Shown here: in pieces, positions 1 to 64,000 of the stretch | How positions within the stretch are numbered: the first letter of the stretch is position 1 | Layout of the letters: every line of letters begins with the position of its first letter | From: an uncultured Pseudomonadales bacterium | Lineage (GTDB): Bacteria; Patescibacteriota; Microgenomatia; UBA1400; UBA1396 | DNA: 64,000 nt | Reading direction: 5' to 3' | Assembly: GCA_964511175.1 (NCBI GenBank) | Contig: CAZEEI010000002.1 | Coordinates: 132,382 to 196,381 of the forward strand | The notes under the pieces: generated by a model | Databases searched by the model: none | The model's input: only the letters and a program-made list of their open reading frames with translations | What the model was told of the DNA's origin: nothing | Position numbers and translations under genes: made by a program

Positions 1-1231
1 TCTACAAACACTTAAAGGTTTTCGTGATTTTCTGCCGGCCGAAAAGTCGCGCCGCGATTGGGTACAGCGCCGCATTGTGGAAGTGTTTGAACGTAATGGC
101 TTTGCTCCCTTGGAAACGCCCACTCTCGAGTATAAAGAGACAATTATGGGTAAATATGGTGACGAGGCTGACCAATTGGTTTACCAGTTTACCGATAGGG
201 GTGGCCGGGAAATAGCCCTACGCTATGATCAAACGGTACCCACCGCGCGGGTGGTAGCCCAGTATAACCAGGAGTTGCCTTTCCCTTTCCGTCGTTACCA
301 AGTACAGCCGGTTTTTCGGGCAGACAAACCACAGAAGGGGCGTTACCGCGAATTTACCCAATGCGACATCGATATTTTTGGCAGCACTTCTCCGTTGGCC
401 GACGCTGAGATTTTAGCTACCACTTATTTTGCTTATAAAAATGTTGGTTTTCCGGAAGTGGTTTTGCGTTGTAACGATCGACAAGTATTGTTTGCAACGC
501 TGGAACCGCTGGCAACCGAGCAAGTGTCGGTGGCTTCCATAATTCAAACGGTCGACAAGTCAGATAAGCTCAGTGAAGCTGACGTCGCCGCGGAGTTGGT
601 GGCAAAGGGTCTCACTGCCGACCAAGCCAAGCGGGTCTTGGCCGACATCCAAGCCGCCGCACCCAGCGCTAATTTGCAGGCGATTCTTGATTTAGCGCAA
701 AACCTGGGTGTGCCGCGCGCCGCTCTCCAGTTTACCCCCACAATCGCGCGGGGCCTGGACTACTATACCGGTATGATTTTTGAAGTGACAATTCCTGGTT
801 TTACCGCTGGTTCGGTAGGTGGCGGCGGCCGTTACGACAACTTAATTGAATCACTGTCCGGTCTATCGATCGCCGCGGTAGGGATTGGCTTTGGTTTTGA
901 CCGCACCGTGGAAGCTGCTCAAGCTCTTGGTTTGACTCCCGAAGCGGCTACTACTACCGAAGTTTTGGTAACCGTTTTTGCGTCGGATTTAGTCGCTGAT
1001 TCGGCCGCTTTGACTGCCCAGTTGCGCCAAGAAGGAGTGAATGCTGAACTTTATCCCGGCACCGACAAACTGGCCAAACAGTTGCGCTATGCCAATAAGA
1101 AGGGGATTCCTTTTGTAGCCGTGTTGGGTCCAGACGAAAAAGAGCAAGATAAACTCCAACTCAAAGATTTGCGTTCGGGCGAGCAACGGATTGTGTCCGC
1201 CAGCGAAGTAGCGGTTATCGTGCGCACTTAA
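1..1231 (+). CDS. hisS: histidyl-tRNA synthetase (5' truncated at window edge)
   Basis: The open frame extends upstream to nt 2 (LQTLKGFRDFLPAEKSRRDWVQRRIVEVFERNG...), which is a classic HisRS N-terminal region. Class II aaRS motifs and a C-terminal anticodon-binding domain are present; the listed ORF 77..1231 is the GTG-internal part of it. Confidence 0.9.
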   Translation, partial: LQTLKGFRDFLPAEKSRRDWVQRRIVEVFERNGFAPLETPTLEYKETIMGKYGDEADQLVYQFTDRGGREIALRYDQTVPTARVVAQYNQELPFPFRRYQVQPVFRADKPQKGRYREFTQCDIDIFGSTSPLADAEILATTYFAYKNVGFPEVVLRCNDRQVLFATLEPLATEQVSVASIIQTVDKSDKLSEADVAAELVAKGLTADQAKRVLADIQAAAPSANLQAILDLAQNLGVPRAALQFTPTIARGLDYYTGMIFEVTIPGFTAGSVGGGGRYDNLIESLSGLSIAAVGIGFGFDRTVEAAQALGLTPEAATTTEVLVTVFASDLVADSAALTAQLRQEGVNAELYPGTDKLAKQLRYANKKGIPFVAVLGPDEKEQDKLQLKDLRSGEQRIVSASEVAVIVRT

Positions 1232-1250
1232 TTAGTGTTAGATTATACAC

Positions 1251-1592
1251 ATGGGAGAAACACTCGATTTCAGGAATCTTTTTCTACAAGAAGAAATAAA
1301 GAATGATGCCGGTGCTTGGCGGGTTCTTACGGAAATTGGCCAAGCCTTTGCTAACGATGCTTTTACTGCGGAAAAAACACCACGGGAATGGCTACAGTGG
1401 TTAATTAAAAATATTAGGCAGGACTGGGTCGATGCCCGTTCGAAAGGAGGGGATAAGGAAGAGTTTATTGCCGATTATGTAACCGAAATGGCGGAAAAAT
1501 TTTCCCGAGCGAAAGGACGCGTACCAGTCACCCGTGATTCTCTTGAGCTAGCGGTAAGAACGATTGTTTATCAGGTTCCTAAAACGAAATAG
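1251..1592 (+). CDS. hypothetical protein (113 aa)
   Basis: Intact ORF with protein-like composition and no motif I recognise. A TATACA -10-like hexamer sits immediately upstream of the ATG. Confidence 0.5.
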   Translation: MGETLDFRNLFLQEEIKNDAGAWRVLTEIGQAFANDAFTAEKTPREWLQWLIKNIRQDWVDARSKGGDKEEFIADYVTEMAEKFSRAKGRVPVTRDSLELAVRTIVYQVPKTK

Positions 1593-1916
1593 CTAGCGCT
1601 TACCTTCCCCGATTGGGGCACGTGCTTTCTTCATTGCGCGCTTCAGCTGTTTAACTTCTTTACCATAATCATCGGCAATAACGAAATTAACGAGGGCTAA
1701 CACCCGAATTAAACCACGCATGAAACGTACATCAATTCGCCTATTTCCTTCCGTTTCAGCAGTGTACGCCGCAAAAAGCCTGAGGAAATAGGAACCTTCA
1801 TTAAATGCCGCCAGCCTCTTTGGATTGATGCCTTCTACATCAGGATTCCTACTCATCAGACTAATCATTTCTCGCGATTTTTGTAAAGCTCTGAGCATAC
1901 CACTCCTTTCGATCAT
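1593..1916 (-). CDS. hypothetical protein (107 aa)
   Basis: ORF whose stop abuts the stop of the 1251..1592 gene with zero gap (convergent). Its start overlaps the upstream minus-strand gene by 4 nt, suggesting translational coupling. Confidence 0.5.
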   Translation of the reverse strand: MIERSGMLRALQKSREMISLMSRNPDVEGINPKRLAAFNEGSYFLRLFAAYTAETEGNRRIDVRFMRGLIRVLALVNFVIADDYGKEVKQLKRAMKKARAPIGEGKR

Positions 1917-2920
1917 GATACCCGATTTTTACGCCGAAGGTACTCCACCATTTTTTGTTCATCCGCTCGAATGGCGGCATATACCGCCGGTGGCAAAGAT
2001 TGGTTAGGATCTCTGGCCGCAAAACCAGGGGTACCACGGTGCGCCTGTAAGATAGAACGGTTAGCAAATACCACTGGATCAAAACCAAATTGCCACGCAA
2101 CCGTACCTTGGTCATCTCTAATCCCGGAAAAAACGGCAGCATAAGCTAATCCTTTAATCGCCATGCAGGGATTAAATTTACCTTTTTCGCTCGTTGATAG
2201 TGGCGCTTTACGTCGTGCCTCTAAAAGCCGAATCACTTCACTCATTGGTCTGACTGAAAGCGCTAGTTTGCGTAACTCTGCCTGTTCCTGAGGTTGTAAG
2301 TAAGGATGGCGAGCCAGATAGTCTTCAATGCGTTGCTGCCTGTTTTCTAGCGGTAATAACTGGTAACGACCATCTGCCGATTCGGCAAACGTATGATCGG
2401 CGGCGTTAACTTCGGTGAAGAAACATCTGGCGATATCATTGTAGGCTCGTTGGCTATCCGCGTGAATCCGGTGCAAAATATCGGGTAATTCTGGGTTCAT
2501 TAGAGTATTGATTCCCTGCACAAGGGCGTACGTCACTCGGTCGCCATCCGATACTCTGGTAAAGAGTGCTTGAAACTCTGGTGTATTTTCCAGTGAGGCA
2601 AAAACTTCATGCTGCAAAATGGTAGTAATCAGCTGGGCGCGTGGTTCGGATTCTACAACCCTTAATTCGGGGCGCCGGCGCACTTCGGAGTAGGGAATTT
2701 GTTGAGCCAGATCTTTAGCGGTATAGCCGATTATTTGGAGATGTAAGTTTCTTGGTTGGGAAGCGATAAATTTTTCTGGTTCGGTGCGTGAGTATTGCCA
2801 GCCAACCAATATTTCCTTGATATCCGGATTGGTTAAGTAATATTCGGCGGCGTTGGCAGCCGTGCTGAGCGCCGCGTGCAAAAGTTCCGCGGGTACGGTG
2901 GTGATTGTTGGGGGTGTCAC
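1913..2920 (-). CDS. hypothetical protein (335 aa), GTG start
   Basis: Long ORF with a globular-looking sequence. It shares a 4-nt overlap with the downstream gene. The start is a GTG and an in-frame TGA lies 9 codons upstream. Confidence 0.55.
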   Translation of the reverse strand: MTPPTITTVPAELLHAALSTAANAAEYYLTNPDIKEILVGWQYSRTEPEKFIASQPRNLHLQIIGYTAKDLAQQIPYSEVRRRPELRVVESEPRAQLITTILQHEVFASLENTPEFQALFTRVSDGDRVTYALVQGINTLMNPELPDILHRIHADSQRAYNDIARCFFTEVNAADHTFAESADGRYQLLPLENRQQRIEDYLARHPYLQPQEQAELRKLALSVRPMSEVIRLLEARRKAPLSTSEKGKFNPCMAIKGLAYAAVFSGIRDDQGTVAWQFGFDPVVFANRSILQAHRGTPGFAARDPNQSLPPAVYAAIRADEQKMVEYLRRKNRVS

Positions 2921-3140
2921 TTTTATCTTGTTTGTCTGGAATAACCATCATGTGATGCTCTGTACTCGGAAAGATATTCGGTTTTACTAATACATCACCA
3001 GACTGATGGGAAAAACGTACCAAATAGCTGGCTCTGGCATCTTCGATCAGAGAGGTGGGTTTACCGTTTGGAGGGTAGAGCGTATCCAAGGGAGCGCGGG
3101 CTACGGCGGTGAAAAGGATGGCTTTTTTTTCGGGAGACAT
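2715..3140 (-). CDS. hypothetical ORF; only the N-terminal ~73 codons (3140..2921) look coding; possible frameshifted fusion with 1913..2920
   Basis: The N-terminal part is protein-like. The C-terminal 68 codons overlap the 335-aa gene in another frame and are Arg-rich, which looks like off-frame translation. This suggests a +1 junction near 2920. Confidence 0.25.
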   Translation of the reverse strand: MSPEKKAILFTAVARAPLDTLYPPNGKPTSLIEDARASYLVRFSHQSGDVLVKPNIFPSTEHHMMVIPDKQDKSDTPNNHHRTRGTFARGAQHGCQRRRILLNQSGYQGNIGWLAILTHRTRKIYRFPTKKLTSPNNRLYR

Positions 3141-3152
3141 TGGTTAAAATTA

Positions 3153-3629
3153 CTAATCGAAGATGATTTTAGTTAAAAGGAGAGTAGTTTGACCGCGTTT
3201 GGCCAGATAAGTCTGATCCTCCGGTGATAAAACAAAATTTAGCCGAGGATAGGTGCCGTATTCCCGTAATAACTGGGAATCAAGTTGAGTAAATTGATAA
3301 ATTCGAACCTCAGAACAATTTATTTTAGAGACAGTCTTGGCTTGTGTTAGCTGTAATACACCGTATTGTTGGCCGGCGATTAATCCATCCCGTGGAGTGC
3401 AGCAAGTCATAAGCGGCCTATCTTCTGGTTTGTTGGTAAGCAATGCATCCAAATCCCTTTTGATAAGGGGCGGATCAGTGACTTCACCTGCGGCAAACCT
3501 AACCGGTTGGTAGGATTCGTGACGAGGCGTTATTAGGTGATATAGCGCCCTCTTACGATTGGCGCCATGATCCTGGTCAGGTGATTCTCCGCTTCTTAAT
3601 CTTTCGAAAGCTCTTTTTATAAAGGCCAT
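3153..3629 (-). CDS. hypothetical protein (158 aa)
   Basis: ORF directly downstream (same strand) of tRNA-Pro; no recognisable motifs. Confidence 0.5.
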   Translation of the reverse strand: MAFIKRAFERLRSGESPDQDHGANRKRALYHLITPRHESYQPVRFAAGEVTDPPLIKRDLDALLTNKPEDRPLMTCCTPRDGLIAGQQYGVLQLTQAKTVSKINCSEVRIYQFTQLDSQLLREYGTYPRLNFVLSPEDQTYLAKRGQTTLLLTKIIFD

Positions 3630-3666
3630 ACTATCTCCTTACGTTACGCCGGCATTGTAGCATTTG

Positions 3667-3740
3667 TCGGGAAGACTGGACTCGAACCAGCGACCTCGCG
3701 GTCCCAAACCGCGCGCTCTAGCCATCTGAGCTACTTCCCG
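3667..3740 (-). tRNA. tRNA-Pro (anticodon TGG)
   Basis: The reverse complement folds as a cloverleaf: acceptor CGGGAAG/CTTCCCG, D-arm GCTC..GAGC, anticodon stem CGCGG/CCGCG with loop TTTGGGA (anticodon TGG, G37), T-arm GCTGG TTCGAGT CCAGT, discriminator A. CCA is not encoded. Confidence 0.9.
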
Positions 3741-3756
3741 TATTAGGCTACCAGGT

Positions 3757-3764
3757 ATTATAAT
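3757..3764. promoter_or_regulatory. palindromic -10 element ATTATAAT, shared by divergent tRNA-Pro and the leaderless 3771 gene
   Basis: TATAAT reads identically on both strands. It lies 7 nt upstream of the ATG at 3771 and about 17 nt upstream of the tRNA 5' end on the minus strand. Confidence 0.35.
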
Positions 3765-3770
3765 CGGTCA

Positions 3771-4361
3771 ATGCAACTTTCCCAAGTCGACAATATTGAG
3801 TTCGCCCTTTTAGGTTGGTCGGACCTCGACCGGCTGACCAAAAAGCTTAGCCAGGCGGTTTTGGCCAGCGGGCATCATTACGACCGCCTCGTTCCTTTGG
3901 CGAACGGCGGTTTAACGATGGTTCGCCATCTGGCCGATCGATTGGGTTTGCTCACAATTTCAACCATGCAGGTGGCTTTGTACCGGGGTGTAAATGAGCG
4001 GCATTCTCAACCAAAAGTGATTCAACCGTTATCGGTTTCGGTCAAAGGGGAGTCAATTTTGATTGTGGAAGATATTGTGGATACCGGTGCAACCCTGGAA
4101 TATACGCTGGCCGAACTTAAGCGTTTAGGAGCTAAGGAGGTACATACCGCCGCACTGATCCGCAAGTCACACGCCAGCGTTTTGCCGGAGTATGCCGCCT
4201 TGTTATTGGATCGTTGGGTCATTTTTCCTTACGAAACCCGCGAAACTATTACTTATTTGGCCGCCCGCTGGCAGAAACAAGGTTTGACGTCGGCACAAAC
4301 TGCTATTAATTTGCAAAAGATTGGCTATGGTGCTGGCGAGATTAAGCGTTATGCCTGCTAG
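3771..4361 (+). CDS. purine phosphoribosyltransferase (Gpt/XGPRT-like type I PRTase)
   Basis: PRPP-binding motif ILIVEDIVDTGATL, an LANGG loop, and a C-terminal DRWVIFPYE like the Gpt W-x-x-PW-E tail. Confidence 0.75.
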   Translation: MQLSQVDNIEFALLGWSDLDRLTKKLSQAVLASGHHYDRLVPLANGGLTMVRHLADRLGLLTISTMQVALYRGVNERHSQPKVIQPLSVSVKGESILIVEDIVDTGATLEYTLAELKRLGAKEVHTAALIRKSHASVLPEYAALLLDRWVIFPYETRETITYLAARWQKQGLTSAQTAINLQKIGYGAGEIKRYAC

Positions 4362-4773
4362 AACAAAGCCCGCCAGAAAACTGACTTCATCCCTATTTTG
4401 GTTGGGCGTTTTTATTTTTTGGGTCATCTTCTTTTTTCCGCACTGGTACGTTTTGAGTTACACCAAAATTTGGGAATTAAAACAACTAATGGGGCGGTCG
4501 CGCGAACAACAAATGCGAATTTTACATCCGGCCGCTATGGCGCGGTTGTTAACTTTGCGGCAAGAATTGGGCGCCTACTCTGTACCGGAAGTGGTAGTGG
4601 TGCTGCCAACGGATTCCAGCAAATTGCCACTGGCGGGTAATGCGCCCATTTTGCGGTCGGTGCTGTATCCTTATGTAGTAGTGCCGACCGCCGTTGCTGG
4701 TCTGGTTAACGTTCGGTTGCGCGCTTGTGATTCACTGACCATCCCCGATCCTTGTTGGGAGATTACGCCATGA
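4351..4773 (+). CDS. small membrane-anchored hypothetical protein
   Basis: The ATG at 4351 overlaps the gpt-like stop by 11 nt. Hydrophobic N-terminal segment FWLGVFIFWVIFFF. The listed ORF began at an upstream TTG. Confidence 0.4.
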   Translation: MPARTKPARKLTSSLFWLGVFIFWVIFFFPHWYVLSYTKIWELKQLMGRSREQQMRILHPAAMARLLTLRQELGAYSVPEVVVVLPTDSSKLPLAGNAPILRSVLYPYVVVPTAVAGLVNVRLRACDSLTIPDPCWEITP

Positions 4774-6125
4774 TCATCACCTTGTACTGGTTAACGCTTT
4801 GGCTTTATCTGGGGCTGGCTTTGCTTTGGCGCTGGCGTGGCGCTTTGCACTTGCGTGATATTTCTCTGGCTTTGCCGCTCGGTTTGTCGGTTAATACTTT
4901 GGGTGGTCTTTTGCTTTGGCTGGGGGGCATTGATTTGGCAACCATCACGCGTTGGAGTCAGATAGGCTTGGTATTGGTGTTGACCTACGTTGTGAGTGAT
5001 CGTTTACCACTGCGTAGTTTTCCAGTGCGAGTTGGCTTTAACGATGTTTACCGGCGATCACAGCAAATAATCCACCAGTTGGTTAATTGGCCGCTAGCTT
5101 GGCTAGTAGGTATGGTGATCTTTTCCCTAGCAGTGGTCTTAATTTGGCAGGGGACAGTTGAGCCGGTAACTTGGGACAATCTCTCTCTTTATGACTGGCG
5201 CGCCCAGCGGCTAGCTCAAGGTTGGCAGGTGAGTGATTTTTTGGTGCAGTTTAATGATCAACCGTCTTGGGCGATGTATGACTTTTTACATCCTCTCCTA
5301 CCCTCCATTATCGGCGCTTTTGTTTACCAAAGTGGTGGTATTCGAGTGCCGCTGATTAGCGCGGTTCTACTACTATGTGTCTTAAGCGAAGTTGGCAAAA
5401 CCTGGCGATCTTGGGCTGCCAGAATAGTTTTTGGTGTTTTGTCACTGGGCTCACCTTTGTTTTTTAAGGCCGCAGTTGAGGGCTATGGCGTTTGGTGGGC
5501 CGTGCTATTTTGGTGGTTATTTTTCCTTTTCGTCTGGCGACATTCTTTACATTACCGCTGGGAGCAACTGGTGGCTGGATTTTTCTTAGCGGCGGCCGTG
5601 CAGTCGCGTTTAAGCGAGCCTTATTGGATTATCGTAGTTATTTGGTTGCTAGGTCGTTATCACTGGCTAACAACCCTACCGGTAATATTTTCTTTTGTTA
5701 ACTGGCAAGTGTTGGTACGTTTGGCCGCACGTTTTACCAGCGGCCAGGTAGTGCGTTCGACTTATAGTGCAACTTGGTTGACGGTGCTGTTGAGTAATTT
5801 ATCACCAACCTTGGTAGGTGTCCTCTTCATTGATGGTCTCCTGCACAATCCGGTTCTGCCCTATTTTTTGGGAGTAGGCTTACTGGCTTTCTGGTTGCGA
5901 CAAGCCCAGGCTTGGTCGGCGTCACTGCGTACCTGTTTGGTACTGATTATTAGTTGGGGCATTATTTTACTGGGGGGAATGGCCGCTTTTTGGGCGCGTA
6001 ATCCGTCTACTTGGTCGGAGGTAGTGTTGGCTTTGCCGCGCGCCGTTTTACCATTGGCCGCCCTCTGCGTGGTTTTTATTACAGCGGCAGTAGACCGATT
6101 ATTCGGATCTGAAGTCCAAGCCTAA
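4770..6125 (+). CDS. polytopic integral membrane protein (about 451 aa), possibly a glycan polymerase or membrane glycosyltransferase
   Basis: ATGA overlap with the previous gene. More than 10 predicted TM helices, rich in W/L/G. It sits at the head of the glycan locus. Confidence 0.6.
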   Translation: MIITLYWLTLWLYLGLALLWRWRGALHLRDISLALPLGLSVNTLGGLLLWLGGIDLATITRWSQIGLVLVLTYVVSDRLPLRSFPVRVGFNDVYRRSQQIIHQLVNWPLAWLVGMVIFSLAVVLIWQGTVEPVTWDNLSLYDWRAQRLAQGWQVSDFLVQFNDQPSWAMYDFLHPLLPSIIGAFVYQSGGIRVPLISAVLLLCVLSEVGKTWRSWAARIVFGVLSLGSPLFFKAAVEGYGVWWAVLFWWLFFLFVWRHSLHYRWEQLVAGFFLAAAVQSRLSEPYWIIVVIWLLGRYHWLTTLPVIFSFVNWQVLVRLAARFTSGQVVRSTYSATWLTVLLSNLSPTLVGVLFIDGLLHNPVLPYFLGVGLLAFWLRQAQAWSASLRTCLVLIISWGIILLGGMAAFWARNPSTWSEVVLALPRAVLPLAALCVVFITAAVDRLFGSEVQA

Positions 6126-6174
6126 TTAGCTGCTAACTTGCACCTTGATATTTATTTGGTAAACTGGCGCCAAG

Positions 6175-6516
6175 ATGTTTATCTTCCAGGTGGCCATGGC
6201 GCTCTTTGCTTTTTTTATGGTTTATGTTTTGCGCATCCATTATCGCCAGCATCATCTTGCGGCAACCGAGTTTGGTGCTTGGGTAATGATCTGGTTCGGT
6301 TTTGTGATGTTGGCTTTATTTCCGGGGACAATGCGCGGCATCGCCGACTCACTTCATATCGGTCGGGTTTTCGATTTACTAGTAATCATCGCCTTCATGA
6401 TTTTAGCGGTGGCCGTATTTTTCACGCGTCTAACCGTATTGGAACTGCGTCATAAATTTGAGCTGCTGATTCGTCGGGAAGCAATTACTCAGGCTATATT
6501 ACCGGAACAACGATGA
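6175..6516 (+). CDS. DUF2304-family small membrane protein
   Basis: About 113 aa with two or three TM segments and the ...GIADSLHIGRVFDLL... core typical of DUF2304. It overlaps the GT2 gene start, which is the usual DUF2304-GT2 pairing. Confidence 0.7.
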   Translation: MFIFQVAMALFAFFMVYVLRIHYRQHHLAATEFGAWVMIWFGFVMLALFPGTMRGIADSLHIGRVFDLLVIIAFMILAVAVFFTRLTVLELRHKFELLIRREAITQAILPEQR

Positions 6517-7295
6517 AACTTCCCCGTATTTCGCTAATTACACCCAGCTATAACCAAGGCCGGTTTATCCGCCAAACTATCGACAGTGTACTAAAACAAA
6601 ATTATCCAGGTTTGGAATACTGGGTACAGGATGGTGGCTCCAGCGACGAGACACTAGAGGTTCTACGTTCCTATGGTTCTCGGGTGCAATGGGTTAGCCG
6701 CTGTGACCGCGGCCAAACCGATGCTATTAATCAGGGAATTAAGCAAACTAAGGGTGATATCGTGGGTTATCTTAACGCCGACGATCTACTTTTGCCCAAC
6801 GCGTTGTGGCGGGTGGCAATGGCTTTCACTCAGAACCCAACAGCCCAGTGGTTAACCGGCGACTACCGGATTATCAATGAAAATCAGCGTTTGATTGAAC
6901 AACCGCTGGTGGTTTATAAACAATGGCAGCGGCAGTTAGGTAAAACTTGGCCTCGCTGGTGGCCGGTTATTTTAGGGTTTAATAATCCGTTAGCGCAGCC
7001 CAGCACTTTTTGGCGCCGCTTGGTTCACCAGCGACTTGGCTATCTGGACGAGTCCTATCATTACGTTATGGATTACGATTGGTGGTGGCGGTTACTAAAA
7101 TTAGGATCGCCGCTGGTTCTTACGGAAGCACTGAGTGCTTTTCGGGTTCACGCTCAATCCAAAGGCGGCCAATATTTTCGCCGCCAATTCGCCGAACAAG
7201 AACAATGTGCGGCCAAACATGGTGTACCAGATATGATTCGCCGCGCCCAAGCTTGGCATAATCAATTAATTTGTGCCGTTTATGCGCGCCGGTAA
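6513..7295 (+). CDS. glycosyltransferase family 2
   Basis: N-terminal ISLITPSYNQGRFI...QDGGSSDET...DAINQG...NADD, the GT-A DXD fold signature. Confidence 0.85.
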   Translation: MKLPRISLITPSYNQGRFIRQTIDSVLKQNYPGLEYWVQDGGSSDETLEVLRSYGSRVQWVSRCDRGQTDAINQGIKQTKGDIVGYLNADDLLLPNALWRVAMAFTQNPTAQWLTGDYRIINENQRLIEQPLVVYKQWQRQLGKTWPRWWPVILGFNNPLAQPSTFWRRLVHQRLGYLDESYHYVMDYDWWWRLLKLGSPLVLTEALSAFRVHAQSKGGQYFRRQFAEQEQCAAKHGVPDMIRRAQAWHNQLICAVYARR

Positions 7296-8221
7296 GCGGC
7301 AATGGTTCGTTTCAGTCCAAGTTCAAAAGGCGTTTTAGCCTGGAAACCAAAAGCTTGCTGGGCGCGGGAAGGGTCTACCTGTCGCTGGGGTTGGCCGTCC
7401 GGGCGACTGGTGTCAAAAACCAAACGTCCGGTATAACCCACTAGTCTAGCAATGGTTTGGGCTAGATCAGAAATAGTAATGGCGTGATTGGCGCCAAGAT
7501 TAACCGGTTGAGGGTTGTTATAGTGCTGCACGGCTAAAGCAATGCCACGTGCAGCATCGGCCACATAAAGAAATTCGCGAGTAGCGCGGCCAGTGCCCCA
7601 AATGGTCACACTGGGTTGAGACTGTTGTTTAGCCTCCGCCAATTTACGGATTAAAGCTGGAATAACGTGCGAGTTTTGGGGATCAGACTTATCGCCTGGT
7701 CCATAAATATTGGTCGGCAAGAGATAAATAAAATTAAGGCCATATTGTGTTCGCGCCGCTTGCCCGTGTACCAACAACATTTTTTTAGCTAAGCCATAGG
7801 CGGCGTTAGTTTCTTCCGGATAACCACTCCACAAATCATCTTCGCGAAAGGGTACGGGTGTAAATTTGGGATAAGCGCAAATTGTGCCAATACCAATAAA
7901 TTTGCTAACTTTAGCCAAACGAGCCGCTTCAACTAAATGACTGCCCATAAGGATATTGTCATAGAACAAATCGGCCGGATAAAGCTGGTTATAGCCAATA
8001 CCACCCACATTCGCCGCCAGGTGGATGACTAGATCAACGCCGTCGACCGCGGCCTGACAAGCCGCAAATTGGCGCAAATCATATTTTTGCGAAGTAGGTA
8101 ATCGTAATTCCCGAGGGTGTAGTGAACGCAGTAATTTAACCAGGTGCTGGCCCAAGAAACCATGGCCACCCGTGACCAAGACGCGTTGTTTTTGCCAATA
8201 CCGAGATGACAGGGCGAACAT
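7280..8221 (-). CDS. fcl: GDP-L-fucose synthase (GDP-4-keto-6-deoxymannose 3,5-epimerase/4-reductase)
   Basis: Rossmann motif VLVTGGHGFLG, plus YPADLFYDN, NSHVIPALIRK and WGTGRATREFLYVAD, which closely parallel the E. coli Fcl motifs. Confidence 0.8.
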   Translation of the reverse strand: MFALSSRYWQKQRVLVTGGHGFLGQHLVKLLRSLHPRELRLPTSQKYDLRQFAACQAAVDGVDLVIHLAANVGGIGYNQLYPADLFYDNILMGSHLVEAARLAKVSKFIGIGTICAYPKFTPVPFREDDLWSGYPEETNAAYGLAKKMLLVHGQAARTQYGLNFIYLLPTNIYGPGDKSDPQNSHVIPALIRKLAEAKQQSQPSVTIWGTGRATREFLYVADAARGIALAVQHYNNPQPVNLGANHAITISDLAQTIARLVGYTGRLVFDTSRPDGQPQRQVDPSRAQQAFGFQAKTPFELGLKRTIAAYRRA

Positions 8222-8256
8222 TGGGTATTAGTATACTGCTCAACAGGAAAATTAAT

Positions 8257-8988
8257 ATGTCTTTACGTGCTAACCAGCCGGATGGCCGACAACACTACTT
8301 AACCAGTCAATACGATTCGCGTTTGCAGTGGTTGTCTTATTGGGAGCAGATTGAAGCGGTATGCCGCTTTCTGCCCCAAAAGCGGGGGCGTATTTTAGAG
8401 ATAGGTCCAGGTAACAGGACAGTATCTGGTTATCTGCGTAAAGAAGGCTATCACGTTACCACGGTTGATGCCGATCCCGTTCTTCAACCAGATGTGGTGG
8501 CGGATGTCACCACCTTACCTAATTTGGGCAATTTTGATTTGGTACTTTGCTGTCAGGTTTTAGAGCACCTACCGTTTTCTGAGTTTGAGACCGCTCTCAG
8601 CAACTTGGCCAGGATGCTGCGGCCGGGTGGTCGTTTGATTCTCAGCTTGCCTTATTCTTGTTTCTACTTAACCTGGAGCTGGAGTTGGTTCTACGCCAGT
8701 ATTTTTCGACCCTTATACCAAATGTTAGGCTGGGAGCCATTGGCCTCCCAAACCATCCAGTTGCGTATTCCTTGGTTTTTCTTACGTCATCCTTCAACTA
8801 AGGCGCACTTTTGGGAGGTGGGTCAACGGGGTTACTCCAAGGCGCTTGTTCGTCGTAAGTTAAGCCGCTATTTTATTTGGCGTTACGAAAAACACCAACC
8901 GCTTTATCCTTACCATTGGTACTTGATAGCCGATAAATCGCGGCCGATAAAAACAGATTGGGATCGGAATTGGTTATGGCTGGGTTAA
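8257..8988 (+). CDS. class I SAM-dependent methyltransferase
   Basis: Motif I ILEIGPGNRTVSGYL, an acidic motif II (TTVDAD), and the post-I VLEHL. Confidence 0.7.
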   Translation: MSLRANQPDGRQHYLTSQYDSRLQWLSYWEQIEAVCRFLPQKRGRILEIGPGNRTVSGYLRKEGYHVTTVDADPVLQPDVVADVTTLPNLGNFDLVLCCQVLEHLPFSEFETALSNLARMLRPGGRLILSLPYSCFYLTWSWSWFYASIFRPLYQMLGWEPLASQTIQLRIPWFFLRHPSTKAHFWEVGQRGYSKALVRRKLSRYFIWRYEKHQPLYPYHWYLIADKSRPIKTDWDRNWLWLG

Positions 8989-10067
8989 CGATCGGTCTCA
9001 ATCTTTTATATTTACTACCTAACCAAGTGGGCGGGACTGAATATTATGCCCGTTTTCTTATCGAGGAATTACAGCGTCTGGATCAAAAGAACCGCTACGT
9101 AATATTTTGTAACCGGGAAAATTGGTCAACATTCCAGTTAACCAATCCTCGCTGGCAGAAAGTGCGCTGCCCTGTTTTTGCCCGCTGGCGTCCCGGGCGC
9201 GTTTTATTTGAACAGTTAATTTTGCCTGGGCTGCTGCGTAAATTTCACATCGACCGACTTCACTCGTTGGGTTATGTGGGATTGCTTTTTACCAATTGCC
9301 CGCAAATAGTAACTATCCATGACGCCAATTGGCGCGACCAACTGGCCGATTTTCCGTTTTTTTCCTTATGGCTCCAGCGCTGGCTGATTGAGGCTAGTCT
9401 GGCCAAAGCGTGCTTAATTTTAACCGACTCCAATTTTGCTAAGCAGCGTTTAGTGTTTCATTTTCCTCAATACGCGGCCAAACTACGGGTTTTATCACCA
9501 GGATTATCGCCGGGGTGGTTGACCATTCTAAATCGATCATCACGGGAGAGGGCGTTAATTAAAAAACCTTATCTTTTGGTAGTGTCAGCGTTTTATCCTC
9601 ATAAACGAATCGATTATGTTTTGCGGCTTTGGTCCAAATTGGCTAACCGCTTGCCACAATACCAATTGGTAGTGGTTGGACAAAATGGTTGTCAAGCGTC
9701 GCTGATTAAGTATTGGTCGGCGCATTTACCGCGGGTGATCTATAAAGCCAAGGTTTCTGCAACCGATTTAGCCGCACTTTATCGCCATGCCGCCGTTTTA
9801 TTACACCCTAGTATTTATGAGGGTTTTGGCTATCCAGTTTATGAAGCGGCACAAGTTGGTTTACCAATTGTGGTGGGGTATCGTGACCTTTATGACTCAC
9901 GATTAGCGCCGCGCTTAATAGAATTAAGTTTTAATAATCAGATCGATATCGATTTGATTGTAAGATTAGCCAAACAGGCTAAGCGAAAGTCTGCTCCAAA
10001 ATGGTTGTCTACTCAACATCGGCGCGCTGTGGCTCAACTGATTCGCTGGTATCAGGAATTGGAATGA
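8976..10067 (+). CDS. glycosyltransferase family 1 (GT4-type, GT-B)
   Basis: The C-terminal half has LLVVSAFYPHKRIDYVL...LHPSIYEGFGYPVYEA...GLPIV, the EX7E GT4 signature. Confidence 0.8.
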   Translation: MAGLTIGLNLLYLLPNQVGGTEYYARFLIEELQRLDQKNRYVIFCNRENWSTFQLTNPRWQKVRCPVFARWRPGRVLFEQLILPGLLRKFHIDRLHSLGYVGLLFTNCPQIVTIHDANWRDQLADFPFFSLWLQRWLIEASLAKACLILTDSNFAKQRLVFHFPQYAAKLRVLSPGLSPGWLTILNRSSRERALIKKPYLLVVSAFYPHKRIDYVLRLWSKLANRLPQYQLVVVGQNGCQASLIKYWSAHLPRVIYKAKVSATDLAALYRHAAVLLHPSIYEGFGYPVYEAAQVGLPIVVGYRDLYDSRLAPRLIELSFNNQIDIDLIVRLAKQAKRKSAPKWLSTQHRRAVAQLIRWYQELE

Positions 10068-10074
10068 GGTAGCG

Positions 10075-11172
10075 ATGATTTTGCTGTTAGATAATATTCC
10101 TACACCAGCCACAACGCACCGTTACAACGCTCTTAACCGGGTGTTGGATGGTCAATTAATGGTTTGGTATCAACGTTATTGCGAACCAAATCGTTCTTGG
10201 CGTGTAGTGCCTCAACCACAGTTTCCAACTGTTGTTTTAGGTCAGAGTTGGGGCGCAACTTTTTGGTCGCTGTTTGGCCAACTCAATCGTCAGAAGACGC
10301 AAATCGACGCGGTCATTATCCGAGGTTGGAACACCTTTAGTTATCTCTATGCGGTGGCTTGGTGTCGTTATTACCGTGTACCGCTGGTTCTCTGGTCAGG
10401 CAGCACGTCTTGGGAGAGGCACTGGCTGCGTTTGCCGGTAGCCCCGATTGTACGCTGGGTGGTTGGCAGTGCATCTAGTTATCTAGCCTATGGCAGCCGC
10501 GCGCGGGCCTATCTAATTAGTTTGGGTGCTGACCCCGCCAAAGTACGGATTTTCTGGAACTCAGTTGATTTAGCCCACTTCGCCCGCGCGCGCCGTCTTC
10601 AGCCAGCCGCCGCCCGCCAGCAATTAAAACTCCCTAGCCATAAACGAATTATCCTTTTTGTTGGCCAACTAATCGAACGAAAAAACATTTTATCTTTGGT
10701 TTCTGCCTTCAATCGAGTCAGCCGCTGTTATCCGCAATTACATTTAGTAGTCGCGGGGGTCGGTCCTTTGACTTCACAAATTGAGCCAAGTTCGAATCTA
10801 ACTTTACTAGGGCATCAGGAGTATCGCCAATTACCATTGCTCTATGCCGCCGCTGATGTATTAATTCTGCCATCATGTGAGGAAGTTTGGGGTTTAGTAG
10901 TTAATGAAGCCATGGCTGCCGGTTTGCCTTGTGCGGTTTCGGTAACAGCCGGTGTGGCCGCTGATCTAGTCATACCCGGCAAAACCGGCTGGCGCTTACT
11001 TCCCACGCCGTTTGGTATCGAGTTAGTTCTGCGACAGATCGCTAAAGCTAGTTTTCGGGAATTAAAACTCTTAGGAAATCAGGCGGCTAAACAGGTAAGT
11101 TTAACTGACGCCAACGTTACCGCACGGCGTCTATTTACATGGCAAAACCAGCATAAGAAACGCGGGGAATGA
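10075..11172 (+). CDS. glycosyltransferase family 1 (GT4-type)
   Basis: ILFVGQLIERKNI...LILPSCEEVWGLVVNEAMAAGLP, an EX7E motif. Confidence 0.8.
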   Translation: MILLLDNIPTPATTHRYNALNRVLDGQLMVWYQRYCEPNRSWRVVPQPQFPTVVLGQSWGATFWSLFGQLNRQKTQIDAVIIRGWNTFSYLYAVAWCRYYRVPLVLWSGSTSWERHWLRLPVAPIVRWVVGSASSYLAYGSRARAYLISLGADPAKVRIFWNSVDLAHFARARRLQPAAARQQLKLPSHKRIILFVGQLIERKNILSLVSAFNRVSRCYPQLHLVVAGVGPLTSQIEPSSNLTLLGHQEYRQLPLLYAAADVLILPSCEEVWGLVVNEAMAAGLPCAVSVTAGVAADLVIPGKTGWRLLPTPFGIELVLRQIAKASFRELKLLGNQAAKQVSLTDANVTARRLFTWQNQHKKRGE

Positions 11173-11725
11173 TGCCCGTCTTGGTGAGTGGCCAGTAGCG
11201 GAAAAAGGCGCGACCCACAATTGCTTCCTTGCCCACCGGACCCCAAACCCGCGAATCGGAAGAAAAGGGACGGTTGTCACCAAGCAGCATGTATTCGTTT
11301 TCACCCAAGAGAATTTCGCGGCCACCTTCGGTAAAAGCACCGGCTTTAGTAAAGTTTTCCGGCGGAATATAAGGCTCTGGCAAAGGCTGGCTGTTGATCC
11401 AAATGGCATTGTCGTGGACAGCAAAAGTATCGCCCGGTAAGCCTAGAACGCGTTTAATGAAATCGCAACCTGTCCCTTCCGGGCAGCCGGATTGTTCGGG
11501 CGCGTGGAAGACCACCACATCGCCACGTTGCGGCTCGCCGGTTTGGTAGGAGACTTTGTCGGTCAAAACATATTCGCCGTCCAAAAAAGTCGGTTCCATA
11601 GACTGGCCGCTAACCTGGTGTGGTTGCATGAAGAAGAGGTAAATGACCAAGAAAATGGAAAGCGCCACCACTACTGTTTCGATAATATCCAGAAAGAGGG
11701 CATTGAGAGAACGGAACAGATTCAT
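11135..11725 (-). CDS. lepB: signal peptidase I
   Basis: N-terminal TM segment, catalytic-Ser box GQSMEPTF, the catalytic-Lys region, and GDNRPFSSDSR. It overlaps the preceding gene convergently by 38 nt. Confidence 0.85.
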   Translation of the reverse strand: MNLFRSLNALFLDIIETVVVALSIFLVIYLFFMQPHQVSGQSMEPTFLDGEYVLTDKVSYQTGEPQRGDVVVFHAPEQSGCPEGTGCDFIKRVLGLPGDTFAVHDNAIWINSQPLPEPYIPPENFTKAGAFTEGGREILLGENEYMLLGDNRPFSSDSRVWGPVGKEAIVGRAFFRYWPLTKTGIIPRVSYAGFAM

Positions 11726-11818
11726 ACCTGGGTATTATGCGCGCTGGTTTAGTCCGCCGTCAATTACTTTGGTGAATTAATCTAGACCAGACTGACTTTC
11801 TGGCGTAGAATCCAGAAT

Positions 11819-12988
11819 ATGACTATCCAAGAAGTTCTCACCCGCGGTGTCGAACAAATTCTTCCCAGCCAGGAAGGTTTGGCTCAACTGATGGCGCAGA
11901 AAAAAATCCGTCTCTACTTGGGTATTGACCCCACCGGTAACCAATTGCACCTAGGCCATGCGGTGGTTTTGCGTAAACTCCAGCAGTTTGCTGATTTAGG
12001 TCATGACGTAATTCTGTTAATTGGTAATGGTACGGTGAAAATCGGTGACCCTACCGGTAAAGACAAAACCCGCCCCCTACTCACCGATGAAGTGATTGAA
12101 GAAAATTTCCGCACTTGGCAACAGCAGGCCGCCAAGGTATTGAACTTTGAGCAAATCACCATTAAACGCAATGGTGACTGGTTGGACCCACTCACTTTTC
12201 CGGACATCGTTAAGCTTATGGCTAAGTTTACGGTGCAGCAGTTGTTGGAGCGCGACATGTTCCAAGAGCGCCTCAAAAATAATCAGCCCATTTTTGCCCA
12301 CGAAATTATTTACCCGATTTTACAGGGCTATGATTCCGTAGCCATGGATGTTGATCTGGAAATTGGTGGTTCGGACCAACTGTTTAACATGATGGTGGGC
12401 CGCCAACTGCAGAAAGAGATGAATAACCATGACAAGTTTGTGCTGGGCGTACCTCTGTTAGTGGGTAGCGACGGCCGCAAAATGGGCAAATCACTTCACA
12501 ACTTTATTTCGCTAACGGCCGAACCAAATGATATGTACGGCAAAGTCATGTCGATTGTCGACGATGTAATTATTGAATACTTTACCTTGCTGACCGATGT
12601 GCCGCTGGCGGAAATTGAAGACATGGAAACGGAATTAGCCGCCGGTGCCAACCCGATGGAGCTGAAGAAGCGGTTAGCTTTGACCATTACTGCGCAGTAC
12701 CATGATGCTCAAGCCGCCCAAGCCGCGCAAGTGCATTTTGAAAAGACGGTGCAGAATCGGGAACTACCTGGCCAGATGCCAGAGTTGGTTGCCGCGGGTT
12801 CGAGCAGCGTTCTCGATTTAGTGATGCAGACTGGTGTACCAGCTAGTCGTGGTGAAGCCCGACGGTTGATTGAACAGGGCGGTGTGAGTTTAGATGACGA
12901 GAAACTAACTGACTCCAATCAGAAACTCAGCCCGAAAAGTGGACAAGTGCTACGGGTGGGCAAACGCCAGTGGTTTGCCATCAAGTAA
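11819..12988 (+). CDS. tyrS: tyrosyl-tRNA synthetase
   Basis: HLGH (HIGH-type) motif, KMGKS, and a C-terminal S4 domain. A TAGAAT -10-like hexamer lies 7 nt before the ATG. Confidence 0.95.
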   Translation: MTIQEVLTRGVEQILPSQEGLAQLMAQKKIRLYLGIDPTGNQLHLGHAVVLRKLQQFADLGHDVILLIGNGTVKIGDPTGKDKTRPLLTDEVIEENFRTWQQQAAKVLNFEQITIKRNGDWLDPLTFPDIVKLMAKFTVQQLLERDMFQERLKNNQPIFAHEIIYPILQGYDSVAMDVDLEIGGSDQLFNMMVGRQLQKEMNNHDKFVLGVPLLVGSDGRKMGKSLHNFISLTAEPNDMYGKVMSIVDDVIIEYFTLLTDVPLAEIEDMETELAAGANPMELKKRLALTITAQYHDAQAAQAAQVHFEKTVQNRELPGQMPELVAAGSSSVLDLVMQTGVPASRGEARRLIEQGGVSLDDEKLTDSNQKLSPKSGQVLRVGKRQWFAIK

Positions 12989-13008
12989 ATTGAAATGAGG
13001 GAAGAAAA

Positions 13009-13365
13009 ATGAGATTCAACGCTGGTCATGCTTTAAGTCTGGAAAAATTATTGGAGGTTATACCAACTGACGCCAGGAGGGCGACACGGGAAGGTTTAGA
13101 GAGTATTGATCCCGAGCGTATTGTGGCACTATGGAATAGTTATCCGGAAAAACAAGACGCTATAGCCGACACTCTCCTCGCAGAGCTTAGAACTCTTGCC
13201 AGTGATGTCCAGAAGTCCTCAATAGTCAACCGTTCTGAACGTCAACAGACACTGCGTGACTTTCTGCAGCAACTACGGACAATTTTCATTAAACTAGAAA
13301 CTTCTAGCAGTTCCTTATATCTTGAATTGCTTAACGGTATAAGCAAATATTCGCGCTTAGTCTAA
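13009..13365 (+). CDS. hypothetical protein (118 aa)
   Basis: ORF with an upstream RBS (AGGGAAG) and no recognisable domain. Confidence 0.5.
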   Translation: MRFNAGHALSLEKLLEVIPTDARRATREGLESIDPERIVALWNSYPEKQDAIADTLLAELRTLASDVQKSSIVNRSERQQTLRDFLQQLRTIFIKLETSSSSLYLELLNGISKYSRLV

Positions 13366-13374
13366 AAAAGCAAC

Positions 13375-13971
13375 TTAGGCACGATTGGCTATTTGAAGAG
13401 CCCGCGAGGCCAAAAGGCGAAGTTTTTGTACAATGATCCGTTTTTGCACCAAAGGCAATCGTTTGTAAGTAACTCCATCCCAGATCTCCGGTGGTACTTC
13501 ATTTATTAAAGTTTCGGTTTCAGGTAAATCCATTCCCACAATAGATAAATTATCGATTACTTTTCTCAGTTCATTAACGCGTAAATTGCTTTCACTTAAT
13601 ACTTTTTCGCCAGCTGCCTGATGACCATCTAAAACTTTCTGCGTCCAAGTATCACGGCTTTTATCGTTAGTACTGTAACCATCTTCCAGTTCCGGTAGGA
13701 ATAAGAAACGGTAAAGCCCGGCCAAAGCATAGTAAAGATCTTTATTTTTTTGATGTTTATTTAGCAAAGGCAACATATCTGGAGTTTGCGGTGGTAATGG
13801 GGGATAGGCGAAGTGTAATCGACGGTTTTCCGCCATCATTTTTTGACGCACTTCATTCAATTCTGATTGAGTAAATAAAACAATCTCTTCTTTAGCGTGA
13901 ATGTCGCCAGCATAATCGTGTTCAATTTTACGCAACATTTCTAGATTGGCGGTTAAATCAGGATTAGACAT
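13375..13971 (-). CDS. hypothetical protein (198 aa)
   Basis: ORF convergent with the 13009 gene; helical and charged composition. Confidence 0.5.
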   Translation of the reverse strand: MSNPDLTANLEMLRKIEHDYAGDIHAKEEIVLFTQSELNEVRQKMMAENRRLHFAYPPLPPQTPDMLPLLNKHQKNKDLYYALAGLYRFLFLPELEDGYSTNDKSRDTWTQKVLDGHQAAGEKVLSESNLRVNELRKVIDNLSIVGMDLPETETLINEVPPEIWDGVTYKRLPLVQKRIIVQKLRLLASRALQIANRA

Positions 13972-14052
13972 AAGAACCCAGAATATCAGAAAAGCTTAAT
14001 TTTTACTAACAAAGCTTTTTAGAATAGCCGGTTGTATGATGATGGTTGAGTT

Positions 14053-15342
14053 ATGTGGCAGCGTTTTAATCGACTACGAGCTTTAGTTTTGGGTTCCGGT
14101 GCCCTGCGTCAGTCGGCGATTGCGGCCAGCGGTAATGTTATTACCGGTCTAATTTCGGCAGTGGCTATTATTTTGGCTTCCCGCTTACTTGGGCCAACCG
14201 AGTTTGGCGTTTTTTCCGTAGCGACATCCTTGATTGCTATTGGCAGTAAACTGGGCGATGTAGGCCTCAACGCCGTGATTACCCGTTTTTTGCCGCGTTG
14301 GCAGGGTGATCGAACCAAAGCGCGACAATTGCTAAGGCACATTATTTTTTGGAAAACAATCTTGGCTGGCATCGGACTAGGTTTGGTTTTATTGTGTCAA
14401 CAGCCACTGAGTGATTTGCTTAATTACCATCATCCAACGATGTGGTTTTGGGTAGCGTTTGGTTCTTTAGTTTTAATTTTATTCGAACATACCCTCATTG
14501 TGGCGGCCGCATTGCATGAATTTGTTTGGGCCAGCGTAGTGAATATTACCCAGGCGCTTTTCAAAGTAATTAGTTTTGTTTGGCTGGGGATATGTGGTGT
14601 TTACTCCACTGGGTGGCTGACGTTTATTTATGCTTTAGCGCCGGTAACGGGAGTATTACTGGTTCTGCGTCGCTTCCAACCATGGCTGCTGGTTAAGCCG
14701 GCTTATCTCGGGCAGCGATGGCAGAAGATGATCCAGCGCTACGCTGGGCACGCCGCTGTGGGTGTAACGGCTACAACACTCATTGCTAATATTGATCTCC
14801 TGTTTGTGCAGAAATATCTTTCACCCCTGGATACCGGGGTTTATGCGGGGGCCTCTCGAATCGCTCTGTTTGTGGCTTTTGTAGCGGCGGCGGTGGGAAC
14901 AGTCTTAAATAATCGGGTAGCGCGTTATCAAGCGCGGGAAACCCAAGCTTTATATCTAAAGAAATCACTAGTAGTGGTGCTAATTGCCATACTGGGTTTT
15001 CTCTGCTTTTTACCATTGGCTCGCTTGGCTTTGGTTTTAACTATTGGGCCGGAATATTTGCCTGGCTTGCCGGCCCTGATTGTTTTGGTGGCCAATGCTT
15101 TTTTGGGGTTGGCGGTGGTGCCGTACATCTCCTTTTTTTACGCTCTCGATATTCCTTATTATTTTTCTTTGGGCGGCATTCTCCAAATGGTGGTCATTGG
15201 GCTGGTGAGTTGGTGGGGATTACCTCAATATGGCCTAATGGCGGCGGCGTACGCACGATTGCTGGCGACAGTGGTTTTTGTGGTTTATACCACAGGCATG
15301 ATTTGGTTTACCTGGGGAAACCGCCAATCCGTTGAGCATTAA
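14053..15342 (+). CDS. polysaccharide biosynthesis flippase (Wzx / MOP superfamily)
   Basis: About 12 TM helices with the organisation and N-terminal pattern typical of Wzx and PF01943 proteins. Confidence 0.75.
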   Translation: MWQRFNRLRALVLGSGALRQSAIAASGNVITGLISAVAIILASRLLGPTEFGVFSVATSLIAIGSKLGDVGLNAVITRFLPRWQGDRTKARQLLRHIIFWKTILAGIGLGLVLLCQQPLSDLLNYHHPTMWFWVAFGSLVLILFEHTLIVAAALHEFVWASVVNITQALFKVISFVWLGICGVYSTGWLTFIYALAPVTGVLLVLRRFQPWLLVKPAYLGQRWQKMIQRYAGHAAVGVTATTLIANIDLLFVQKYLSPLDTGVYAGASRIALFVAFVAAAVGTVLNNRVARYQARETQALYLKKSLVVVLIAILGFLCFLPLARLALVLTIGPEYLPGLPALIVLVANAFLGLAVVPYISFFYALDIPYYFSLGGILQMVVIGLVSWWGLPQYGLMAAAYARLLATVVFVVYTTGMIWFTWGNRQSVEH

Positions 15343-16193
15343 TTATCTTTTTGAAATAAATCTTCCGAAAAGACTTGATTCGAATCCCCACTAACCAAAG
15401 CATAATATAAAAAGCCGCGTATTTCCCCGGCCCAATAATCTACTGCATGGTTGGGGGAAGCCAGAGGGAACATGCGGAAGTAGCTACCACTGGACAGTAT
15501 ATCTGATGGCAACGCATATCCGGCGCGAACTAAATGGGGAGCATGACTAACGATTCCGATAATATTAGCCGAATCGTGAATGAGACCCGCCGGTAAGGCG
15601 AAATTCTTAATTTGATGAATTGTATTATCAATTGCAGCATTAATAATAATTACTTTAGACGGGGGAATAACTATTCCTTCCTCCGTTAAGATTTGCTCGA
15701 TATCCAAATTTTCATCTCTCCTGCCGTTAAATATCAGTGGTGGGGCGTACTGCTCGATCATGGCGCGAGTTTTTATTTTGGAGTCTATTGGTCTAGTAGT
15801 AGATGCGCCGCTGGCGGCTTCGGCATATTTACGCATCAAGAGGGCAGCATAGGCCAAACGGTGTCTACCCATAAATTTAGCCCATTCCAGGTTTTTGTAG
15901 CGGTCTTCTTTAAAAGGTTCGCGATAATATCCTGGTCCGGATAGTACCCATAGCGCGGCTACTTTGGAGCAAGGGAGTTGCCCCTTGAGCAGCTTTTGCC
16001 GATCTTGTTTAGCTAACCCTTCAGTTTTTTTCAGACGAATACAAAAATCGTCAATTAGTTTGCGAACTAACTTAGTTTCATAACCAGAAAGATCAGGTTT
16101 GAACCCGGAATCGGAATGTGTAACCTGCTCAAAAGCAAGATTGCCGGCAATATCAATATTATTTATTAATTCGGGAGGAAGTATTTCAGTCAT
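15339..16193 (-). CDS. DUF218 (YdcF/ElyC-like) domain protein
   Basis: VIIINAAIDNTIHQ and IVSHAPHLVRAG resemble the conserved DUF218 blocks. Weak call. Confidence 0.4.
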   Translation of the reverse strand: MTEILPPELINNIDIAGNLAFEQVTHSDSGFKPDLSGYETKLVRKLIDDFCIRLKKTEGLAKQDRQKLLKGQLPCSKVAALWVLSGPGYYREPFKEDRYKNLEWAKFMGRHRLAYAALLMRKYAEAASGASTTRPIDSKIKTRAMIEQYAPPLIFNGRRDENLDIEQILTEEGIVIPPSKVIIINAAIDNTIHQIKNFALPAGLIHDSANIIGIVSHAPHLVRAGYALPSDILSSGSYFRMFPLASPNHAVDYWAGEIRGFLYYALVSGDSNQVFSEDLFQKDN

Positions 16194-16218
16194 AACAAGT
16201 TACTACAAAAAGCTAGAT

Positions 16219-18048
16219 TTATTTGCTTTGACGTGGAGTCAAAATTACCGTATTTCCAATTTGTTTATCAAAATCATAATTAGCCAAAATCCAATCGTTT
16301 ATAGCTGCTAAACGCTTGGTATTAGGAATTAAATCGATTTCATTAGTCCATAAAGCTGATGAATAAATAATGTACTTTGGTCGATGGGCGGCAAGGTCAG
16401 CCAATGCTTCTTGATGAAAGAAATTAGGTTCCGCAAACCAGGTGATATAAAAACGGGTTGGGCTAGGTCGATGTAGTAAATGGTAATAAAGCACTTCGTT
16501 GCTAAAAACAAAAACAAAGTCGGTTTCCTTAGTATTCCCAACAATATAATCTCGAACCAGTTTAGTTTCTGCAGTCAGCCAATAATCATCAGCAATAGTT
16601 GGTAAAGAAAAGAAAATTTTAATATCGTGCCAAGAAGTTGGCCGCCAAGGTAAAATCTGTTCGTATCTAAAGAAAGGAAGAGAGAAAAGCAGTAGACATA
16701 TTCCGATCAGTAATGGTCGAAACAGAATGCGCGTCCGCTGCCAGAAAAAATCACAGAACACAAATACCGCCATAAAAGTAAAAGGAACAGCATACTGGAC
16801 ATGTCCAAAATCACTTCTACCTAAGGCACTTTTGTAAAATAATAAACCCAGAACAACGACGACTGATTGAAGCATAGTTTCGCGTAAGTTCTTTTTATTC
16901 AATTTTCGGAATAATTCAATTGTTACAATCACATTAATGATTATGAGCAAAATAGGTAGCCAGTATAGAGAAAAGGTGGCAAGTGACGGTTTGGGATAAA
17001 CATAGTCAAACATCAGGGGGCTCATTTGGGGTATGTAGAAAAAAGTGATTTTTAAAAATTCAACAAAACCCTGCCAACTAAAAATAACTATTCCCAATAA
17101 TAAAGCACTTCCCGCACCAAGGATGTTGGGATTCAGCAAAGCCAAAGCCTGTTTGAAAAGGAAAATCGGTTTGAAGTTTTTTTTATGATTTAACCAGGTA
17201 GTAGACAAGATATACGCAGTCAGAAAGTAACCATGGGTTAAAATTAAATATATTCCCCGATCAATGGAATGGTAAAGCGACAAAACGCTTACCAATGAAG
17301 TGAGCGTAAATAAAGTTTTTTCGGAAAGTTTATTACGGACAAAGAAAATTATCAGCAGCAAATAAGAAAGTACAAATAAATCTCGTTGCACATCACGCAA
17401 AGGAAGTGAGCCCATGAAAAATACAGCTATTAATCCAAAAATAAAATTGTTCTTAATTAATAAATTAAGAACAAGCAATAATAAACTAAACGCTACTATG
17501 CCAATTAAATAATCAAGGAGAAAAAATGAGCCAATGTTTGGGGAAAATATCTTAAAGGCAAAGAAGGAGGTAAGGGCATCATTTAGAGCTCCGTGTAAAA
17601 AGAAAATATTAGTAAATGGTTTTTGTCCAAAAAAATACATGGCTGATCCCGGACTTACTCGTTCACCTATATGAAACATGTCGATTTGCGAGTAGTTTCG
17701 TAAATAATCGGAACAAAAAGACAAAAAGAGTGAAAGAAGAAGGGCACTAGTTGTATAAACACGCACCGCCAAAGAAAAATGTTTGGCAATAAATGGTTTG
17801 ATAATGTAAAAACCAATTACGCTGCCGATTAAAAATACTAAAAAACGCAGAGTATTAGTGTGAGGATTAAACTGCAAATTAACTACCGGTCCTGCCAAAC
17901 CATAAGGATTGCTAAAAGGCAGACGGACAATCATTGATATGATCATCGCGGCGGAGGTGCTAAACAGTAGAGCTATTCCATTGATTGCTAGTGCCGCTGC
18001 GGGCTGGGAGATAAAAGATAACTGATTAAGCAGCCTGGACGTTCGCAT
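16219..18048 (-). CDS. large polytopic membrane protein (609 aa), glycan polymerase or transferase candidate
   Basis: More than 12 TM segments followed by a C-terminal soluble domain. AT-rich codon usage. Confidence 0.6.
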   Translation of the reverse strand: MRTSRLLNQLSFISQPAAALAINGIALLFSTSAAMIISMIVRLPFSNPYGLAGPVVNLQFNPHTNTLRFLVFLIGSVIGFYIIKPFIAKHFSLAVRVYTTSALLLSLFLSFCSDYLRNYSQIDMFHIGERVSPGSAMYFFGQKPFTNIFFLHGALNDALTSFFAFKIFSPNIGSFFLLDYLIGIVAFSLLLLVLNLLIKNNFIFGLIAVFFMGSLPLRDVQRDLFVLSYLLLIIFFVRNKLSEKTLFTLTSLVSVLSLYHSIDRGIYLILTHGYFLTAYILSTTWLNHKKNFKPIFLFKQALALLNPNILGAGSALLLGIVIFSWQGFVEFLKITFFYIPQMSPLMFDYVYPKPSLATFSLYWLPILLIIINVIVTIELFRKLNKKNLRETMLQSVVVVLGLLFYKSALGRSDFGHVQYAVPFTFMAVFVFCDFFWQRTRILFRPLLIGICLLLFSLPFFRYEQILPWRPTSWHDIKIFFSLPTIADDYWLTAETKLVRDYIVGNTKETDFVFVFSNEVLYYHLLHRPSPTRFYITWFAEPNFFHQEALADLAAHRPKYIIYSSALWTNEIDLIPNTKRLAAINDWILANYDFDKQIGNTVILTPRQSK

Positions 18049-18069
18049 GCGACTGTATTATAGTGGCCT

Positions 18070-19179
18070 ATGATGAAATCAACAACGGCTGAGGCAGTAG
18101 TGATTGGCGGAGGATTTTATGGCTGTGAAATTGCTTTACTGCTACGTCGGTATTTTAAAAATGTTTTGATTTTAGAGGAAAATTCGCAACTTTGTCAGCG
18201 GGCTACTTATATTAACCAAGCGCGCATCCATAATGGTTACCATTATCCGCGTAGTTTTTTAACTGCTTTCCGCTCCCATCATAATTTCAATAAGTTTATA
18301 CAGGACTATAAATTTTGTATTGACGATTCTTTTCAAAAAATTTATGGCATTGCCCGTCATGGTTCAAAAGTGACGGCCAAGCAATTCGAGCAATTTATTA
18401 CTCGCGTTGGCGCACCACTGTCCTCAGTGAGTCCGCAAGTAGAGAGTTTATTTAATCAAGACCTAATCGAAAAATTGTATTTGACGCAGGAAGTAGCTTT
18501 TGATGCCTATAAATTAAAGGAAATGGTAGCATCAAAATTGACTAAAGCGGGGGTTAAAATTTATCATAATGTAACGGCGGCACAAGTAAAAAGCAGAAAA
18601 GACGGATTGGAGATTATAACTACCGCCGGTGAAAGATTTAAGGCGAAGCAGGTTTTTAATTGTACTTATGCCCGTATTAATACCATCCTGAAAAATTCTG
18701 GACTATCTCTTCTTCCTTTTAAGCACGAATTGATTGAGATGGCTTTAATTGAGCCGCCAGCAGAAATACGAAATTTGGGAATTACCATTATGGATGGCCC
18801 GTTTTTTTCAACGATGCCTTTTCCTAGTCAGAAATTGCATTCTCTTAGTCATGTTCGTTACACACCAATTACCGCTTGGTCTGATAAAGAAAACTACCTT
18901 GATCCTTATCAATACTTAACTGCTTTTTCGCGACGTAGCCGATATCAATATATGCTCAAAGACGCAATACGTTATTTACCAGTTTTGAGTAAGGCCCATT
19001 ATGTTAAATCACTTTTTGAAATTAAAACCGTTCTGTTACAAAATGAAGATGATGATGGCCGACCAATCCTTTTCCGGAAAGATTATGATGGTCTCGAAAA
19101 TTTCTATTTGGTTATGGGTGGGAAAATAGATAATATATATGATATTTTAGGGAAAATTACTTCCCTTTTTACGGATTAA
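18070..19179 (+). CDS. FAD-dependent oxidoreductase
   Basis: N-terminal dinucleotide-binding motif VVIGGGFYGCEIALLL. Confidence 0.7.
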   Translation: MMKSTTAEAVVIGGGFYGCEIALLLRRYFKNVLILEENSQLCQRATYINQARIHNGYHYPRSFLTAFRSHHNFNKFIQDYKFCIDDSFQKIYGIARHGSKVTAKQFEQFITRVGAPLSSVSPQVESLFNQDLIEKLYLTQEVAFDAYKLKEMVASKLTKAGVKIYHNVTAAQVKSRKDGLEIITTAGERFKAKQVFNCTYARINTILKNSGLSLLPFKHELIEMALIEPPAEIRNLGITIMDGPFFSTMPFPSQKLHSLSHVRYTPITAWSDKENYLDPYQYLTAFSRRSRYQYMLKDAIRYLPVLSKAHYVKSLFEIKTVLLQNEDDDGRPILFRKDYDGLENFYLVMGGKIDNIYDILGKITSLFTD

Positions 19180-19984
19180 AGACACCAGTAGCGGCTTTAA
19201 ATAGGGTAATAAGCAAATCAAAATTTCCTTTTAAGATACCTATTTTGGTGGGAACTTTACCCCGCGGGTAACGGCGTGTTACTGGAATTTCAATTACTCT
19301 TCGGCCGATTTGTCCGGCACGAGCGGAAAGATAAACCAATAGTTCATACTTTTGAAAGACCCGCCGCAGTGGCAATACTTGCTGATCCAACAAATAAGCA
19401 CGACTGTAGGCGCGGAATCCGTTGGTAGTGTCCGTAAGATGACTACCAGAGACTAAGCTAATAAGCGGAGCATGAAAATAATGATTGGCGATATGGCGCA
19501 ACCAGGGTGTGTTAATGGCTTTTCCACCTGGTATGAAGCGGGATCCTTGTATGTAATCGTAGCCATCTTTTAGCTTAGTAATGAATAAGGGAATACTGCG
19601 AGCGTCATCTTTACCATTACCGTCCATGGTGATGATTCCTTGATATCCTTGTTGTAAGGCGTACGCATAACCCATGCGCAGTTGAGCACTCAGTTTGCCC
19701 GTATCTTTTTTAATTAATAAACTTCTAACCCCATTACGTTTTAGGAAAGCAAGATCAGTTGAACCATCGGTGCTGTCGCCATCTAAGATTAAAATATCAA
19801 CCCGATCTTGGTAATTTTTAATTTGTTGAAGTTGTTTTTTAAAACGGTCTCCCTCATTAATAATCGGAATACATAAACAATAATCATTAGATTTCGGTTT
19901 CAATTCCTGCAATACATGTTTAGGCACATCCCAATTTCGAAGCATATCTTTAGCTAGGTGTTGGGGATTATTTTGTCGAACCAT
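19169..19984 (-). CDS. glycosyltransferase family 2 (polyprenol-phosphate sugar synthase-like)
   Basis: CIPIINEGDRF...ILDGDSTDGS...DGNGKDD, a GT-A signature. Confidence 0.75.
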   Translation of the reverse strand: MVRQNNPQHLAKDMLRNWDVPKHVLQELKPKSNDYCLCIPIINEGDRFKKQLQQIKNYQDRVDILILDGDSTDGSTDLAFLKRNGVRSLLIKKDTGKLSAQLRMGYAYALQQGYQGIITMDGNGKDDARSIPLFITKLKDGYDYIQGSRFIPGGKAINTPWLRHIANHYFHAPLISLVSGSHLTDTTNGFRAYSRAYLLDQQVLPLRRVFQKYELLVYLSARAGQIGRRVIEIPVTRRYPRGKVPTKIGILKGNFDLLITLFKAATGVFNP

Positions 19985-20792
19985 AATGATGAGCTACAAA
20001 AGCTAAAGCTTGTTTTATGGCGTCATTGTTGGCAGGCAAAATGCCGGCTTTCATTTCAATAGACACGGTATGTTGGTAATGATTTTTTTGTAATTCTTGT
20101 GCAATAAGCGTGTGCTGAGTTTGCGGATTGGAACCAATGAGGCCTAAGTAAGGTTCACTAATATGAAAATGTTGTAAATAAGGTTTAGCGATCAGAAAAG
20201 ATTGCGGGATATCTTCTTGATTTAAGGTCATAACAGCTGCATCAAGGTGTAACTGGACGTTAGGATGAGCGAGCGACTGGATGAAATCAACAGTTTCTTG
20301 AGTGTTTGTGAGGAAATTACACCCATATTGAGGAGCATTGGGTTCCAAACAAAACAAAATATTATGCGGTCGACACAGTTCCCCCACTTGCCAAAAAAAA
20401 TCTTTAGCTATCGCGTTAACTGCCTGATCAAAATGTGGGGGAATATGCCTATTTTGAGGAGAGCCGAAAACTAAACGCATCGTACCAAGTTCAGCCGCCA
20501 AAAGGATAATCTTATGCAAATATTTTAAAGTTTTCTTTTGTCCGCTGAGTTCAGTAAATATTTGCAGTTCTGGTTGGCCGTATAAGAGCGATTGCATTGC
20601 CACTGGCGTAAGGCCAAAATTTTGCAAATTTTGTTTATAGGTACGGGCAGCTGCGGCTGAAGCCATGGTGAGATCGGAAAATACTCTGGTTGGAGCGAGT
20701 TCAATATAAGCAATATTGCTTTTCTGCAAAAGGGCAAAAATAACCTTATCTTCGGTTTGATTCCAAGCAATATGAGAGATGGCACACTTCAT
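19968..20792 (-). CDS. sugar phosphate isomerase/epimerase (xylose-isomerase-like TIM barrel)
   Basis: Size and motif distribution (conserved E/H/D in ...LEPN..., ...HLD...) resemble AP-endonuclease-2 / TIM-barrel sugar isomerases. Confidence 0.6.
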   Translation of the reverse strand: MKCAISHIAWNQTEDKVIFALLQKSNIAYIELAPTRVFSDLTMASAAAARTYKQNLQNFGLTPVAMQSLLYGQPELQIFTELSGQKKTLKYLHKIILLAAELGTMRLVFGSPQNRHIPPHFDQAVNAIAKDFFWQVGELCRPHNILFCLEPNAPQYGCNFLTNTQETVDFIQSLAHPNVQLHLDAAVMTLNQEDIPQSFLIAKPYLQHFHISEPYLGLIGSNPQTQHTLIAQELQKNHYQHTVSIEMKAGILPANNDAIKQALAFVAHHYGSTK

Positions 20793-21616
20793 GATGGTTG
20801 AGTAGTAATAAACTTAATTAACTCAGGAAAAATGGTATTCTGATCATAAATATAATGCTGCCGGTTGCCCAAAATCGGGGCGTAGCGAGAATACACATTA
20901 TATTTGACCGGCCGTATTTCTGCATCCGCTTGTAAAACAAGTTGTTTGGCTGCCAAAGCAACCTTTTGCGCCGTAATTGGTTCGGTGGCTAAGTTTACTA
21001 ATTTGAGATTGAGAGGAATAATTTTATTAATATCACTCCACAAATGTTCGATGTTGTAGAACTGGAATTCACTATCCGGATGGGTTCGGTCTAAGAGCTG
21101 ATTGTGTATCAAATCAAAAATAAAATTCTTTTTTAATCCCGGCCCAAAAAGAGCTGGCAGACGAATGATTGTATGTTTGGGAAAATGGTCAGCCACAAAT
21201 TTTTCCAACAATAGTCGATGTTTCCCGTAAGGTTGCTGTTCACTTTCTTTAATTGGTGTTTTTTCATCTACCCGTTGGGGGTGAGGATAAACATCGACGG
21301 TGGAAATGAGAATGAATTCCCGGGCGGCCACTGTTCTTAAATTATCTATAAGCGCGTTAATGGTACGCCAATCTTCCGCTGGTTCTTGATTAGCTCGCCA
21401 TTTAGCGGCGGGAGCACCCGCGCAAACTAGACAATCATAAGCCTGATGACACATATCGCCGCTGTTTTTAGAATTGTATAAATCGTCAAAATGAGTTTGA
21501 CGTGCCAGGTTGCCGCCTACAAAACCGGTGTATCCAATGAGCGCTGTTTTCACAATATTTTTTTCTAGTCGTTGGCTAACTGTAGTGTATACTAAGAACC
21601 CAAATGAAGAAAACAC
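20789..21616 (-). CDS. NAD(P)-dependent epimerase/reductase (short SDR-like)
   Basis: Rossmann motif ALIGYTGFVGGNL near the N-terminus; ATGA overlap with the downstream gene. Confidence 0.6.
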   Translation of the reverse strand: MFSSFGFLVYTTVSQRLEKNIVKTALIGYTGFVGGNLARQTHFDDLYNSKNSGDMCHQAYDCLVCAGAPAAKWRANQEPAEDWRTINALIDNLRTVAAREFILISTVDVYPHPQRVDEKTPIKESEQQPYGKHRLLLEKFVADHFPKHTIIRLPALFGPGLKKNFIFDLIHNQLLDRTHPDSEFQFYNIEHLWSDINKIIPLNLKLVNLATEPITAQKVALAAKQLVLQADAEIRPVKYNVYSRYAPILGNRQHYIYDQNTIFPELIKFITTQPS

Positions 21617-22584
21617 TAATTCCTAGTAACACGCTTATTTCAGTGGTAGTTATTGCGGAAAATGTAGAGTCAATCATTTCTTCATATTTGCAGAAACTTG
21701 ATACTATTTTAAAAAATTATCCTGACGCAGAGATTGTTGTTGTGGACAACGCTTCATTTGACGGCACGGTAGTGCAGGTAAAAAAAATATTATCAAAAAT
21801 ATCACAGCTACGTCTTTTGGTTCTTTCTAAACCCTACAGTGCAGAAACAGCCTTGACTGCCGGATTAGATAATTGCATTGGTGATTACGTAATTGTTTGT
21901 AATCCAATTACCGATCGGCCCAATCTTGTTACAAAACTTTTGCCGTTTTTGCTTAAAGGGCAAGATGTTATTTTTTTGCGATTTACCCATTACGATTTCT
22001 TAGCGGGAGATAGAATTGTACGTTGGCTATCAGCAGTATTAGGACATGCTTATCATCGTAATATTTATTCTCATATTAATTATTCATTGGCTTTAAGCAG
22101 AAAAGCGGTTAATGCTTTGACTAAGGTACGTCGTAAGAAAAGATACTATAACTACATTAGTGAAGCCATTGGTTTTCAGGCTATTACCGTGACTTACGAA
22201 CCATTACACCGCCATCAACATTTATTAACTAAAGAAACGGTGTTTTCTTTAGTTATTCGCCTATTTGACGCTAGTATCAGCCACTCAGTTAAACCACTGC
22301 GCCTAGCTTCTTTAGTGGGTATAACGGCCAGTTTTTTGAATATTAGTTTTTTGTTATACGTTTTTGTCGTGAGCGTGGTCAAACAGAATATTGTGGAGGG
22401 GTGGGTTACTACCAGTGTTATGATGGGTACGATGTTTTTTATTCTTTTCCTCATTTTGACTATTATTTCCGAGTATTTGTTGCGTATTTTAGAGGAGAGC
22501 CGCCAGGAACCATTATATTTTGTAGCTGAAGAAATTGATAACTCCATTTTTTCGGTCAATCGACAGCATCTTAATGTAGTGTGA
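21604..22584 (+). CDS. glycosyltransferase family 2 with C-terminal TM pair (GtrB/DPM1-like)
   Basis: ISVVVIAENVE...VVVDNASFDGT, a GT-A signature, followed by two C-terminal TM helices. Confidence 0.8.
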   Translation: MKKTLIPSNTLISVVVIAENVESIISSYLQKLDTILKNYPDAEIVVVDNASFDGTVVQVKKILSKISQLRLLVLSKPYSAETALTAGLDNCIGDYVIVCNPITDRPNLVTKLLPFLLKGQDVIFLRFTHYDFLAGDRIVRWLSAVLGHAYHRNIYSHINYSLALSRKAVNALTKVRRKKRYYNYISEAIGFQAITVTYEPLHRHQHLLTKETVFSLVIRLFDASISHSVKPLRLASLVGITASFLNISFLLYVFVVSVVKQNIVEGWVTTSVMMGTMFFILFLILTIISEYLLRILEESRQEPLYFVAEEIDNSIFSVNRQHLNVV

Positions 22585-23918
22585 GTATTGACGAAACATA
22601 TTTTTACGCATACTTTATAGTGATGAACAAAAACAAAAATTTGTCAGATTCCGCCCGTCAGAAAACCATTGATCCTGACTCTAAAAATTTTAAGGTTAGA
22701 CAATGCCGGGTTTGTGGTGGTAAGCACCTCTACCCATTTTTGTCATTAGGTGCTATGCCAATTCCCAACGGTTTTTTGGCCGAAGATGAGGTAGGGCAGA
22801 AAGAGCCACGTTATCCACTCGGAGTTTTAGTATGTGAGGACTGTTGGTTAGTGCAACTAACCCATGTGGTTCCAGCGGAGATTATGTTTAAAAATTATCT
22901 CTACATTCCTTCGACTTCGGCTACCATGCTGTCACATTTTCAATCGTTCGCCAAGGATGTTGTAAAGCAATTTAGTTTGGATAAAGGGGATCTAGTTATC
23001 GATATCGGTAGCAATGATGGAACACTATTGGGCTATTTTAAAGATCAAGAAATGAGAGTTCTAGGGATTGATCCGGCTTCTAATTTGGCTCAGGTGGCTA
23101 GATTAAAAGGTATAGACACTATCGATTCATTTTTTTCGGCTGCAGTGGCCAAGGAAGTACGGCCAAAATATGGTAAGGCCAAAATCATTACTGCTACTAA
23201 CGTTGTTGCCCACATTGATGACATTCACAGTCTTTGTGATGGGGTGGCCGAGTTATTAGATGATGATGGTGTGTTTATTATGGAATTTCCCTATTTATTA
23301 GATCTCTTAGACAAAAATGAGTTTGATACGATCTACCACGAGCATCTTTCTTATTTCTCGATTACACCGCTAGTTCATCTATTTAAGATGCATGATATGC
23401 AGATTATTGATGTTAAAAAGATGTCGGTTCATGGCGGATCAATCCGAGTCTATGTCACTAAAAAACAATCTACTAGACAAGTACAGTCTTCAGTACAGGA
23501 GTTTTTACAAAATGAGAAATTGAAAAAAATTGACAAACGGGTGGCCTATGATGATTTTGCCCGCCGAGTTAAGGTAATTAAGAGAGATTTAGTAGCTTTT
23601 CTCAAAAAATTACGGGGACAAGGAAAAAGGGTGGTGGGATATGGGGCTGCCGCTAAAGGTAACGTCCTATTGAATTATTGCGATATCACTACTAACCTGC
23701 TTGATTTTGTGGTTGATTCTATTTCTTATAAGCAGGGCCGCTATACTCCCGGGACACATATTCCGATTTATCCGGAAAGCCGTATCGAAAAAGAAAAACC
23801 CGATTATGTGTTGTTATTGGCCTGGAATTTTGCTGACGAAATTTTAAAAAAGCAAGTTTCTTATCGGGAAAAAGGTGGGCAATTTATTATCACCATTCCT
23901 TATTTGCGCATTGAATAA
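22581..23918 (+). CDS. NDP-sugar C-methyltransferase-like protein (N-terminal Zn-ribbon, class I SAM MTase, C-terminal C-MT domain)
   Basis: CRVCGG...CEDC zinc ribbon, DIGSNDGTLL motif I, and a C-terminal domain like TylCIII / NovU-type enzymes. The GTG start overlaps the previous stop (GTGA); alternative ATG at 22623. Confidence 0.7.
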   Translation: MSIDETYFYAYFIVMNKNKNLSDSARQKTIDPDSKNFKVRQCRVCGGKHLYPFLSLGAMPIPNGFLAEDEVGQKEPRYPLGVLVCEDCWLVQLTHVVPAEIMFKNYLYIPSTSATMLSHFQSFAKDVVKQFSLDKGDLVIDIGSNDGTLLGYFKDQEMRVLGIDPASNLAQVARLKGIDTIDSFFSAAVAKEVRPKYGKAKIITATNVVAHIDDIHSLCDGVAELLDDDGVFIMEFPYLLDLLDKNEFDTIYHEHLSYFSITPLVHLFKMHDMQIIDVKKMSVHGGSIRVYVTKKQSTRQVQSSVQEFLQNEKLKKIDKRVAYDDFARRVKVIKRDLVAFLKKLRGQGKRVVGYGAAAKGNVLLNYCDITTNLLDFVVDSISYKQGRYTPGTHIPIYPESRIEKEKPDYVLLLAWNFADEILKKQVSYREKGGQFIITIPYLRIE

Positions 23919-23923
23919 GGGTC

Positions 23924-24820
23924 TTACGGCTGGTCGCAAATTTCGTTAATAATTTCTTGCCAAGTTCGGAATTGGGTATTAAATTGGCTTTGGGTCCATT
24001 GTGTGTCCAATCCGCCATACTGCGGATAACGCCTGTCATTTCCGGTTTGAGCTAAATATTTGGTCAGCGATCCGGATAGTAATGGTTTATTAACTTGACG
24101 AGCTTTGCGTAGTAAATATTCGGCGATTGCCAGTGGTGTTCCAGTATTGCGGCTAGAAACATGGAAAATACCTGTTTTAGGTTGTTTTAGCAGCCGGAGT
24201 AGGAGGGCGGTAAGTTCGGGAATAAAAGTAAGAGTCAGATATTGGTCGGCAAAAAAGGCGGGAAGACGTTGATTGTCATACCCATTAAGGATTTTTTGCA
24301 AATAATCGGCCTTAACAGAGAAGGATTGCCTTACCGGATTAGAAATACGAACAATACTGTAATGTTCAATTAATTCTTGCACCAAGTGTTCGCTTTGAAT
24401 TTTGCTCCAACCATACCAAGTGACTAAAGCAGGATCAGTTTCTACGGGAGCCGACTCCACGTATGGTCCTGGCGAATCAGCGCGGCCAGAAAAAACAGCA
24501 TCGGTGGAAATATGGATAAAGGGTCCGTTAAATAGTTGGTGAACTTGCGCTAATATTTTAGTGCCCAACACATTTATCCGCCAACACTCTCCTTGCTGGT
24601 TGTGTCTTTCTTGTTCACTTTGGCTAACGTTGGTAAAAGCGGCAAAATGAATTGTTGCTTCGGGTTGAAAATCTTGATAAAGCTCTTGTACTGCGCTTAA
24701 TTGAGTAATATCCATTTCAGCATGGGTTGGTGCCAAAATTTCTAGCCCGGATATATTTTGGGCTGTTTCTTGGAAGTGCGATCCCACTAGTCCGCGTCCA
24801 CCGGTAATTAGGATTCTCAT
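23924..24820 (-). CDS. dTDP-4-dehydrorhamnose reductase-like (RmlD family) SDR
   Basis: MRILITGGRGLVGSHF Rossmann motif and the YGWSK catalytic YxxxK. Confidence 0.7.
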   Translation of the reverse strand: MRILITGGRGLVGSHFQETAQNISGLEILAPTHAEMDITQLSAVQELYQDFQPEATIHFAAFTNVSQSEQERHNQQGECWRINVLGTKILAQVHQLFNGPFIHISTDAVFSGRADSPGPYVESAPVETDPALVTWYGWSKIQSEHLVQELIEHYSIVRISNPVRQSFSVKADYLQKILNGYDNQRLPAFFADQYLTLTFIPELTALLLRLLKQPKTGIFHVSSRNTGTPLAIAEYLLRKARQVNKPLLSGSLTKYLAQTGNDRRYPQYGGLDTQWTQSQFNTQFRTWQEIINEICDQP

Positions 24821-27800
24821 AAGCGAATACTTAGATCTTCTTTTTCCAAAGTTAGGTTTTCATTGTAGTAAGGATCATGTTTGAGTGCCGTACCCCACCG
24901 TTTTTGCAGTTTAGTAACCTCTTTCTTCAGAAGAGAGTCATCACGTTGGCGAGTTTCCGGCCGACCAACCGAAACTGATTCATGGTGATAGAGTACGGCA
25001 AAGGGGGTATAGACATGACGCAATCCTTGCTGACTGAGACGTAAACACAAATCGACATCATTAAAAGCAACCCGGAAGAGGGGATCCATGCCATTAACGG
25101 CGAAATACTTCTTCTTTTCGATCATTAAGCAGGCAGCGGTAACCGCCGACCAATTCCGAATCACATCTTTATTGTTAAAAATGGGCAATTTTCCAGGTTC
25201 ACTGGCGGGAAAAAGTTTTTGTGAATGACCGGCCATACCAGCGATGCCTAAAATAATTCCGCCATGTTGCAATAAACCATTGGGATAAAGCAACTTAGCT
25301 CCTACAGCGCCGATTTCCGGCAGTTGGGCATACTCTAAAAGCGCTTCCAACCAGCGTGGCTCGACTACTTCGGTATCGTTATTGAGGAAAAGAAGAAAAT
25401 CACCTTGGCTTTTTTGGGCGGCATAATTATTAATATCCGAATAATTAAACGGTTTTTGATAATTGAGCACGGTTATGTTTTTTCTTTTTTGAATTCGATC
25501 AAAATAAGCTAATGCTTCCAGTTCGGTACTTTGGTTGTTTACCACGATTATTTCGTAGTTTGGATAATGCGTTTTTTGAGTAATGCTATCGATACATCTT
25601 TTCAAATAATCAGCGCCATCTTTGGTAGGGATAATAATGGAAACTAGAGGTTGTTTGATAATCGTTGGTTGAACGTAAAATAAATCAGGACGAATACCTG
25701 GCAGGAGCTTACCCCTCAGATGACGTCGCTTCATGGCATCCAGCAGCGCCCTCTCGGTACTACTTTGCGCGTAACTCTTGGCGGTGTATACCGTTGCGGT
25801 TGAACCAACAATCTTGCGCCAGTGGTAGAGAACCATGGGAATATGCTGAATATTTTTAGTTTTTTCCGTAAACCGCAGCACAAAATCATAGTCCTGAGAA
25901 CCTTCATAACCAACCCGGAAGCCGCCGATCTTTTTAGCCAAAGCAGTGCGATATACGCCTAAATGGCAGGTGTACATGCTGGAAAGAAAATATTCCGGTG
26001 ACCAATCCGGTTTAAAGAAGACATCGCAGCGCCGGCCCTGCTCATCCAGCTTATCTTCATCGCTGTAAATCATATCAGCTTCAGGGTATTTATTTAGCCA
26101 GACAACCACTGCCGCTAAGGCATGGGGGGCAAGTTCGTCATCATGATCAAGTAAAGCGATGTATTCACCAGTAGCTTGTTGGAGAGCCAGCTGCGTGGCA
26201 GCTGATATCCCTTGATTTTTTTGGTTAAAAGTTACTTGAATATTTTGCTGGTGAAGAGAATGGAGGTAATCAAGAGTACTGGCTTGGGTTGAACCATCAT
26301 CCACAATACAAATTTCCCAGTTATCATAAAGTTGGTTTTTTACCGACTCAATGGATTTATCCAGCCAGCGAATATCAGAATTATAGGTTGGCAATAAAAT
26401 GCTAATTTTGGGACGATACTCTAATTTTTTTAACTGTGATGTTACTAAGGATAGATGTTGTGGTTCATTTTTTTGAATCCACTGCTGGTATTGATAGTTG
26501 TACCAGGCAACTTGATCACCAACGATTCTATTTTCCTGAATTTTCCGGTAAAGACCGGCGGGGCCTTGCTGAATTAGGATCTTAATTACTTTGCGCCCCT
26601 TGTTTACCGCGTTCAGTTTGGTCAGCGCTGACAAAATTGAAAAAGAAACATCTTCGGGGGCAGTTGCCAATGTAAAACCTTGGCCAAATAAAGAAAGTTG
26701 GGGGTTATAGAAAGGATCATTATCAATTAATTTGCCCCAGGTTTCGCGCATATAAAGGATTTCATGCAAATCAATCTTACGGCCAGTTTCCTCGACCTTG
26801 CCAACGCTGATTGATTCATGATGAGTTAAAACTACGTGCGGATCATAGACAATTTGGAAGCCGTGTTGACGTAAACGTAAACAAAAATCGATATCGCTAA
26901 ATAAGACTTTCAAGTCCTCTTCTTGAAAGCCACCAACCTTCTGGTAAAGCGATTTTTTAGTTAAAAAACAAGCTCCCGTTACCGCCGACCAGTTTCTGGT
27001 TAAATCTTTAAAGAAAAAACGGGGATTTTCTTTAATTGCGCTATCAGGCATACCTTTAAAGGGGTGACCAGCCACACCAAGATCGTTGGGATTATTTTTC
27101 ATTCCCAAGAGTACACCGGCATGTTGCAAAGTACCGTTAGGGTAAAGGAGCTTGGGAGCCACGCCGCCAATATCGGCACGCTGCATGTATCCTACTAAAG
27201 GACTGAGCCAATCTTTGGTTATTGGCTCGATATCATTATTTAAGAGCAAAATATATTCACCCCGAGCGTGTTCTACGGCAAAGTTAAAAATTCGGGAGAT
27301 ATTAAAGGGTTGAGTGAAATCTAGGATGGTTATTTGCGGATATTTAGCCAACTCAGCAAAATAAGCCAAAGTTTCCGGTTGTTCACTATTATTGTTAACA
27401 ATGAGAATCTCAAAGTTTTGGTATGGTTGGTTTAGCACGCCATCGATACTTTTACGCAGTAAATCAACGTGATCTTTAGTTGGCACAATAACCGAAACAA
27501 GTCTTGATGTTTTAGTTTGATAACGGAGTGTTAAAGAATTGGCAGATGGCTCTTCTGTAACGTTGACCGTCCAACCACGCCGCTGGAGAGAGATTTCTAA
27601 TGAAGATTTATTGGTGCGATTGGCTTTTTTAATTCGCAATGGCAAAAATTCGCTAAACAGTATTACCGGAAGATGAGCAAAACGGGTGGGATATTCGGAT
27701 AATTTTAAAAGGTATTCGTACAAAAAGGCTTGATTTTTAGAAAAGAAGCCATGCTTGCGGAAAATCTTGGTATTCAAAAAAATAAAATTACCTAAATAGT

Positions 27801-28602
27801 TATTGGCTAAAAAAAGATCTAGAGAAAAATCGGGTTTAAACAGCGGATCATGATGCTGAAAATGGGAATTGATTGTATCTTCATCAAAATATAACACATC
27901 GGTCTGCTCGTGTTCACCTAAATATCTTTGTACTTCTTGTAAGGTTATTGGGAACAAGGCCAATGGGAAAAGTATAAGGCCGACAAATGATCGTTTCTTA
28001 TTTTTTAGTAACCGATTAATAATTTCCGGTATGTCCAGTGAGCTTTTAGCTGAATGCAAAGAAATTTGTAAATTTCTTTTGGTATATTGACGCAGCCTGG
28101 GCCATATCTTAGCTTTAGAGTGAACCACTAAACATAATTCCCAGTAAGGATAGCTTTGTTGTTCTAAAGTAGACAGTGATTGTCTCACTTGTGTCCAATC
28201 AGCATTTTGGTCAATAACACCGATCAACAAAAGGGGGGATGCTAAAGGAGAGATGGCTGACGGCAAAATCCTCTGGGGTGAATTATCTTCCAACCAACGC
28301 TGGTACACATCAGTAGTGAGGAAATGTTTTTGTCCGAAGATTGCTTTTTTAATTAAAATCTTTAACTGAGCCCAAATTTGCCAAACACGAAAAGTTTTAG
28401 CACGTTTAATGCCATCTAAAATATAAGAAAGGTTATTGCTATGCTGACGCCAGATCATTAGTTCGTGCTGTAGGGCATCATTGTCTTTTTTAAGTAATCG
28501 ATTATCGTGTTTCAGTTCACGTATAACAGGGGATAATGCATTGCGTTTAGTGGGCTTGAAAGATTTTGAGAGCATATGACAAATAATTAATAAGGAACTC
28601 AC
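24817..28602 (-). CDS. multidomain glycosyltransferase (three tandem GT2 domains, N-terminal coiled coil), 1261 aa
   Basis: Three GT-A openings (VSVIVPTKDH..., ISILLPTYNSD..., VSIIIPTKDGAD...), each followed by a DXD motif. ATGA overlap with the rmlD-like gene. Confidence 0.85.
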   Translation of the reverse strand: MSSLLIICHMLSKSFKPTKRNALSPVIRELKHDNRLLKKDNDALQHELMIWRQHSNNLSYILDGIKRAKTFRVWQIWAQLKILIKKAIFGQKHFLTTDVYQRWLEDNSPQRILPSAISPLASPLLLIGVIDQNADWTQVRQSLSTLEQQSYPYWELCLVVHSKAKIWPRLRQYTKRNLQISLHSAKSSLDIPEIINRLLKNKKRSFVGLILFPLALFPITLQEVQRYLGEHEQTDVLYFDEDTINSHFQHHDPLFKPDFSLDLFLANNYLGNFIFLNTKIFRKHGFFSKNQAFLYEYLLKLSEYPTRFAHLPVILFSEFLPLRIKKANRTNKSSLEISLQRRGWTVNVTEEPSANSLTLRYQTKTSRLVSVIVPTKDHVDLLRKSIDGVLNQPYQNFEILIVNNNSEQPETLAYFAELAKYPQITILDFTQPFNISRIFNFAVEHARGEYILLLNNDIEPITKDWLSPLVGYMQRADIGGVAPKLLYPNGTLQHAGVLLGMKNNPNDLGVAGHPFKGMPDSAIKENPRFFFKDLTRNWSAVTGACFLTKKSLYQKVGGFQEEDLKVLFSDIDFCLRLRQHGFQIVYDPHVVLTHHESISVGKVEETGRKIDLHEILYMRETWGKLIDNDPFYNPQLSLFGQGFTLATAPEDVSFSILSALTKLNAVNKGRKVIKILIQQGPAGLYRKIQENRIVGDQVAWYNYQYQQWIQKNEPQHLSLVTSQLKKLEYRPKISILLPTYNSDIRWLDKSIESVKNQLYDNWEICIVDDGSTQASTLDYLHSLHQQNIQVTFNQKNQGISAATQLALQQATGEYIALLDHDDELAPHALAAVVVWLNKYPEADMIYSDEDKLDEQGRRCDVFFKPDWSPEYFLSSMYTCHLGVYRTALAKKIGGFRVGYEGSQDYDFVLRFTEKTKNIQHIPMVLYHWRKIVGSTATVYTAKSYAQSSTERALLDAMKRRHLRGKLLPGIRPDLFYVQPTIIKQPLVSIIIPTKDGADYLKRCIDSITQKTHYPNYEIIVVNNQSTELEALAYFDRIQKRKNITVLNYQKPFNYSDINNYAAQKSQGDFLLFLNNDTEVVEPRWLEALLEYAQLPEIGAVGAKLLYPNGLLQHGGIILGIAGMAGHSQKLFPASEPGKLPIFNNKDVIRNWSAVTAACLMIEKKKYFAVNGMDPLFRVAFNDVDLCLRLSQQGLRHVYTPFAVLYHHESVSVGRPETRQRDDSLLKKEVTKLQKRWGTALKHDPYYNENLTLEKEDLSIRL

Positions 28603-28671
28603 CTTCCATATTACATCATTATTTACTCATACCAAGCAGCATGTATAAATATTTGACAAGTAATTGAATAA

Positions 28672-29544
28672 TTGGATGATTATCGATATCCTATATCAGA
28701 TATGTTTGGATTTCACAAAGGCATGGGCCTGCAAGATTATGCTCAATTTCTTTATGAGGTAATTAAGCGGAACACTGAAACTCCCAAACAGTTAGCTATA
28801 GTACAACAGAAATTAGTTGACCTTGACGATAAAATTAATCACAATGCAATACTTTTTAACCAGCTTATTCAAATTGTTCAAAAAATTGAGACTATCTCAA
28901 CAGAATTAACTCAAAAAAGTTGTGTTGAAGATTTTTCTTTTTATCAACATATCTTTTCCTCTAAACTGATTATTTTTGAGAAAAAAATTTCACCCAAGAT
29001 TTTTAACAATATAAATAAGACTATTTTGTGGCTTGGTAATAAATCGATGATCCCAACAGGATTAAAACAACGATCGCGACTTTCCCTAATCAATTTAACT
29101 GAATTACCATCCGCACTTTTTGATCTTAATCAACGGCATATTTCTTATGATATAGTTGTCGTTTCTAATATTCTTCTTACCAATCTTTTATTAACGCATT
29201 CATCCTTATTTATTGTCATGGGAAGGATTACTAAATTAACTTGGATATTAGCCCTACCCGAAGAAAATGAGCTTGATTACCTGGCTAGTTTTTTAACCAA
29301 GCAGATAGATGATACCGAAAGTACGAGTCAAAATATTGCCAAATTACACGCAGCCGGATTTTTTGAGATAGAAGCTATATTTAATGATGGCTCTCGTAAT
29401 ATTACTAGATATGCTCGCGAAAAAGGGTTTTATAATTACCTCTCTTTTCCTACTGAAAAGGTAAATTTATCTGAAAAACGTACGGCTCAGTTTTTAATAG
29501 CCAGAAAAATTCCTAAGTATACAGATTTTGATGAAAAACTATGA
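28672..29544 (+). CDS. hypothetical protein (290 aa)
   Basis: ORF in a very AT-rich block with no recognised motif. Translationally coupled to the next gene (ATGA overlap). Confidence 0.5.
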   Translation: MDDYRYPISDMFGFHKGMGLQDYAQFLYEVIKRNTETPKQLAIVQQKLVDLDDKINHNAILFNQLIQIVQKIETISTELTQKSCVEDFSFYQHIFSSKLIIFEKKISPKIFNNINKTILWLGNKSMIPTGLKQRSRLSLINLTELPSALFDLNQRHISYDIVVVSNILLTNLLLTHSSLFIVMGRITKLTWILALPEENELDYLASFLTKQIDDTESTSQNIAKLHAAGFFEIEAIFNDGSRNITRYAREKGFYNYLSFPTEKVNLSEKRTAQFLIARKIPKYTDFDEKL

Positions 29545-30500
29545 GTGAAAGATTGCCACAACATTGTTTTTTATTATATGGTTATGGTTCCGAATATGTG
29601 CTTCATCCATTGTTTGAGTATATTGTTGACCATCCAGAGCTTGGCGAAGTTATAGAGATTGATGCTCTTCAAGAAAAAGAGTACCTTAGCAAAATAGAAT
29701 TGTTAAAAGGAAAAAAATCGATTATTTTTATTACCTCTGCTCATTTTCTTGAAGATCAACATCTTTTTAATTTTTTAACCAGTTCTCAAGATAGTAAGAT
29801 TATTTCACCTTTAGAAATAATGTCATTCTTACGATCCCAAAAAAATATTTTTGTTGCCCATGATCTGACTATGCCCATATTAACAGAGGAAGAAAATTAT
29901 TTGATGCTTTTTGATTATATTGTCATACCGTACCCACATCAAAAATCAGTAGCTGGTAATCCAGTTTTTATATCAGATGTTGGTTGGATTAAATATGCAG
30001 CCAATTTAAAGTCAACAACTAAGGAAAAAGGAACAATTTTCTTTTTATCTGATTTTCAAATGTATAGAAATTATGGGTTTGAAAGCATGTATAAAAGATT
30101 TAAATTTCTTTTTGATCATGGGATACCAATCAAACTTCCGGTATATATTGATACAAGAATTTTTGAACAAAAATTGCGTGACAGGGGTGTTAAGGTTATT
30201 CCGGCGATTAAAGACTCTGTAAAAGAAATAATTAAACACAAACACATTATTGTTAACGGCATGTCTTCCGTAATTACCGAGGCGGCACTTTTAGGTAAAC
30301 AAGTAACGGTGATTCAGGAGGAATTTTATCCACCCTATTTATATCAAGAGTTATTTGATCGCTTTCCCAATTTACATAAAGTAAGAGAAAGTCACGAGAT
30401 AAAGTTATCTGCTACTAACCCAACTGGAACCAATACGGTGTTGGTACCTTTCCAGCCAAAGAAATTTATCAGTAAAATCCTTGATTTAGAAAAAGAATAA
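29541..30500 (+). CDS. putative CDP-alcohol/polyol-phosphate transferase (TagB/TagF-like GT-B)
   Basis: The C-terminal block IIVNGMSSVITEAALLGKQVTVI resembles the TagF DYSSV...KP motif. The gene context fits (cytidylyltransferase, HAD, ABC exporter). Confidence 0.45.
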   Translation: MSERLPQHCFLLYGYGSEYVLHPLFEYIVDHPELGEVIEIDALQEKEYLSKIELLKGKKSIIFITSAHFLEDQHLFNFLTSSQDSKIISPLEIMSFLRSQKNIFVAHDLTMPILTEEENYLMLFDYIVIPYPHQKSVAGNPVFISDVGWIKYAANLKSTTKEKGTIFFLSDFQMYRNYGFESMYKRFKFLFDHGIPIKLPVYIDTRIFEQKLRDRGVKVIPAIKDSVKEIIKHKHIIVNGMSSVITEAALLGKQVTVIQEEFYPPYLYQELFDRFPNLHKVRESHEIKLSATNPTGTNTVLVPFQPKKFISKILDLEKE

Positions 30501-30501
30501 G

Positions 30502-31092
30502 ATGAAATATCTTTTTGATCTCGATGGTACGGTAACTAATCAAGAAATTTTACCCTTGATAGCCCGTGATCTTGGTTTGGAAAATGAAATGGCGGAGTTG
30601 ACGAGAAAAACTATGCAAGGTGAAATACCTTTTGAACATAGTTTTCGTATACGTGTAGAAATGTTGGCGCGTGTTCCTATAAATAGAGTACAAGAAATTG
30701 TATCGAGGGTATCTATTAGTAAGCCAATTCTAAATTTTTTGACCAACCATGTTGAGACAAGCGCCATTGTTACCGGCAATCTTGACATTTGGATTCAGCC
30801 ACTAAGGGAAAAAATTCCAGTTTGTTTTTATACTTCCAAAGCCAAATATGAGGGTAATACTTTGCTGGGTATCAAATCAATTCTCAACAAAGGTCTCATT
30901 GGCAAGCAGTATGATTTAGAAGAAGTGGTTGTTGCTGTGGGAGACGGCAACAATGATTTGGAAATGTTGGAGAATGCCGCTATTGCGATAGCCTATGGAG
31001 GTGTACATACGCCAGCGGAAGCACTTTTATCGATAGCAGATTATGCTATTTATCAGGATGAAAAATTATGTCAATTTCTAACACAGTTGTAA
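30502..31092 (+). CDS. HAD-superfamily phosphatase (HAD-IB / SerB-like)
   Basis: Motif I DLDGTVT, a Thr/Ser motif II, and motif IV GDGNNDLEM. Confidence 0.75.
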   Translation: MKYLFDLDGTVTNQEILPLIARDLGLENEMAELTRKTMQGEIPFEHSFRIRVEMLARVPINRVQEIVSRVSISKPILNFLTNHVETSAIVTGNLDIWIQPLREKIPVCFYTSKAKYEGNTLLGIKSILNKGLIGKQYDLEEVVVAVGDGNNDLEMLENAAIAIAYGGVHTPAEALLSIADYAIYQDEKLCQFLTQL

Positions 31093-31730
31093 TAAATACG
31101 GCCGGCGTGGGAAGTCGTTTAGGATTTGGCTATCCCAAATCCCTGTTGGAGATAGGTGGAAAACCCCTAATTGTTCACCATTTAAATAATTTAATGGATT
31201 GTGATGATGTTAGGATAGTGGTTGGTTTTCAAGCTCAAAAGATAATCGACATTGTTTTACCAATCAGGCCAGACGCTATTTTTGTTTTTAATCACCAATA
31301 TCAGGAAACAAATACCCTACATAGTTTAGCGTTGGGTTCTAAATTTGCCTCCCAATATGTTATTTCATTGGATGGGGACTTATTAATTAGGCCCAAGGAT
31401 ATTAGAAAAGTTATTCAATATCCCGGTGAGGTGGTTTGTTATACACCAAGCCACACCCAAGAGCCTGTTTTTGCTAAAATTGAAAAAAAGAAAAATCAGG
31501 ATATGATAACTGCCTTTACCCGTCGCAAGGTTTTACCCAATGAGTGGACCGGCGTGGTTAAAATTCATTCTAAGAAGTTGGGACAGAATTACGGTAAGGA
31601 GCATGTTTATCAAGCTTTGAAAAAATATTTACCAATAAACGCGTTCCCCATTTCTTGTGTTGAAATTGATACACCGCAAGATTATGAGAATGCGTTACGT
31701 TGGGCAGCAGAAAAATTGGGGGTAGTATGA
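31068..31730 (+). CDS. sugar/alcohol-phosphate nucleotidyl(cytidylyl)transferase (LicC/IspD-like)
   Basis: N-terminal NTP-transferase signature VINTAGVGSRLG...PKSLLEIGGKPLI. Confidence 0.75.
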   Translation: MSISNTVVINTAGVGSRLGFGYPKSLLEIGGKPLIVHHLNNLMDCDDVRIVVGFQAQKIIDIVLPIRPDAIFVFNHQYQETNTLHSLALGSKFASQYVISLDGDLLIRPKDIRKVIQYPGEVVCYTPSHTQEPVFAKIEKKKNQDMITAFTRRKVLPNEWTGVVKIHSKKLGQNYGKEHVYQALKKYLPINAFPISCVEIDTPQDYENALRWAAEKLGVV

Positions 31731-32368
31731 CAACATTCTCACGTGACGATATAGATAAATTTTGGCGAAAACAAACAACAGTCAAAGATCCGCGTGTAGC
31801 GACTCATTTTAAAAAAGACGATGCCCATCTTTTTGATATCACTTTGGTTAGAAACTATATCAAACCAAATTCGCGCGTTCTAGATTTGGGTTGTGGCACT
31901 TGTGTTATTGCTAATGAAATTTCGGCAGAAGTTGCAAAAATAGTTGCGGTGGATAAATATAATGAATTTTTGTCCTATTGTCGAACCAGTAATAAAATAG
32001 TACCAATAGAAGCGGATTTGCTTAGTTACGATCCGGGGAAAAACAATTTTGATCTAATTTTATTTTTTGGCATAATGAATTATTTTAGTGATCAAGATGT
32101 AAAGGGTATGTATGCACGGGCTTCTCAAGCTTTAAAAAAGGATGGTGTTTTAATAGTGAAGCATGCTAGCGGTATTAATGGTGACGTAGAAGTTGATAAG
32201 TATTCTAAACAGATAGGGGATGTTTACCGCGCCATATACAGAGGAATTGACCACGACAAATCGCTTTTGCAACAGTTCTTTTCTCAAATTACTATTGAGG
32301 ATATTTACCCACCAAGATTGAATCGATGGGATAACACTCATTACTACGCGTATATTTGCAAAAAATAA
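31727..32368 (+). CDS. class I SAM-dependent methyltransferase
   Basis: Motif I VLDLGCGTCVIA. ATGA overlap with the upstream gene. Confidence 0.75.
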   Translation: MTTFSRDDIDKFWRKQTTVKDPRVATHFKKDDAHLFDITLVRNYIKPNSRVLDLGCGTCVIANEISAEVAKIVAVDKYNEFLSYCRTSNKIVPIEADLLSYDPGKNNFDLILFFGIMNYFSDQDVKGMYARASQALKKDGVLIVKHASGINGDVEVDKYSKQIGDVYRAIYRGIDHDKSLLQQFFSQITIEDIYPPRLNRWDNTHYYAYICKK

Positions 32369-32369
32369 C

Positions 32370-33170
32370 TTAACTATTTTGTCGGTAAACGTTAATTATT
32401 TCTTTAGGCTCACCAAGAGATATTATCTTGCCAGCTTTAATATATACTCCGCGATCACAGAATTCCTCAACAATATTTAAAGCATGCGTTACCAGCACGA
32501 TACTGACGCCTTTTTTTTGAAATGAACGGATTCGCCGTAAACACTTATCTTGGAAACTAATATCTCCCACCGCCAAAATTTCGTCTACGAGGAGAATTTC
32601 CGGATTAGTATGTACGGCAACGGCAAAGGCGAGGCGCAAATACATGCCTGACGAATAATGTTTAATCGGCTGGTCAATAAACTCGTGCAGTTCAGCAAAA
32701 TCAACGATCGAATCAAACTGAGTCTCGATTTCCCGACGCTTTAATCCTAAGATTACGCCATTCAAAAAGACATTCTCCCTACCCGTCAGTTCGGGATGAA
32801 AACCGGCGCCTAGTTCGATCAGGGGGGCAATGCGACCATTTACCGTAATTTTGCCTTCGGTGGGTCGACTGACGCCCGCAATCAACTTAAGCAGGGTGGA
32901 TTTACCGCTGCCGTTGGGTCCAATAACACCAATGGTTTCGCCGCGCTTGACCTCTAAATTCACGTCGCGTAGAGCCCAAAAGGTACTGGCGGTGCTTTTT
33001 CCGGCTATTAGAGCTGGTAAAAACTCCTTAAACGTTTTTTGTTCCTGCTTGTAAAACAATTTACCCACGCCTTGAAGACTGATGGCCGGGGTTGAATTGG
33101 AAGCAGGAGAAGAAAGCTTAAACGACATCCGCAAATACCCCTTCCATTTTTTTGAATAACCAATCGGCAA
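32370..33170 (-). CDS. polysaccharide/teichoic-acid export ABC transporter ATP-binding protein (Wzt/TagH/KpsT type)
   Basis: Walker A GPNGSGKST, LSGGM signature, Walker B LLVDE. Confidence 0.85.
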   Translation of the reverse strand: MPIGYSKKWKGYLRMSFKLSSPASNSTPAISLQGVGKLFYKQEQKTFKEFLPALIAGKSTASTFWALRDVNLEVKRGETIGVIGPNGSGKSTLLKLIAGVSRPTEGKITVNGRIAPLIELGAGFHPELTGRENVFLNGVILGLKRREIETQFDSIVDFAELHEFIDQPIKHYSSGMYLRLAFAVAVHTNPEILLVDEILAVGDISFQDKCLRRIRSFQKKGVSIVLVTHALNIVEEFCDRGVYIKAGKIISLGEPKEIINVYRQNS

Positions 33171-33891
33171 CCAGCCAAAGCAGTAGGGATAAAACCGAAG
33201 CTATGGCTAAACTAGCCAGATTGGGGTTACCGCCAGCCAGTAAAACTTGACGATAAGCATTAATTAAAACGGCCATCGGATTTAGTTGAAAAATCCAGCG
33301 GTATTGGTCGGGGAATAGTTCAACCGGATAAATAACCGGCGTAAGATACATCCAAACAATTAGGCCTAAGTTAAGCAAATACTGAATATCGCGGTAAAAA
33401 AGATTAAAGGCTGCTATTAATAAGCTTAGGCCATACATAAAAATACACTGAATTAGAAAAATCGGCACAAACCATAAAATTGACCAACCAACCGGCAGGC
33501 GGAAAAAGATCATAAACGCCACAAAAACTGTGGAAGCCAGGAAGAAATCCACAATCTTAGCCAAGATAGTGCTAATGACAAACGTTTCGCGCGGAAAATA
33601 GATTTTAGTAATTAAGCCAGCGTTGCCAACCAACACGTTGGCTGAACTCGTTAAGGCGCCGGTGAGCAGTGTCCAGGGCAACATACCGGCGTAAAGGAAA
33701 ATCGGGTAGGGCACGCCCAAATCGGGAATGCGTAAAATCTTGGAGAAGACAAAGGCCATGACCAGCATTTGGAAAAAAGGGTTCAAGATAACCCAGGCGT
33801 AACCAAGTAAAGATTGCTTGTAGCGCTGTTTAATTTCCCGCTTAGTCAACTCGGTTAGTAACTCACGATATTGAAAGAAAGCGGTGAGCAT
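33118..33891 (-). CDS. ABC-2 type polysaccharide export permease (Wzm/TagG type)
   Basis: Six TM helices and an N-terminal ...REIKQRYKQSLLGYAWVILNP... ABC-2 motif. Confidence 0.8.
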   Translation of the reverse strand: MLTAFFQYRELLTELTKREIKQRYKQSLLGYAWVILNPFFQMLVMAFVFSKILRIPDLGVPYPIFLYAGMLPWTLLTGALTSSANVLVGNAGLITKIYFPRETFVISTILAKIVDFFLASTVFVAFMIFFRLPVGWSILWFVPIFLIQCIFMYGLSLLIAAFNLFYRDIQYLLNLGLIVWMYLTPVIYPVELFPDQYRWIFQLNPMAVLINAYRQVLLAGGNPNLASLAIASVLSLLLWLVADWLFKKMEGVFADVV

Positions 33892-33954
33892 GGAGCCATT
33901 GTAGCACCGCCCTGCGATTGTCAGAACAGGCGACGACGGTTATTCTGGTGTAGT

Positions 33955-34743
33955 ATGCCCCACCAAATCGTTGCTTCGGTAGTAGTGCCCAATGTGAAGT
34001 TGGCATTACTAACCAAATTTTTGTTGCACCACGCTGCTGCTTGGGATTGGTCTCGGCACGAACTGATTATCGTCACCTCACCAGAGAACGCCGCGCAATT
34101 GAAAAATGTTTATCCAAAAGCTAAATGGTTAACTGTCAAGCAGAATCGTGGTTTTGCTCAAACCGTTAATGCCGGCTGGCGGCTTGCCAAGGGCGAATGG
34201 CTGGGTACCGTTAATGATGACACCGAGCTACCGCCGGGGTGGATTCAGAGGTTAATCGTCAGGGCTAAACCTGATACCGGTTCACTTAGTCCGGTGATAA
34301 TCGATCCCAGTGGTAAGGTTGAGTCCGCCGGTGTTAATTACTTACCCATCGGTCGAGCTATACCGGTGCTGGCAATACCGCCTCAACTGGATACCACTGA
34401 TACTTGCAATGCCGCCGCTATTCTTTTCCGCAAGCAGGCGCTGGATCAGGTGGGCTGGTTTGATGGGCACTTTGGTTCCTATTTGGAGGATGTTGATTTG
34501 GGTTTACGGCTAAAACGGGCCAGTTGGCAGAATTTGGTGGTACCGACAGTGCGGGTTGTCCACTATGGCCAGCAAACTTCGGGCGACCACCCGGTATATA
34601 AAGCTTGGCTGGATGTAAAAAATTGGTGGTTGGTAGTATTAAAAAATACTACGCCATCAACCTGGCTAAACAGCGGGATTGGTATTTTATTGGAGCGAGG
34701 ACGCAATGTTTCCGGTTTGATTAAAACGCTGAAGTGGCACTAG
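33955..34743 (+). CDS. glycosyltransferase family 2
   Basis: ASVVVPN... and NDDTELPPGW DXD-type region. The start is taken at the ATG at 33955 to avoid overlap with the permease gene. Confidence 0.7.
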   Translation: MPHQIVASVVVPNVKLALLTKFLLHHAAAWDWSRHELIIVTSPENAAQLKNVYPKAKWLTVKQNRGFAQTVNAGWRLAKGEWLGTVNDDTELPPGWIQRLIVRAKPDTGSLSPVIIDPSGKVESAGVNYLPIGRAIPVLAIPPQLDTTDTCNAAAILFRKQALDQVGWFDGHFGSYLEDVDLGLRLKRASWQNLVVPTVRVVHYGQQTSGDHPVYKAWLDVKNWWLVVLKNTTPSTWLNSGIGILLERGRNVSGLIKTLKWH

Positions 34744-35198
34744 CGATGCTGCATTTGTGCTTTTTGCAAATTTCGCACTAAGTGAGGCCAAGCATCTTTA
34801 TCGATAGGATAACTTTCCACCGCAAAGGGAACGTAGTAGGGTGGATTCTCCATGGTTTGTTTTTGGTCAACTAGGTGGGGGGAAATAATTTCAGGTGCAG
34901 CATAGGGTAAAAAGGCCCAAGCTAAACTACCATTTGCTGCCAAAAGATGAGCGTTCGGTTCAGGTTTGTGGCGTTTTAATTTTTGCAGCTCGGCCGCATT
35001 CATTTCTTTTCCAAAACAAACATAAGCAAAAGTACCCTCCAGGTTTGGAACCAAATGGGTGTGGCAATGGTGTTTTAGACAATAAAGAGGCCACTCTTTT
35101 CCAGCATCTGCCTCGGGATCATCATTGACACCAACGATATCAGCTATTTCTAACGGTTGTTCTGATCGATGCCTGGATTTTTTCTTATTTTTTCCCAT
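34740..35198 (-). CDS. hypothetical protein (152 aa), basic N-terminus, Cys/His-rich segment
   Basis: ORF immediately downstream of tRNA-Val; contains YCLKHHCHTH. Confidence 0.5.
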   Translation of the reverse strand: MGKNKKKSRHRSEQPLEIADIVGVNDDPEADAGKEWPLYCLKHHCHTHLVPNLEGTFAYVCFGKEMNAAELQKLKRHKPEPNAHLLAANGSLAWAFLPYAAPEIISPHLVDQKQTMENPPYYVPFAVESYPIDKDAWPHLVRNLQKAQMQHR

Positions 35199-35237
35199 AT
35201 TGGGGGGAGTCTACTATGATATGGCCAGTTGCTCAAG

Positions 35238-35311
35238 TGGCTGATGCAGGACTCGAACCTGCGACCTCACGAATGTGAATCGTGCGCTCTAACCAACTGA
35301 GCTAATCAGCC
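35238..35311 (-). tRNA. tRNA-Val (anticodon CAC)
   Basis: Cloverleaf on the minus strand: acceptor GGCTGAT/ATCAGCC, anticodon stem CACGA/TCGTG, loop TTCACAT, T-loop TTCGAGT. No encoded CCA. Confidence 0.9.
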
Positions 35312-35364
35312 GAGACAACGTATATTGTACTACACCAGAAGAAAATGATACTCTAATTCCAGAT

Positions 35365-37545
35365 ATGTCTACCCCGAGATCACCTGATGTGCCAACTCCT
35401 GAATCCGAGGTAGAGGAAAAATCACGGAAAGAAAATTTGGTTGACACACCCTTAAAGTTGTTGCGTGTACTTTATCGGTTATTAGAATCAGAGCATCCCT
35501 CCCAAGACATAAGCGGCGAGGCTTTAGAAGGAACACGTCATGTGGGGAGAGATAAAGTTTCGGTTTGGACTTTGGCGTTTTCTAATAAAGCCAATGATTT
35601 TTTTTCTAAACATAATGCTATAGAAGATGTACTATTAGTAAACTTGCAGTGGTTTAATCGTATTTTCCGTCCGCAAAGAAAAAATATTTTTGGCGAGGCC
35701 GATCCTGGTTTTGCTTCCCGCGTATTCAGGTCGCACATGAATTCCGGTTTTTTCACACACTCGGAGATTGCCACCTATTTACAGCGAGCGGGAGAAGAAG
35801 AAAAGCGCGGTTTATTGGATTCGGCCTATTTTATTGATCCCGATGAACTTTCTCTTGGAAAACCACCTAATGCTGACCCAGAATTGATTAGCAATAGAGG
35901 CTGTTTTAATTTTCAGGAGCACCTACCATCAATACCTGACTTATCTTTACCAAATTTAGTAGAACGAGTAATTACCGAAAATTTGTTAAAACAATGTTTA
36001 ATTATTTTGGAAAAAACACGTGGTATTAGGCAATCCGATGGAACAATCAAGTGGGATGGGGTGGGGCCACTACCACTGCCCATAGGTGAAGTCAAAATTG
36101 CCGTACGTATAGGCAATGTGGAACATCCGTTAACAATTAACATTGATGGAAAACAATTACGATCCGTATTGGATCATATTTTGCAAAATGATGACCTAAC
36201 AATATATCAGGATGATCTTTTGTTTGTACGCAAACATATATTAGCTCAAGTATCGCAATTATTAATATCGGGTAAAACAAAAGGGTCACGGGTTATTACT
36301 CCCAACGAAGTAAAGCAGGCTTATAGCCGGGATGCCTACAAGGATATAGAACAAAAACCCGTTAATGCTTTTTCGATCAATATATTGCCAGAAAAAATTA
36401 TGGAAGGAGGGGCGACGGTTAGACCAGCCACTAGTTTAACCAATAGCTGGCAGAATTGGTCAACTACCGATTTATATATTAATCAAGGTGGGCAACTCAT
36501 CGCTCGTGGGCAAAATTTTGCGCATCCCATGATTGATGGGCGAGAAGCGGAGATATTTTTTACTAATGCCGACCCCGGATTGGCTCTTATTCAAAAACAT
36601 CTTAATGAATCAGATAAACAGGTCAATGCTGTGGCCAATCCAGCGGTAACAATTCGGGAAGTAACTAATTTTGCCGAATCGGAGACGCTCCGAAATTTGC
36701 AGGAAAATGTGCCGGATATATTTGCGGAAACAGTTATTCCCAGTGAAATAGTGACTGAATTACGCAGGAGACATAAAGAATTAATTAATCATTTATTAAG
36801 TAACCCCGCTCTCCTACGCGATAAAATAATGCCATTTGTGTGGCAGAGACAATATCTGCGTACGCTCCTACTAAAACCAGAAGAAAATAGAGAGAAAATA
36901 AGCTCTGAGATACGGCAAATCTTTTCCTTTAATACCTTTCTGAGCTTAACGCTGGCAAGCTTACTGAATCTTCAGGGGGAATTACTAGTCTTAAACGCTT
37001 ATGGGAGAGTAAACCCGGCTTTAATGGGCATTCCCAGAGTGTTGGAAGAATATTTAAGACGAGGGGGAGAACTCTCTGAACAAGAGCTTGGTGAGGTTGC
37101 CATTAGTATATTGATGAGCGCATCAATAGTACGAGAAGAAAAAAAGTTGGCTCAAGACAAAATGTATCCTGGCACAACCGCTTTCCGTCTCTCCACCGTG
37201 TCGGGTCCAAACGAGAAACTGCTCGATTTTCTATCGAGTATAGTGATTCCTTGGAAACAACAGGCGTTACAAGAAAATAAGGCACAAATATCTTTTCTTT
37301 CAGGGGTCAAGGATCTTATTTTCCAGGGCGCTTTAGCCAAGCGCTACCCGGCTACGGCTGCTGTCCACGAATATAAAGGGCCTAACGGAAGCAGTTTCCG
37401 CGTAAACGTTAGGTCGCGCCGAGAAGATCAAGTCCGCACACCTCTACCCTCACTTTCTGCGGAAAAAATCCAAGCCCGCTGCGAAGCCCTTTTTGCAATT
37501 TTAGAAAATTACTTTAATACTTCCAGCAATTCCGCCACTTCTTGA
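35365..37545 (+). CDS. large hypothetical protein (726 aa), no signal peptide, acidic N-terminus
   Basis: Long uninterrupted ORF with no motifs I recognise; adjacent to tRNA-Val. Confidence 0.6.
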   Translation: MSTPRSPDVPTPESEVEEKSRKENLVDTPLKLLRVLYRLLESEHPSQDISGEALEGTRHVGRDKVSVWTLAFSNKANDFFSKHNAIEDVLLVNLQWFNRIFRPQRKNIFGEADPGFASRVFRSHMNSGFFTHSEIATYLQRAGEEEKRGLLDSAYFIDPDELSLGKPPNADPELISNRGCFNFQEHLPSIPDLSLPNLVERVITENLLKQCLIILEKTRGIRQSDGTIKWDGVGPLPLPIGEVKIAVRIGNVEHPLTINIDGKQLRSVLDHILQNDDLTIYQDDLLFVRKHILAQVSQLLISGKTKGSRVITPNEVKQAYSRDAYKDIEQKPVNAFSINILPEKIMEGGATVRPATSLTNSWQNWSTTDLYINQGGQLIARGQNFAHPMIDGREAEIFFTNADPGLALIQKHLNESDKQVNAVANPAVTIREVTNFAESETLRNLQENVPDIFAETVIPSEIVTELRRRHKELINHLLSNPALLRDKIMPFVWQRQYLRTLLLKPEENREKISSEIRQIFSFNTFLSLTLASLLNLQGELLVLNAYGRVNPALMGIPRVLEEYLRRGGELSEQELGEVAISILMSASIVREEKKLAQDKMYPGTTAFRLSTVSGPNEKLLDFLSSIVIPWKQQALQENKAQISFLSGVKDLIFQGALAKRYPATAAVHEYKGPNGSSFRVNVRSRREDQVRTPLPSLSAEKIQARCEALFAILENYFNTSSNSATS

Positions 37546-38594
37546 GCGCTGTTAGTCTGCACCAAAGCGGTGCGTAAGCTAGACGCGTTGGGAAAACCCT
37601 TGATATACCAGGCTAAGTGTTTGCGCATGGCAAAAAATGAGTCGCCAGGAAAATCTCGCTCGTATTGTTGGGCATGTTCTAGTGCCACATGAGCACGGTC
37701 GGCTAAGGTTGGTTCTTGAGCTAGGGGTTGTCCATCCCGCCAGCGCACTATTTGGTCTAGCGTCCACGGATTACCAAAAGTAGCACGGCCAATCAAAACA
37801 CCGTCGACGTTAGTTTCAGCTACTCTTTGGGCTATATCATCTGGTGTAGATAAATCGCCATTACCCAAAATGAGCGTGCCACTACCTTGTGCCAACTTTA
37901 CCGCTTCACCAATAGCGGACCAATCCGCTCGACCGCCGTAACCCTGTTTGAGAGTACGTCCATGAATCGAGATTGCGGCCGGCTGGATTTCTAACAGATA
38001 GGGCAACCACTGGGCAATGATAGGTTGATCGTAGCCAATTCTAGTTTTAACCGAAACCGGCCGCGGCGTTCGTTGCTGGTAAACAACGGGCAGAGTTTGG
38101 TGACGTTTTTCAATCAGATCGCGCGTTTTTTGTTTTAGTTCCGGAAAGTCACGGAGGGATTTGCCATCCACCCAATCTTGTACACCGGCTTGAGCCGCAC
38201 GGATAATTTCCTGGGCCAGTTTTGGTGTTTGAATCAGGGCTGCGCCAGCTCCATGTTGACTAACATTTTTAGCCGGGCAACCCATGTTGAGATCGATGCC
38301 ATCAAAACCTAAATAACAGAGAATAAAAGCGGTGGTGCGGAAGGCAGCTGGTTCTTTGCCAAAAATTTGCGCCACAATGGGGCGCTGAGTTTCGTCAAAA
38401 ATGAGACCGCGGAAAAGCTTGAGAGCATTGTGGGCTACGCCTTCGGCGGCAATAAATTCGGTAAAAATAACGTCTGGCCGACCATATTTTTTAGTGATGT
38501 AGCGAAATGGTTGATCGGTAATACCATCCATGGGACTTAAACCGATAATTGGTTGTGGTAGATTGTTCCAAAAACCGGGAAAAATCTTCGACAT
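37509..38594 (-). CDS. dusB: tRNA-dihydrouridine synthase
   Basis: DGITDQPFR, NMGCP (catalytic Cys), and FMN-binding TIM-barrel motifs. Confidence 0.85.
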   Translation of the reverse strand: MSKIFPGFWNNLPQPIIGLSPMDGITDQPFRYITKKYGRPDVIFTEFIAAEGVAHNALKLFRGLIFDETQRPIVAQIFGKEPAAFRTTAFILCYLGFDGIDLNMGCPAKNVSQHGAGAALIQTPKLAQEIIRAAQAGVQDWVDGKSLRDFPELKQKTRDLIEKRHQTLPVVYQQRTPRPVSVKTRIGYDQPIIAQWLPYLLEIQPAAISIHGRTLKQGYGGRADWSAIGEAVKLAQGSGTLILGNGDLSTPDDIAQRVAETNVDGVLIGRATFGNPWTLDQIVRWRDGQPLAQEPTLADRAHVALEHAQQYERDFPGDSFFAMRKHLAWYIKGFPNASSLRTALVQTNSAQEVAELLEVLK

Positions 38595-38625
38595 AAAGGG
38601 GAATTATACTAGAGTTACTTAATAA

Positions 38626-38655
38626 TTGACAAATCCGTTAAATTGTTTATATAAT
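38626..38655 (+). promoter_or_regulatory. sigma70-type promoter (TTGACA, 18-nt spacer, TATAAT)
   Basis: Exact consensus -35 at 38626-31 and exact -10 at 38650-55. Confidence 0.55.
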
Positions 38656-38660
38656 CGCGA

Positions 38661-38750
38661 AGTACTCGTGAGGGACCTCCCGAAACCGGATAGGTACTTG
38701 TACCAAAGCTGGAAAAGCGAGTATAGCAGAAAAGCCCTTAGGGCTTTTTT
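38661..38750 (+). ncRNA. candidate small structured RNA (~90 nt), class unknown
   Basis: Bounded by the consensus promoter and an intrinsic terminator. Internal helices: GTACTCG/CGAGTAT closing stem, GGGacctCCC hairpin, GGTActtgTACC hairpin. Confidence 0.4.
38731..38750. terminator. intrinsic (rho-independent) terminator, likely bidirectional
   Basis: aaaGCCCttaGGGCtttttt; the minus strand also has a T-rich tract after the hairpin. It overlaps the stop of the 38738 gene. Confidence 0.6.
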
Positions 38751-39157
38751 GTTGTTTCTTTACTCTTGATCGAAAAATAATGCGGTCTGGAATGATTCAG
38801 CTGACGAACTATTACTTGAATACAACGTTTTTTTCCATCAACAACTACCGCGCAGCTCACTTCCCAATAAATAGCTTGGCGAGTATTCCCTCGGTATTTG
38901 ATCAATCGCGTCTCAACCCTAGTTGGCGGTGCCGACGCATTTTCGATAACCTCTTGAGCAAACAAGAATAAACTCAAGCGTTTATTTATTTCCAAACGGT
39001 TTCTTCGATGACCATTACCGTCGAAGAAAAGGTGATTCCAACCATGGCGGTTGAAGACTATTTTGCATTGAATTGCCGGGCAAAAGATAGGTCTAGTTTT
39101 GAGGTTTTTGTAAACGTCTTTGACTTTTTTGATAGATAACGCAGAGGTGTCTGACAT
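38738..39157 (-). CDS. hypothetical protein (139 aa)
   Basis: Basic, Cys-containing ORF with no recognised motifs; upstream of it lies a secreted-protein gene. Confidence 0.4.
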   Translation of the reverse strand: MSDTSALSIKKVKDVYKNLKTRPIFCPAIQCKIVFNRHGWNHLFFDGNGHRRNRLEINKRLSLFLFAQEVIENASAPPTRVETRLIKYRGNTRQAIYWEVSCAVVVDGKKRCIQVIVRQLNHSRPHYFSIKSKETTKKP

Positions 39158-39176
39158 TGGTGTAAACGAAGAATCT

Positions 39177-40994
39177 TTACGGGAATTTTGTTAACAATAT
39201 TTGCCTAAAATGTTGTCTTAGACCCATAGCCAGCCAATTAGTTAACCATCCGCCAGAGACACTCTGGTTCAGCATTAATTCGAAACCGCGCTGAACAGAC
39301 TGTGCATCAGCTAAAATAGCAGTGTTTAAAAGTTTGTCTTGATACTCCAGAAGCAAATCGACTAAAGCTGGATGGCGCAGTCGATCTGATAGATAAAGCT
39401 CGATTAACTGCGGACGGCTGAGTAAACTCATTGATGTGTTGCTGGTGGTGATCTGCGGCTGATCGGCTGTTAAATCAACATTCCAGCTGAGCGGCGTCGT
39501 CTCGGACGAAATGAGATAGGAAATAACACTGACTTTGCCGGTAGCAGTGTAGGCTGCCAGCCAAATAGGCGAAAACGCTTGAGTGTCGGAAAAAATAAGC
39601 TCTACCTTTGCCGGTGGCTTAGCTAAATCGTAGAGAAAATAGGGTGTTTTAGTGGCTAAAGTTGTTTCCACTAGGCGTACAGGTGTTAATTGGTTGCCAG
39701 TCGTATCTTGAAAAACAACTTGCGTACTTAACGGTGTAATAACCGTAATCCCGCTTAAGTCAGTATGGCTGGGCACAAACAGCCGCGCCGAAGTAAAAGT
39801 ATTAGCATAGCTGTCTAAACGTAAGCGAGTATAAAAAGGATCATGAATATTAAAGTCAAGCCTACCTGGCCCAAAACCATAGGCGGTAATAAAATGTCCT
39901 GGCTCGGCCAGAATTACCGGTTGGTTATTTTGGATTTGTTGGCGTAGCCAAGCCAATTGGTTAGTGGGATTGGCGTAAGTCATTTCGAGAGTTGGCACTT
40001 CGGTATGACTTTGGGAAAATAAATAACTCAGACGACTGAGGGCACGCCAGTTAACGCTGCCATCTGGTAAATAGCCGTCTACTTCTTGTTGCAGCCAAAG
40101 GTTTAGAGAACCGGGATCAAGCGTGGTTTCGTCCGGTAAAGCGTCAATGCCGTAGTAACGCAACACCATTACCGCACTAACCAACGCACAACCCCAGTAT
40201 TTAATCAGTGGACTTTGTGGCGCCCACAGAGTGGCTGTATCGTAAATTTGACTGCGCCAGGGGTCATCGGTTTGTTTCAACAACAGCACTTCTAGATTTT
40301 TAGTTTGAGCCAATGATTCAACGCGAAAATCGTCAAAGCGCACATAAGAATGACTTACTGCACCCACACTTGCGGCTAAACCCGGCTTGCCCTGTTCCAA
40401 TTGAGGATCACTGGGTGATTCGAAAATATCTAGAACCAACTGGTCGTCCAGCCATAATTGGAGGTTTCGGGCTGATAAATCATATTCCCAAAATACGTTA
40501 TACCAGTGGTTCTCTTGGAAATTGAAAGCTCTGGTTCCATTTTGCCAGACATAACTTTGTCCCTTAATCATTTTTTCGGCCTGAATACCGGTTCCAAAAA
40601 GATGGATTCCCAAACGATTGGCACTATCTTGCCAACGAATTAGCAGATTACGATCCATATTACGATTAGATATAAACAACCGCAGGGAAACTCGTTGGAA
40701 GCGCTGATCGGCGACGGCGTTAGTAAGCGGCACAATTTCTGTAGCACAGGGAATACTACCATCGATGTTAATTTCCACTGCTCCGTTCACTACTTGCCAC
40801 TGTGGTCTGCCGCTGGGGGAAACACAGGTATAGTGAGGATCGTCCAAGGCGGCATTGCGCACTTCGGTCCACTGCCACTGGCTGGCAAAATCATCCGTCC
40901 ACAGGACTTCCGCCGCCCGTACCGGTCGAATTAAAATCAACACCAAAAGCAAGCCTATTAGGATGGCTCGATTTTTCATAATCTTAGTTTGCAA
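39177..40994 (-). CDS. secreted protein with an N-terminal lectin/ConA-like region and a putative papain-fold (C39-like) cysteine peptidase domain
   Basis: Signal peptide MKNRAILIGLLLVLILIRPVRA. The YWGCALVSAVMVLRYYG block resembles the C39/C39_2 catalytic Cys region. Confidence 0.55.
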   Translation of the reverse strand: MQTKIMKNRAILIGLLLVLILIRPVRAAEVLWTDDFASQWQWTEVRNAALDDPHYTCVSPSGRPQWQVVNGAVEINIDGSIPCATEIVPLTNAVADQRFQRVSLRLFISNRNMDRNLLIRWQDSANRLGIHLFGTGIQAEKMIKGQSYVWQNGTRAFNFQENHWYNVFWEYDLSARNLQLWLDDQLVLDIFESPSDPQLEQGKPGLAASVGAVSHSYVRFDDFRVESLAQTKNLEVLLLKQTDDPWRSQIYDTATLWAPQSPLIKYWGCALVSAVMVLRYYGIDALPDETTLDPGSLNLWLQQEVDGYLPDGSVNWRALSRLSYLFSQSHTEVPTLEMTYANPTNQLAWLRQQIQNNQPVILAEPGHFITAYGFGPGRLDFNIHDPFYTRLRLDSYANTFTSARLFVPSHTDLSGITVITPLSTQVVFQDTTGNQLTPVRLVETTLATKTPYFLYDLAKPPAKVELIFSDTQAFSPIWLAAYTATGKVSVISYLISSETTPLSWNVDLTADQPQITTSNTSMSLLSRPQLIELYLSDRLRHPALVDLLLEYQDKLLNTAILADAQSVQRGFELMLNQSVSGGWLTNWLAMGLRQHFRQILLTKFP

Positions 40995-41038
40995 TCTGTT
41001 TCTTACCTAAAACTGACCGAACATGCGATACTTGGCTT

Positions 41039-41962
41039 ATGTTTCAAGCAAAACAACCGATTAGTTTAGTGGTAACGGTGAAAAATGATGCGGCCGGACT
41101 GCAGCGTTTACTAGCGTCCCTGGTTGAACAGACGCGCTTGCCAGAAGAGGTAATTTTGGTTGTAGCGGACTCAACTGATCAAACTTTAGCGGTGGCACAA
41201 GCGTGGCAACCAGCCAATATAAAGGTGCGAGTCGCTGTTTTGCCGGAAGCAAATCGTTCCGTGGGGCGCAATTATGGAGTGAACTTGGCTCAGCACGATT
41301 TAATCGTTTTTACCGATGCCGGTTGTGTGCCGGAGTTAACCTGGTTGGCGGAATTAACTGCACCATTTAAAGATAGTAAGGTTAAATTAGTGAGCGGTTA
41401 TACCGCGGGTGAGGGGCAAAATTCCTGGAAAGAGGCACAAATACCGTTTGTGCTGGTGCCGCTGGTCAAGGTTGAGGATCATCCTTTGCCGGCAACTCGC
41501 AACATGGCGATCCGACGAACAGTTTTTACAGATATCGGTGGTTTTCGCGCCGATCTTAATTATGCGGAAGACTTTGAACTGGCACGTCGATTGCGCGCGG
41601 CCGGTATTCAGGCGATGTTTATACCGGAAGCAGTGGTCCACTGGCGGCCGCGCGCCACGATCGGTGGTTTTTTCCGAATGATTATTCATTTAACAGCCGG
41701 GGATATCACGGCAGGAATTATTCGGCCAGGTTTATTAACAATGTGGCTTCGCTATTTGGTTTTTTCGGCAATCTTGCTTTGCCAACCAATCGTGGGGTTA
41801 ATTCTTTACTTAGCCTATTTGATTTTTAAAACCGCGCAGCAAAAGTTTTCGTATAAAAAAACTTATTTAGTAGCCATGGGTCTTCAAATAATTGGCGATT
41901 TAGCAGTGTTGGTTGGTTCACTGATCGGAGTCGGAGTAAAAATACAGAAAATTCGAACGTGA
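41039..41962 (+). CDS. glycosyltransferase family 2 with C-terminal TM helices
   Basis: ISLVVTVKND... and TDAGCVP, a GT-A signature; hydrophobic C-terminus. Confidence 0.8.
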   Translation: MFQAKQPISLVVTVKNDAAGLQRLLASLVEQTRLPEEVILVVADSTDQTLAVAQAWQPANIKVRVAVLPEANRSVGRNYGVNLAQHDLIVFTDAGCVPELTWLAELTAPFKDSKVKLVSGYTAGEGQNSWKEAQIPFVLVPLVKVEDHPLPATRNMAIRRTVFTDIGGFRADLNYAEDFELARRLRAAGIQAMFIPEAVVHWRPRATIGGFFRMIIHLTAGDITAGIIRPGLLTMWLRYLVFSAILLCQPIVGLILYLAYLIFKTAQQKFSYKKTYLVAMGLQIIGDLAVLVGSLIGVGVKIQKIRT

Positions 41963-42089
41963 TTGTTGACGCGATTTATCGAAATGGCCAAAACCGACAG
42001 TTGTACAACTATTGGTTTTACGGTTTTTGATCTATTTACCTCGCTAACCGTCTTGCGTCCCACAGCCTTTCAGGGGAAAATAGGAACCA

Positions 42090-43349
42090 ATGTTGAAAAA
42101 AATATTTAATCGTGTCCAGCGTTCACCGGCTTTGCGCGGTATTTCTAGTTTTGCCTCTTTGCGTTTTGCGACCAAATTTATGACCTTAATCCGCCTGGCT
42201 TTCATCGCTCATTTCATTGGTCCCGCTGAATTAGGGGCTTACCAATTGTCACTTTTAGCTATCGCTATCAGCGAAGTTTTTACCGAAACGGGTATTAATG
42301 TTATGTTACTCAAACACCCCCAAAAATTAAGCCAATACCTGGATACAGCTTGGGTAGTGTCAATTATCCGCGGCGCACTCATTACCGCTGGTATTGTTAT
42401 TTCCACCCCTTATCTGGCTGACTTCTACGGCGGTGCGCATACCGCCACTTTTCTTTACGTGGCTGCTTTCATTCCTTTTTTCCGCGGCTTTATTAATCCG
42501 GCGGTAATCACTTTTCAGCAAAAACTACAATTTGGTCGAGAATCAGGTTTTCGCCTAGGATTACAATTACTCGATATCATCACCGGCGCCTGGTTGGCTT
42601 GGTACTTGCAAAGCGCGGTTGGCTTAATTATTGGTTTACTAATTGGTGTTCTGGGTGAGGTAGTGTTTTCCTTCCTGCTATTTGATACCGTGCCACGGCC
42701 GTTACAAGCCAAATGGTCACTAGTTGTTAAGCTATACCAAGAAACCAAGTTTATTATTGGCAATGGCATTCTGCATTACTTAACCGAAAATTTGGATGAT
42801 TTGGTTATTGGTAAAGTTTTTGGTACGGCTGGTTTAGGACTGTATAACGCCGCTTATAGTTTGGCCAGTTCGGTAACGAACGATTTTGGCTCGATTGCCG
42901 GGCAAACTTTATACCCGATTTACGCCCAGCTGCATGCTCAAAAAAAAGTGGTTAGGCCTTTGTTGATCAAATCTTCGGTTTGGTCCCTGGCCTTTTTAAT
43001 TTTAGTGGCTGTTCCTTTACTGGGTTTTACCCAACCCCTGATTCAGCTTTTGTTGGGAGAGCAGTGGCTGGCAACCGTGCCACTGATTCGTTTACTTTTT
43101 TTGGCCGGGGTGGTTAAGAGTTTTGTTACTAGTTGGAACCCAGTAGCGATTCTGGCTGATTTGCTCTACCACCACGTGATTATTAACGTCATTACGATCG
43201 TCATTATGGTTGGTGGAATTATTTATTTAGCCCAACCCCTAGGCTTAAACGGCGCCGGCTGGGCGGTATTATTGGCAGTGGCCGTAGTGCAACCTTACGC
43301 CTGGTGGGTAACTTATCAAGCCGTGCAGAGGTTAGACCATGGCCGTTGA
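42090..43349 (+). CDS. polysaccharide flippase (Wzx / MOP superfamily), second copy
   Basis: About 12 TM helices and a PF01943-like N-terminal pattern. It overlaps the next GT2 start. Confidence 0.75.
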   Translation: MLKKIFNRVQRSPALRGISSFASLRFATKFMTLIRLAFIAHFIGPAELGAYQLSLLAIAISEVFTETGINVMLLKHPQKLSQYLDTAWVVSIIRGALITAGIVISTPYLADFYGGAHTATFLYVAAFIPFFRGFINPAVITFQQKLQFGRESGFRLGLQLLDIITGAWLAWYLQSAVGLIIGLLIGVLGEVVFSFLLFDTVPRPLQAKWSLVVKLYQETKFIIGNGILHYLTENLDDLVIGKVFGTAGLGLYNAAYSLASSVTNDFGSIAGQTLYPIYAQLHAQKKVVRPLLIKSSVWSLAFLILVAVPLLGFTQPLIQLLLGEQWLATVPLIRLLFLAGVVKSFVTSWNPVAILADLLYHHVIINVITIVIMVGGIIYLAQPLGLNGAGWAVLLAVAVVQPYAWWVTYQAVQRLDHGR

Positions 43350-44094
43350 AACTTCGGTCATTATCGTTAATTACCGGGCCGATGTTTACGTCAAGCGCTT
43401 ACAAAACACTTTGCGTGATTTGCCCAACAGCGAAGTCATCGTGATCGACCACAGCGACGGTCGGCGGGGTTATGGTGCCGGTTGTAACCAAGGTGCGCGG
43501 CAAGCTCGGGGCAAATATTTGGTGTGTTTGAACGCGGACGTCATGATTAAACCCGCTGATATTGACCGCTTGGTTAAAGTACTTCAGGATCAGCCCGCAA
43601 TTGGGCTGGTGGGGCCGCAGATTCGTAATGCAAGCGGGGAAGTACAAATTTCCTGTTCGGCAATACCAACGCCTTTTTTAGCTTTAATCGAATATTCCTG
43701 GTTGCGCAATGTGCCAGGACTGCGCCATTTTTCTCAAGCTTATCGGTTAAACGGTTTTGATCACCGCACTTCCCGAGTGGTGCCGGCCATCGGCGGCAGT
43801 TGTTTAGTGATGCGCCGCCGCGACTGGCAGGCCATTGACGGTTTTGATGAGAAGTTATTTTTGTATTTTGAAGAATTCGATCTGGCCAAACGTCTACACG
43901 ATCAGCTGAATTTAGCCACTTATTTTTGTGCGGAAGCTGTCCTAACTCATTTTGGCCAGGTTTCCACCAAACAAACCGCCCAAGCGCGACAGCACTTTCA
44001 ACGCTCGCGGCATTATTGGTTAGGCAAGGCTTATGGTTGGCGCGGTCGATTGACCGCTTTTTTACTCAAACTGATGGAGAAATATCATGGCTGA
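43339..44094 (+). CDS. glycosyltransferase family 2
   Basis: VIIVNYRAD...LNADV, a GT-A signature. Confidence 0.8.
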   Translation: MAVETSVIIVNYRADVYVKRLQNTLRDLPNSEVIVIDHSDGRRGYGAGCNQGARQARGKYLVCLNADVMIKPADIDRLVKVLQDQPAIGLVGPQIRNASGEVQISCSAIPTPFLALIEYSWLRNVPGLRHFSQAYRLNGFDHRTSRVVPAIGGSCLVMRRRDWQAIDGFDEKLFLYFEEFDLAKRLHDQLNLATYFCAEAVLTHFGQVSTKQTAQARQHFQRSRHYWLGKAYGWRGRLTAFLLKLMEKYHG

Positions 44095-44857
44095 ATCTAC
44101 ACTAACCACGGTAATTTTGGTACATAACCAAGCCGAACAAGTGGCTGATTTATTGGCTACTGTCAGTCGGCAAAGCGACCAAATTATTTTGCTCGACGAT
44201 AATTCGACTGATAATCTAACGGCATTGGCCGAACAATATGGCGCACAGATCAAACGGCATAAATTAGGGAATAATTTTGCTGCCCACCGTAACTGGGTAT
44301 TGACCCAAATTACCACCGATTGGACCTTATTCTTAGACGCAGATGAGCAATGTTCACCAGCTTTATGGTCCCAAATTAAGCAGGCTATCGCCTCAAATCA
44401 AGTCGATGCCATTTGGCTGCGACGGCAAGACTGGTTTTTGGGACAAAAGTTGCGTCATGGGGAAGTGGGTCAAATTACACTCCTACGCTGTGCCAGAACA
44501 AAGTTGGGAAAGGGCAAGTGGCAACGACCAATACACGAGACGTGGGTCGTGCCAACCCATCGGTCAGTTATTTTACCTACACCGCTGGAACATCGACCTC
44601 ACCCCACATTAACCAGTTTTTTAAATAAATTACACTGGTATGCCAGCTTGGAGCCGGTTTCTCGACCTCGTTATTCTTTAGTTCGTTTCATTGGCGAGAT
44701 GTTGATTTTTCCACTGGCCAAGTTTAGCCAAAATTATTTTTGGCGTCTAGGCTGGCTGGATGGCTGGCCAGGATTGGTACACGCCAGTTTAATGTCGTAT
44801 TATTCCCTCATCACGCGGGTCTTTATTTATGAAGCGCAGTACACTCACCATTCCTGA
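44087..44857 (+). CDS. glycosyltransferase family 2
   Basis: TVILVHNQAEQV...LLDDNSTDN...LDADE, a GT-A signature. Confidence 0.75.
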   Translation: MAESTLTTVILVHNQAEQVADLLATVSRQSDQIILLDDNSTDNLTALAEQYGAQIKRHKLGNNFAAHRNWVLTQITTDWTLFLDADEQCSPALWSQIKQAIASNQVDAIWLRRQDWFLGQKLRHGEVGQITLLRCARTKLGKGKWQRPIHETWVVPTHRSVILPTPLEHRPHPTLTSFLNKLHWYASLEPVSRPRYSLVRFIGEMLIFPLAKFSQNYFWRLGWLDGWPGLVHASLMSYYSLITRVFIYEAQYTHHS

Positions 44858-46064
44858 AACACTTCTGGTTGTAATATTGAGTCTAGCCACTCTGGGTCAA
44901 TTTGAGCGTTGGTTAACGCCGTTGGGTCAAGTTAGCTGGCATGAAATAGGAATGGGTATTTTTATCATCTATGTGGCTAACCTTACACACCATCGGTTCC
45001 GATTGGTATTTAACCAATGGTTATTTTTTTTCACCACTACCTTTTTACTCTGGACTCTTTTTACCACCATCCTCAATGCTTATTGGTTGGGCTCGCCGCT
45101 ATTATTAAAAATCGGTGGTGCTTACTTAGCACGCCTAACTTTGTATCTATTGTTCGGTGCTAGCGTTTGGCTGGCAACGCGGATTGGTTTAATACGTCGC
45201 CGAAGGCTACAGTTAATGGTGCTCATGTGGTTTTTGGTAATGGTGGGGCTGGGTATCGGTCAATATTTATTCTTTCCTGACGCACGCCTTTTGGTCGAGT
45301 TGGGTTGGGATGACCATTTGAACCGCGCTTTTGGTACCTTGCTAGACCCTGGCTTTTTCGGCTTATTGATGGCGATGGGGAGTATTTGGTCCTTAACTAC
45401 TTGGTCGATTGAAAACAAACAGCAAGCTCAAACCTGGTGGCGGCCCGTGGTGTTTGGTGTTTTATTGTTGGCGCTTACTCTTTCTTTTTCGCGTGCTAGT
45501 TATTTAGCTTTTATAGTTGGGATACTGTTTTTGGCTTGGGTTAGGCGGTCGCGGCGAACGCTCTTATTTATTCCTTTGCTGGTCATGGCTTTAGTACTAG
45601 TACCCAAAGATGGCGGCGGTGAAGGCCAAAAGTTAACCCGTACCAACAGCGTTGCGGCACGGGTCGAGGTAGCGGAATTTCATACCAAAGGTTTAACTCT
45701 AACCGAGATGCTGATCGGTCGAGGTTGGTATTACGAGAGTGTACGTCAATTACACGTGACTGGAATAAAATCGGCAACAAATGATCAAATAAAAGCAAGC
45801 GATTTACCTCAACATGCCCAGGCGGTTGATAATTCTTACCTACATATTTTTCTTTCGACCGGCATCGTTGGCCTGATTCTTTTTGGTGTGGCAGTAATTA
45901 CCTATCTTAAGGGCTTAAGTTTCCGACCAGTTTTGGCAGTTATTGCCGTGTTGTTGACACATAGTGTTTTTAGTACCGGGTTGTTTTATCCCTGGGCGTT
46001 GTTGATCTTAGGACTGATAGAATCATTATCGGCACCATGCTGGGATAAAAATAATGAAAATTAG
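44829..46064 (+). CDS. O-antigen ligase/polymerase family membrane protein (Wzy_C/WaaL-like)
   Basis: About 10 TM helices with a periplasmic loop carrying SFSRASYLAF (Wzy_C-like). Confidence 0.65.
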   Translation: MKRSTLTIPETLLVVILSLATLGQFERWLTPLGQVSWHEIGMGIFIIYVANLTHHRFRLVFNQWLFFFTTTFLLWTLFTTILNAYWLGSPLLLKIGGAYLARLTLYLLFGASVWLATRIGLIRRRRLQLMVLMWFLVMVGLGIGQYLFFPDARLLVELGWDDHLNRAFGTLLDPGFFGLLMAMGSIWSLTTWSIENKQQAQTWWRPVVFGVLLLALTLSFSRASYLAFIVGILFLAWVRRSRRTLLFIPLLVMALVLVPKDGGGEGQKLTRTNSVAARVEVAEFHTKGLTLTEMLIGRGWYYESVRQLHVTGIKSATNDQIKASDLPQHAQAVDNSYLHIFLSTGIVGLILFGVAVITYLKGLSFRPVLAVIAVLLTHSVFSTGLFYPWALLILGLIESLSAPCWDKNNEN

Positions 46065-46100
46065 TTAAATAAAATAACAACATTCTGTTAGGATGTAGCT

Positions 46101-46889
46101 GTGGACTACTCCCGACCTCATGATGATGAAACAACCAAGCAAGCGGCGGCGATGGCTCAGGAGTTAGCTGAGAGTGCTATTCGCTCACTGGAGAGGATGA
46201 GAGCTAGTTGTCTGTTTCAGTTACAGCAAGCAAGATTAAAGATAACGGACAATTCCATACCAGTTGGTACGGTGAACCATGTTTGCATAGAACAATTGGC
46301 TAAAGAAACTCAAGCTAAAACGATCCGCGACTTGGAGCAGCAAATTGATTACCTTGATCGAAAACGCCAGTTAATTCGTCCACCCCGATCGGATCAGGCA
46401 CAATACCGACACAAACTAATAAGGGAATTTCCAGTATTGGTCAAAAATATCCAACACAATCAACCCCGCCTACGTTTTCACGGAGCAGATATTGTCAATA
46501 CAGAGAGAATTATTAATTCTCGAAAGATCACTTCTGCCGAGGAAAGAGGCCTAAGTAGGGCGAGCTTCGATACAATGGGACAAATTTCGGTGACGACCAT
46601 TGCTAATGTTATTTCTAGCCTCAAGGATTACATCGGCATCAAGGAAGCGGCTCTACCGCTGGGGTGTCTTTTTGTTTTACTGCCTAAAGACGAGACTGAT
46701 GCTCAATCGGGGAGGTCAAATTTAATGGCTAGTGTTCAACTAGTGCTTCCTGACGGCAGTACGTCGCCCCAACTAGTGCGAATTCTAACTTCAGCCGAAA
46801 TGTTACCTACTATCCGCCGCCTACTAACAAAACAGGGTATAAATAGCAATTTGGCCACGGAATACTTTGCTTATTTGCAAGAGAAATAA
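46101..46889 (+). CDS. hypothetical protein (262 aa)
   Basis: ORF with a helical N-terminal half and no recognised domain. Confidence 0.5.
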   Translation: MDYSRPHDDETTKQAAAMAQELAESAIRSLERMRASCLFQLQQARLKITDNSIPVGTVNHVCIEQLAKETQAKTIRDLEQQIDYLDRKRQLIRPPRSDQAQYRHKLIREFPVLVKNIQHNQPRLRFHGADIVNTERIINSRKITSAEERGLSRASFDTMGQISVTTIANVISSLKDYIGIKEAALPLGCLFVLLPKDETDAQSGRSNLMASVQLVLPDGSTSPQLVRILTSAEMLPTIRRLLTKQGINSNLATEYFAYLQEK

Positions 46890-46916
46890 GATTTTTTTCA
46901 GTTGTTGTTGAGATTA

Positions 46917-47114
46917 TTAATCCTGTTTTTCGATTTTCTTTAGCCTAACCATATTATCAATCGCTTGAGGATTTACGCGCCAGGATTGACCGCCCGCTGA
47001 TTCGATCGAGACCCGAGCTGTCCTATCATCCTGAATTTCAACCAGCAAATACTGGCCTTTTTCGAGACTGAAACTTCCCCACTGAAAATAATCAACAACG
47101 CGATAACGATTCAT
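46917..47114 (-). CDS. small hypothetical protein (65 aa)
   Basis: ORF beginning 3 nt downstream of tRNA-Lys on the same strand. Confidence 0.35.
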   Translation of the reverse strand: MNRYRVVDYFQWGSFSLEKGQYLLVEIQDDRTARVSIESAGGQSWRVNPQAIDNMVRLKKIEKQD

Positions 47115-47116
47115 GT

Positions 47117-47193
47117 TGGTGGGTCAGGCGGGACTCGAACCCGCGACACCTTGCTTAAAAGGCAAGTGCTCTAACCGACTGAGCTACTGACCC
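47117..47193 (-). tRNA. tRNA-Lys (anticodon TTT), CCA encoded
   Basis: Cloverleaf: acceptor GGGTCAG/CTGACCC, anticodon stem CTTGC/GCAAG, loop CTTTTAA, T-loop TTCGAGT, 3' ACCA. Confidence 0.9.
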
Positions 47194-47272
47194 ATACAGA
47201 CAACGGTCTATTTTATCATAGCAAACTGACTGATTATTGGGATTTTTTTGGGTTTAGCCTACAATAGGGGGC

Positions 47273-48466
47273 GTGTCCGATTTTTCCATAAACTCACCTC
47301 TGGCTCATTTACTGCGACCCATCACTCTGGATGCCATGGTTGGTCAGGCGCACCTGATTGGTCCTGGTAAACCACTACGCGAATTAGTTGAGCAAAATAA
47401 AATCTACTCACTGATTTTTTGGGGTCCACCAGGTGTGGGCAAAACTACTCTAGCGCGAATCTTGGCTAAAGCGAGCGGCCGCCGACTCTACGAATTATCG
47501 GCTGTTTCGGCTAGCAAAAGTGATGTACGTACTATTGTGGATGAAGCCCGGCGTCCGCAAAAACAACTAACCGATAAACCCTTAGCGCCCGTCTTGTTTC
47601 TCGACGAAATTCACCGTTTCAACAAAGCCCAGCAAGATTTTCTCCTACCAGCAGTCGAAGATGGCACCATTGTCTTAATCGGCGCCACTACTGAAAACCC
47701 ATCTTTTGAAGTAATTTCTCCCTTATTGTCCCGCTTGCGCGTATTTGTGTTAGAGGAACTGTCGCTGGATGATCTCCGTTCTTTGGCGCTCCAGGCGGCT
47801 AAATCACTGAAAACTAAACTCAGCAAAACTACTATCGATCAGGCGATTGCCCAGGCAAATGGCGACGCGCGGCAACTAATCACTCTTTTAGATCACTGTT
47901 GGCAAACTTATGGTTCAATTACCACTGAAAAGTTAAAAGTGGTAGGTAAGACTTTTTTGCGCCACGATAAACACGCTGAAGAGCACTATAACCTGATCAG
48001 CGCTTTCATCAAGAGTATGCGCGCTAGCCAGCCAAACGCCGCTTTGTATTATTTAGCCCGGATGGTTGAAGCCGGTGAAGATCCTAAATTTATTGCTCGT
48101 CGTATGGTTATTTTTGCCTCCGAAGATATTGGTCTTGCTCAACCCACGGCACTGGTGGTAGCCAATGAAGTTTTCCGTGCGGTGGAGACGATTGGTTTGC
48201 CGGAGTGCGCCATTAATTTGGCTCACGGTACTGCTTATTTGGCCCAAGCCAAAAAAGATCGTCGCGCTTACAATGCTTATTTTGCCGCCGTAACCGACGT
48301 GCGTCGCTTAGGTAATTTACCGGTGCCTAAAATTATTCGTAATGCGGTGACCAAGCTAATGACGGAATTGGGTTATGGTGAAGGTTATGAAAAGTATTCG
48401 GACGAGAGCTATTTACCAGATAAATTACGTCACAAACACTATCTTGATCCGCCCACTACCGGCTGA
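47273..48466 (+). CDS. rarA: replication-associated recombination protein A (AAA+ ATPase)
   Basis: Walker [12 protein letters not shown], Walker B LFLDEIHR, and the MgsA C-terminal domain. GTG start 7 nt after a TACAAT. Confidence 0.85.
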
Positions 48467-48480
48467 TACGATTACTACCT

Positions 48481-48978
48481 ATGTCCCAATTCCGTTCTTG
48501 GCCTATTTTACTAATTTTATTAAGTGGGTTGGTTTTAACCGCCTGTTCGATTAAGCCTACTAACGAAGCTAATGTTAATCTCGAAAATATTAAAATCGAA
48601 TCCGTCACTACTGGCACCGAACTGGCGGCCAGTGAAAGCGGTATTGTGGAAGGAGTAGGTATGGATGTAACCGAACTAGCGACTGGCACCGGTGCAGAGG
48701 CTAAAAAAGGCAGCCAAGTGACCGTGCATTATGTGGGTACTTTAGCGGACGGTACCCAGTTTGATAGCTCACGTGATCGCAACCAACCCTTTACTTTTAC
48801 TTTGGGCGCAGGTCAGGTGATTACCGGTTGGGATCAGGGAGTAGCTGGCATGAAAGTAGGTGGCCGACGAAAGTTAATTATTCCTCCGGAACTAGCTTAT
48901 GGCGAAGCCGGTGTTTCTGGCGCCATTCCACCCAATGCAACTCTGACTTTTGAAGTCGAATTACTTAGTGTTAAATAA
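48481..48978 (+). CDS. FKBP-type peptidyl-prolyl cis-trans isomerase lipoprotein
   Basis: Lipobox LTAC and the FKBP domain [16 protein letters not shown]...[13 protein letters not shown]. Confidence 0.85.
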
Positions 48979-49004
48979 CCGACTAATACGCTAGAGTAGG
49001 AACT

Positions 49005-50270
49005 ATGACTACTATTGCTAAAGTTCTGGCGCGAGAGATATTGGCTTCAGGCGGATTACCTTCGATTGAAGTATCCGTACAGTTAAGTAATGGGGTAGTG
49101 GGAGTAGCCTCCGTGCCTTATGGGGCTTCGGCGGGCACTCATGAGGCGGCGGTACTTACGGATCAAGACCCTTCCCGGTATCAGGGTAATGGGATGCTCA
49201 AGGCTGTGGCTAATGTCGTGGAAAAAATTGCACCGGTGGTCATCGGCCAAACTGCTACCAACCAGCGAATCATTGATCAACTGATGATTGATTTGGACGG
49301 CACACCTAATAAGGCCAATTTGGGTGGCAACGCTATTTTGGCAGTTTCCTTAGCAGTGGCTCGCGCGGCGGCTCAAGCTCAAAACCAGCAGTTGTACGAT
49401 TACCTTGCCCAAACTTACCAGACACAAGCCGATTACCGCCGCCTGCCCCAGCCGATGGTAGTGGTGATTGAGGGCGGCAAACATGCTGATAAGTCAACCG
49501 ATTTACAAGAATACTGCCTGTCGGCTTTGGGCAATCATTCACCGAGCCAAAGTATTCGACAAATACTAGAAAGCTACCATCAGCTCAAGAAGATTCTTGG
49601 CGAAAAAGGTCTTTCCACTAACGTGGGAAATGAAGGCGCTTTTGCTCCTAATGGTATTCCTAGCAATGAAGCACCTTTTGCTTATATGCTGGCAGCGATT
49701 GAAAAAGCGGGCTATACGCCTGGGCAGGATATTGGTTTTTCCTTAGATGCGGCGGCTAATGAGTTTTATCGGAATGGCCAATATCATTTATCAATCGAGA
49801 ATCGCGATTTAACGGCAGCGGAACTAATTACCTATTTTGAACAATGGTTAAAACGATATCCGATTGCCACGATCGAAGATATGCTGGCTGAAGACGATTG
49901 GGATAATTGGGTATTAATGAAACAGATGGCCGACCGATATAACGTACCGCTAATCGGCGACGACCTAACGGTTACCAATGCCGAGCGTCTGCAAAAAGCC
50001 ATTGATCTGAAGGCAATTTCCGCCATATTGATTAAACTCAATCAAATCGGCACGCTGACGGAAACGGTTGACACTTGTTTGCTGGCCAAAAAACATGGCT
50101 TGATGACGGTCACTTCCCATCGCGGCGGCGGCGAAACCAACGATACGGCCATGGTGGACTTGGCTGTGGCGGTTAACTCCGCCTACATTAAGGTTGGTCC
50201 CACCAGGGGAGAAAGGGTAAGTAAATATAACCGTTTGATGGAAATAGAATCCATGGTCAAATATGGGTAA
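49005..50270 (+). CDS. eno: enolase
   Basis: Full-length enolase with conserved blocks throughout (SIEDP-type and catalytic K/E/D regions). Confidence 0.95.
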   Translation: MTTIAKVLAREILASGGLPSIEVSVQLSNGVVGVASVPYGASAGTHEAAVLTDQDPSRYQGNGMLKAVANVVEKIAPVVIGQTATNQRIIDQLMIDLDGTPNKANLGGNAILAVSLAVARAAAQAQNQQLYDYLAQTYQTQADYRRLPQPMVVVIEGGKHADKSTDLQEYCLSALGNHSPSQSIRQILESYHQLKKILGEKGLSTNVGNEGAFAPNGIPSNEAPFAYMLAAIEKAGYTPGQDIGFSLDAAANEFYRNGQYHLSIENRDLTAAELITYFEQWLKRYPIATIEDMLAEDDWDNWVLMKQMADRYNVPLIGDDLTVTNAERLQKAIDLKAISAILIKLNQIGTLTETVDTCLLAKKHGLMTVTSHRGGGETNDTAMVDLAVAVNSAYIKVGPTRGERVSKYNRLMEIESMVKYG

Positions 50271-50760
50271 GAAATCGCTTTGTTTTTTTTCGATTCTGAT
50301 TTTGTTGGGAATAACTACTGTCAGAGTGGCTGCAAAAACTAATGAGAACGTCGCTACATCGCCCGCGGTATTTCGGCAAAATCAGGAGGCTGGCCAAATT
50401 GTTCGTTCACAAGTGGCCCAAAGGCACGCCGCCCGCCTAAGTTATCGTTTCGCCATTTATAATCTGCGACTGACTAGTATTGTTGACCGAATGCAAACTC
50501 GCCTGGATATTTTGGCGGCTGACGACAAAGATACAACCGCAGCCCAAGTCAAATTAACTGAAGCAAAAGCCGCCTTAACTAAAGCCAAAACCAAAGCTGA
50601 AGCAGCGATTAATACTTTTAACTCAATTGATCCGGATAAGTACGCCCAGCAGCGCGATTTGGCCCTGCAAGCGCGCGATATTGCCCAGGAATCTCGCGAA
50701 GATTGGCAGGCAGTGATTAACCTGCTCGGGGAAGTTTTACAATTAATTAAAGCGTTATGA
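50263..50760 (+). CDS. secreted coiled-coil hypothetical protein
   Basis: Signal peptide followed by Ala/Lys-rich helical repeats. It overlaps the eno stop. Confidence 0.5.
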   Translation: MGKKSLCFFSILILLGITTVRVAAKTNENVATSPAVFRQNQEAGQIVRSQVAQRHAARLSYRFAIYNLRLTSIVDRMQTRLDILAADDKDTTAAQVKLTEAKAALTKAKTKAEAAINTFNSIDPDKYAQQRDLALQARDIAQESREDWQAVINLLGEVLQLIKAL

Positions 50761-51065
50761 AAACAAATTGGCTGCATGGTTTAACCGTTTTACTTTTACT
50801 TGGTTTATTGGTATTTGGTTATTATTGGTATAACCGTGAAGTGATTGTCGGCTCAGCCGAAGAGTATATCGGTAGTGAAAATATGGCGGTTGCACCGGCA
50901 TCGATGGGGGTCAAGTCGGCAAGCCCGACACCCACTGCTACCATCGAGTTGACACCTGAAGAAAAAATAGCTAATCCCACCTTAAATCAGGGCACCACTG
51001 TTTATGAGTTGAAGAATGATCTTGATCAAACCATTATCGAGGAGGAGGATTTTTCCAATCTTTAA
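50757..51065 (+). CDS. small membrane-anchored hypothetical protein
   Basis: N-terminal TM segment (LHGLTVLLLLGLLVFGYYWY); ATGA coupling with the previous gene. Confidence 0.45.
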   Translation: MKTNWLHGLTVLLLLGLLVFGYYWYNREVIVGSAEEYIGSENMAVAPASMGVKSASPTPTATIELTPEEKIANPTLNQGTTVYELKNDLDQTIIEEEDFSNL

Positions 51066-51070
51066 TATTT

Positions 51071-51673
51071 ATGGGCAAACTCGCTTTAGTCCGTCATGGC
51101 ATTACTGTTTATAACCAAGAACATCGCTTTACCGGTTTTACCGATGTTTCCATTACACCAAAAGGTGAAGAACAGGCTCGTCAAGTTGGTCGACAGCTTA
51201 AGGACTTAAATTGGCAGTTTGATGTGGCGTACACCTCTTGGTTAAAACGAGCTTGGGAAACACTGGCTCTTATTTTGCCGGAAATTAAGGCGCCACAGCT
51301 GCCAACTATCAAACATCCCTTTCTTAACGAACGTCATTACGGTGATCTACAAGGGATATTACACCAGGATATGATTCGCCAGTTTGGCGAAGAACAAGTG
51401 CAAATTTGGCGCCGCAGTTACGCCGTACGCCCGCCCAATGGTGAAAGTCTAGCTGATGTTGTCCATCGTACTCAGTATTATTTAGACCAGGAAATCATGC
51501 CGCGTTTGCTTAGAGGTGAAACGGTACTCGTTTGCGCCCATGGCAATTCCAACCGGGCGATGGTGAAGCAGCTGGAACAGATTTCGGATGAGGAGATTGT
51601 GAAACGAGAAATTGCTTATGACGTGGCGTTGTTGTACGAAGTAACGGCTGACGGCGTGCAAAAGTTAACGTAG
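51071..51673 (+). CDS. gpmA: 2,3-bisphosphoglycerate-dependent phosphoglycerate mutase
   Basis: LVRHGITVYN (catalytic His), the RHYG motif, and the second His in CAHGNS. Confidence 0.85.
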   Translation: MGKLALVRHGITVYNQEHRFTGFTDVSITPKGEEQARQVGRQLKDLNWQFDVAYTSWLKRAWETLALILPEIKAPQLPTIKHPFLNERHYGDLQGILHQDMIRQFGEEQVQIWRRSYAVRPPNGESLADVVHRTQYYLDQEIMPRLLRGETVLVCAHGNSNRAMVKQLEQISDEEIVKREIAYDVALLYEVTADGVQKLT

Positions 51674-51835
51674 TTGTTTGGATTGTTGGGTCAGATATTC
51701 CAAAACTGCTCGTTCAAAAGCGGATTCAGCTTGCTGGACTTCTTGGTATTTTGCCAATTTCCTTTCCTCAGGAGAAAAATTGGGCATATAATCGATCAAT
51801 TTCTTCAAGATGTTCGGTTGTTAACTGTTCGGATT

Positions 51836-53263
51836 TCATAATTCAATCTTCTTTAGTCGCCCAATAACAATTTTTTGACCCAATACTCGCATGGTGGCAA
51901 ATAGTGGTGGGGTAGCTTTTTCACCCGTTACGGCTAAACGCAGCATCATAAAATACTGAGACTTAGGCCAATCTTTTTTTTCCTGAAGACGACGAATGGC
52001 TGCTTCGATTGATTCGTCTTGCCAATCGGTTAGTTGATTTAACACAGCAATAGTAGCTGTTAATTGCTCTGTCACTAACTCAGGCGTTGCCTTGCGCAGT
52101 AAAGCGGCTTGATCAACCTTAATATCCCGGTAGAAGAAAGCAGTCAGTGGCTCAAAATCTTTGAGCGTCACCAGTCGCTCGCGCACCAAAGGCAACAAGT
52201 CATCAAGGCGTTGGCGGTCTAAATCTTGGGGTAAAAATGGCTCTAATTTTTGCTTCAATTCCTCAAGTGATAGTTTTTCACGAATATATTTACCATTCAT
52301 CCAGTTTAATTTTTCGAAATCGAAAATTGGTCCGGTCTTTTGTATCCGCGCCATCGTAAAATCACTCACGAACTCGGCCAAACTAATTAATTCTTTTCCC
52401 TCCGGATGCGACCATCCCAGCAGCATGAGAAAATTTAGTAAAGCTTCTGGCAAATAACCTCGCTCGCGGTAACTTACAACCGAAACGTCATTTTTCCGCT
52501 TAGACAACTTGGAGTGATCGGGATTGCGCAATAATGGTAGGTGGGCAAATTGGGGTGGTTCCCAATCAAACATTTCGTAAAGCAAAAGGTGCTTGGGGGT
52601 AGAACTAAGCCACTCTTCACCGCGCATCACGTGAGAAATACGCATCAAATGGTCGTCAGCCACCACGGCCAGATGATAGGTGGGAAAGCCATCCGATTTA
52701 AGCAACACCTGGTCGTCAATCTGGGCATAGTTAATCACCATCTCACCGCGGATTAAATCCTGCCAGCGGCATTCACCTACCGGCACGCGCAGGCGTACGA
52801 CGTAGTTTTCACCAGCAGCAATGCGGGCGAGTGCTTGATCGAGCGGATAATCACGATAGCGACCATCGTACTTAGGCGGCAAGCCTTTCCGCTGCTGTTC
52901 TTCACGCATTTGCTGCAATTCCGTCGGGGTAGCAAAACAGTAATAAGCCTTACCTTCTTTAATAAGTTGTTCTACCGATGAACGATAAATGTCTAATCGT
53001 TCGGACTGGCGGTACGGGCCGTAAGGACCACCCACCCGCACACTCTCGTCAGCCTGGATGCCGACCCATTCCAAAGCATCCAAAATAATATCTTCGGCAC
53101 CCGCCACAAAGCGAGACCGGTCGGTATCTTCACTACGTACGATAAAATCACCGCCTTGTTGTTTGGCAAAGGCATAATTGAAGAGCGCGGTGTACAACGT
53201 ACCAACGTGAGCAATACCGGTGGGAGAAGGGGCAATGCGGGTACGTACTCGGTCAAAAGGCAT
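51836..53263 (-). CDS. gltX: glutamyl-tRNA synthetase
   Basis: RIAPSPTG...HVGT (HIGH-type), KLSKR (KMSKS-type), and an anticodon-binding domain. The ATG at 53263 is preceded by TATAAT; alternative upstream start at 53308. Confidence 0.9.
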   Translation of the reverse strand: MPFDRVRTRIAPSPTGIAHVGTLYTALFNYAFAKQQGGDFIVRSEDTDRSRFVAGAEDIILDALEWVGIQADESVRVGGPYGPYRQSERLDIYRSSVEQLIKEGKAYYCFATPTELQQMREEQQRKGLPPKYDGRYRDYPLDQALARIAAGENYVVRLRVPVGECRWQDLIRGEMVINYAQIDDQVLLKSDGFPTYHLAVVADDHLMRISHVMRGEEWLSSTPKHLLLYEMFDWEPPQFAHLPLLRNPDHSKLSKRKNDVSVVSYRERGYLPEALLNFLMLLGWSHPEGKELISLAEFVSDFTMARIQKTGPIFDFEKLNWMNGKYIREKLSLEELKQKLEPFLPQDLDRQRLDDLLPLVRERLVTLKDFEPLTAFFYRDIKVDQAALLRKATPELVTEQLTATIAVLNQLTDWQDESIEAAIRRLQEKKDWPKSQYFMMLRLAVTGEKATPPLFATMRVLGQKIVIGRLKKIEL

Positions 53264-53280
53264 AGGGCAATTATAACCTA

Positions 53281-54360
53281 TTACGGTGTCACATTGCTGG
53301 CGAACCAAACCGGATCAATAGCTGGTACCAAAGCTTCAAAGCCGTTATCGCCGGTAAAAACATAGACCGGCTGATAATAATTCTGGGGTGTGGCGGGTTC
53401 GTAGTAAGCCAAGTAAACACTGCGGACGGTAGCCTGGTCGCCTGATCCCTGGTTGGTGACATAGCCCTGGCCGGCTTGCAGAGCCTGCCAAGCCTGGTTG
53501 GCCGACTGCAGTGGATAGGTTTCCACCGTCAGAGTATCGATGGGCTGATAATAAGAGCTGAGGCTCAAGATTCTTTCCCCCTGATCTCGACTTCCAGAAA
53601 AAAGAATGCGTATAACACCATGATCTTTGACATGGGTGATTGAAGGCAAACCATTGGGGGTAGCCCGGAAAATATCAACTTGCACAAAATCGGCCTCGGA
53701 AATACTGGCCGCCGTGCGCTGTTGTCCGGCCAAGGCTTTAATATAAGCAATTTTGGGTTCAGCCGTAGCAATATCTGGATAACTAAGATCCACTGATCGC
53801 AAAATAGTCCGCACTTCCGTAGCCAAAGACTGTGGTGTAGGAATCATTTTTTTGTTCAGCAGATCTGGAGAAGAAGCCCAATCTACCATTAAATTGAGTG
53901 TGCCATAAACCGTTTCTATTTCCAGTGTGGCTGGTATGGGTGTAGTGAGGCGCCAGCGGTACAGCGTATTGTTTATTTTTTCCGGGGCAAAAACAAATCC
54001 TAAGGCGGCAGCCTTGGCTTTGGCTTTGTCTAAAGCAATCAAACTAGGCTGAGCGGAAGGCATAAAGTATACCGGTATTTGGTTGCTGCCATACTCTGTT
54101 AAGCGTTGCCCAATGGTTTCCAAAACAAACTGCTTAGGACGATCTTCTAGAGACTGATTGGGGAAAGAGGGTAGTGGCAACAAACCAAAACCAACCGTGG
54201 CTGGCGGTGGCGGTGGCGGGTTGAGAGTCCGGTAAATCACCGCTGCGTAGCTAAAAAAGAAACGCCCAACAATGAACAATAGTAATAGTATTCCCCCAAA
54301 TTTGACTCCCTGCCGGCCATAATGGGCGACTTCGGACAAGGATAACTGACTAGTAGCCAT
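53281..54360 (-). CDS. membrane-anchored extracytoplasmic hypothetical protein (Pro-rich linker)
   Basis: N-terminal TM segment followed by PPPPPPA and a roughly 280-aa domain with no recognised motif. Confidence 0.55.
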   Translation of the reverse strand: MATSQLSLSEVAHYGRQGVKFGGILLLLFIVGRFFFSYAAVIYRTLNPPPPPPATVGFGLLPLPSFPNQSLEDRPKQFVLETIGQRLTEYGSNQIPVYFMPSAQPSLIALDKAKAKAAALGFVFAPEKINNTLYRWRLTTPIPATLEIETVYGTLNLMVDWASSPDLLNKKMIPTPQSLATEVRTILRSVDLSYPDIATAEPKIAYIKALAGQQRTAASISEADFVQVDIFRATPNGLPSITHVKDHGVIRILFSGSRDQGERILSLSSYYQPIDTLTVETYPLQSANQAWQALQAGQGYVTNQGSGDQATVRSVYLAYYEPATPQNYYQPVYVFTGDNGFEALVPAIDPVWFASNVTP

Positions 54361-54383
54361 AGGTTAATGATAGCGCCATTTTG

Positions 54384-55343
54384 TCATGGTGAAAATGTCT
54401 GGTTGGCGCGTGGGTTGGGAGCAATCGTATGCAAAACCCACTGAATCAGCGATTGCGCTTCGCCGTAGCGGTCGCGGCTGCCTAAAATAACCAGAAGCAG
54501 ATCTAGTTGTCCTGACAAGCTGGCTGGCTGATCAAGATAACGCACCACCAAATTTTCGCCCGCTCCCTCAGTGGTACCGGTTTTAACACCTCGATAGTGA
54601 TTATTACGACGTAGCAAAACATTGGTTGAATAAATAGTATCGGTCCGACCGGTATTTTTTTCGTGAACCAAAACTTGTTGCTGAGCCACAATATCTTCCA
54701 AAAAAGGAATACTTAGAACAGTGTTGGCAATTTGACCAATGTCTGCGGCAGTAGAGTACTGCTGCGCATCATCTAACCCGAGACTGTTAATAAAATGGGT
54801 ATTACGCAGACCCATTTGTTGCGCCCGTTCATTCATAATTCGGATAAAATTGAGGTCATTTCCCCACAACCCATTGGCTAAAGTTTGAGCGGCATCATTA
54901 GCCGAAAAAACCAACATGGCTCGCAATAAATCGGCAACGGAAAAACGATCCCGCGGCAAAAATTTAGCTCGATTACCCAAAACACCAGCTGCCGAACCGA
55001 TAGTTAATTCATCCTGTAAGTTATAAGTGTCATAGGCTACTAGCGCCGTCATTAATTTGGCCAAGGAGGCAACCGATGTGGCCACATTGGACCGATCGCT
55101 GTACAGCAAAGAATCGGTGGTACGATCCAACAACCAAATGGCCTGAGCCGTATAGGGTGGCGGAACATTATTAGTTAAAATAAGTGCTGGTTCCAGGGTT
55201 GGTGTAGGTGTAGCGGAAATTGTCGGCAAAACTACTTGTTTGCCGGAAAACTCAAATAATCCTCCCAGTAAACCTAGACCCACCACACCAAACCATAAAA
55301 TCAAAAGCCAGGACATTTGGCGCAAATTACGTAGCGGTTGCAT
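54384..55343 (-). CDS. D-alanyl-D-alanine carboxypeptidase (S11 family)
   Basis: Signal/TM segment, SxxK active site (SLAKLM), SxN (SAND) and KTG motifs. Confidence 0.8.
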   Translation of the reverse strand: MQPLRNLRQMSWLLILWFGVVGLGLLGGLFEFSGKQVVLPTISATPTPTLEPALILTNNVPPPYTAQAIWLLDRTTDSLLYSDRSNVATSVASLAKLMTALVAYDTYNLQDELTIGSAAGVLGNRAKFLPRDRFSVADLLRAMLVFSANDAAQTLANGLWGNDLNFIRIMNERAQQMGLRNTHFINSLGLDDAQQYSTAADIGQIANTVLSIPFLEDIVAQQQVLVHEKNTGRTDTIYSTNVLLRRNNHYRGVKTGTTEGAGENLVVRYLDQPASLSGQLDLLLVILGSRDRYGEAQSLIQWVLHTIAPNPRANQTFSP

Positions 55344-55409
55344 GTTCTTTATTGTGCCAGTGATTAAAGCAATTGGCGAGAGCCGTTGAGATCCGATCTC
55401 AAACGGTAC

Positions 55410-55438
55410 TTGTGTATCTTTTGGTTTATGGTTACAAT
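55410..55438 (+). promoter_or_regulatory. promoter (TTGTGT, 17-nt spacer, TACAAT)
   Basis: A -35-like hexamer at 55410-15 and a -10 hexamer at 55433-38. Confidence 0.4.
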
Positions 55439-55445
55439 GACCACC

Positions 55446-55595
55446 AATATGTTAAGTTGGCGCATGCCTCACACCTGCCGTTTCGTTTCCCTTCAAATTA
55501 AGGGTTCATTGGGGGTTTGTGTAGCCGCAAAACAATAAAATAACAACAAGCACAAAAAACAAACCCCCTCCCAACACGAGGGGGTTTTTGTTAGG
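55446..55595 (+). promoter_or_regulatory. structured 5' leader with alternative antiterminator/terminator helices (attenuator or riboswitch-like)
   Basis: GGGGGTTTGT (55511-20) is exactly complementary to ACAAACCCCC (55559-68). The same C-run forms the terminator stem CCCCCTC/GAGGGGG plus TTTTT (55564-89). Confidence 0.45.
55564..55590. terminator. intrinsic terminator (bidirectional)
   Basis: CCCCCTCccaacacGAGGGGGTTTTTG; the reverse complement is also followed by TTTGTTTTTT. Confidence 0.6.
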
Positions 55596-55628
55596 TCAAA
55601 TATGGAATTAAAACAGAAAGGAATCACT

Positions 55629-55787
55629 ATGAAAGCTGAAAAGGTTTTTAGTAATAAACGGGATTGGACTGATACGGCGCCGGGGAAGAGCGTGGTTAAT
55701 ACCACCGAATCTCTGGCCGAAATTAATGAACTTCGCCCCATTAGTCAACGTTATATGAAAAAAACGATTTATCTAAAATGGATATGA
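55629..55787 (+). CDS. small hypothetical protein (52 aa)
   Basis: ATG preceded by an AAAGGAA RBS; overlaps the next ORF by 10 nt. Confidence 0.35.
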   Translation: MKAEKVFSNKRDWTDTAPGKSVVNTTESLAEINELRPISQRYMKKTIYLKWI

Positions 55788-56194
55788 GTGCAAGTGTTAT
55801 GAACTTAAGACAAATACTAAAGGTAGAAGTTGCACCTAATAATCTAACCGAAGAATGTCAGCGGTCGGATGTGGGTTATCTGATAGCGCCAGCTCTTCTT
55901 TTTTGGATTCAGAGTTTGCAAAAAGGAGAATGGGCGGCACCTTACGCTTTAACTGCCAACAGTAAAATTGTGTCCTGCCAACGGGAAGGTTATCGCAAAT
56001 ATCAAGTAATCATTATCAACGACAACCCTCTAGAACCAAAAGCGATCAATTTAGTTATTAATCTGCCGTGGGATCCACGTTGTAATGTTGCCAAACTACG
56101 AACCATGATCGAAAATGTTAACCAGAGTTTGGCAGAAAATGCCGCACCTGCAGCTCAACCGCCTGACCAGGAAAATCACTTAAAGATAGCGTAA
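55778..56194 (+). CDS. hypothetical protein (138 aa)
   Basis: ORF translationally overlapped with the 52-aa ORF. Its C-terminal tail overlaps the recJ 3' end convergently. Confidence 0.45.
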   Translation: MDMSASVMNLRQILKVEVAPNNLTEECQRSDVGYLIAPALLFWIQSLQKGEWAAPYALTANSKIVSCQREGYRKYQVIIINDNPLEPKAINLVINLPWDPRCNVAKLRTMIENVNQSLAENAAPAAQPPDQENHLKIA

Positions 56195-57761
56195 ACACTA
56201 AATCAGCCCTACTAAGAACCGCCTGGTAACCGCGATCTTGATAAGAAAAACAAATTCCCTTCTGTGGTGTGCCTTGGTAAGTAAAATTAATCTGGGCATG
56301 ATTTTTTTCCCGACCAACCGGTTTCACTCTCTTAATTTCCACATCAGGCAAAATAAAAAGCGGCTCTTCGTTGCCCGCACCGAAGGGAGAAAACTCGGCA
56401 ATTAACTCTGCAGTAGTGCGGACTAATAAATTAGGCGCTAAAGGACCAAGTACCGACAGCTGTGGTTTTAAAGAAGCTAGGTTTATCTTTTTTTGCATAT
56501 TAGTCGTAATTTCCTGTTTCAGTTTGGATAAGTCTTGATTATTGATAGTAAAACCAGCGGCCATGGCGTGACCTCCTAAAGAAAGGAATTCTACTTGGTT
56601 TAAGTCGCGTAGAAAATTCGTCAGATGAAAACCAACCACTGATCGACCAGAGGCTTTGGCTTGTTTACCCACCAGTGACAAAACAATACTGGGCTTGCCG
56701 GTTTGTTCTACTAATTTGCTGGCAATTAAACCGATAATACCCGGATGATAATCGCCAGCTACTACTATTAAAGGATCGGGTGAGTCGGCGGGTAACCCCA
56801 ACTGAACTTGTCGCATTGCTTGAGCAGTTAAATCCTGACGTTCACGATTGGTCTCCTGTAGTTGTCTCATTAAATTAGTCGCCCGCTGCGGTGTTTTAGC
56901 TACCAGTGCCCGTAGGGCATCCAGTGCTTCATACAGGCGACCCATGGCGTTAAGGCGTGGTGCTAAGCCAAAATGAATAGTGTGGGCATCAGCTTGATCG
57001 AGTTTAATACCGGCTAAATCAGCTAAAATGCGCAAACTAACCCGTTGGGTTTGACGTAGTGCAGCCAAACCATGATAGGCAAAACTACGATTGGCACCGT
57101 AAAGAGGCACTTGATCGGCAATAGTACCAATAACCGCCAAATCTAGTTCTTGTTGGACAAAAGCCGGATCTAGTTCTCGCGCCAAAAACCAGGCTACTGT
57201 GGCCCCACACAGTTTGGTTGAATGAACAATGCTGCCAGCTATTGGCAAATGATCATCTGGTTCGTGATGGTCGGTAATAATTAATTCGGTACCTTTAGCT
57301 TTTAACCACGCCGCCGCTTGGTGAGCCACAATGCCGTTATCTACGGTTACCAGCAGCGAAGGTTGGGTTTTTTCCCAAATTTCGATTAAACCGGCTATTG
57401 CCAAACCATAACCATGGCGTTCACGATGAGGCAAAAAGGGACGAGCATTAAGCCCTAAATGATGGAGTGTCTCCCATAAAATCGCGGTACCGGTAATGCC
57501 ATCACAGTCATAATCACCATAAATAACGACTGTTTCTTGATTGGTAATAGCCTGCCGCAAACGTTGAGCGGCTTGTTGTAAAGAGGTAAGATTCAAACCG
57601 GCTTCCTCGGCCGAAAGAACGCTGGGGTGAGGCGGGGTAAAGAAAGAATGGCGCGCGGTCTCAGGAATACGTTCGAGTAACAGTGTAGTTAACTGCTCCG
57701 AACTAGTGATTGGTTGCGAGCTTAATTGGTTAATAATCATCAGCTGAGTGTGTTGTAACAT
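56118..57761 (-). CDS. recJ: single-stranded-DNA-specific exonuclease RecJ
   Basis: DHH motifs (VVIYGDYDCDGITG, ...DHH...), a DHHA1 domain (GGHAMAAG), and a C-terminal OB-like region. Confidence 0.9.
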   Translation of the reverse strand: MLQHTQLMIINQLSSQPITSSEQLTTLLLERIPETARHSFFTPPHPSVLSAEEAGLNLTSLQQAAQRLRQAITNQETVVIYGDYDCDGITGTAILWETLHHLGLNARPFLPHRERHGYGLAIAGLIEIWEKTQPSLLVTVDNGIVAHQAAAWLKAKGTELIITDHHEPDDHLPIAGSIVHSTKLCGATVAWFLARELDPAFVQQELDLAVIGTIADQVPLYGANRSFAYHGLAALRQTQRVSLRILADLAGIKLDQADAHTIHFGLAPRLNAMGRLYEALDALRALVAKTPQRATNLMRQLQETNRERQDLTAQAMRQVQLGLPADSPDPLIVVAGDYHPGIIGLIASKLVEQTGKPSIVLSLVGKQAKASGRSVVGFHLTNFLRDLNQVEFLSLGGHAMAAGFTINNQDLSKLKQEITTNMQKKINLASLKPQLSVLGPLAPNLLVRTTAELIAEFSPFGAGNEEPLFILPDVEIKRVKPVGREKNHAQINFTYQGTPQKGICFSYQDRGYQAVLSRADLVFTLSLSDFPGQAVELQVRHFLPNSG

Positions 57762-57810
57762 ACTTTATACCTTTCCTTGCAATCCTGTTTTGTGGTACGA
57801 TGCCTCGAGT

Positions 57811-59259
57811 ATGCGGGTTCGTCTTCCCTGGGAAGCACTAGCGATTTTACAGAAACTAAACACTGGTGGTTTTAGTGGTTTTGTGGTGGGCGGCGCGGTA
57901 CGGGATATTATTTTAGGTCGTTCGACTTATGATTGGGACTTTACCACCAATGCTACCCCTGAACAGATTTGTTCTTTATTTCCTGAAAATTTTTACACCA
58001 ACACTTTTGGCACCGTAGGAATTGCTCGTTCTCATCTTTGGGAGCAAATTGGGTTGGATAGTACCCAATTAAGCGCTAGTGAAAAAGATCAAGTTTTGGA
58101 AATTACGACTTTTCGCAGTGAGAGCGCTTATTCTGATTTCCGCCGCCCCGATTCGGTGCAATGGGGAAACTCGTTGGACGGAGATTTGCAGCGGCGCGAT
58201 TTTACGATTAATTCTTTGGCTTTGTCAGTATCCGATTCAACTTTGGCAACCTTTCATCCGTCCGCCCAACTATCCCATTTAGAAGTTGATTGCCAACTGC
58301 ACGATCCCTTTAGTGGACAAGCTGATTTGCAAAGACGCGTGCTGCGGACGGTGGGTAATCCGCAACAGCGTTTTCAGGAAGATGCTTTGCGCTTGTTGCG
58401 GGCCGTCCGTTTTGCGGCACAATTAGAAATGCAGATCGAACCGGATACTTTGGTTGCTTTGCAAAGTTGTGCTCCTCTGGTAGAAAAAATATCCTGGGAA
58501 AGAATTCGGGATGAAATGCTCAAAATTATTGTTACCGACCACGTGGAAGACGCTTTGACCCTGATGTATACCGCTGGTATTTTGCAGTACGTTTTGCCTG
58601 AACTAATCACCACCCGCGGCGTTGAGCAGCGCGGTCATCACGAGTTTGACGTTTGGACCCACTCTTTGCGGGCTTGCGCCAGTTGTCCTTCCCGCGATCC
58701 GGTGGTGAGACTAGCTACTCTTTTACACGATATTGCTAAACCCCAAACTCAAACGGAAATACCGGACAGCACTGGTGAATACTCTTTTTATAATCACGAA
58801 GTGATCGGGGCGCGTTTGGCACGCGATGTCGCCCGTCGTTTACGCTTACCTAAAGATGATATTCAGCGCATTTTCTTAATGGTTCGTTGGCATATGTTTT
58901 ATTACCAACCAAATTTGACGGACGCGGCGATTCGCCGCTTTATTCGTCGGGTAGGACCGGAGATGATCGACGACATGATGGCCTTACGCGAAGGTGATCG
59001 CGTTGGCTCAGGCAGCAAACGCACTAGTTGGCGTCTAGAAGAAATGAAGCAACGCATCTATGATCAACTACACCAACCGCTGCGACTGACCGATTTGGTA
59101 ATAAAGGGTGAGGATGTAATGCAGACTTTGCAAATAAAACCGGGTAAAAAAGTAGGCGACATCCTCCAGCAACTTTTTGAAGAAGTTTTGGAAGATCCAA
59201 ATAAAAACAACCGTGAATACTTGCTGGATCGTCTCAATGTTCTGAATACTCAGAGTTAA
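57811..59259 (+). CDS. cca: CCA-adding tRNA nucleotidyltransferase with HD domain
   Basis: PolyA_pol head GGAVRD...DW.D.FT...RRDFTINSLA, plus an HD domain (HD..K motifs, LLHDIAK). Confidence 0.85.
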   Translation: MRVRLPWEALAILQKLNTGGFSGFVVGGAVRDIILGRSTYDWDFTTNATPEQICSLFPENFYTNTFGTVGIARSHLWEQIGLDSTQLSASEKDQVLEITTFRSESAYSDFRRPDSVQWGNSLDGDLQRRDFTINSLALSVSDSTLATFHPSAQLSHLEVDCQLHDPFSGQADLQRRVLRTVGNPQQRFQEDALRLLRAVRFAAQLEMQIEPDTLVALQSCAPLVEKISWERIRDEMLKIIVTDHVEDALTLMYTAGILQYVLPELITTRGVEQRGHHEFDVWTHSLRACASCPSRDPVVRLATLLHDIAKPQTQTEIPDSTGEYSFYNHEVIGARLARDVARRLRLPKDDIQRIFLMVRWHMFYYQPNLTDAAIRRFIRRVGPEMIDDMMALREGDRVGSGSKRTSWRLEEMKQRIYDQLHQPLRLTDLVIKGEDVMQTLQIKPGKKVGDILQQLFEEVLEDPNKNNREYLLDRLNVLNTQS

Positions 59260-59288
59260 ACTTAATTTAGAGGTTATAATGACGCGGT

Positions 59289-61997
59289 ATGTCTTGGCTT
59301 AGTATTTTTGACCCCCAACAGCGCACGATCAAGCGTTACCAGCAAGTAGTGACGGTAATTAATGATTGGGAACCTCAGTTAAAGAAACTTACTGATGCTA
59401 AATTGCGGGATAAAACTGTGCAATTCCGTCAACGCTTGGCCAAAGGTGAGAGTTTGGAAAAGATTCTGCCTGAAGCCTATGCGGTTGTGCGGGAAGCGGC
59501 GCGGCGCCAAATAGGCAAACGTCATTATGATGTCCAATTGATTGCGGGTATTGCTTTCCACGAAGGAAAAATTGCCGAGCAGCGCACGGGTGAAGGGAAA
59601 ACACTCTCTGCCACGTTGCCGTTGTACCTCAACGCTTTGGAGGGTAAGGGGGCTCATTTAGTTACGGTCAACGACTATCTTTCGCAAATTGGTGCTGGTT
59701 GGATGGGGCCGATTTATCACGCTCTAGGTTTGAAAGTTGGGGTTATTGTCCATGATGCCTCTTTCCTCTATGATCCCGATTTCACCGGCGAAGAACGGGG
59801 CGATGAACGCCTGGAACATTTTCGGCCAATACCGCGTCGTGAGGCTTACGCGGCCGATATTACGTATGGCACTAACAACGAATTTGGTTTTGATTATTTG
59901 CGCGACAACATGGCTCAGCGCCGCACCGACCAGGTACAGCGACAACATCATTTTGCGATTGTGGACGAGGCTGATTCGATTCTGATTGATGAAGCCCGCA
60001 CACCTCTAATTATTTCTGCCCCAGACGCCGAGCCAACCGAAAAATATCTCCAGTTTGCCAAACTAGTGCGTTTGCTTACTCCGCAAGCTGATTACATTGT
60101 TGATGAAAAAATGCGCACGGCCACCCTTACCGACTTAGGCATTAAACGTTTGGAACGCCAGTTGGGCGTGACTAATCTCTATGAGGAGAGTTTTGACACT
60201 ATTCATCATGCCGAACAAGCCCTAAAAGCCTATGCCGTTTTTGATCGCGATAAAGATTATGTGGTGCGTGAAGGAGAAATAATTATTGTCGACGAGCACA
60301 CCGGGCGACTGATGTTTGGTCGCCGCTATTCGGACGGATTACACCAGGCTATTGAAGCCAAAGAAGAGGTGAAGGTACAGCAAGAGTCACGTACTTTGGC
60401 CACTATTTCTCTGCAAAATTACTTTCGTCTTTACCAAAAACTAGCCGGTATGTCTGGTACAGCGGTAACTGAAGCGGAAGAGTTCCAACAAATTTATCAG
60501 GCTGATGTGGTATCTATTCCCACTAATCAATCCATTTGTCGTAACGACTTTCCAGATGTGATTTATAAAACACTGCGAGCCAAATACACGGCCATTGTGC
60601 AGGAAATTGAATCGGTGCACCAAACCGGTCGTCCTATCTTACTGGGTACCCGTTCCATTGAACAAAACCAAATTATCGCTAAATTTCTCCAGCGCAAAAA
60701 TATTCCTCATCAAGTCTTGAATGCTAAAAATCACGAACGGGAAGCTTTCATTATTGCCGAAGCCGGTAAACCGGGAGCGATTACCGTAGCCACTAATATT
60801 GCCGGTCGGGGTGTGGACATTGTCTTAGGCGGAGCCGAACCGGAAAAACGCGACTACGACAGTAAACAAAAATATGAGCAGGCCCTACGTCATTGGCAAA
60901 AGGCGCATGATGAAGTAGTGGCGGCCGGCGGTTTGCATATTGTGGGCACCGAACGCCATGAAGCACGTCGCATTGATAACCAACTGCGCGGTCGCGCCGG
61001 CCGCCAAGGTGATCCTGGTTCTTCCCGCTTTTTTGTTTCGCTGGAAGATGAAATTATGCGCATCTTCGGCGGTGACCAGATTAGCCGGCTGATGGATGCC
61101 CTGCATTTAGACGAAAATACGCCAATTGAACATCAGTTGATCACTAAAGCCATTACTCAAGCCCAAATTAAAGTAGAGGGATTCTTTTTTGACCAACGTA
61201 AAAATCTAGTCGAGTATGACGATGTAATGAATCGGCAACGGGAAGTAATTTACCAGCGACGCCAGCGTTTGCTCGATTTAATTGCTCAAGAGGAAACACC
61301 TGATCGCCCCGCTGAACTCAAGCAACGGTTGGCAGAAACCTTCACCACTCACTTTCAGAACTTTGTTGATAGTCGTCTTAGCGGTGGTCTAGACGAAACC
61401 GAACAGCAAAATCTCCTGACTGAATTATCCCAAATTATTCCTTTTGACAGCGCTTCTTTGGATGCTTTAAAACAACAATTAGCGCGATTCACTGGTACTG
61501 CAGAAATAGTTACTTTCCTCGAAAAAATCTACGTCGACACCTACCGCTTGCGTGAAGATTCATTGGGTACTACCACTATGCGGGAGATTGAACTGTTTGT
61601 TTTCCTCAGCGCGATTGATGAGCAGTGGATGAATCACCTGGACAACATGACAACCTTGCGCGATAGCATCTGGTTGCGCGGTGGCAAAGAGCAGGCTTTA
61701 GCCGAGTACAAGAAAGAGGCTTTTCAACTTTTTACCGCTATGATTGCGCGCATTGAGACGGAGGCCCTCAAGCGTATCTTCCGCGTCCAGGTGCAGGGTC
61801 CAGTTCAGCCAATTGCGCCAACCAAATTACAAACCTCTGGTCCTAGTGAAAATACGGCCGCTTTAGCCCAGGCTTTGAATTCACTGCAAACAGGTGGCAC
61901 TTCGATTGAATCAACCTCCGCGGAAATAACTTCGGCCACTCAAACCAAACCTTCTCGCCGTAAGAAAAAACAACGTACTAAAGGTTCTTATCTCTAA
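59289..61997 (+). CDS. secA: preprotein translocase ATPase SecA
   Basis: DEAD-like motor (GEGKT, DEADS-type IVDEADSILIDEARTPLIIS), the preprotein cross-linking domain, helical scaffold/wing, and a basic C-terminal tail. Confidence 0.95.
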   Translation: MSWLSIFDPQQRTIKRYQQVVTVINDWEPQLKKLTDAKLRDKTVQFRQRLAKGESLEKILPEAYAVVREAARRQIGKRHYDVQLIAGIAFHEGKIAEQRTGEGKTLSATLPLYLNALEGKGAHLVTVNDYLSQIGAGWMGPIYHALGLKVGVIVHDASFLYDPDFTGEERGDERLEHFRPIPRREAYAADITYGTNNEFGFDYLRDNMAQRRTDQVQRQHHFAIVDEADSILIDEARTPLIISAPDAEPTEKYLQFAKLVRLLTPQADYIVDEKMRTATLTDLGIKRLERQLGVTNLYEESFDTIHHAEQALKAYAVFDRDKDYVVREGEIIIVDEHTGRLMFGRRYSDGLHQAIEAKEEVKVQQESRTLATISLQNYFRLYQKLAGMSGTAVTEAEEFQQIYQADVVSIPTNQSICRNDFPDVIYKTLRAKYTAIVQEIESVHQTGRPILLGTRSIEQNQIIAKFLQRKNIPHQVLNAKNHEREAFIIAEAGKPGAITVATNIAGRGVDIVLGGAEPEKRDYDSKQKYEQALRHWQKAHDEVVAAGGLHIVGTERHEARRIDNQLRGRAGRQGDPGSSRFFVSLEDEIMRIFGGDQISRLMDALHLDENTPIEHQLITKAITQAQIKVEGFFFDQRKNLVEYDDVMNRQREVIYQRRQRLLDLIAQEETPDRPAELKQRLAETFTTHFQNFVDSRLSGGLDETEQQNLLTELSQIIPFDSASLDALKQQLARFTGTAEIVTFLEKIYVDTYRLREDSLGTTTMREIELFVFLSAIDEQWMNHLDNMTTLRDSIWLRGGKEQALAEYKKEAFQLFTAMIARIETEALKRIFRVQVQGPVQPIAPTKLQTSGPSENTAALAQALNSLQTGGTSIESTSAEITSATQTKPSRRKKKQRTKGSYL

Positions 61998-62006
61998 ACT
62001 AGGCAT

Positions 62007-63170
62007 CTAGCTGCCAAAAATATAGAGTTCCTTTTCCGCTCGCGTAACGGCGGTATAAAGCCAGCGCGACCAGTCCTCGTCGCTCATGTGACGATTTCTT
62101 TCTTCGATTAAAACGACTTTGGCAGCCTGCGAACCTTGAGCTTTGTGTACGGTCAAGGCGTAACCGTAGTCAAAAAGGGCAATTTGCGGAGAAAGACGGC
62201 CGGTTGTTCGTTCGGTCTGGTTAAAAGTGGCTAAACTGATTTCGCCGCGGTAAAGTGGCGCACCAGCCAAGTTATTAATCGTGGCGGAAAGAGTTGTTTG
62301 ATCGGCAGTCTTATTCTTTTCCAACCGTGTAATTTGACCCATCAACCCGTTATAGAGGCCCTTCTGCCAATTATTTTTCAAACAAATAACAATGTCGCCC
62401 GGTTCAGGTTGGTCGGATTGACGCCATTGTTGTTGTCTAATTGAGTGATTGATGGCCACCCGCGTGCGGTTGAGACCAGTCAGAAAAAGAGTGTCTGGCT
62501 GGTAAGACTGAAAATAAGAATCGATTTGTTCCTGCGCAGCGTTGTCGGTGGCGGCAAACTTAATAACCCCTGGGCCAAAGTTTTTTACCGGAATATAGCC
62601 GTGCAAACGTGCCAGAGTAGCAACTTGAATGATGGGGCTGTCTGCGGCTTGGCGGTGAATTTTAGTCAACGTCAACTCGGGGGAGGACATTAGATTAAAA
62701 CGACCCTCAACGGGAGGCAATTGACCATGATCACCAACCGCCAGCACTGGAATACCAAAGCTAAGCACGTCACGCCAGATTTCGGCGGTAACCATGGATG
62801 CTTCGTCAATAATAATTAAGTCAAAGTCCAACTGGTCTTTTTTACACCAACCGACTATTTCGGTACCGCTTAAAACTGGAGCGTAGAGTAATGAGTGTAA
62901 GGTGCTCACCGAATCTTTAGCCTGACGTGCTTTAGACTGAGCCAATTTTTCGACCAAAACTTGGGAGGCTTTACCCGTATAGGCGGCAAAAGCCACCCGC
63001 CAGCCTGGTTTTTTGGTTTTTAGAATTAAACGCAGAATAACTAGTAGGGTACTTTTACCTGTACCAGCGTAGCCGCCCAAAGTCAAAAAAGGCTGAGATC
63101 CGGTCGCCAACCAAGATAAAACGGCACGTAAGACCTCCTTCTGATTAGCGGTAACGGTGAAGTCCTTCAT
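62007..63170 (-). CDS. RecD-like SF1 DNA helicase (AAA_30/UvrD_C_2 architecture)
   Basis: Walker A GYAGTGKST, motif II IIIDEASM, the GDHGQLPPV motif, and the C-terminal TVHKAQGSQ. Confidence 0.75.
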   Translation of the reverse strand: MKDFTVTANQKEVLRAVLSWLATGSQPFLTLGGYAGTGKSTLLVILRLILKTKKPGWRVAFAAYTGKASQVLVEKLAQSKARQAKDSVSTLHSLLYAPVLSGTEIVGWCKKDQLDFDLIIIDEASMVTAEIWRDVLSFGIPVLAVGDHGQLPPVEGRFNLMSSPELTLTKIHRQAADSPIIQVATLARLHGYIPVKNFGPGVIKFAATDNAAQEQIDSYFQSYQPDTLFLTGLNRTRVAINHSIRQQQWRQSDQPEPGDIVICLKNNWQKGLYNGLMGQITRLEKNKTADQTTLSATINNLAGAPLYRGEISLATFNQTERTTGRLSPQIALFDYGYALTVHKAQGSQAAKVVLIEERNRHMSDEDWSRWLYTAVTRAEKELYIFGS

Positions 63171-63201
63171 ATCTTGCGTTCAAATGATACACTGCTTTTA
63201 T

Positions 63202-63657
63202 ATGAAAGCACCATTTTTGCTGGGTATTATTGCCACGAGTTTATTCGGCTTAGCCGACGCTGGTTTTATTAGTTACGAAAAAATCGCCGGGATTACCCCC
63301 AGTTGTTACCTAACGGGTATTTTTCACTGCAGCCAAGTTTTAAGCAGTCCTTGGGCGTATTTAGGTCCCTGGCCGCTTTCTTTTTATGGAGTTGGTTTTT
63401 ACTTAGCGGTATTAGCCGTCGCTATAGCCTGCTTAGTTTTACCTAAACCGCCAGCTTATTTCACTAAGCTTTTAACAGCCTTGGCCGTTTTTGGGTTTGG
63501 CTTCTCTCTTTATCTTATGGCTATTCAAACTTGGCTAATTCAAGCCTTTTGTTTTTTCTGCGTTTTGTCGGCGCTTAGTGCCAGTTTGATTTTTCTACTA
63601 ACCCTGGGAGGGTGGTATTGGTCAAGGCGGGAGACCAAACATGATCAAACCACTTAG
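63202..63657 (+). CDS. vitamin K epoxide reductase (VKOR) family membrane protein
   Basis: Four or five TM helices and a CFFC (CxxC) motif in the last helix, with loop cysteines (SCYLTGIFHC). Earlier in-frame ATGs at 63157 and 63184 would overlap the helicase gene. Confidence 0.7.
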   Translation: MKAPFLLGIIATSLFGLADAGFISYEKIAGITPSCYLTGIFHCSQVLSSPWAYLGPWPLSFYGVGFYLAVLAVAIACLVLPKPPAYFTKLLTALAVFGFGFSLYLMAIQTWLIQAFCFFCVLSALSASLIFLLTLGGWYWSRRETKHDQTT

Positions 63658-63688
63658 TGATTTAACGGGAGTTGTTTATCGCCAAGTT

Positions 63689-64000
63689 ATGAAACCGGTG
63701 CTGTTCCGGTTGCCGGCGGATCAGGTACATGAATCTTTTCTTAACTTGGGGGAAGTACTGGGCAACACACCGCTGCGATCGATTATGCGCACTGGCTGGG
63801 CTTACCAACACCCGGCGTTGACCCAAAAAATTCAGGGCATCGAATTCTCAACTCCTCTTGGCTTGGCAGCCGGTTTTGATTATAACGCCCAATTAACTAG
63901 TGTTCTGCCAGATTTAGGTTTTGGTTGGCACACCATTGGTAGTATTACCCACGGCAGGTATGGCGGCAACCCAGCACCCATGTTGGGGCGCCTACCCCTC
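63689..64000 (+). CDS. pyrD: dihydroorotate dehydrogenase (quinone), 3' truncated at window edge
   Basis: The N-terminal helix VLFRLPADQVHE and the PLGLAAGFD...GFGWHTIGSITHGRYGGNPAPMLGRLP block match class-2 PyrD (NPLGLAAGLDK...GTVTP...PRLFRL). Confidence 0.8.
   Translation, partial: MKPVLFRLPADQVHESFLNLGEVLGNTPLRSIMRTGWAYQHPALTQKIQGIEFSTPLGLAAGFDYNAQLTSVLPDLGFGWHTIGSITHGRYGGNPAPMLGRLPL

Follow-up and report, generated by a model that had tools for sequence, protein, structure and literature searches.

The cassette of small, tightly packed genes analysed here raises the question of which activated headgroup it makes, and to what that headgroup is attached. The closest known system is the recently described FtaABCD pathway of C. 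difficile (cd0241-cd0244), which makes CDP-threonine and attaches phospho-N-methylthreonine to the flagellin sugar, and the authors of that study asked whether CDP-threonine serves other biomolecules as well. The reading we favour is that a five-gene module probably attaches an N-methylated hydroxy-amino acid to an ABC-exported polysaccharide through a phosphodiester, the most likely form being phospho-N-methyl-threonine. While the pathway itself is known, its proposed place in a polysaccharide locus and the use of an unnamed transferase family would be new. The relevant features of the window (the whole 64-kb stretch of DNA that was analysed) are as follows:

24817-28602, minus strand: protein of 1261 aa, three GT2 domains (three Glycos_transf_2 stretches, 7e-73)
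28672-29544, plus strand: ORF0, the upstream partner of ORF1 and the coupled fifth gene
29541-30500, plus strand: ORF1, 319 aa, a minimal GT-B fold of an unnamed family
30502-31092, plus strand: HAD-IB protein (FtaA homologue), phosphoserine-phosphatase/ThrH-like
31068-31730, plus strand: nucleotidyltransferase (NTase, FtaB homologue), an NTP_transf_3 cytidylyltransferase
31727-32368, plus strand: class I SAM methyltransferase; ATG 31727 is the likelier start and gives 213 aa, the reading frame being open over 31700-32368
32370-33170, minus strand: Wzt, with an ABC_tran match
33118-33891, minus strand: Wzm, with an ABC2_membrane match

The initial annotation had described four translationally coupled genes at 29541-32368, within an AT-rich block. 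These genes are real and lie at those positions, and the GC content of the cassette is 0.32-0.37 compared with 0.46-0.50 in the flanks, but the coupled ORF0 had been overlooked. The ORF0/ORF1 junction is an ATGA overlap, a single nucleotide separates the ORF1 stop from the HAD start codon (ATG), the HAD and NTase genes overlap by 25 nt (28 nt at the corresponding junction of the C. difficile reference locus, L021), and the NTase stop forms a second ATGA overlap with ATG 31727. This ATG, likewise chosen as the start where an identical contig was annotated independently, is more likely to be the methyltransferase start than TTG 31700. The motifs earlier reported for the HAD protein and the NTase (DLDGTVT, GDGNNDLE and GVGSRLG...PK..LEIGGKP) were each found in the translations. 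The five-gene order was found again in unrelated contigs, at 35-54% identity, so the arrangement goes beyond chance. A scan for promoters and terminators gave sites no more numerous than in shuffled controls.

The Type A reference locus, L021, was located by comparing FliC variants with the Type A glycopeptides described in the literature. It lies directly 3' of fliC and a CD0240-like glycosyltransferase gene, in the order HAD, NTase, methyltransferase and Glyphos_transf, which is the domain order described for cd0241-cd0244. Over their full lengths, the HAD protein of the window shares 39% identity with the C. difficile-type FtaA (E 8e-50) and the NTase 46% with FtaB (E 5e-66, 190 bits). The alignment of the NTase family contained 29 invariant columns across 21 members, FtaB among them. 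CDP-2-glycerol synthesis (Gtp1-3 of S. pneumoniae) had also been considered as a model for the HAD and NTase pair, and was dropped after the orthology to FtaA and FtaB had been measured.

The surroundings of the cassette are those of a Wzm/Wzt polysaccharide locus rather than of flagellar genes. Wzm and Wzt specify an ABC-2 polysaccharide exporter and are convergent with the cassette, and on the other side a 70-bp divergent intergenic region separates ORF0 from the 1261-aa GT2 protein, which is likely to be a glycan polymerase that supplies the acceptor. A search of the 64-kb window with a flagellin HMM was negative, and neither a homologue of LicD or FtaD nor a PF04464 match was found there. 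In a survey of 43 dereplicated FtaB neighbourhoods, gathered with the FtaB alignment, ORF1 was present in eight, none of which carried FtaD or LicD within 9 kb, compared with 19 of the 35 clusters without ORF1 (hypergeometric estimate for this exclusion, about 0.005). LicD is the partner of FtaA and FtaB in many other loci, and in the loci examined ORF1 was seen solely with FtaA/FtaB. Since ORF1 never occurred with FtaD or LicD, it probably replaces both as the phosphotransferase, and the absence of these two means that the ORF1 loci hold no other candidate transferase. Wzm/Wzt genes adjoin the module in four of the eight ORF1 loci (the window, L006/7, L024 and L029).

ORF1 is proposed to be a CDP-(N-methyl)threonine:glycan phosphotransferase, a functional substitute for FtaD or LicD. 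Its family comprises 182 clusters at 50% identity and has no Pfam model. The AF2 model was confident (pLDDT 92.5) and showed a two-domain, GT-B-like fold resembling TagF or TarL. Conserved residues E18, S66, H68, H107 and D108 are placed in loops following the N-domain strands, where the catalytic residues of GT-B enzymes and TagF lie, which supports a transferase role; H107 is invariant in the family, with H444 of TagF as a candidate counterpart only. In hhalign comparisons the C-domain matched an FtaD-like profile (probability 91%, E 9e-7, 135 columns), while GT4 and Epimerase_2 control profiles reached 6-7%, the controls having been built from fewer sequences (4-6, compared with 9 for the FtaD profile). 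The N-domain had no detectable sequence similarity to TagF, and ORF1 as a single sequence gave no significant match to FtaD. The initial annotation had likened the C-terminal block (GMSSVITEAALLGKQV) to an SSV...KP motif of TagB/TagF; the SSV is present, but a literal KP is absent from ORF1 and belongs only to the family consensus. Membership of the TagB/TagF Pfam family did not hold, as PF04464 did not match ORF1, and a search of 99 members of its family at a threshold of E 0.01 gave no match either. An ordinary GT4 is likewise not indicated, there being no Glycos_transf_1 match in ORF1 or its family.

It is conceivable, though unlikely, that the homologues of FtaA and FtaB and the methyltransferase make the CDP-amino acid while ORF1 is a sugar glycosyltransferase or an NDP-sugar epimerase or hydrolase, the headgroup being attached by some other protein (GT2 or membrane, for example). 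The weak Epimerase_2 or Glyco_tran_28_C matches in a few family members would suit such a role, as would the missing PF04464 match, but ORF1 shows translational coupling with the genes of the pathway, keeps company with FtaA/FtaB to the exclusion of FtaD and LicD in the loci examined, and was placed by hhalign nearer to the FtaD-like profile than to the epimerase and GT4 profiles.

The nature of the headgroup depends on the HAD protein and the NTase. Assignment of the former to HAD-IB, as initially annotated, was upheld by TIGR01488 (HAD-SF-IB, 66.5 bits, above the cut-off of 45), and the score to the SerB equivalog TIGR00338 was below its cut-off (90.3, cut-off 144.15). The best PDB match was the M. 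jannaschii PSP, which is also the template reported for CD0241. The protein had been taken for a phosphatase, but its orthology to FtaA, together with that of the NTase to FtaB, favours a phosphotransferase; it probably supplies the NTase with its substrate, as a phosphoserine:threonine phosphotransferase, and its ThrH-like character and similarity to FtaA fit a phospho-amino-acid substrate. In C. difficile, ftaA mutants are without CDP-N-methylthreonine, and the phosphotransfer activity of FtaA is itself a prediction. The NTase matched NTP_transf_3 (47.3 bits, cut-off 27), in agreement with its earlier description as a small cytidylyltransferase, and did not profile as a sugar-1-phosphate thymidylyl- or uridylyltransferase (PF00483, 16.4 bits, under the cut-off of 21.2). 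We propose that it acts as a CTP:phosphothreonine cytidylyltransferase, the substrate identities being transferred by homology at 39-46% identity.

Phosphocholine (as N-methylated phosphoethanolamine) or the phosphate of glycerol, ribitol or another polyol, the headgroups first suggested for this cassette, with the HAD protein acting as a phosphatase or kinase surrogate, now appear quite unlikely. The best match of the NTase to a solved structure was indeed LicC (1jyk, E 6.7e-6), followed by AEP and inositol-phosphate cytidylyltransferases, its relatives are automatically annotated as phosphocholine cytidylyltransferase or choline kinase, and some adjoin LicD and a TagD-like gene. However, the LicC match reached 29 bits against the 190 bits to FtaB, LicD is missing from the window, and the HAD protein resembles ThrH and FtaA. 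A sugar-nucleotide pathway is highly improbable: a sugar-phosphate phosphatase, a sugar-1-phosphate nucleotidylyltransferase of the heptose or Kdo style and, for example, a GT99-like beta-Kdo capping transferase would be in keeping with the chain capping usual for ABC-dependent O-antigens, with a CTP_transf_3 (KdsB family) match over most of the NTase (1.1e-6) and with a match of the ORF1 profile to the WbbB GT99 structure (5fa0, E 0.086), but both matches are far under the family cut-offs, no gene for a sugar-phosphate synthase, isomerase or kinase is part of the cassette, and the orthology to FtaA/FtaB is much stronger.

The last gene was correctly recognized at the outset as a class I SAM methyltransferase (PF13649, Methyltransf_25, 50.9 bits, cut-off 27, E 2.5e-13). 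Its relation to FtaC is distant (23% identity, E 1e-10), with common blocks at the N-terminus (FW.K) and C-terminus (Y..IYR). The same subtype occurs directly 3' of FtaB in 13 of the 43 clusters, and in seven of the eight with ORF1; in Paenibacillus loci it stands alongside an FtaC-type gene. N-methylation of CDP-threonine by FtaC has been demonstrated in vitro, and the window enzyme is proposed to act on CDP-threonine as an N-methyltransferase too, but it belongs to another subtype than FtaC, so that the number and position of the methyl groups are uncertain.

Under the amino-acid reading favoured here, the HAD protein would move phosphate from phosphoserine to threonine via an aspartyl-phosphate intermediate, and the NTase would join CTP and phosphothreonine to give CDP-threonine, a step suggested by the identity to FtaB and by the genetics and metabolite data from C. 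difficile. The small methyltransferase would then N-methylate CDP-threonine, and ORF1, probably assisted by ORF0, would take the phospho-amino-acid from its CDP carrier and place it on a sugar hydroxyl of the glycan that the adjacent GT2 enzymes make, with release of CMP. The argument for this transfer step is drawn from the fold, the remote homology to TagF and FtaD, and the exclusivity of the gene neighbourhoods. The product would be exported by Wzm/Wzt. The general logic of the initial annotation, a CDP-activated headgroup, SAM-dependent methylation and transfer to a glycan by a GT-B, TagF-like enzyme, is retained in this scheme.

ORF0 is a conserved partner of ORF1. It is 290 aa long from TTG 28672, or 280 aa from ATG 28702, and consists of a helical N-terminal region and a Rossmann-like C-terminal domain. 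A homologue precedes ORF1 in L001, L006, L023, L025-27 and L058, while the upstream ORFs of L024, L029 and L087 were under the HMM threshold and were aligned with ORF0 by position only. The alignment contains the motifs NDN..R..LH..GF.EV and Y.A.KLP, and the ORF0 profile gave no significant match to Pfam or PDB entries, arginine methyltransferases appearing at E about 0.7. A bolder proposal, unlikely as a whole, is that ORF1 as a minimal GT-B and ORF0 as a coiled-coil, methyltransferase-like partner form a two-component CDP-amino-acid phosphotransferase, which would cap the non-reducing end of the glycan with phospho-N-methylthreonine, and so stop elongation and determine chain length as WbdD does. 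Were that so, CDP-amino-acid chemistry would reach from flagellin to the cell-envelope polysaccharides of uncultured lineages.

With ftaABCD the module shares the two orthologues and their overlapping junction, a small class I methyltransferase after FtaB, and a GT-B-type transferase within the operon, but its neighbours are Wzm/Wzt and GT2 genes rather than flagellin or other flagellar genes, its transferase (319 aa, of the unnamed family) is encoded first rather than last and differs from the 491-aa Glyphos_transf protein FtaD, its methyltransferase is of the other subtype, and it has ORF0 as an additional conserved gene. In P. aeruginosa PAO1, pa1088-pa1091 act on b-type flagellin, where phospho-N,N-dimethylthreonine is carried on a deoxyhexose, so the pathway operates in a Gram-negative organism, on a sugar other than GlcNAc and with a different degree of methylation. 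By description, its methyltransferase, HAD protein, NTase and phosphotransferase are of the same kinds as those of the window, although the phosphotransferase is fused to a GT2 in PA1091 and the target is flagellin. TagF, TarL and TagB resemble ORF1 in their two Rossmann domains in a GT-B-like fold, in what may be a homologous CDP-binding C-domain, similar around SS..E..GK(P), in an invariant His in an N-domain loop and in having a neighbouring cytidylyltransferase to supply the CDP-activated donor. ORF1 is far smaller, however, has no membrane-targeting or extra domains, and has a CDP-amino acid as its predicted donor instead of a CDP-polyol (CDP-glycerol or CDP-ribitol). LicC/LicD decoration follows the same idea, with activation of a zwitterionic headgroup by a small cytidylyltransferase before it is placed in a phosphodiester on a surface glycan, but the window has no LicD and its NTase is distant from LicC.

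This locus and its relatives therefore provide concrete candidates for a non-flagellar use of CDP-threonine, in loci for ABC-exported polysaccharides, and so a partial answer to the question posed for CDP-threonine. An unnamed GT-B family appears to stand in for a TagF-like or LicD transferase, and a second methyltransferase subtype has been revealed. If confirmed, the module would represent a new zwitterionic phospho-amino-acid decoration of bacterial envelope glycans, with a bearing on surface charge, immune recognition and phage receptors, and would add a new phosphotransferase family to be annotated.

The FtaA/FtaB family was also found with no methyltransferase of any kind, beside LicD and TagD-like genes, which means that its members may not share a single substrate. 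In two related loci a gene for an Asp/Glu-family racemase lies 3' of the module, a hint that some members, at least, may use a D-amino acid or a different amino acid.

The five-gene cassette is, on sequence comparison, a putative counterpart of the Type A flagellin operon of C. difficile, cd0241-cd0244 (ftaABCD, the phospho-N-methylthreonine pathway), and is a previously undescribed variant of this very recently described system. Its genes are as follows.

28672-29544 (+), ORF0, part of the same unit as ORF1, with which it shares an ATGA overlap
29541-30500 (+), ORF1, a 319-aa protein of GT-B fold, with no match in Pfam, NCBIfam or PDB sequences
30502-31092 (+), HAD, an FtaA-like protein of the HAD-IB family (TIGR01488)
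31068-31730 (+), NTase, an FtaB-like nucleotidyltransferase (NTP_transf_3)
31700-32368 (+), MTase, a class I SAM methyltransferase, with a likelier start at ATG 31727

The last four ORFs lie precisely where the initial annotation had placed them, on the same strand, with the motifs it quoted and in the AT-rich block it described (GC 0.32-0.37 in the region vs 0.46-0.50 in the flanks), but its count of four genes overlooked ORF0. One nucleotide separates the ORF1 stop from the HAD ATG, HAD runs 25 nt into NTase, and the NTase stop shares an ATGA with ATG 31727. The latter is most likely the true MTase start, in preference to TTG 31700 of the ORF list; it gives a protein of 213 aa and is also the start called independently on an identical contig (L102). 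Profile searches upheld the family assignments of HAD (TIGR01488, 66.5 bits, cut-off 45), NTase (NTP_transf_3, 47 bits) and MTase; the SerB equivalog score for HAD and the PF00483 score for NTase both fell under their cut-offs.

A C. difficile-type reference locus (L021), found by matching published Type A glycopeptides against FliC variants, has the gene order fliC, CD0240-like GT, HAD (205 aa), NTase (214 aa), MTase (246 aa) and Glyphos_transf (491 aa). HAD and NTase of the window aligned over their full length with FtaA (39% identity, E 8e-50) and FtaB (46% identity, E 5e-66), and MTase aligned with FtaC (23% identity, E 1e-10); LicC, by comparison, scored only 29 bits with NTase. The closest solved relative of HAD was the M. 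jannaschii phosphoserine phosphatase, which is also the reported template for C. difficile CD0241. According to a 2026 preprint (bioRxiv 10.64898/2026.02.12.704994), FtaC is a CDP-threonine N-methyltransferase, the TagF-like FtaD is the phosphotransferase, and FtaA is predicted, by analogy with ThrH, to be a phosphoserine:threonine phosphotransferase. Unlike ftaABCD, the window system is non-flagellar (no flagellin gene was found in the 64 kb), has, where ftaABCD has FtaD, a putative transferase of an unnamed GT-B family together with a conserved partner protein, and carries a distinct MTase subtype. Among the C. difficile fliC loci (L010, L012-L021), near-identical FliC proteins precede different glycan gene sets, namely Type B, a third arrangement (L020) and Type A (L021), so FliC sequence poorly predicts glycan type.

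ORF1 is the proposed substitute for FtaD. A profile of its family gave no significant match to the single FtaD sequence. In profile-profile comparison, ORF1 matched an FtaD-like profile of 9 sequences with a probability of 91% (E 9e-7, 135 columns, C-domain), against 6% (E 0.006, 46 columns) for a GT4 control and 7% (E 0.005, 89 columns) for an Epimerase_2 control, a result that is supportive rather than conclusive because the control profiles were smaller (6 and 4 sequences, respectively). An exhaustive profile search placed ORF1 in a family of 182 clusters, mostly of 300-330 aa, a few members having C-terminal TPR repeats. Close relatives are few: apart from ORF1 there is a single protein, 35% identical, whose gene lies in a five-gene group of the same order (ORF0-like, ORF1, HAD, NTase, MTase). 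In a 99-sequence family alignment, H107 was the single invariant residue, and near-invariant positions included G14, E18, S66, H68, D108, G148, W149, K198, S242, E247 and G252. An ORF0-family gene lies directly upstream of ORF1 in most ORF1-containing clusters. ORF0 matched no database family; its N-terminal region is helical and its C-domain Rossmann-like, the motifs being NDN..R..LH..GF.EV and Y.A.KLP. Its relatives have a G-rich motif, of which the window protein has a degenerate form.

NTase belongs to a widespread family. Scanning metagenomes with the FtaB alignment gave 80 loci; with the earlier ones added, the FtaB loci numbered 89 and fell into 43 clusters when grouped at about 90% identity, nearly all with FtaA directly upstream of FtaB. 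ORF1-family genes occurred in 8 of the 43 clusters, and none of these eight had FtaD or LicD within 9 kb, compared with 19 of the 35 others (hypergeometric estimate about 0.005); the window-type methyltransferase accompanied ORF1 in seven of the eight.

In the mechanism proposed, the best-supported reading of the cassette, the FtaA-like HAD would convert phosphoserine and threonine to phosphothreonine, an activity that is a prediction even in the model organism C. difficile. The FtaB-like NTase would use CTP to form CDP-threonine, which the methyltransferase would then N-methylate, both steps being based on apparent orthology to experimentally supported enzymes. ORF1, probably with ORF0, would move phospho-N-methylthreonine onto the glycan with release of CMP, as suggested by the fold, by remote homology and by gene contents that exclude one another, and Wzm/Wzt would export the product. 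Serine, homoserine or a D-form are candidate alternatives to threonine, the degree of methylation may vary, and the predicted group could be a chain cap or be placed on each repeat. The initial annotation was right about the general mechanism, in which a CDP-activated small phospho-alcohol is transferred to a glycan; its specific guesses of phosphocholine or a polyol phosphate are probably wrong.

The module was found in two contexts. The first comprises Wzm/Wzt loci: the window, L024, L029 and L006/7, a locus from two assemblies with the same five genes. In the second (L001 12744-15066; L023 9217-11519; L027 9207-10838), the module comes after large membrane proteins that are paralogous and about 750 aa long, and before a membrane protein combining PMT_2 and F5/8-type-C. 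In L001 and L023 an Asp/Glu-family racemase lies between the module and the latter, a hint that the amino acid may be a D-form or a different one. In a Paenibacillus flagellin island, HAD, NTase and MTase adjoin LicD and a GT2-TPR-Glyphos_transf fusion resembling PA1091; this island (L004/L005, after the flagellin gene of Paenibacillus marchantiae, and L042) has both methyltransferase subtypes, FtaC-type and window-type, as well as two NTases and an aminotransferase. Gut capsule loci combine LicD, HAD, NTase and a TagD-like gene. FtaA-FtaB pairs of L008/L009 and L078-L095, mostly from gut metagenomes, lack any methyltransferase and adjoin LicD and the TagD-like gene in Wzy-type capsule loci, and in some of them one ORF scores as FtaB and partial FtaA. 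The FtaA/FtaB family may have more than one substrate.

The cassette is embedded in a polysaccharide locus, with these neighbors.

Further upstream, RmlD-like and epimerase genes, an NDP-hexose C-methyltransferase gene, additional GT2 genes and a Wzx-like protein
24817-28602 (-), upstream and divergent, a 1261-aa protein in which a helical segment at the N-terminus accompanies three GT2 domains
Downstream and convergent, Wzt (short, 266 aa) and Wzm, an ABC-2 exporter

The 1261-aa protein, separated from the cassette by a 70-bp intergenic region, may act as a polymerase and may interact with ORF0. The segment 18070-24820 encodes the C-methyltransferase (22581-23918), an RmlD-like reductase, an epimerase, a xylose-isomerase-like TIM barrel and an FAD oxidoreductase, a gene set suggesting that the glycan contains an unusual deoxy sugar, either branched-chain or of another kind. 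Three sizeable ORFs had no Pfam match (16219-18048, -; 15339-16193, -; 35365-37545, +), and one of them, a 609-aa polytopic membrane protein, is possibly GT-C or polymerase-like. The glycan locus, at about 16000-33000, is entirely of low GC (0.32-0.43 vs 0.46-0.50 in the flanks), and this block stops about 2 kb short of a tRNA-Val gene (35237-35311, -), an arrangement compatible with horizontal acquisition.

What the first reader, a model, noticed from the sequence alone, without database searches (positions are those of the whole stretch)
34740..37545. tRNA-Val-flanking unknowns: a 152-aa Cys/His-rich protein and a 726-aa protein with no recognisable domain
A very long ORF (726 aa) with an acidic disordered N-terminus, no signal peptide or TM segment, and no motif I recognise sits next to tRNA-Val. 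On the other side of the tRNA is a small basic protein with a HHCH cluster. These interrupt the glycan locus and precede convergent dusB. A large orphan protein at a tRNA site is a candidate for a novel effector, toxin or accessory factor.
Basis: inference. Interest (0 to 1): 0.5.

Follow-up and report, generated by a model that had tools for sequence, protein, structure and literature searches.

The report
Orphan proteins flanking tRNA-Val in a CPR bacterium
Two real genes with no recognisable relatives flank a valine tRNA in an uncultured Patescibacteria genome; the large one is an old, fast-evolving gene kept at the same spot in one other genome, not a mobile toxin island, and its function remains unknown.

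Summary
A 152-aa ORF (34740-35198, -), tRNA-Val(CAC) (35237-35311, -) and a 726-aa ORF (35365-37545, +) are where stated, and the 726-aa ORF converges on and overlaps a Dus gene.

The genome is Patescibacteria (CPR). The 726-aa protein matches nothing in Pfam, NCBIfam, PHROGs, PADLOC, PDB, phage records or plasmid records. An exhaustive HMMER scan of 1.84 billion representatives found one relative, P0003 (730 aa, about 27% identity end to end, E 1e-41).

P0003 lies in the same slot of a related genome: tRNA-Val, 730 aa, Dus, C39-like protein, then the same glycan block. Its neighbours are 35-59% identical to the window's (MgsA fragment 70%). In each genome the gene's G+C matches the surrounding DNA sampled (42 vs 44%; 58 vs 57%).

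In 23 of 35 related loci that have tRNA-Val(CAC) near Dus, the tRNA directly follows Dus. The gene therefore fills an old insertion slot that holds unrelated genes in other lineages. I found no att repeat and no integrase, secretion signal or toxin domain.

The 152-aa ORF looks coding but is a true singleton, and it is neither basic overall nor Cys-rich.

AlphaFold failed (pLDDT 33), so function is undetermined. This is an ordinary lineage-restricted CPR orphan of modest interest.

The parts
35365..37545 (+). 726-aa orphan protein gene. It is one of a two-member family (with P0003, 730 aa). It is predicted soluble, mixed alpha/beta, with a non-conserved acidic P/E/S-rich N-terminal tail.
   Evidence: ORF. 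No family, PDB, PHROGs or PADLOC hit. Only relative is P0003, E 1.4e-41, 27% identity, collinear over residues 14-717. P0003 is in the same slot in L082. Codon usage is coding in frame and no TM segment is apparent. No internal repeats and no paralogue in the window.
35237..35311 (-). tRNA-Val (anticodon CAC). It is on the same strand as Dus and is the conserved downstream partner of Dus in Patescibacteria.
   Evidence: ARAGORN. Rfam RF00005, 73.5 bits. tRNA-Val(cac) follows Dus on the same strand within 160 bp in 23 of 35 related loci that have it nearby.
34740..35198 (-). 152-aa singleton ORF on the 3' side of tRNA-Val. It has a basic N-terminal tip and a KHHCHTH cluster (C40, C45, C61 plus His 43, 44, 46, 48). 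It is probably coding, and its function is unknown.
   Evidence: ORF. Self-hit only in 5.8 billion clusters. No Pfam, NCBIfam, PHROGs, PADLOC or PDB hit. No counterpart in L082 or the 80 related loci. Best codon-usage score in its own frame. An identical copy occurs in a second sample, SRR8925769.
37509..38594 (-). Dus-family tRNA dihydrouridine synthase. It is the conserved anchor gene, and its 3' end overlaps the 3' end of the 726-aa gene by 37 nt.
   Evidence: PF01207, E 9e-59. Best NCBIfam model is DusB at 222 bits, below the cut-off of 293. It is 45-60% identical to Dus in the 80 related loci.
35312..35364 (.). 53-nt divergent spacer between the tRNA-Val 5' end and the ATG of the 726-aa gene. 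Any promoter for the 726-aa gene must lie here or inside or beyond the tRNA.
   Evidence: Sequence. No sigma70-like match in this spacer.

Best explanation
The 726-aa ORF is a real, taxonomically restricted orphan gene of a small Patescibacteria (CPR) clade.

The ancestral arrangement in these bacteria is C39-like secreted protein, then Dus, then tRNA-Val(CAC), with the tRNA directly after Dus. In the ancestor of this genome and of the L082 genome, a gene of about 2.2 kb came to occupy the Dus/tRNA-Val gap on the opposite strand. It has since been inherited vertically as a single-gene unit, diverging faster than all its neighbours while keeping its length and end-to-end collinearity.

The product is a soluble, probably cytoplasmic, multi-domain alpha/beta protein. 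It carries none of the common catalytic or nucleotide-binding signatures I tested.

My inference on function has low confidence. I read it as a non-enzymatic adaptor or scaffold, or a specificity factor tied to the lineage's cell-envelope/glycan neighbourhood, rather than a mobile toxin or effector.

The 152-aa ORF on the other side of the tRNA is an unrelated, genome-specific singleton at the edge of the synteny block. The 3' flank of tRNA-Val has different content in every relative examined.

Shown: gene reality, orphan status, orthology and synteny, slot variability, absence of mobile-element marks. Inferred: timing of the insertion, cytoplasmic location, non-enzymatic role.
For: Gene reality and orphan status.

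Orthologue in the same slot, in the same orientation and with the same convergent overlap with Dus.

Identities between window and L082:
- 726/730-aa protein 25-27%
- Dus 59%
- flippase 49%
- GT2 genes 35-47%
- Wzy 38%
- C39-like protein 35%
- MgsA fragment 70%

The gene's G+C matches the sampled DNA around it in both genomes: 41.7 vs 44.3% (64-kb window) and 57.6 vs 56.9% (22-kb locus L082). Amino-acid composition shifts the same way, with A/R up and I/K/N down in the GC-rich genome.

Dus and tRNA-Val are directly adjacent in 23 of 35 related loci.

The Dus NJ tree groups window, L082, L002 and L003. All four have an insert in the gap, but L002 carries a LysM membrane protein and L003 an unrelated 172-aa ORF.

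The A1 profile finds nothing in six-frame translations of the 80 related loci.

No att-like repeat, no flanking repeats, no integrase among the neighbours.

No Walker A, HExxH, GxSxG, CxxC, DxD or PD-(D/E)xK motif is conserved in both orthologues.
Against: Function is not established by any positive evidence. AlphaFold2 failed with one and with two sequences (pLDDT 34 and 33), so no fold comparison is valid. The Foldseek run on that model gave only chance helical matches.

Only two members are known, so conservation cannot be separated from shared ancestry and dN/dS cannot be estimated.

The Dus tree places the window closer to L002 and L003 than to L082. Vertical descent then requires loss or replacement in L002/L003, or the tree is unresolved (no support values were computed). 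Independent acquisition at the same slot is not excluded.

'Non-enzymatic' rests only on the absence of textbook motifs. The link to the glycan locus is positional only, because the gene is monocistronic and lies between a tRNA and Dus.
Confidence: 0.6

Rival explanations
1. The 726-aa protein is a novel single-gene defence or biological-conflict protein (anti-phage or anti-competitor) sitting in a variable, tRNA-adjacent hot spot.
For: The slot between Dus and tRNA-Val holds different genes in different lineages, including conflict-type domains such as DUF3990 (L026) and SRAP (L007). The protein evolves faster than all its neighbours. In the window a weak LPD3-like (polyvalent-protein domain) ORF with atypical codon usage lies just beyond Dus.
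Against: No PADLOC hit for either orthologue. No nuclease, NTPase, protease or sensor motif is conserved. It is stably syntenic across genomes with 59% Dus identity and fully ameliorated composition, which is unlike typical defence-island turnover. There are no partner genes.
Confidence: 0.12
2. It is a secreted or contact-delivered effector used by the episymbiotic CPR cell on its host.
For: It is a large, fast-evolving, lineage-restricted protein in an organism whose phylum is generally episymbiotic (established knowledge). It lies next to a conserved secreted C39-like protein and to envelope glycan genes.
Against: No signal peptide, no TM segment and no recognisable secretion or toxin domain. 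No immunity-like small ORF is conserved next to it: the 152-aa and 71-aa neighbours are unrelated and lie across the tRNA. No secretion-system genes were seen among the scanned neighbours.
Confidence: 0.08
3. It is an extremely diverged member of a known housekeeping family, for example an RNA/tRNA-associated or envelope-biosynthesis protein, that sequence methods cannot recognise.
For: CPR proteins are often highly diverged. The gene sits between Dus and a tRNA and inside a glycan locus in both genomes. Length and collinearity are conserved.
Against: An exhaustive HMMER scan of 1.84 billion representatives found only one relative. The two-sequence profile finds nothing in PDB or the 80 related loci, and Pfam scans of both orthologues and their fragments find nothing. 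It is absent from 80 related loci, including the two nearest by Dus, so it is not a universally needed function.
Confidence: 0.12
4. The 152-aa ORF is not a gene but a chance open frame in the spacer between tRNA-Val and the convergent GT2 gene.
For: No homologue in 5.8 billion clusters, in the 80 related loci or in the syntenic locus. No Shine-Dalgarno-like sequence is visible upstream (sequence). The first 50 codons score about 0 in the codon model.
Against: It is the best of six frames in the codon-usage model. Codons 51-152 score 0.23-0.27, within the range of confident genes. A 459-nt open frame fills almost the entire 493-nt gap. It was called as a gene in two independent assemblies with identical sequence.
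Confidence: 0.3

Closest known systems
[quoted passage not shown] Patescibacteria, as catalogued by AGNOSTOS (PMC9132574: 54,343 lineage-specific clusters, 283,874 genes)
   Same: No detectable homology outside a very narrow lineage. Found in MAGs only. Real coding sequence. Function unknown.
   Different: It is unusually long (726 aa) for an orphan. It has a demonstrable syntenic orthologue at only about 27% identity. I did not check whether this family is in that catalogue.
tRNA-associated genomic islands / integrative elements
   Same: Lies directly next to a tRNA gene. The site is variable among relatives.
   Different: The gene is on the 5' side of the tRNA. There is no integrase, no att duplication of the tRNA 3' end and no compositional anomaly. 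Orthologous synteny is conserved between distant genomes.
Pfam PF22200 ExsA_N (only sub-threshold Pfam hit)
   Same: Residues 378-481 align weakly to it (E 0.094, 13.5 bits).
   Different: The score is far below the gathering score of 27. The orthologue P0003 does not hit it. I treat it as chance.

Membership tests
tRNA-associated integrative genomic island | Direct repeat (att) duplicating the 3' end of the tRNA at the far end of the island | tested here: not met
   The 21-nt 3' end of tRNA-Val occurs once in the 64-kb window, even allowing 3 mismatches. No flanking direct repeats longer than chance in 33.5-41.5 kb.
tRNA-associated integrative genomic island | Integrase/recombinase gene adjacent to the tRNA | tested here: not met
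   Pfam scans of 26 ORFs between 22.5 and 50.3 kb show glycan, ABC, Dus, MgsA, FKBP and enolase genes and no integrase or transposase.
tRNA-associated integrative genomic island | Composition deviating from the host genome; absence from relatives without an orthologue in place | tested here: not met
   Gene G+C is 41.7% against 44.3% for the window. The orthologue is 57.6% against 56.9% for its 22-kb locus. A syntenic orthologue is present in L082. However, the slot content differs in L002 and L003.
Known anti-phage defence systems (PADLOC-DB v2) | Match to a defence-protein HMM | tested here: not met
   No hit at E <= 1 for the 726-aa protein, P0003, or the 152-aa, 139-aa and 605-aa proteins.
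Secreted toxins / polymorphic effectors | N-terminal signal or trafficking domain plus a C-terminal toxin domain, usually with an adjacent immunity gene | tested here: not met
   No hydrophobic N-terminus or TM segment. No Pfam toxin or trafficking domain. No conserved small downstream ORF. Dedicated signal-peptide predictors were not available.
Any Pfam / NCBIfam / PHROG family or solved structure (726-aa protein) | Score above the curated threshold, or E < 0.001 | tested here: not met
   The best Pfam hit, ExsA_N, scores 13.5 bits against a cut-off of 27. NCBIfam gives none. The best PHROGs hit has E 0.14. PDB gives none with either the sequence or the profile.
DusB (TIGR00737 equivalog), for the convergent neighbour | Score above the equivalog cut-off (293.3 bits) | tested here: inconclusive
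   It scores 222.4 bits, which is the best model but below the cut-off. The Pfam Dus domain is met clearly (199.5 bits against 20.4).
Zinc-binding small protein (152-aa ORF) | A recognised Cys/His ligand pattern matching a known zinc-finger family | tested here: not met
   Only 3 Cys are present, with C-x4-C-x15-C spacing and neighbouring His residues. No Pfam, NCBIfam or PDB match. Actual metal binding is not testable here.

The most novel reading that the evidence does not exclude
The 726/730-aa pair founds a protein family with a new fold and a new function specific to one Patescibacteria clade. One example would be a host-interaction or conflict protein recruited into the ancient Dus/tRNA-Val gap, a site that repeatedly captures new genes in this phylum.
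Probability: 0.12. Interest if true: 0.55.

Novelty: new member of a known kind. Interest (0 to 1): 0.25.

Why it matters
In itself it matters little. Patescibacteria genomes carry tens of thousands of lineage-specific unknown gene clusters (PMC9132574), and this is one more.

Two points go slightly beyond that. First, this is a 726-aa protein with exactly one detectable relative among about 15 billion predicted proteins, yet it is conserved in place across genomes as far apart as 59% Dus identity. It is therefore a maintained, functional orphan and a reasonable target for structure determination. Second, the Dus/tRNA-Val junction emerges as a recurrent gene-capture slot in Patescibacteria. 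That slot could be mined systematically for lineage-specific accessory genes.

Tried and rejected
Family and sequence searches that found nothing for the 726-aa protein:
- Pfam, NCBIfam, PHROGs and PADLOC with the whole protein, with its orthologue, and (Pfam only) with five domain-sized fragments of each. Only chance-level hits appeared.
- PDB sequence search with the protein and with the two-sequence profile: nothing at E <= 10.
- Word-indexed search of 5.8 billion clusters with the protein and with the profile: self only.
- Metagenome-contig scans with the profile and with P0003 and a viral-contig scan: nothing.
- tblastn against phage and plasmid records: no match at E <= 1.
- Profile search of six-frame translations of 80 related loci: best E 1.6.

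Structure:
- AlphaFold2 single-sequence and two-sequence runs gave pLDDT 34 and 33, which is unusable.
- A Foldseek-PDB run on that model was made only for the record. It gave 0 hits at E <= 0.001 and TM <= 0.13.

Ideas considered and dropped:
- The break of the Logan contigs inside the tRNA was considered as a sign of strain variation. I rejected it because both contigs end within the conserved tRNA sequence, which is the expected assembly-graph branching.
- The slot occupants in L002 and L003 were considered as degraded remnants of the 726-aa gene. I rejected this because L002's is a LysM membrane protein, L003's has no similarity, and the A1 profile scores neither.
- No paper mentions run SRR8925802.
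Full report
**1. What is there**

The stated features exist. A 152-aa ORF lies at 34740-35198 (-) and a 726-aa ORF at 35365-37545 (+). tRNA-Val(CAC) lies at 35237-35311 (-) (Rfam tRNA 73.5 bits).

The 726-aa ORF is divergent from the tRNA, with a 53-nt spacer. It converges on a Dus-family gene (37509-38594, -; PF01207, E 9e-59), and their 3' ends overlap by 37 nt. The best NCBIfam model for that gene is DusB, but at 222 bits it is below the cut-off of 293.

Beyond Dus lie two more genes on the - strand. One is a 139-aa ORF with a sub-threshold LPD3 match. The other is a 605-aa protein with a weak Peptidase_C39_2 match.

Glycan genes flank the whole group. On the left are GT2 genes, an ABC-2 exporter, a methyltransferase, a cytidylyltransferase, an RmlD-like gene and a 1261-aa triple GT2. 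On the right are GT2, flippase, GT2, GT2 and Wzy, followed by tRNA-Lys, MgsA, FKBP and enolase.

**2. Are the ORFs genes?**

I trained a codon-usage log-odds model on 25 confident genes of the window. It scores the 726-aa ORF at 0.137 in frame, against -0.34 to -0.87 for the other five frames. It scores the 152-aa ORF at 0.112 in frame, also the best of six. The existence of an orthologue proves the large one (section 4).

- The small protein has pI 7.15, with 3 Cys and 10 His. It is His-enriched with a KHHCHTH cluster and a basic N-terminal tip, but it is neither basic overall nor Cys-rich.
- The large protein has pI 6.3 and no TM-grade hydrophobic stretch (maximum KD19 1.57).
- Its N-terminal tail is acidic and P/E/S-rich, and is not conserved in the orthologue.

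The large protein has no internal repeats. Neither unknown has a paralogue in the window.

**3. Organism**

The Dus protein finds its best matches at 45-60% identity, most of them in Patescibacteria/CPR MAGs labelled Pacebacteria, Paceibacterota or 'Patescibacteria group'. The window's own genome is not among the GTDB species representatives. It is on record in NCBI (a 201-kb contig) and in Logan assemblies of SRR8925802 and SRR8925769.

**4. Homology**

The 726-aa protein matches nothing above threshold in Pfam, NCBIfam, PHROGs, PADLOC or PDB. It has no tblastn match in phage or plasmid records. The word-indexed search of 5.8 billion clusters returned only the protein itself.

The exhaustive HMMER scan of 1.84 billion cluster representatives returned exactly one relative. 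This is P0003, 730 aa, E 1.4e-41, 27% identity, aligned over residues 14-717 against 15-716. BLASTP gives 25% and MAFFT 28%.

A two-sequence profile (A1) found nothing more in any of the following:
- the 5.8-billion-cluster collection
- JGI metagenome contigs (a scan with P0003 alone also found nothing)
- IMG/VR viral contigs
- PDB

Pfam scans of both orthologues, whole and as five domain-sized fragments each, also found nothing.

The most conserved blocks are W-x-G-x2-PLPLP-x-G-x3-I-x2-RIGN-x-E (230-253), RPA-x-S-x-TNS (353-361), AH-x-M-x-DG-x-E (386-394), NA-x-G-x2-NPALM (544-554), GELS-x-QE (568-574) and EK-x-LA-x-D-x2-YPG-x-TA-x-RLS (592-610). None of the textbook motifs I tested is conserved in both proteins. 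Those tested include Walker A, HExxH, GxSxG, CxxC, DxD and PD-(D/E)xK.

**5. Genomic context of the only relative**

P0003 is encoded in Logan contigs of up to 86 kb (L082, L083), and the gene order is the same as in the window. The order is tRNA-Val(CAC) (-), 730 aa (+), Dus (-), C39-like protein, GT2, flippase, GT2, GT2, Wzy, then tRNA-Lys and MgsA. The 730-aa gene and Dus are convergent with a 71-nt overlap.

Protein identities between the window and L082:

| Protein | Identity |
|---|---|
| MgsA (fragment) | 70% |
| Dus | 59% |
| flippase | 49% |
| GT2 | 47% |
| GT2 | 44% |
| Wzy | 38% |
| GT2 | 35% |
| C39-like | 35% |
| 726/730-aa protein | 25-27% |

The two sampled regions differ strongly in G+C (44% for the window, 57% for L082). 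The gene follows its surroundings in each: 41.7% and 57.6%. Its amino-acid composition shifts accordingly, with A/R against I/K/N. This is the signature of an old resident gene evolving quickly under selection for a conserved architecture.

The 152-aa and 139-aa ORFs have no counterpart in L082. A 71-aa unrelated ORF follows the tRNA there, and Dus abuts the C39-like gene.

**6. The slot**

Among the 80 Dus loci fetched, 34 also encode a homologue of the 605-aa C39-like protein immediately upstream of Dus. Thirty-five have tRNA-Val(CAC) nearby. In 23 of those, the tRNA follows Dus on the same strand within 30-154 bp. The ancestral state is therefore C39-like, Dus, tRNA-Val.

In the window the gap is 2,197 bp and is filled by the 726-aa gene. 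In L082 it is 2,215 bp.

An NJ tree of Dus groups window, L082, L002 and L003 (no support values). All four share the collinear Wzy-to-Dus block (MgsA is also matched in L003 and, as a fragment, in L082). All four have an insert in the gap, but the contents differ. L002 carries a 257-aa LysM membrane protein and L003 an unrelated 172-aa ORF. Elsewhere the gap holds an SRAP peptidase (L007), a DUF3990 protein (L026) or other unknowns (L012, L023).

The A1 profile detects no remnant of the family in six-frame translations of any of these loci (best E 1.6).

So the Dus/tRNA-Val junction is a recurrent gene-capture site, and the 3' flank of the tRNA is where synteny ends in every genome compared.

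**7. Mobile-element test**

- The 3' end of the tRNA is not duplicated anywhere in the window, even with 3 mismatches.
- No meaningful direct or inverted repeats bracket the genes.
- No integrase or transposase is among the 26 scanned neighbours.
- There are no viral, phage or plasmid relatives.
- The 726-aa gene lies on the 5' side of the tRNA, not the 3' side where integrative elements usually insert (established knowledge).
- Logan contigs break inside the tRNA on both sides. I attribute this to graph branching at a conserved tRNA sequence, not to variation.

**8. Structure**

AlphaFold2 gave mean pLDDT 34.3 with a single sequence and 33.3 with two sequences. Only the secondary-structure tendency can be read: an alpha-helical N-terminal third, beta-hairpins around residues 241-260 and 336-384, and a long helical C-terminal half.

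A Foldseek-PDB run on this model, made only for the record, gave no hit at E <= 0.001 and TM <= 0.13. No fold assignment is possible.

**9. Interpretation**

Firmly supported (confidence about 0.6 for the package): the 726-aa ORF is a maintained, vertically inherited, fast-evolving, clade-restricted orphan in an ancient insertion slot. It is not a mobile island cargo.

The mechanism is inferred only. The protein is soluble, monocistronic and without the catalytic signatures tested. I favour a non-enzymatic adaptor or scaffold, or a specificity role connected to the lineage's envelope biology.

The rivals cannot be excluded without a structure or an experiment:
- a novel defence or conflict protein (0.12)
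- a host-directed effector (0.08)
- an unrecognisably diverged housekeeping protein (0.12)

The 152-aa ORF is probably coding, with a 0.3 chance that it is not. It is a genuine singleton.

**10. Novelty and interest**

Lineage-specific unknowns are the norm in Patescibacteria: 54,343 clusters and 283,874 genes in PMC9132574. This one is notable only for its size, its extreme rarity (two members among about 15 billion proteins) and its demonstrable positional orthology. Interest is 0.25. The most novel reading not excluded is a new fold and function specific to this clade, with probability about 0.12.

Noticed in passing
window 38603-38755: Back-to-back sigma70-like promoters lie in the Dus/139-aa intergenic region. 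The + strand has TTGACA-18-TATAAT (12/12) at 38626-38655. The - strand has TTGTCA-18-TATAAT (11/12) at 38632-38603, facing Dus. A 15-bp-stem terminator follows at 38723-38755. The + strand pair would give a transcript of about 95 nt, antisense to the 3' end of the 139-aa ORF. Rfam gives only a chance-level hit (STnc350, E 0.31).
   Followed up: partly
window 38738-39157 (-): A 139-aa basic ORF (pI 10.3) has a sub-threshold LPD3 match (PF18798, 24.8 bits against 27), a domain of phage and conjugative 'polyvalent' proteins. Its codon usage is atypical (-0.166). The 2-sequence tblastn and phmmer searches found no counterpart in L082 or the 80 related loci, and in L082 Dus directly abuts the C39-like gene. 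It is probably a separate recent insertion.
   Followed up: partly
window 39177-40994 (-); loci L002-L051: The 605-aa protein has an N-terminal hydrophobic segment and a weak Peptidase_C39_2 domain. It is conserved immediately upstream of Dus in 34 of the related loci, most of them Patescibacteria. There it forms a C39-like/Dus/tRNA-Val triad of unknown significance.
   Followed up: partly
L002 11139-11912, L003 11146-11664, L007 11065-11757, L012 11129-12235, L023 11079-11597, L026 11107-11877: The Dus/tRNA-Val gap holds unrelated genes in different Patescibacteria lineages: a LysM membrane protein, an SRAP peptidase, a DUF3990 protein and three unknowns. This points to a recurrent gene-capture slot.
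   Followed up: partly
window 16000-32000: The left-hand glycan block has clearly lower G+C (32-43%) than the rest of the window (44-50%). It includes a 1261-aa protein with three GT2 domains (24817-28602) and two ORFs with no Pfam hit (28672-29544, 29541-30500). This may be a horizontally exchanged glycan cassette.
   Followed up: no
L082 7901-9553 (-) and 7188-7895 (+): In the orthologous locus the 3' flank of tRNA-Val carries a 550-aa protein rich in hydrophobic segments (apparently polytopic membrane) and a 235-aa protein. Neither has a tblastn relative in the window or in the 80 related loci. Pfam gave no hit for the 550-aa protein; the 235-aa one was not scanned here (none on record). 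This is further lineage-specific content at the same junction.
   Followed up: partly

Follow-up and report, generated by a model that had tools for sequence, protein, structure and literature searches.

A structured small RNA and a convergently encoded LPD3-like protein form a candidate RNA-antitoxin/toxin-like module in CPR-type genomes

In the type I pairs TxpA/RatA and BsrG/SR4, and in the enzyme-toxin pair SymE/SymR, a strongly promoted small RNA lies tail to tail with a protein gene, and the two transcripts overlap at their 3′ ends. Type I toxins are small (<60 aa) hydrophobic or membrane peptides. The type III systems ToxIN, CptIN, and TenpIN consist of a protein and a dedicated noncoding RNA, with no protein antitoxin; they are sporadically distributed and mobile-looking, the toxin is an endoribonuclease of the ToxN/AbiQ fold, and ToxI is a set of tandem pseudoknot repeats that lies upstream of the toxin gene on the same strand and is cotranscribed with it. 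BECR/RelE toxins are paired with protein immunity (CdiA-CT/CdiI, BrnT/BrnA, and RelE/RelB). The LPD3 domain (PF18798) occurs in the polyvalent proteins of phages and conjugative elements, where it is without an assigned function and its domain context is that of conflict-system effectors (Iyer et al. 2017, PMC5512222).

The module that we describe here lies in a 64-kb stretch of DNA (the window, by which we mean the whole stretch analyzed) and most resembles an RNA-antitoxin/toxin pair, yet it is without the defining features of type III systems. As in those systems, a protein is accompanied by a dedicated noncoding RNA rather than by a protein antitoxin, the distribution is sporadic and mobile-looking, and the RNA is presumed to act by protein binding. 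Unlike in those systems, the partner protein is LPD3-like, and the RNA, a single three-way junction with no tandem repeats in the region 38300–39500, is convergent with the protein gene and has its own strong promoter; nothing points to RNA processing by the partner. The tail-to-tail layout, the 3′-end overlap, and the strong RNA promoter are shared with the convergent type I pairs; the overlap, however, comprises only the terminator, a conserved structured RNA domain lies outside it, and the partner is a basic globular domain of 120 to 160 aa instead of a small hydrophobic peptide. Sequence and predicted fold tie this partner to the phage LPD3 domain, but it is a standalone chromosomal CPR (Patescibacteria) gene coupled to an RNA. 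The likeness to BECR/RelE toxins is weak, and the inhibitor here would be an RNA.

Transcription of the RNA would start from a plus-strand promoter (38626–38655) composed of a −35 hexamer TTGACA (38626–38631), an 18-nt spacer, and a −10 hexamer TATAAT (38650–38655). The original prediction described this promoter as perfect, and it does match the sigma-70 consensus at 12 of 12 positions; it is the best and the sole perfect such site in the 64 kb, for which our own arithmetic from base composition gives an expectation of ≈0.05 perfect sites per window. Sites with at least 11 of 12 matches number just two when both strands of the whole window are scanned, this promoter and the dusB promoter that stands back to back with it. 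All promoters in the RNA family are sigma-70-like, and the distance from the end of the −10 box to the first base (G1) of the closing helix, P1, is 6 nt in 18 of 19 members and 7 nt in the other. Because this register is fixed, the transcript very probably begins at the first base of P1, consistent with the predicted start ≈6 nt past the −10 box. With its start placed at G38662, the RNA gene extends to the end of the U6 tract (38662–38750, plus strand), giving a product of ≈89 nt.

The predicted 3′ end, a GC hairpin followed by six U residues, was likewise borne out. An A-rich linker, AGCAGAAAA, leads into an intrinsic terminator GCCC-UUA-GGGC-U6 (38734–38750, inverted repeat I2; linker and terminator together, 38725–38750, plus strand), which is bidirectional because an A tract flanks its 5′ side. 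As also predicted, this terminator overlaps the stop of the convergent gene: its loop, TTA (38738–38740), is the TAA stop codon of a 139-aa ORF on the minus strand (38738–39157). All family members share this arrangement: an A-rich linker precedes the hairpin and its U tract, and the terminator abuts or covers the 3′ end of the protein gene. The RNA overlaps the partner ORF by 0 to 24 nt across members, reaching no coding sequence in several of them.

The 93 nt downstream of the promoter are predicted to fold with a minimum free energy of −35.1 kcal/mol, against −22.0 ± 3.4 kcal/mol for dinucleotide shuffles (z = −3.9; none of the 200 shuffled sequences folds as stably), into a three-way junction followed by the terminator. 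The junction core (38662–38724, plus strand; ≈63 nt) is closed by P1, GUACUCG/CGAGUAU (38662–38668/38718–38724), exactly the closing stem that had been proposed from the single sequence. The junction strand J12, UGA (38669–38671), leads to P2 (38672–38674/38679–38681), a GGG-ACCU-CCC hairpin; J23, GAAA (38682–38685), leads to P3, whose conserved base is CCGG/CUGG (38686–38689/38709–38712); and J31, AAAAG (38713–38717), returns to P1. The original prediction also held two 4-bp tetraloop hairpins. The first corresponds to P2, which has only 3 bp with an ACCU loop. The second, GGUA-CUUG-UACC (38693–38704; pairs 38693–38696/38701–38704), is real in the window sequence but proves to be the variable tip of the longer arm P3, unconserved in the family, and the conserved basal stem of that arm had been missed.

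Comparison of homologous RNAs supports this fold. In 21 aligned RNAs, 99.3% of paired cells hold a pair, compared with 23 to 39% when the partners are slid, and compensatory, double-sided changes occur at 8 of 15 pairs in the 21-sequence model alignment, in line with the compensatory changes that the earlier note had suggested looking for; the observed pair values were reached by 0 of 500 shuffles. The window RNA itself has compensatory changes at two P1 pairs, with A-U in place of G-C and C-G in place of U-A, and in the divergent RNA of locus L152, P1 is fully replaced (GUAGUUGG/CCAGCUAC) while P2 and P3 are kept. Invariant positions comprise G1, U2, C4, and G7 of P1, G11 and G13 of P2, A.AAG in J31, and the first base of the 3′ arm of P1; U8, G9, and A10 of J12 are nearly invariant (≥90%). 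Pair counts were taken from alignments fitted to the covariance model (A7 and A8), since a MAFFT alignment of all RNA types misregisters P2; the L099/L100/L104 subgroup is poorly aligned in A7 and A8. Because 13 of the 21 RNAs were recovered with a pattern that fixes parts of P1, J12, and J31, conservation at these positions is partly imposed; GUGCUUG is, however, also present in six of the nine RNAs selected without any RNA pattern. The covariance model R1, built from seven sequences, scores the 21 clear members at 24 to 85 bits. The window RNA scores 69.1 bits with R1 and 61.8 bits with R2, the second-best match in the window reaches 10 bits (no second RNA copy), and 510 kb of control CPR DNA gave no match. 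The covariation shows the predicted RNA structure to be under selection.

Two further sequence features of the junction and its arms were noted. In most members, P2 is flanked by UGA...GAA, bases that could form tandem sheared G-A pairs like those beside hammerhead stem II, whereas the L091 RNA has UAU...GUA at these positions, which allows Watson–Crick or wobble pairs instead; strands J12 and J23 may therefore pair with each other and extend P2. Every family RNA also carries a UAAG motif in distal P3; the window-like and L087-like groups have it on the 5′ side (GC-UAAGG; AUAGG in the window), the L095/L149 and L099/L100/L104 groups on the 3′ side (UAAG-CCG).

The original prediction could match the transcript to no known RNA class, and the covariance-model search that it proposed agrees. 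At gathering thresholds, Rfam 15 finds only three tRNAs in the window, all elsewhere, and at E ≤ 10 the region 38500–38900 yields only terminator-driven noise (best score 24 bits against a cut-off of 60). Across the family loci (18 searched at gathering thresholds and 11 at E ≤ 10), no match consistently overlaps the RNAs. ARAGORN reports no tRNA or tmRNA gene in 38000–39500, RF00005 gives nothing at E ≤ 10 in 38500–38900, and similarity of the RNA to the tRNAs, 16S rRNA, and tmRNA at hand is limited to chance words of 7 to 10 nt. In the literature, we found no description of this RNA, nor of any RNA partner for LPD3. With its defined ends and covariation, the RNA is well supported by comparative sequence analysis as a new class of structured RNA that is absent from Rfam 15.

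Several superficial likenesses were considered and rejected. The family RNA shares with the hammerhead ribozyme a three-way junction in which UGA and GAAA flank the second stem. The hammerhead core, however, is CUGANGA...GAAA, in which one nucleotide, the cleavage site, separates stems III and I, whereas the RNA reads ...CUCG-UGA-[P2]-GAAA... and has a 5-nt J31; C3-U4-G5-A6 of the core is absent, the family consensus GUGCUUG-UGA is without G5 and A6, and there is no Rfam hammerhead match. The 7-bp terminal stem at the 5′ end, followed by U8, recalls a tRNA, but the RNA has no T arm and no CCA, and the ARAGORN and RF00005 searches are negative. For these two as for the likenesses to SRP RNA and the sarcin–ricin loop, the core motifs fail, Rfam and ARAGORN are negative, and the similar bases are unconserved in the family.

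A promoter, a structured domain, and a terminator facing a gene are also the layout of a riboswitch-like sensor, in which a ligand-binding junction would decide between stopping at the terminator and antisense read-through across the protein gene, and in the window RNA, AAAAGC at J31-P1 could pair with GCUUUU in the 3′ arm of the terminator. We regard this reading as very improbable. The alternative pairing is not conserved, being absent in L102, L091, and the L087 group, P1 is a stable helix of 7 to 8 bp with no competing expression platform, and no Rfam riboswitch matches. As either a riboswitch or a cis-leader the RNA is rejected on two grounds, the absence of a conserved antiterminator in the family and the absence of a plausible ORF downstream on the plus strand, at the window locus as throughout the family, in which the convergent gene always comes next. 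The own promoter, the stable predicted fold, and the lack of such an ORF instead bear out the earlier view of an independent structured small RNA that is not a leader.

That view had also held the RNA to be an orphan, and here the comparison across loci contradicts it. Nine loci were chosen by their protein only (the window, L086, L087, L089, L091, L095, L152, L153, and L154), the members having 23 to 42% protein identity to the window protein; in all nine, the 130- to 220-nt gap downstream of the protein gene holds, on the opposite strand, a sigma-70-like promoter, a homologous three-way-junction RNA, and a terminator. Conversely, we searched metagenomes with a DNA pattern derived from the RNA alone (GTGCYTGTGAG-N30-60-AAAAGCARGCR). 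It matched 56 loci, 13 of them distinct loci with promoter and terminator, and every one of these 13 RNAs with enough contig has an adjacent, convergent partner gene, the exception being L101, whose contig ends first. About 37 of the 56 matches are chance or coding matches with no promoter, terminator, or partner protein. A near-identical, apparently protein-coding segment that recurs in many soil metagenomes also matched the pattern; it is unrelated to the RNA family and is without promoter, terminator, and partner protein (L097, L098, L103, L114, L117, L119, L129, L131, L147, and L150). In viral contigs, the first pattern gave one chance match, in a GC-rich phage, and two family patterns gave none.

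In total, 22 homologous RNA copies were found, 21 of which were aligned. The RNA is the only constant neighbor of the partner gene; the other neighbors differ from locus to locus and include rplU/CAP, UvrD, glutamate dehydrogenase, dCTP deaminase, NDK, peptidase S51, a MORC-like ATPase, an IS1595 transposase, and a 16S rRNA gene. Conservation of the RNA independent of synteny, which the original prediction had suggested as a check, is thus what we observe, the RNA being kept in unrelated genomic contexts. RNA and protein have diverged together (Mantel r = 0.42; 0 of 2000 permutations), the RNAs being 60 to 98% identical and the proteins 16 to 89%. The family is sporadic, with 212 protein clusters compared with more than 6000 close DusB matches. 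Taken across these loci, the comparisons show RNA and protein gene to be inherited as a unit, at many unrelated positions, in CPR-type (Patescibacteria) genomes.

These comparative data effectively refute the reading by which a fortuitous promoter-like site and chance hairpins occupy a spacer whose terminator serves the convergent gene only. Such a reading could draw on the frequency with which promoter-like matches turn up in AT-rich spacers and at bidirectional terminators, and a promoter scan of the 4.5-kb region was not enriched overall, but it is excluded by the 22 homologous copies, the covariation, the fixed promoter register, and the absence of matches in the controls.

Some of the individual neighborhoods have features of their own. 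In L118 (938–4337), a 16S rRNA gene with a group I intron lies beside the module copy, together with a second partial SSU fragment and a group II intron fragment, and an intron-bearing 16S gene agrees with a CPR origin of this contig. In L154 (1–1923; GCA_001773385.1), the LPD3-like gene lies 33 nt downstream of a gene for a MORC-like GHKL ATPase (HATPase_c_3 plus Morc6_S5) on the same strand, which may represent a conflict-system context. In L089 (4440–5282), an IS1595-family DDE transposase gene is found ≈1 kb from the module.

The partner gene in the window (38738–39157, minus strand), whose stop codon forms the terminator loop, encodes a basic (pI 10.3) standalone protein of 139 aa. A word-indexed search with this protein found only itself, and an exhaustive phmmer search of 1.84 billion representatives (E ≤ 1e-3) returned 212 cluster representatives, nearly all of them standalone proteins of 110 to 185 aa. 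The partner proteins of the RNA loci are about 120 to 160 aa in length with a pI of 9.9 to 10.8, which suits RNA binding. The family alignment has a motif FNxxGxxHL...GxGxRR, in which Y16, G39, H42, and R52 are invariant across the family and C26, F35, R60, V115, and S129 nearly so. The window protein matches LPD3 over profile positions 8 to 114 of 114 with 24.8 bits, below the Pfam cut-off of 27, and Pfam and NCBIfam find nothing else in it; among 50 family members, 26 have a Pfam LPD3 match (best E = 7e-8). The AlphaFold model is a globular α+β protein (pLDDT 94.4), and Foldseek matches it to the LPD3 domains of phage polyvalent proteins (probability 1.0; TM 0.5 to 0.65). No match was found with Foldseek against the PDB, nor in PADLOC, PHROG, or PDB sequences. 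The weak fold matches are BECR/RelE RNase toxins, with no sequence relationship. The invariant H42 and R52 and the nearly invariant R60 and S129 would suit a metal-independent RNase.

On these grounds, we favor, at a probability of roughly 45%, a type III-like toxin–antitoxin or addiction module in which an abundant RNA would sequester or inhibit a toxic effector. The consensus promoter would fire at G38662 and produce an abundant RNA of ≈89 nt, consisting of the ≈63-nt three-way junction with its conserved UGA, GAAA, and AAAAG strands, the A-rich linker, and the terminator hairpin. From the opposite strand, the gene that ends inside the terminator would yield the small, very basic LPD3-like protein, and the RNA, a single-copy and separately transcribed antitoxin, would bind this protein and keep its toxic, probably RNA-targeting effector domain inactive. 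The reading is based on the conflict-system origin of LPD3, the hints of an RNase-toxin-like fold, and the conserved His, Arg, and Ser residues, as well as on the sporadic distribution and indel behavior, both of which are typical of selfish toxin–antitoxin-like modules. We infer that the RNA works through the partner protein by direct binding and not by base-pairing with its mRNA; the strict co-occurrence, the co-divergence, and the basic protein lend this indirect support.

The shared bidirectional terminator gives the two transcripts ≈25 to 35 nt of 3′ complementarity, which could add a minor antisense layer. A type I-like arrangement in which this 3′ overlap is the small RNA's only means of regulating the partner mRNA, as in the convergent RatA/TxpA or SR4/BsrG pairs, would account for the convergent layout with a shared terminator in all members and the ORF overlap of 0 to 24 nt; it is nevertheless unlikely, because the terminator hairpin contains the whole overlap, which falls short of coding sequence in several members, because the conserved covarying three-way junction lies outside the mRNA overlap, and because the protein is a soluble basic domain of 120 to 160 aa and not a small hydrophobic peptide. 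In many loci (L086, L087, L089, L108, L118, L123, and L139), a TATAAT-like box lies 6 to 8 nt upstream of the partner ATG, so that the partner mRNAs mostly look leaderless. Complementarity between the RNA core and the partner start region is absent (mean z = −0.26). These two features together are evidence against classic antisense control.

The type III-like reading is itself weakened by the conservation of the RNA, which far exceeds that of the protein and is unusual for a private antitoxin–toxin interface. This is a hint either that a conserved cellular partner constrains the RNA or that the effector is the RNA. A nontoxic ribonucleoprotein, with the RNA as functional component or substrate and the protein as its dedicated binding or maturation factor, is the main rival explanation, possible but less probable. 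The RNA might then serve as a scaffold, might be a decoy that engages some conserved cellular machine, or might be processed or modified by the LPD3-like protein. Such a particle would fit the better conserved RNA sequence, the near invariance of P1 and the junction bases across proteins that are only 20 to 35% identical, the very strong promoter, and the basic protein. The sporadic distribution and the variable, indel-like position, however, are unlike a housekeeping ribonucleoprotein, the protein domain comes from conflict proteins of phages and conjugative elements, and the RNA resembles none of the available tRNA, 16S rRNA, and tmRNA sequences. Somewhat speculatively, the toxin–antitoxin and ribonucleoprotein views can be reconciled if LPD3, a domain widespread among the injected polyvalent proteins of phages and plasmids, is an RNA-targeting effector and its standalone CPR copy, domesticated or selfish, is checked by a highly expressed three-way-junction RNA that acts as a substrate-mimic decoy, which would explain why the RNA is far more conserved than the protein.

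The obligate RNA partner found here provides the first genetic hint of what the LPD3 domain of phage polyvalent proteins does. If the toxin–antitoxin reading is true, RNA-antitoxin systems extend beyond the ToxN-type, repeat-array design, and the small genomes of hard-to-culture CPR bacteria carry RNA-antitoxin modules. If LPD3 is indeed an effector held by a decoy RNA, the module would represent a new class of RNA antitoxin, one whose RNA is nonrepetitive, whose toxin fold is unrelated, and whose gene is convergent, and the first RNA–protein toxin–antitoxin-like system described for the candidate phyla radiation. At ≈580 bp, the module is compact and amenable to direct testing in Escherichia coli.

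In the window, the module occupies 38595–39176 and comprises the protein gene, the RNA gene, and a new dusB promoter. It is an indel between a gene of ≈600 aa (39177–40994, minus strand; weak C39-like peptidase match) and dusB (37509–38594, minus strand). A GT2 glycosyltransferase gene also lies in this neighborhood. In the two closest relatives (DusB 68% and 64%), an ortholog of the ≈600-aa gene (48% and 34% identity) directly precedes dusB, the two being separated by 18 nt or overlapping; the 139-aa gene and the RNA are therefore an indel, most simply an insertion. No tandem repeats (38300–39500), target-site duplication, or terminal inverted repeats were found around it. The relatives of DusB in GTDB are Patescibacteria/Paceibacterota metagenome-assembled genomes with at most 60% identity, so that the window derives from a CPR lineage with sparse sampling; its sequence is also present in two Logan assemblies and one NCBI contig.

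The RNA gene had been described as divergent from dusB, and the two promoters do stand back to back, but the link is incidental. Neither blastn/nhmmer nor the covariance model finds the RNA upstream of dusB in 80 GTDB relatives, and the two closest relatives lack it as well; dusB is therefore a bystander. The dusB promoter on the minus strand (TTGTCA at 38632–38627, 18 nt, TATAAT at 38608–38603; 11/12; region 38594–38632) has a −35 hexamer that overlaps that of the RNA promoter by 5 nt, and the two promoters may compete for RNA polymerase. Because the dusB ATG lies 9 nt past its −10 box, the dusB mRNA probably has little or no leader. At its other end, dusB is met by a converging 726-aa ORF (35365–37545, plus strand) with no Pfam or NCBIfam match, the two genes overlapping by 37 nt at their 3′ ends. 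A homolog of this ORF, of ≈735 aa, is found nearby but placed differently in the relative L083 (12984–15191).

Follow-up and report, generated by a model that had tools for sequence, protein, structure and literature searches.

Organization of the locus

The element analyzed here lies within a 64,000-nt stretch of DNA (hereafter, the window) from an uncultivated bacterium of the Microgenomates type, and all of its features are encoded on the plus strand. The locus is part of the SRR8925802 assembly. A preliminary description of this DNA had proposed a promoter, a short open reading frame (ORF), a pair of mutually exclusive helices, and two downstream ORFs, and these features are present. The promoter (55410–55438) consists of a -35 hexamer TTGTGT at 55410–55415, a 17-nt spacer, and a -10 hexamer TACAAT at 55433–55438. 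Only three of six positions of the -35 hexamer agree with the consensus, which is why the promoter was absent from the list given by a consensus promoter scan. An ATG at 55449–55451, 10 nt past the -10 hexamer, opens an ORF of 29 codons followed by TAA (55449–55538), which encodes MLSWRMPHTCRFVSLQIKGSLGVCVAAKQ and, in the program-made ORF list, sits within a longer mechanical ORF starting from TTG. Inside this leader ORF lies a near-invariant block, CCCTTCAAATTAAGGG (55489–55504), which contains a CAA codon and could fold into a hairpin of 5 bp with a 6-nt loop.

Codons 21–24 of the ORF carry the putative antiterminator 5' arm, GGGGGTTTGT (region 2, 55511–55520), which is perfectly complementary over 10 bp to ACAAACCCCC at 55559–55568. 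The complementarity claimed in the preliminary description was thus borne out, although both arms begin one base earlier than that description implied. The two arms are separated by an A/C-rich, U-poor, unstructured spacer (55521–55558), the predicted antiterminator loop, in which the stop codon of the leader ORF is located (55536–55538). Region 3 (55559–55570) combines the antiterminator 3' arm (55559–55568) with the overlapping terminator 5' arm CCCCCTC (55564–55570), and region 4 (55578–55589) comprises the terminator 3' arm GAGGGGG (55578–55584) and a T5 tract (55585–55589). A terminator scan detected this hairpin on both strands. An imperfect palindrome, CCGTTGAGAT..ATCTCAAACGG, is indeed found just upstream of the -35 hexamer (55383–55406), its right arm carrying one extra A; the relatives described below do not conserve it, so that its candidacy as an operator was rejected and any role for it is unsupported.

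Two small genes of unknown function, which we predict to be the controlled genes, follow the terminator. The first (55629–55787), a called gene in the source assembly, encodes a 52-aa protein, is preceded by the Shine-Dalgarno (SD) sequence AAAGGAA, and has an alternative in-frame ATG at 55602. The second (55778–56194, with the called start at 55799), also a called gene and one with homologues, encodes a protein of 131–138 aa. They had been noted simply as two ORFs and proved to be real genes that are syntenic in relatives. Between the terminator and the start of the small gene, inspection by eye gave no convincing -10/-35 pair. The neighboring dac gene is divergent from the leader and has a textbook leaderless layout (extended -10, 7 nt, and ATG) in all loci.

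A set of related leaders

We compared the leader of the window with eleven homologous leaders (L005, L006, L007, L008, L010, L011, L070, L071, L072, L073, and L074) from syntenic contigs of Woesebacteria-like bacteria of the Candidate Phyla Radiation (CPR), whose Dac proteins are 48–63% identical to that of the window. The sample is therefore one of 12 sequences from one narrow clade. Since the leaders differ from each other at 27–40% of positions, they are relatives and not assembly duplicates of one sequence. In a further locus, L012, dac directly adjoins recJ with no cassette in between. When genome contigs were searched with the Dac protein, only distant Dac homologues of 30–33% identity were found, and a search of metagenome contigs with a Dac alignment gave 58 loci (best identity, 42%), none of which had the leader. 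An nhmmer search for further copies detected a single copy in the 64-kb window and no sign of a regulon.

Conservation within the cassette is highest in the leader, with a mean column identity of 73% over five leaders. A promoter of the form TTGnnn/16–17 nt/TAYAMT (TA[CT]A[AC]T) occupies the same place in the window and in 11 of 11 related leaders. In every leader, a G-run arm can pair with the 5' arm of the intrinsic terminator, and the terminator hairpin is GC-rich and followed by T5–T8. The arms are separated in all relatives by spacers of like composition and 26–40 nt in length, and the stop codon of the ORF is without exception located where region 2 ends or within the antiterminator loop. 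This geometry is kept within narrow bounds: the last G of the G-run lies 61–70 nt after the ATG, and the stop codon begins 8–21 nt beyond it.

Downstream of the terminator, homologues of the first small gene (40–63 aa, with the C-terminal motif LPQR[FY][LI]KK.T.[FY]) were found in 10 of the 11 relatives, and a homologous small gene with its own SD starts 15–45 nt past the terminator in 11 of the 12 leaders including the window. The second gene is missing from L010, L071, and L074, where the small gene stands alone. Identity to the class-1 homologues is 28–55% for the 52-aa protein and 18–30% for the 131-aa protein. An exhaustive profile search of 1.84 billion representative proteins gave seven members of the second family; the 138-aa protein as a lone query matched only itself, and an alignment query added no new members. 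Searches of Pfam, NCBIfam, and PADLOC gave no match for the 52-aa protein, these databases and PHROGs yielded nothing usable for the downstream proteins, and the AlphaFold2 model of the 131-aa protein was unreliable (pLDDT 46).

The leader ORF and its peptide

The ORF is open over 23–29 codons in all 12 leaders (that of L074 was read by eye from its sequence). In the 11 leaders that were scored, no stop codon occurs in the ORF frame, compared with 10 and 13 in the other two frames. Pairwise differences over codons 7–13 were 0.24, 0.34, and 0.63 at the first, second, and third codon positions, respectively; because third positions vary most, we concluded that the ORF is under coding selection. 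In 10 of the 12 leaders, the ATG follows the -10 hexamer by only 7–14 nt without an SD, a gap that leaves no space for one. The ATG of L007 and L074 is later (21 and 17 nt from the -10 hexamer, respectively), and in both cases an in-frame GTG or ATG precedes it 5–6 nt after the -10 hexamer. If these codons are counted, every leader combines a short gap (5–14 nt), no SD, and an open ORF of 23–29 codons. The leader mRNA is thus probably leaderless or nearly so, with a start site placed from the position of the -10 hexamer; strict leaderlessness would not be universal unless the upstream in-frame GTG or ATG of L007 and L074 is the start codon.

At the amino acid level, the peptides share the pattern [HY]-T..C-R-[FY]..[ST]-L-Q. 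The block CCCTTCAAATTAAGGG is identical in the window, L005, L006, and L007, and it carries one synonymous change in L070 and one K-to-M change in L074. The CAA (Gln) codon within it (55494–55496) is codon 16 in the window, lies at codon 15–17 in all 12 leaders, and is the only codon universal among them. The possible hairpin at 55489–55504 showed neither significant co-evolution nor excess stability across the leaders, and its possible pairing with the terminator 3' arm, suggested by RNAalifold, fared no better on either count. A regulatory codon cluster was not found, as the leader peptides show neither enrichment nor repetition of any amino acid, and a sensor based on cysteine, tryptophan, or arginine codons was rejected because the peptides do not agree in their numbers of these residues. 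The peptide matched none of the Pfam leader-peptide families, and inspection by eye revealed none of the arrest motifs known to us (+x+, RAGP, W..D..P of TnaC, and HIRRxxH of SpeFL). Being conserved as a peptide but devoid of regulatory codon runs, the leader is a candidate for a new arrest peptide, one that would be accessible in a cell-free system without cultivation of the organism.

Mutually exclusive helices and their co-evolution

Because region 3 is shared by both helices, the 2:3 pairing (antiterminator) and the 3:4 pairing (terminator, -16.9 kcal/mol) are mutually exclusive by construction. In the window, pairing of the ORF region with the terminator 5' arm has an energy of -19.7 kcal/mol, compared with -9.9 ± 2.7 kcal/mol in dinucleotide shuffles; an equally strong duplex arose in 5 of 2000 shuffles and a perfect 10-nt match in 23 of 2000. 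In 10 of 11 leaders, the antiterminator alone matches or exceeds the terminator in stability, and the minimum free energy structure of the full-length leader contains the terminator in six leaders and the antiterminator in five. A pairing of region 2 with an upstream region 1 was also considered as an anti-antiterminator. Its energy is about -15 kcal/mol in all leaders, but non-cognate pairs are equally stable (p = 0.47), so that this candidate has no cognate-specific signal of co-evolution in its support. The behavior of the untranslated RNA is therefore ambiguous.

The preliminary description had made conservation or covariation of the complementary 10-mers in relatives a touchstone of its proposal, and the arms do covary across the twelve leaders. 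In an alignment-free comparison, cognate 2:3 duplexes had a mean energy of -20.7 kcal/mol and non-cognate ones -16.3 kcal/mol, with a permutation p of ~5e-6 for the 12 leaders and 2e-5 for 10 non-redundant leaders. The arms differ among species yet stay complementary, as in GGGGUUUGCG/CGCAAACCCC, GGGGUUGUGC/GCACAACCCC, CCGGGGU/ACCCCGG, and UGGGGGC/GCCCCCG, and the lengths of the U-tract and the A-tract match in all seven leaders that have both. We also used an anchored alignment, which was constructed around the proposed helix and is biased towards it. With that leaning, 76.9% of the cells were paired, compared with 65.2 ± 2.6% in shuffles (0 of 500 reached this value), and the covariation score, subject to the same bias, was 0.312, compared with 0.154 in shuffles (0 of 500) and 0.04–0.13 for slid partners; double-sided changes were seen in this alignment at 9 of 13 pairs. 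RNAalifold recovered the 2:3 helix unaided from an untuned MAFFT alignment. The terminator arms (3:4) also co-evolve across the relatives (p ~1e-4).

Proposed mechanism and alternative explanations

We consider it likely, from the comparison of these sequences, that the element regulates transcription by ribosome-mediated (leader-peptide) attenuation and that its leader peptide is translated from a leaderless or nearly leaderless mRNA. From the observed sequence elements, their conservation, the coding selection on the ORF, and the co-evolution of the 2:3 and 3:4 helices, we infer the start site, a coupling between polymerase and ribosome, the direction in which the system responds, and the stall signal as follows. 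Transcription would start a few nucleotides before the ATG at 55449, and a 70S ribosome would load on the 5'-terminal AUG. The nascent RNA could then adopt one of two states: in the first, the G-run arm (region 2, 55511–55520) would pair with ACAAACCCCC (region 3, 55559–55568) as the antiterminator, and in the second, region 3 would pair with GAGGGGG (region 4) to form the intrinsic terminator, followed by U5. A ribosome that reaches the stop codon would cover region 2 and halt in the 38-nt antiterminator loop, so that the 2:3 pairing is blocked, the terminator forms, and a transcript of ~140 nt is released. An earlier stall, with the P site at or before about codon 17, would leave region 2 free to form the antiterminator, and RNA polymerase would read into the genes of the 52-aa and 131-aa proteins. 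The presumed stall stretch is the conserved [HY]-T-..-[ST]-L-Q segment, including the invariant CAA. The control target, on the best reading, would be a lineage-specific protein of ~50 aa, usually together with a second protein of ~130 aa.

What stalls the ribosome could be a conserved arrest peptide responsive to a drug or metabolite, translation stress of a general kind, or the supply of Gln-tRNA. A bolder proposal is that the peptide, with the pattern [HY]-T-x-C-R-[FY]-x-[ST]-L-Q-I-K-G or a variant of it, truly arrests the CPR ribosome near the invariant Gln codon when a specific small molecule or translation inhibitor is present, and thereby induces a lineage-specific ~50-aa protein (C-terminal LPQRF-KK-T-Y) that acts on the translation apparatus. 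We regard this as speculative and rather improbable; if true, Microgenomates alone would possess this nascent-chain sensor, which operates on a leaderless mRNA.

The same observations were weighed against explanations that do without attenuation by a ribosome. The cassette might be a stand-alone small gene, whose 140-nt unit, equipped with a promoter and a terminator of its own, makes the conserved peptide of 23–29 aa or a trans-acting sRNA; the downstream genes would depend on constitutive leak-through or on another promoter, and the 2:3 pairing would only tune the efficiency of the terminator. Such a view would accommodate the better conservation of the leader relative to the downstream proteins, the differing sets of downstream genes among the relatives, and the conservation of the peptide at the amino acid level, and trans-acting attenuator RNAs and leader peptides, e.g., rnTrpL and peTrpL of Sinorhizobium meliloti, are known. 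However, a simple terminator has no need of an upstream segment that changes in step with its 5' arm, substitutions and indels included, across twelve lineages, and the placement of the SD-bearing small gene shortly past the terminator, with no convincing promoter visible in between, also speaks against this view. A trans function would, moreover, supplement attenuation rather than substitute for it. We consider this explanation unlikely. The complementarity could also have arisen by chance beside a common terminator, perhaps a bidirectional one, that serves only to insulate the transcription units of dac and recJ; we consider this very improbable. Although the terminator scan scored the hairpin on the minus strand as well, any C-run can pair with G-runs, and a perfect 10-nt match appears in ~1% of shuffles of the window sequence alone, chance does not account for conservation and co-evolution in twelve lineages. 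In addition, the U-tract on the minus strand is poorly conserved among the relatives, and with dac divergent and the small genes on the strand of the leader, there is no upstream plus-strand gene that would require a terminator.

The preliminary description had left the choice between a riboswitch and an attenuator open. In a switch independent of translation, whether a riboswitch or a leader bound by a protein or tRNA, recognition of CCCUUCAAAUUAAGGG by a ligand or an RNA-binding protein would shift the balance between terminator and antiterminator, the ORF being incidental. Riboswitches share this terminator/antiterminator platform. In addition, class-1 leaders show no variation in the 16-nt block at any codon position, although third positions on either side of it are saturated, a pattern indicative of nucleotide-level constraint. 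The sequence of the block, however, is not conserved in the distant leaders L008, L010, L011, L072, and L073, its hairpin lacks significant covariation, and the ~60 nt of largely unstructured coding RNA (z-score -1.4) are too small for a typical aptamer. No Rfam family reached threshold in the leader: a search of the whole window at gathering thresholds returned three tRNAs only, and a search of 55300–55700 at E ≤ 10 returned only sub-threshold matches driven by the terminator. With the putative sensor region coding and weakly structured, the positions of start and stop codons conserved, and substitutions of the coding type, we regard a switch of this kind as distinctly unlikely. The attenuator half of the earlier alternative is favored by the conserved ORF with its third-position variation, the short gap between -10 hexamer and ATG, and the covariation of the arms, and translation-coupled attenuation, previously raised only as a possibility, is supported by the conserved coding ORF and the covarying arms.

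A conserved, covarying attenuator in these bacteria would mean that reduced organisms use coupled transcription-translation and leaderless initiation for gene control. It would also give access to two families of orphan proteins that the cell evidently has reason to regulate. Rfam holds no family for the leader element, and a literature search pairing the CPR with attenuators returned mere co-mention of the two.

Comparison with known systems

The classical amino acid operon attenuators (trp, his, leu, thr, pheA, and ilv) resemble the present element in having a promoter-proximal short ORF and a terminator whose 5' arm pairs alternatively upstream, and the position of the ribosome on the ORF selects the structure, as we propose here. 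They have a run of codons for the regulatory amino acid and precede biosynthetic enzymes, whereas the leader described here has neither and is followed by genes of orphan small proteins. The present element further differs in that region 2 lies within the ORF, the stop codon lies in the antiterminator loop, and the 1:2 anti-antiterminator lacks the support of co-evolution. The Rfam models Thr_leader, Leu_leader, and Phe_leader matched at 16–21 bits (16–27 bits for the best matches when the rnk leader is included), far below gathering thresholds of 50–55, and we attribute these sub-threshold matches to the shared architecture.

Leaderless leader peptides have been reported in Deinococcus deserti, in which 14 attenuators of this kind were predicted (PMC4007540), and in mycobacteria, in which polycysteine leaderless sORFs function in attenuation (bioRxiv 10.1101/834739). 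In both systems, a short ORF lies at or a few nucleotides from the 5' end of the transcript without an SD and stalling controls the downstream genes, as is predicted here. Their peptides abound in the cognate amino acid and are encoded ahead of genes for tRNA synthetases or for amino acid or cysteine metabolism, whereas here conservation concerns the sequence of the peptide, and an intrinsic terminator serves as the output.

Ribosome-stalling leaders that respond to antibiotics or metabolites offer a further comparison. TnaC and SpeFL work via Rho, not via an intrinsic terminator. The present leader differs from those of erm, cat, vmlR, lmrC, TnaC, and SpeFL in that no known arrest motif is recognizable by eye and no resistance or metabolic gene lies downstream. 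Transcription attenuation has been reported for vmlR of B. subtilis (PMC9226507) and ribosome-mediated attenuation for lmrC of Streptomyces (PMC8546547). What the present leader would share with this group is a short peptide, conserved in its sequence and not in its codon content, that stalls the ribosome and so frees an antiterminator. The mechanism belongs to a textbook class, and the value of the present case lies in the new lineage, the stall signal, and the clean comparative evidence.

Anatomy of the leader and its occurrence in related bacteria

In the window, the leader lies between dac (54384-55343, minus strand), which encodes an S11 D-Ala-D-Ala carboxypeptidase (Dac) and is divergently oriented, and two small genes on the plus strand, a 52-aa ORF (55629-55787) and a 131-138-aa ORF (55778/55799-56194). 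The preliminary description, made from the window sequence alone, had proposed a promoter, a short ORF and alternative antiterminator and terminator helices at this site, and all of these are present on the plus strand. TTGTGT (-35; 55410-15) and TACAAT (-10; 55433-38) are separated by a 17-nt spacer, and the ATG (55449) of a 29-codon leader ORF ending with TAA (55536-38) follows 10 nt past the -10 element. Because its -35 fits the consensus at only 3/6 positions, this promoter is missing from the consensus promoter scan of the window. Within the ORF, GGGGGTTTGT (55511-20; region 2, the antiterminator 5' arm) is perfectly complementary to ACAAACCCCC (55559-68; region 3), which overlaps the 5' arm of the terminator CCCCCTC/GAGGGGG (55564-70/55578-84). 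The terminator 3' arm and its T5 tract form region 4, and the terminator scan lists the hairpin on both strands. The imperfect palindrome noted near the -35, CCGTTGAGAT-CCG-ATCTCAAACGG (55383-55406), also exists, in the interval separating the divergent promoters of dac and the leader; it is not conserved, being absent from the relatives. A conserved TTG[AG]CGAG nearby probably represents the -35 region of dac, on whose strand it reads CTCG[CT]CAA.

The relatives' contigs were traced from Dac homologues of 48-63% identity; homologues of about 50% identity carry the name Candidatus Woesebacteria, which makes the source organism a bacterium of CPR/Microgenomates type. The contigs share a gene order in which GltX, a 359-aa protein and Dac are followed by the divergent leader and small genes and by recJ. 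Homologous leaders occur in 11 further mutually distinct loci (L005, L006, L007, L008 (= L009), L010, L011, L070, L071, L072, L073 and L074), and nhmmer confirmed homology for the 10 of these that it covered (E = 5.5e-31 to 1.4e-18), with a single copy in the 64-kb window. A set of 58 metagenomic dac loci at greater distance yielded no leader with nhmmer, and in the closest JGI metagenome relative (L012, 1-700; Dac 42% identical) dac directly adjoins recJ, the whole leader and small-gene cassette being missing. The cassette is thus confined to a narrow clade, as a clade-specific insertion or loss.

The small proteins have no match in Pfam, NCBIfam or PADLOC and nothing useful in PHROGs, and the 131-aa family has 7 members among 1.84 billion representative proteins. 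The 131-138-aa ORF overlaps the 3' end of convergent recJ. In the window, recJ (minus) and the 138-aa ORF (plus) share 77 nt (56118-56194), with convergent overlaps of 4-125 nt also seen in L006, L007 and L008. Antisense read-through from recJ could be halted by the leader terminator, which scores on the minus strand too. In 6/6 leaders with a long spacer between terminator and Shine-Dalgarno (SD) sequence (the window, L005, L006, L007, L070 and L010), an ATG lies 4-15 nt past the T-tract (window 55602-55631), 9-14 codons upstream of the small protein's SD-led start, in frame and open to it; it may serve as an alternative start or belong to a conserved (C/A)TATGA motif. On the other side, the 359-aa ORF between dac and gltX (53281-54360, minus strand) has no Pfam or NCBIfam match and carries an N-terminal hydrophobic segment followed by a proline-rich stretch. 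It is syntenic (355-383 aa) in 9/10 related loci whose contigs reach that position, and in L011 its place is taken by a pair of shorter ORFs (181 and 170 aa).

Co-evolution of the antiterminator arms

Judged from the window sequence alone, the potential of the ORF region to pair with the terminator 5' arm is unusual, not overwhelming: the duplex reaches -19.7 kcal/mol, where dinucleotide shuffles give -9.9 +/- 2.7 and do as well in 5/2000 cases. The MFE structure of the naked leader RNA favours the terminator, with an unremarkable z-score of -1.4. Every leader has a G-run arm within the ORF that is complementary to the terminator 5' arm, and the paired sequences vary by species, for example GGGGGUUUGU/ACAAACCCCC, GGGGUUUGCG/CGCAAACCCC, GGGGUUGUGC/GCACAACCCC, CGGGGUG-C-GC/GC-A-CACCCCG, CCGGGGU/ACCCCGG and UGGGGGC/GCCCCCG. 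Where a uniform U-run follows the Gs (7 leaders), the number of Us equals that of As on the other arm (3/3, 2/2, 1/1); one U/A-tract pair, in L072, is a G-U wobble.

An alignment-free test set the pairing of each region 2 with the region 3 of its own leader against its pairing with those of other leaders. Cognate duplexes averaged -20.7 kcal/mol and non-cognate ones -16.3 kcal/mol (permutation p ~5e-6, 12 leaders; p 2e-5 after dropping two leaders with near-identical arms). This test carries more weight than our anchored alignment, which was gap-free, fixed at the G-run/C-run junction and built around the helix, and therefore leans towards it. There, 76.9% of cells were paired against 65.2 +/- 2.6 in shuffles (0/500), the covariation score was 0.312 against 0.154 in shuffles (0/500) and 0.04-0.13 with slid partners, and both sides had changed in 9/13 pairs. 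RNAalifold, given five leaders in an untuned MAFFT alignment, also predicted the region 2:3 helix, and the terminator arms co-evolve as expected (p ~1e-4). Taken alone, the antiterminator is at least as stable as the terminator in 10/11 leaders (-17.2 vs -16.9 kcal/mol in the window, -24.7 vs -11.1 in L005). Because the full-length MFE structures keep the terminator in 6 leaders and the antiterminator in 5, the predicted fate of the untranslated RNA is ambiguous.

A conserved, putatively leaderless or near-leaderless reading frame

The leader ORF is open in 12/12 leaders (23-29 codons). Among 11 scored leaders its frame contains no stop, whereas the two remaining frames have 10 and 13. In the five closest leaders, pairwise differences over codons 7-13 are concentrated at third positions (0.24/0.34/0.63 at positions 1/2/3; e.g., TGY CGY TTY/TAC for Cys-Arg-Phe/Tyr), which points to selection on the peptide. 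CAA (Gln) is invariant at codon 15-17, and the G-run begins 17-19 nt downstream of it (23 nt in L010; 11 leaders measured). From the ATG it is 61-70 nt to the last G of the run and 125-146 nt to the end of the T-tract, and the stop codon begins 8-21 nt beyond that G.

A TTGnnn/16-17 nt/TA[CT]A[AC]T promoter stands in register in every leader. The start codon is 7-14 nt past the -10 in 10 leaders, too close for an SD sequence. For L007 and L074 the distance to the conserved ATG is 21 and 17 nt, but both have a GTG/ATG in the same frame only 5-6 nt past the -10. With this layout, the mRNA would be leaderless or near-leaderless. dac itself looks leaderless, with an extended -10 CTGGCACAAT (55351-55360, minus strand) followed after exactly 7 nt by ATG (window 55341-55360). 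CTG[GT]CA[CA]AAT + 7 nt + ATG recurs at dac in L005, L006, L007, L008, L010, L011, L070, L071, L073, L074 and even the distant L012, and this conservation suggests that translation commonly starts on leaderless mRNAs in this lineage.

Other candidate elements

Region 1 (YAYACYCC, codons 6-10), a candidate anti-antiterminator arm, resembles region 3 and can pair with region 2 at about -15 kcal/mol in every leader; non-cognate pairs are equally good (p = 0.47). A hairpin, CCCUU-CAAAUU-AAGGG, has no unusual stability and no significant co-evolution (p = 0.12), and no co-evolution signal was seen for the pairing it might make with the terminator 3' arm. The 16-nt block CCCTTCAAATTAAGGG (55489-55504), which can form this hairpin, shows no variation at any of the three codon positions in four of the closest leaders, in which the flanking third positions are saturated; it appears to be under a nucleotide-level constraint that the statistically unsupported hairpin does not account for. 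The preliminary description had also suggested an Rfam scan for riboswitch aptamers, which returned nothing above threshold in the leader region; sub-threshold matches to Thr, Leu, Phe and rnk leaders (16-27 bits) were carried by the terminator.

Proposed mechanism and comparison with known attenuators

Co-evolution of the antiterminator arms across relatives, the comparison that the preliminary description had itself proposed, supports an attenuator, and we consider it likely that the element is a translation-controlled terminator/antiterminator switch. The following mechanism draws on the anatomy and on established attenuator biology. A ribosome translating the whole ORF would pass over region 2 and then sit at the stop codon, whose position is invariably either the end of region 2 or the antiterminator loop, an A/C-rich stretch of 26-40 nt. 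Its footprint of about 30 nt in the loop would sterically prevent the 2:3 helix from closing, so that region 3 would pair with region 4 and transcription would end at the U-tract. If the ribosome instead stalled with its P site no further than about codon 17, region 2 would stay exposed; the antiterminator would form first, and polymerase would read into the small-protein genes. The codons at which a stall would have this outcome are precisely those of the conserved [HY]-T-..-[ST]-L-Q, including the invariant CAA. No amino acid occurs in a run in the peptide, which therefore lacks the classical amino-acid-starvation sensor. The trigger may be sequence-specific nascent-chain arrest, in response to a drug, a metabolite or translation stress; Gln-tRNA supply at the single CAA is less likely.

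Our literature search on attenuators in the Candidate Phyla Radiation brought up no description of such regulation; as far as this search shows, a regulator of this well-known kind is new to the lineage. Leaderlessness is not new in itself, since attenuation by leaderless leader peptides has been documented in Deinococcus deserti (PMC4007540) and mycobacteria (bioRxiv 10.1101/834739). Upstream of antibiotic-resistance ABCF genes such as vmlR (PMC9226507) and lmrC (PMC8546547), peptide-conserved leaders are reported whose stalling frees an antiterminator; here there is no resistance ABCF gene downstream, and no known arrest motif is seen by eye. The defining regulatory codons of the trp, his, leu, thr and pheA attenuators are likewise missing and the leader does not match their Rfam models, but it shares with them the same leader-peptide transcription attenuator architecture.
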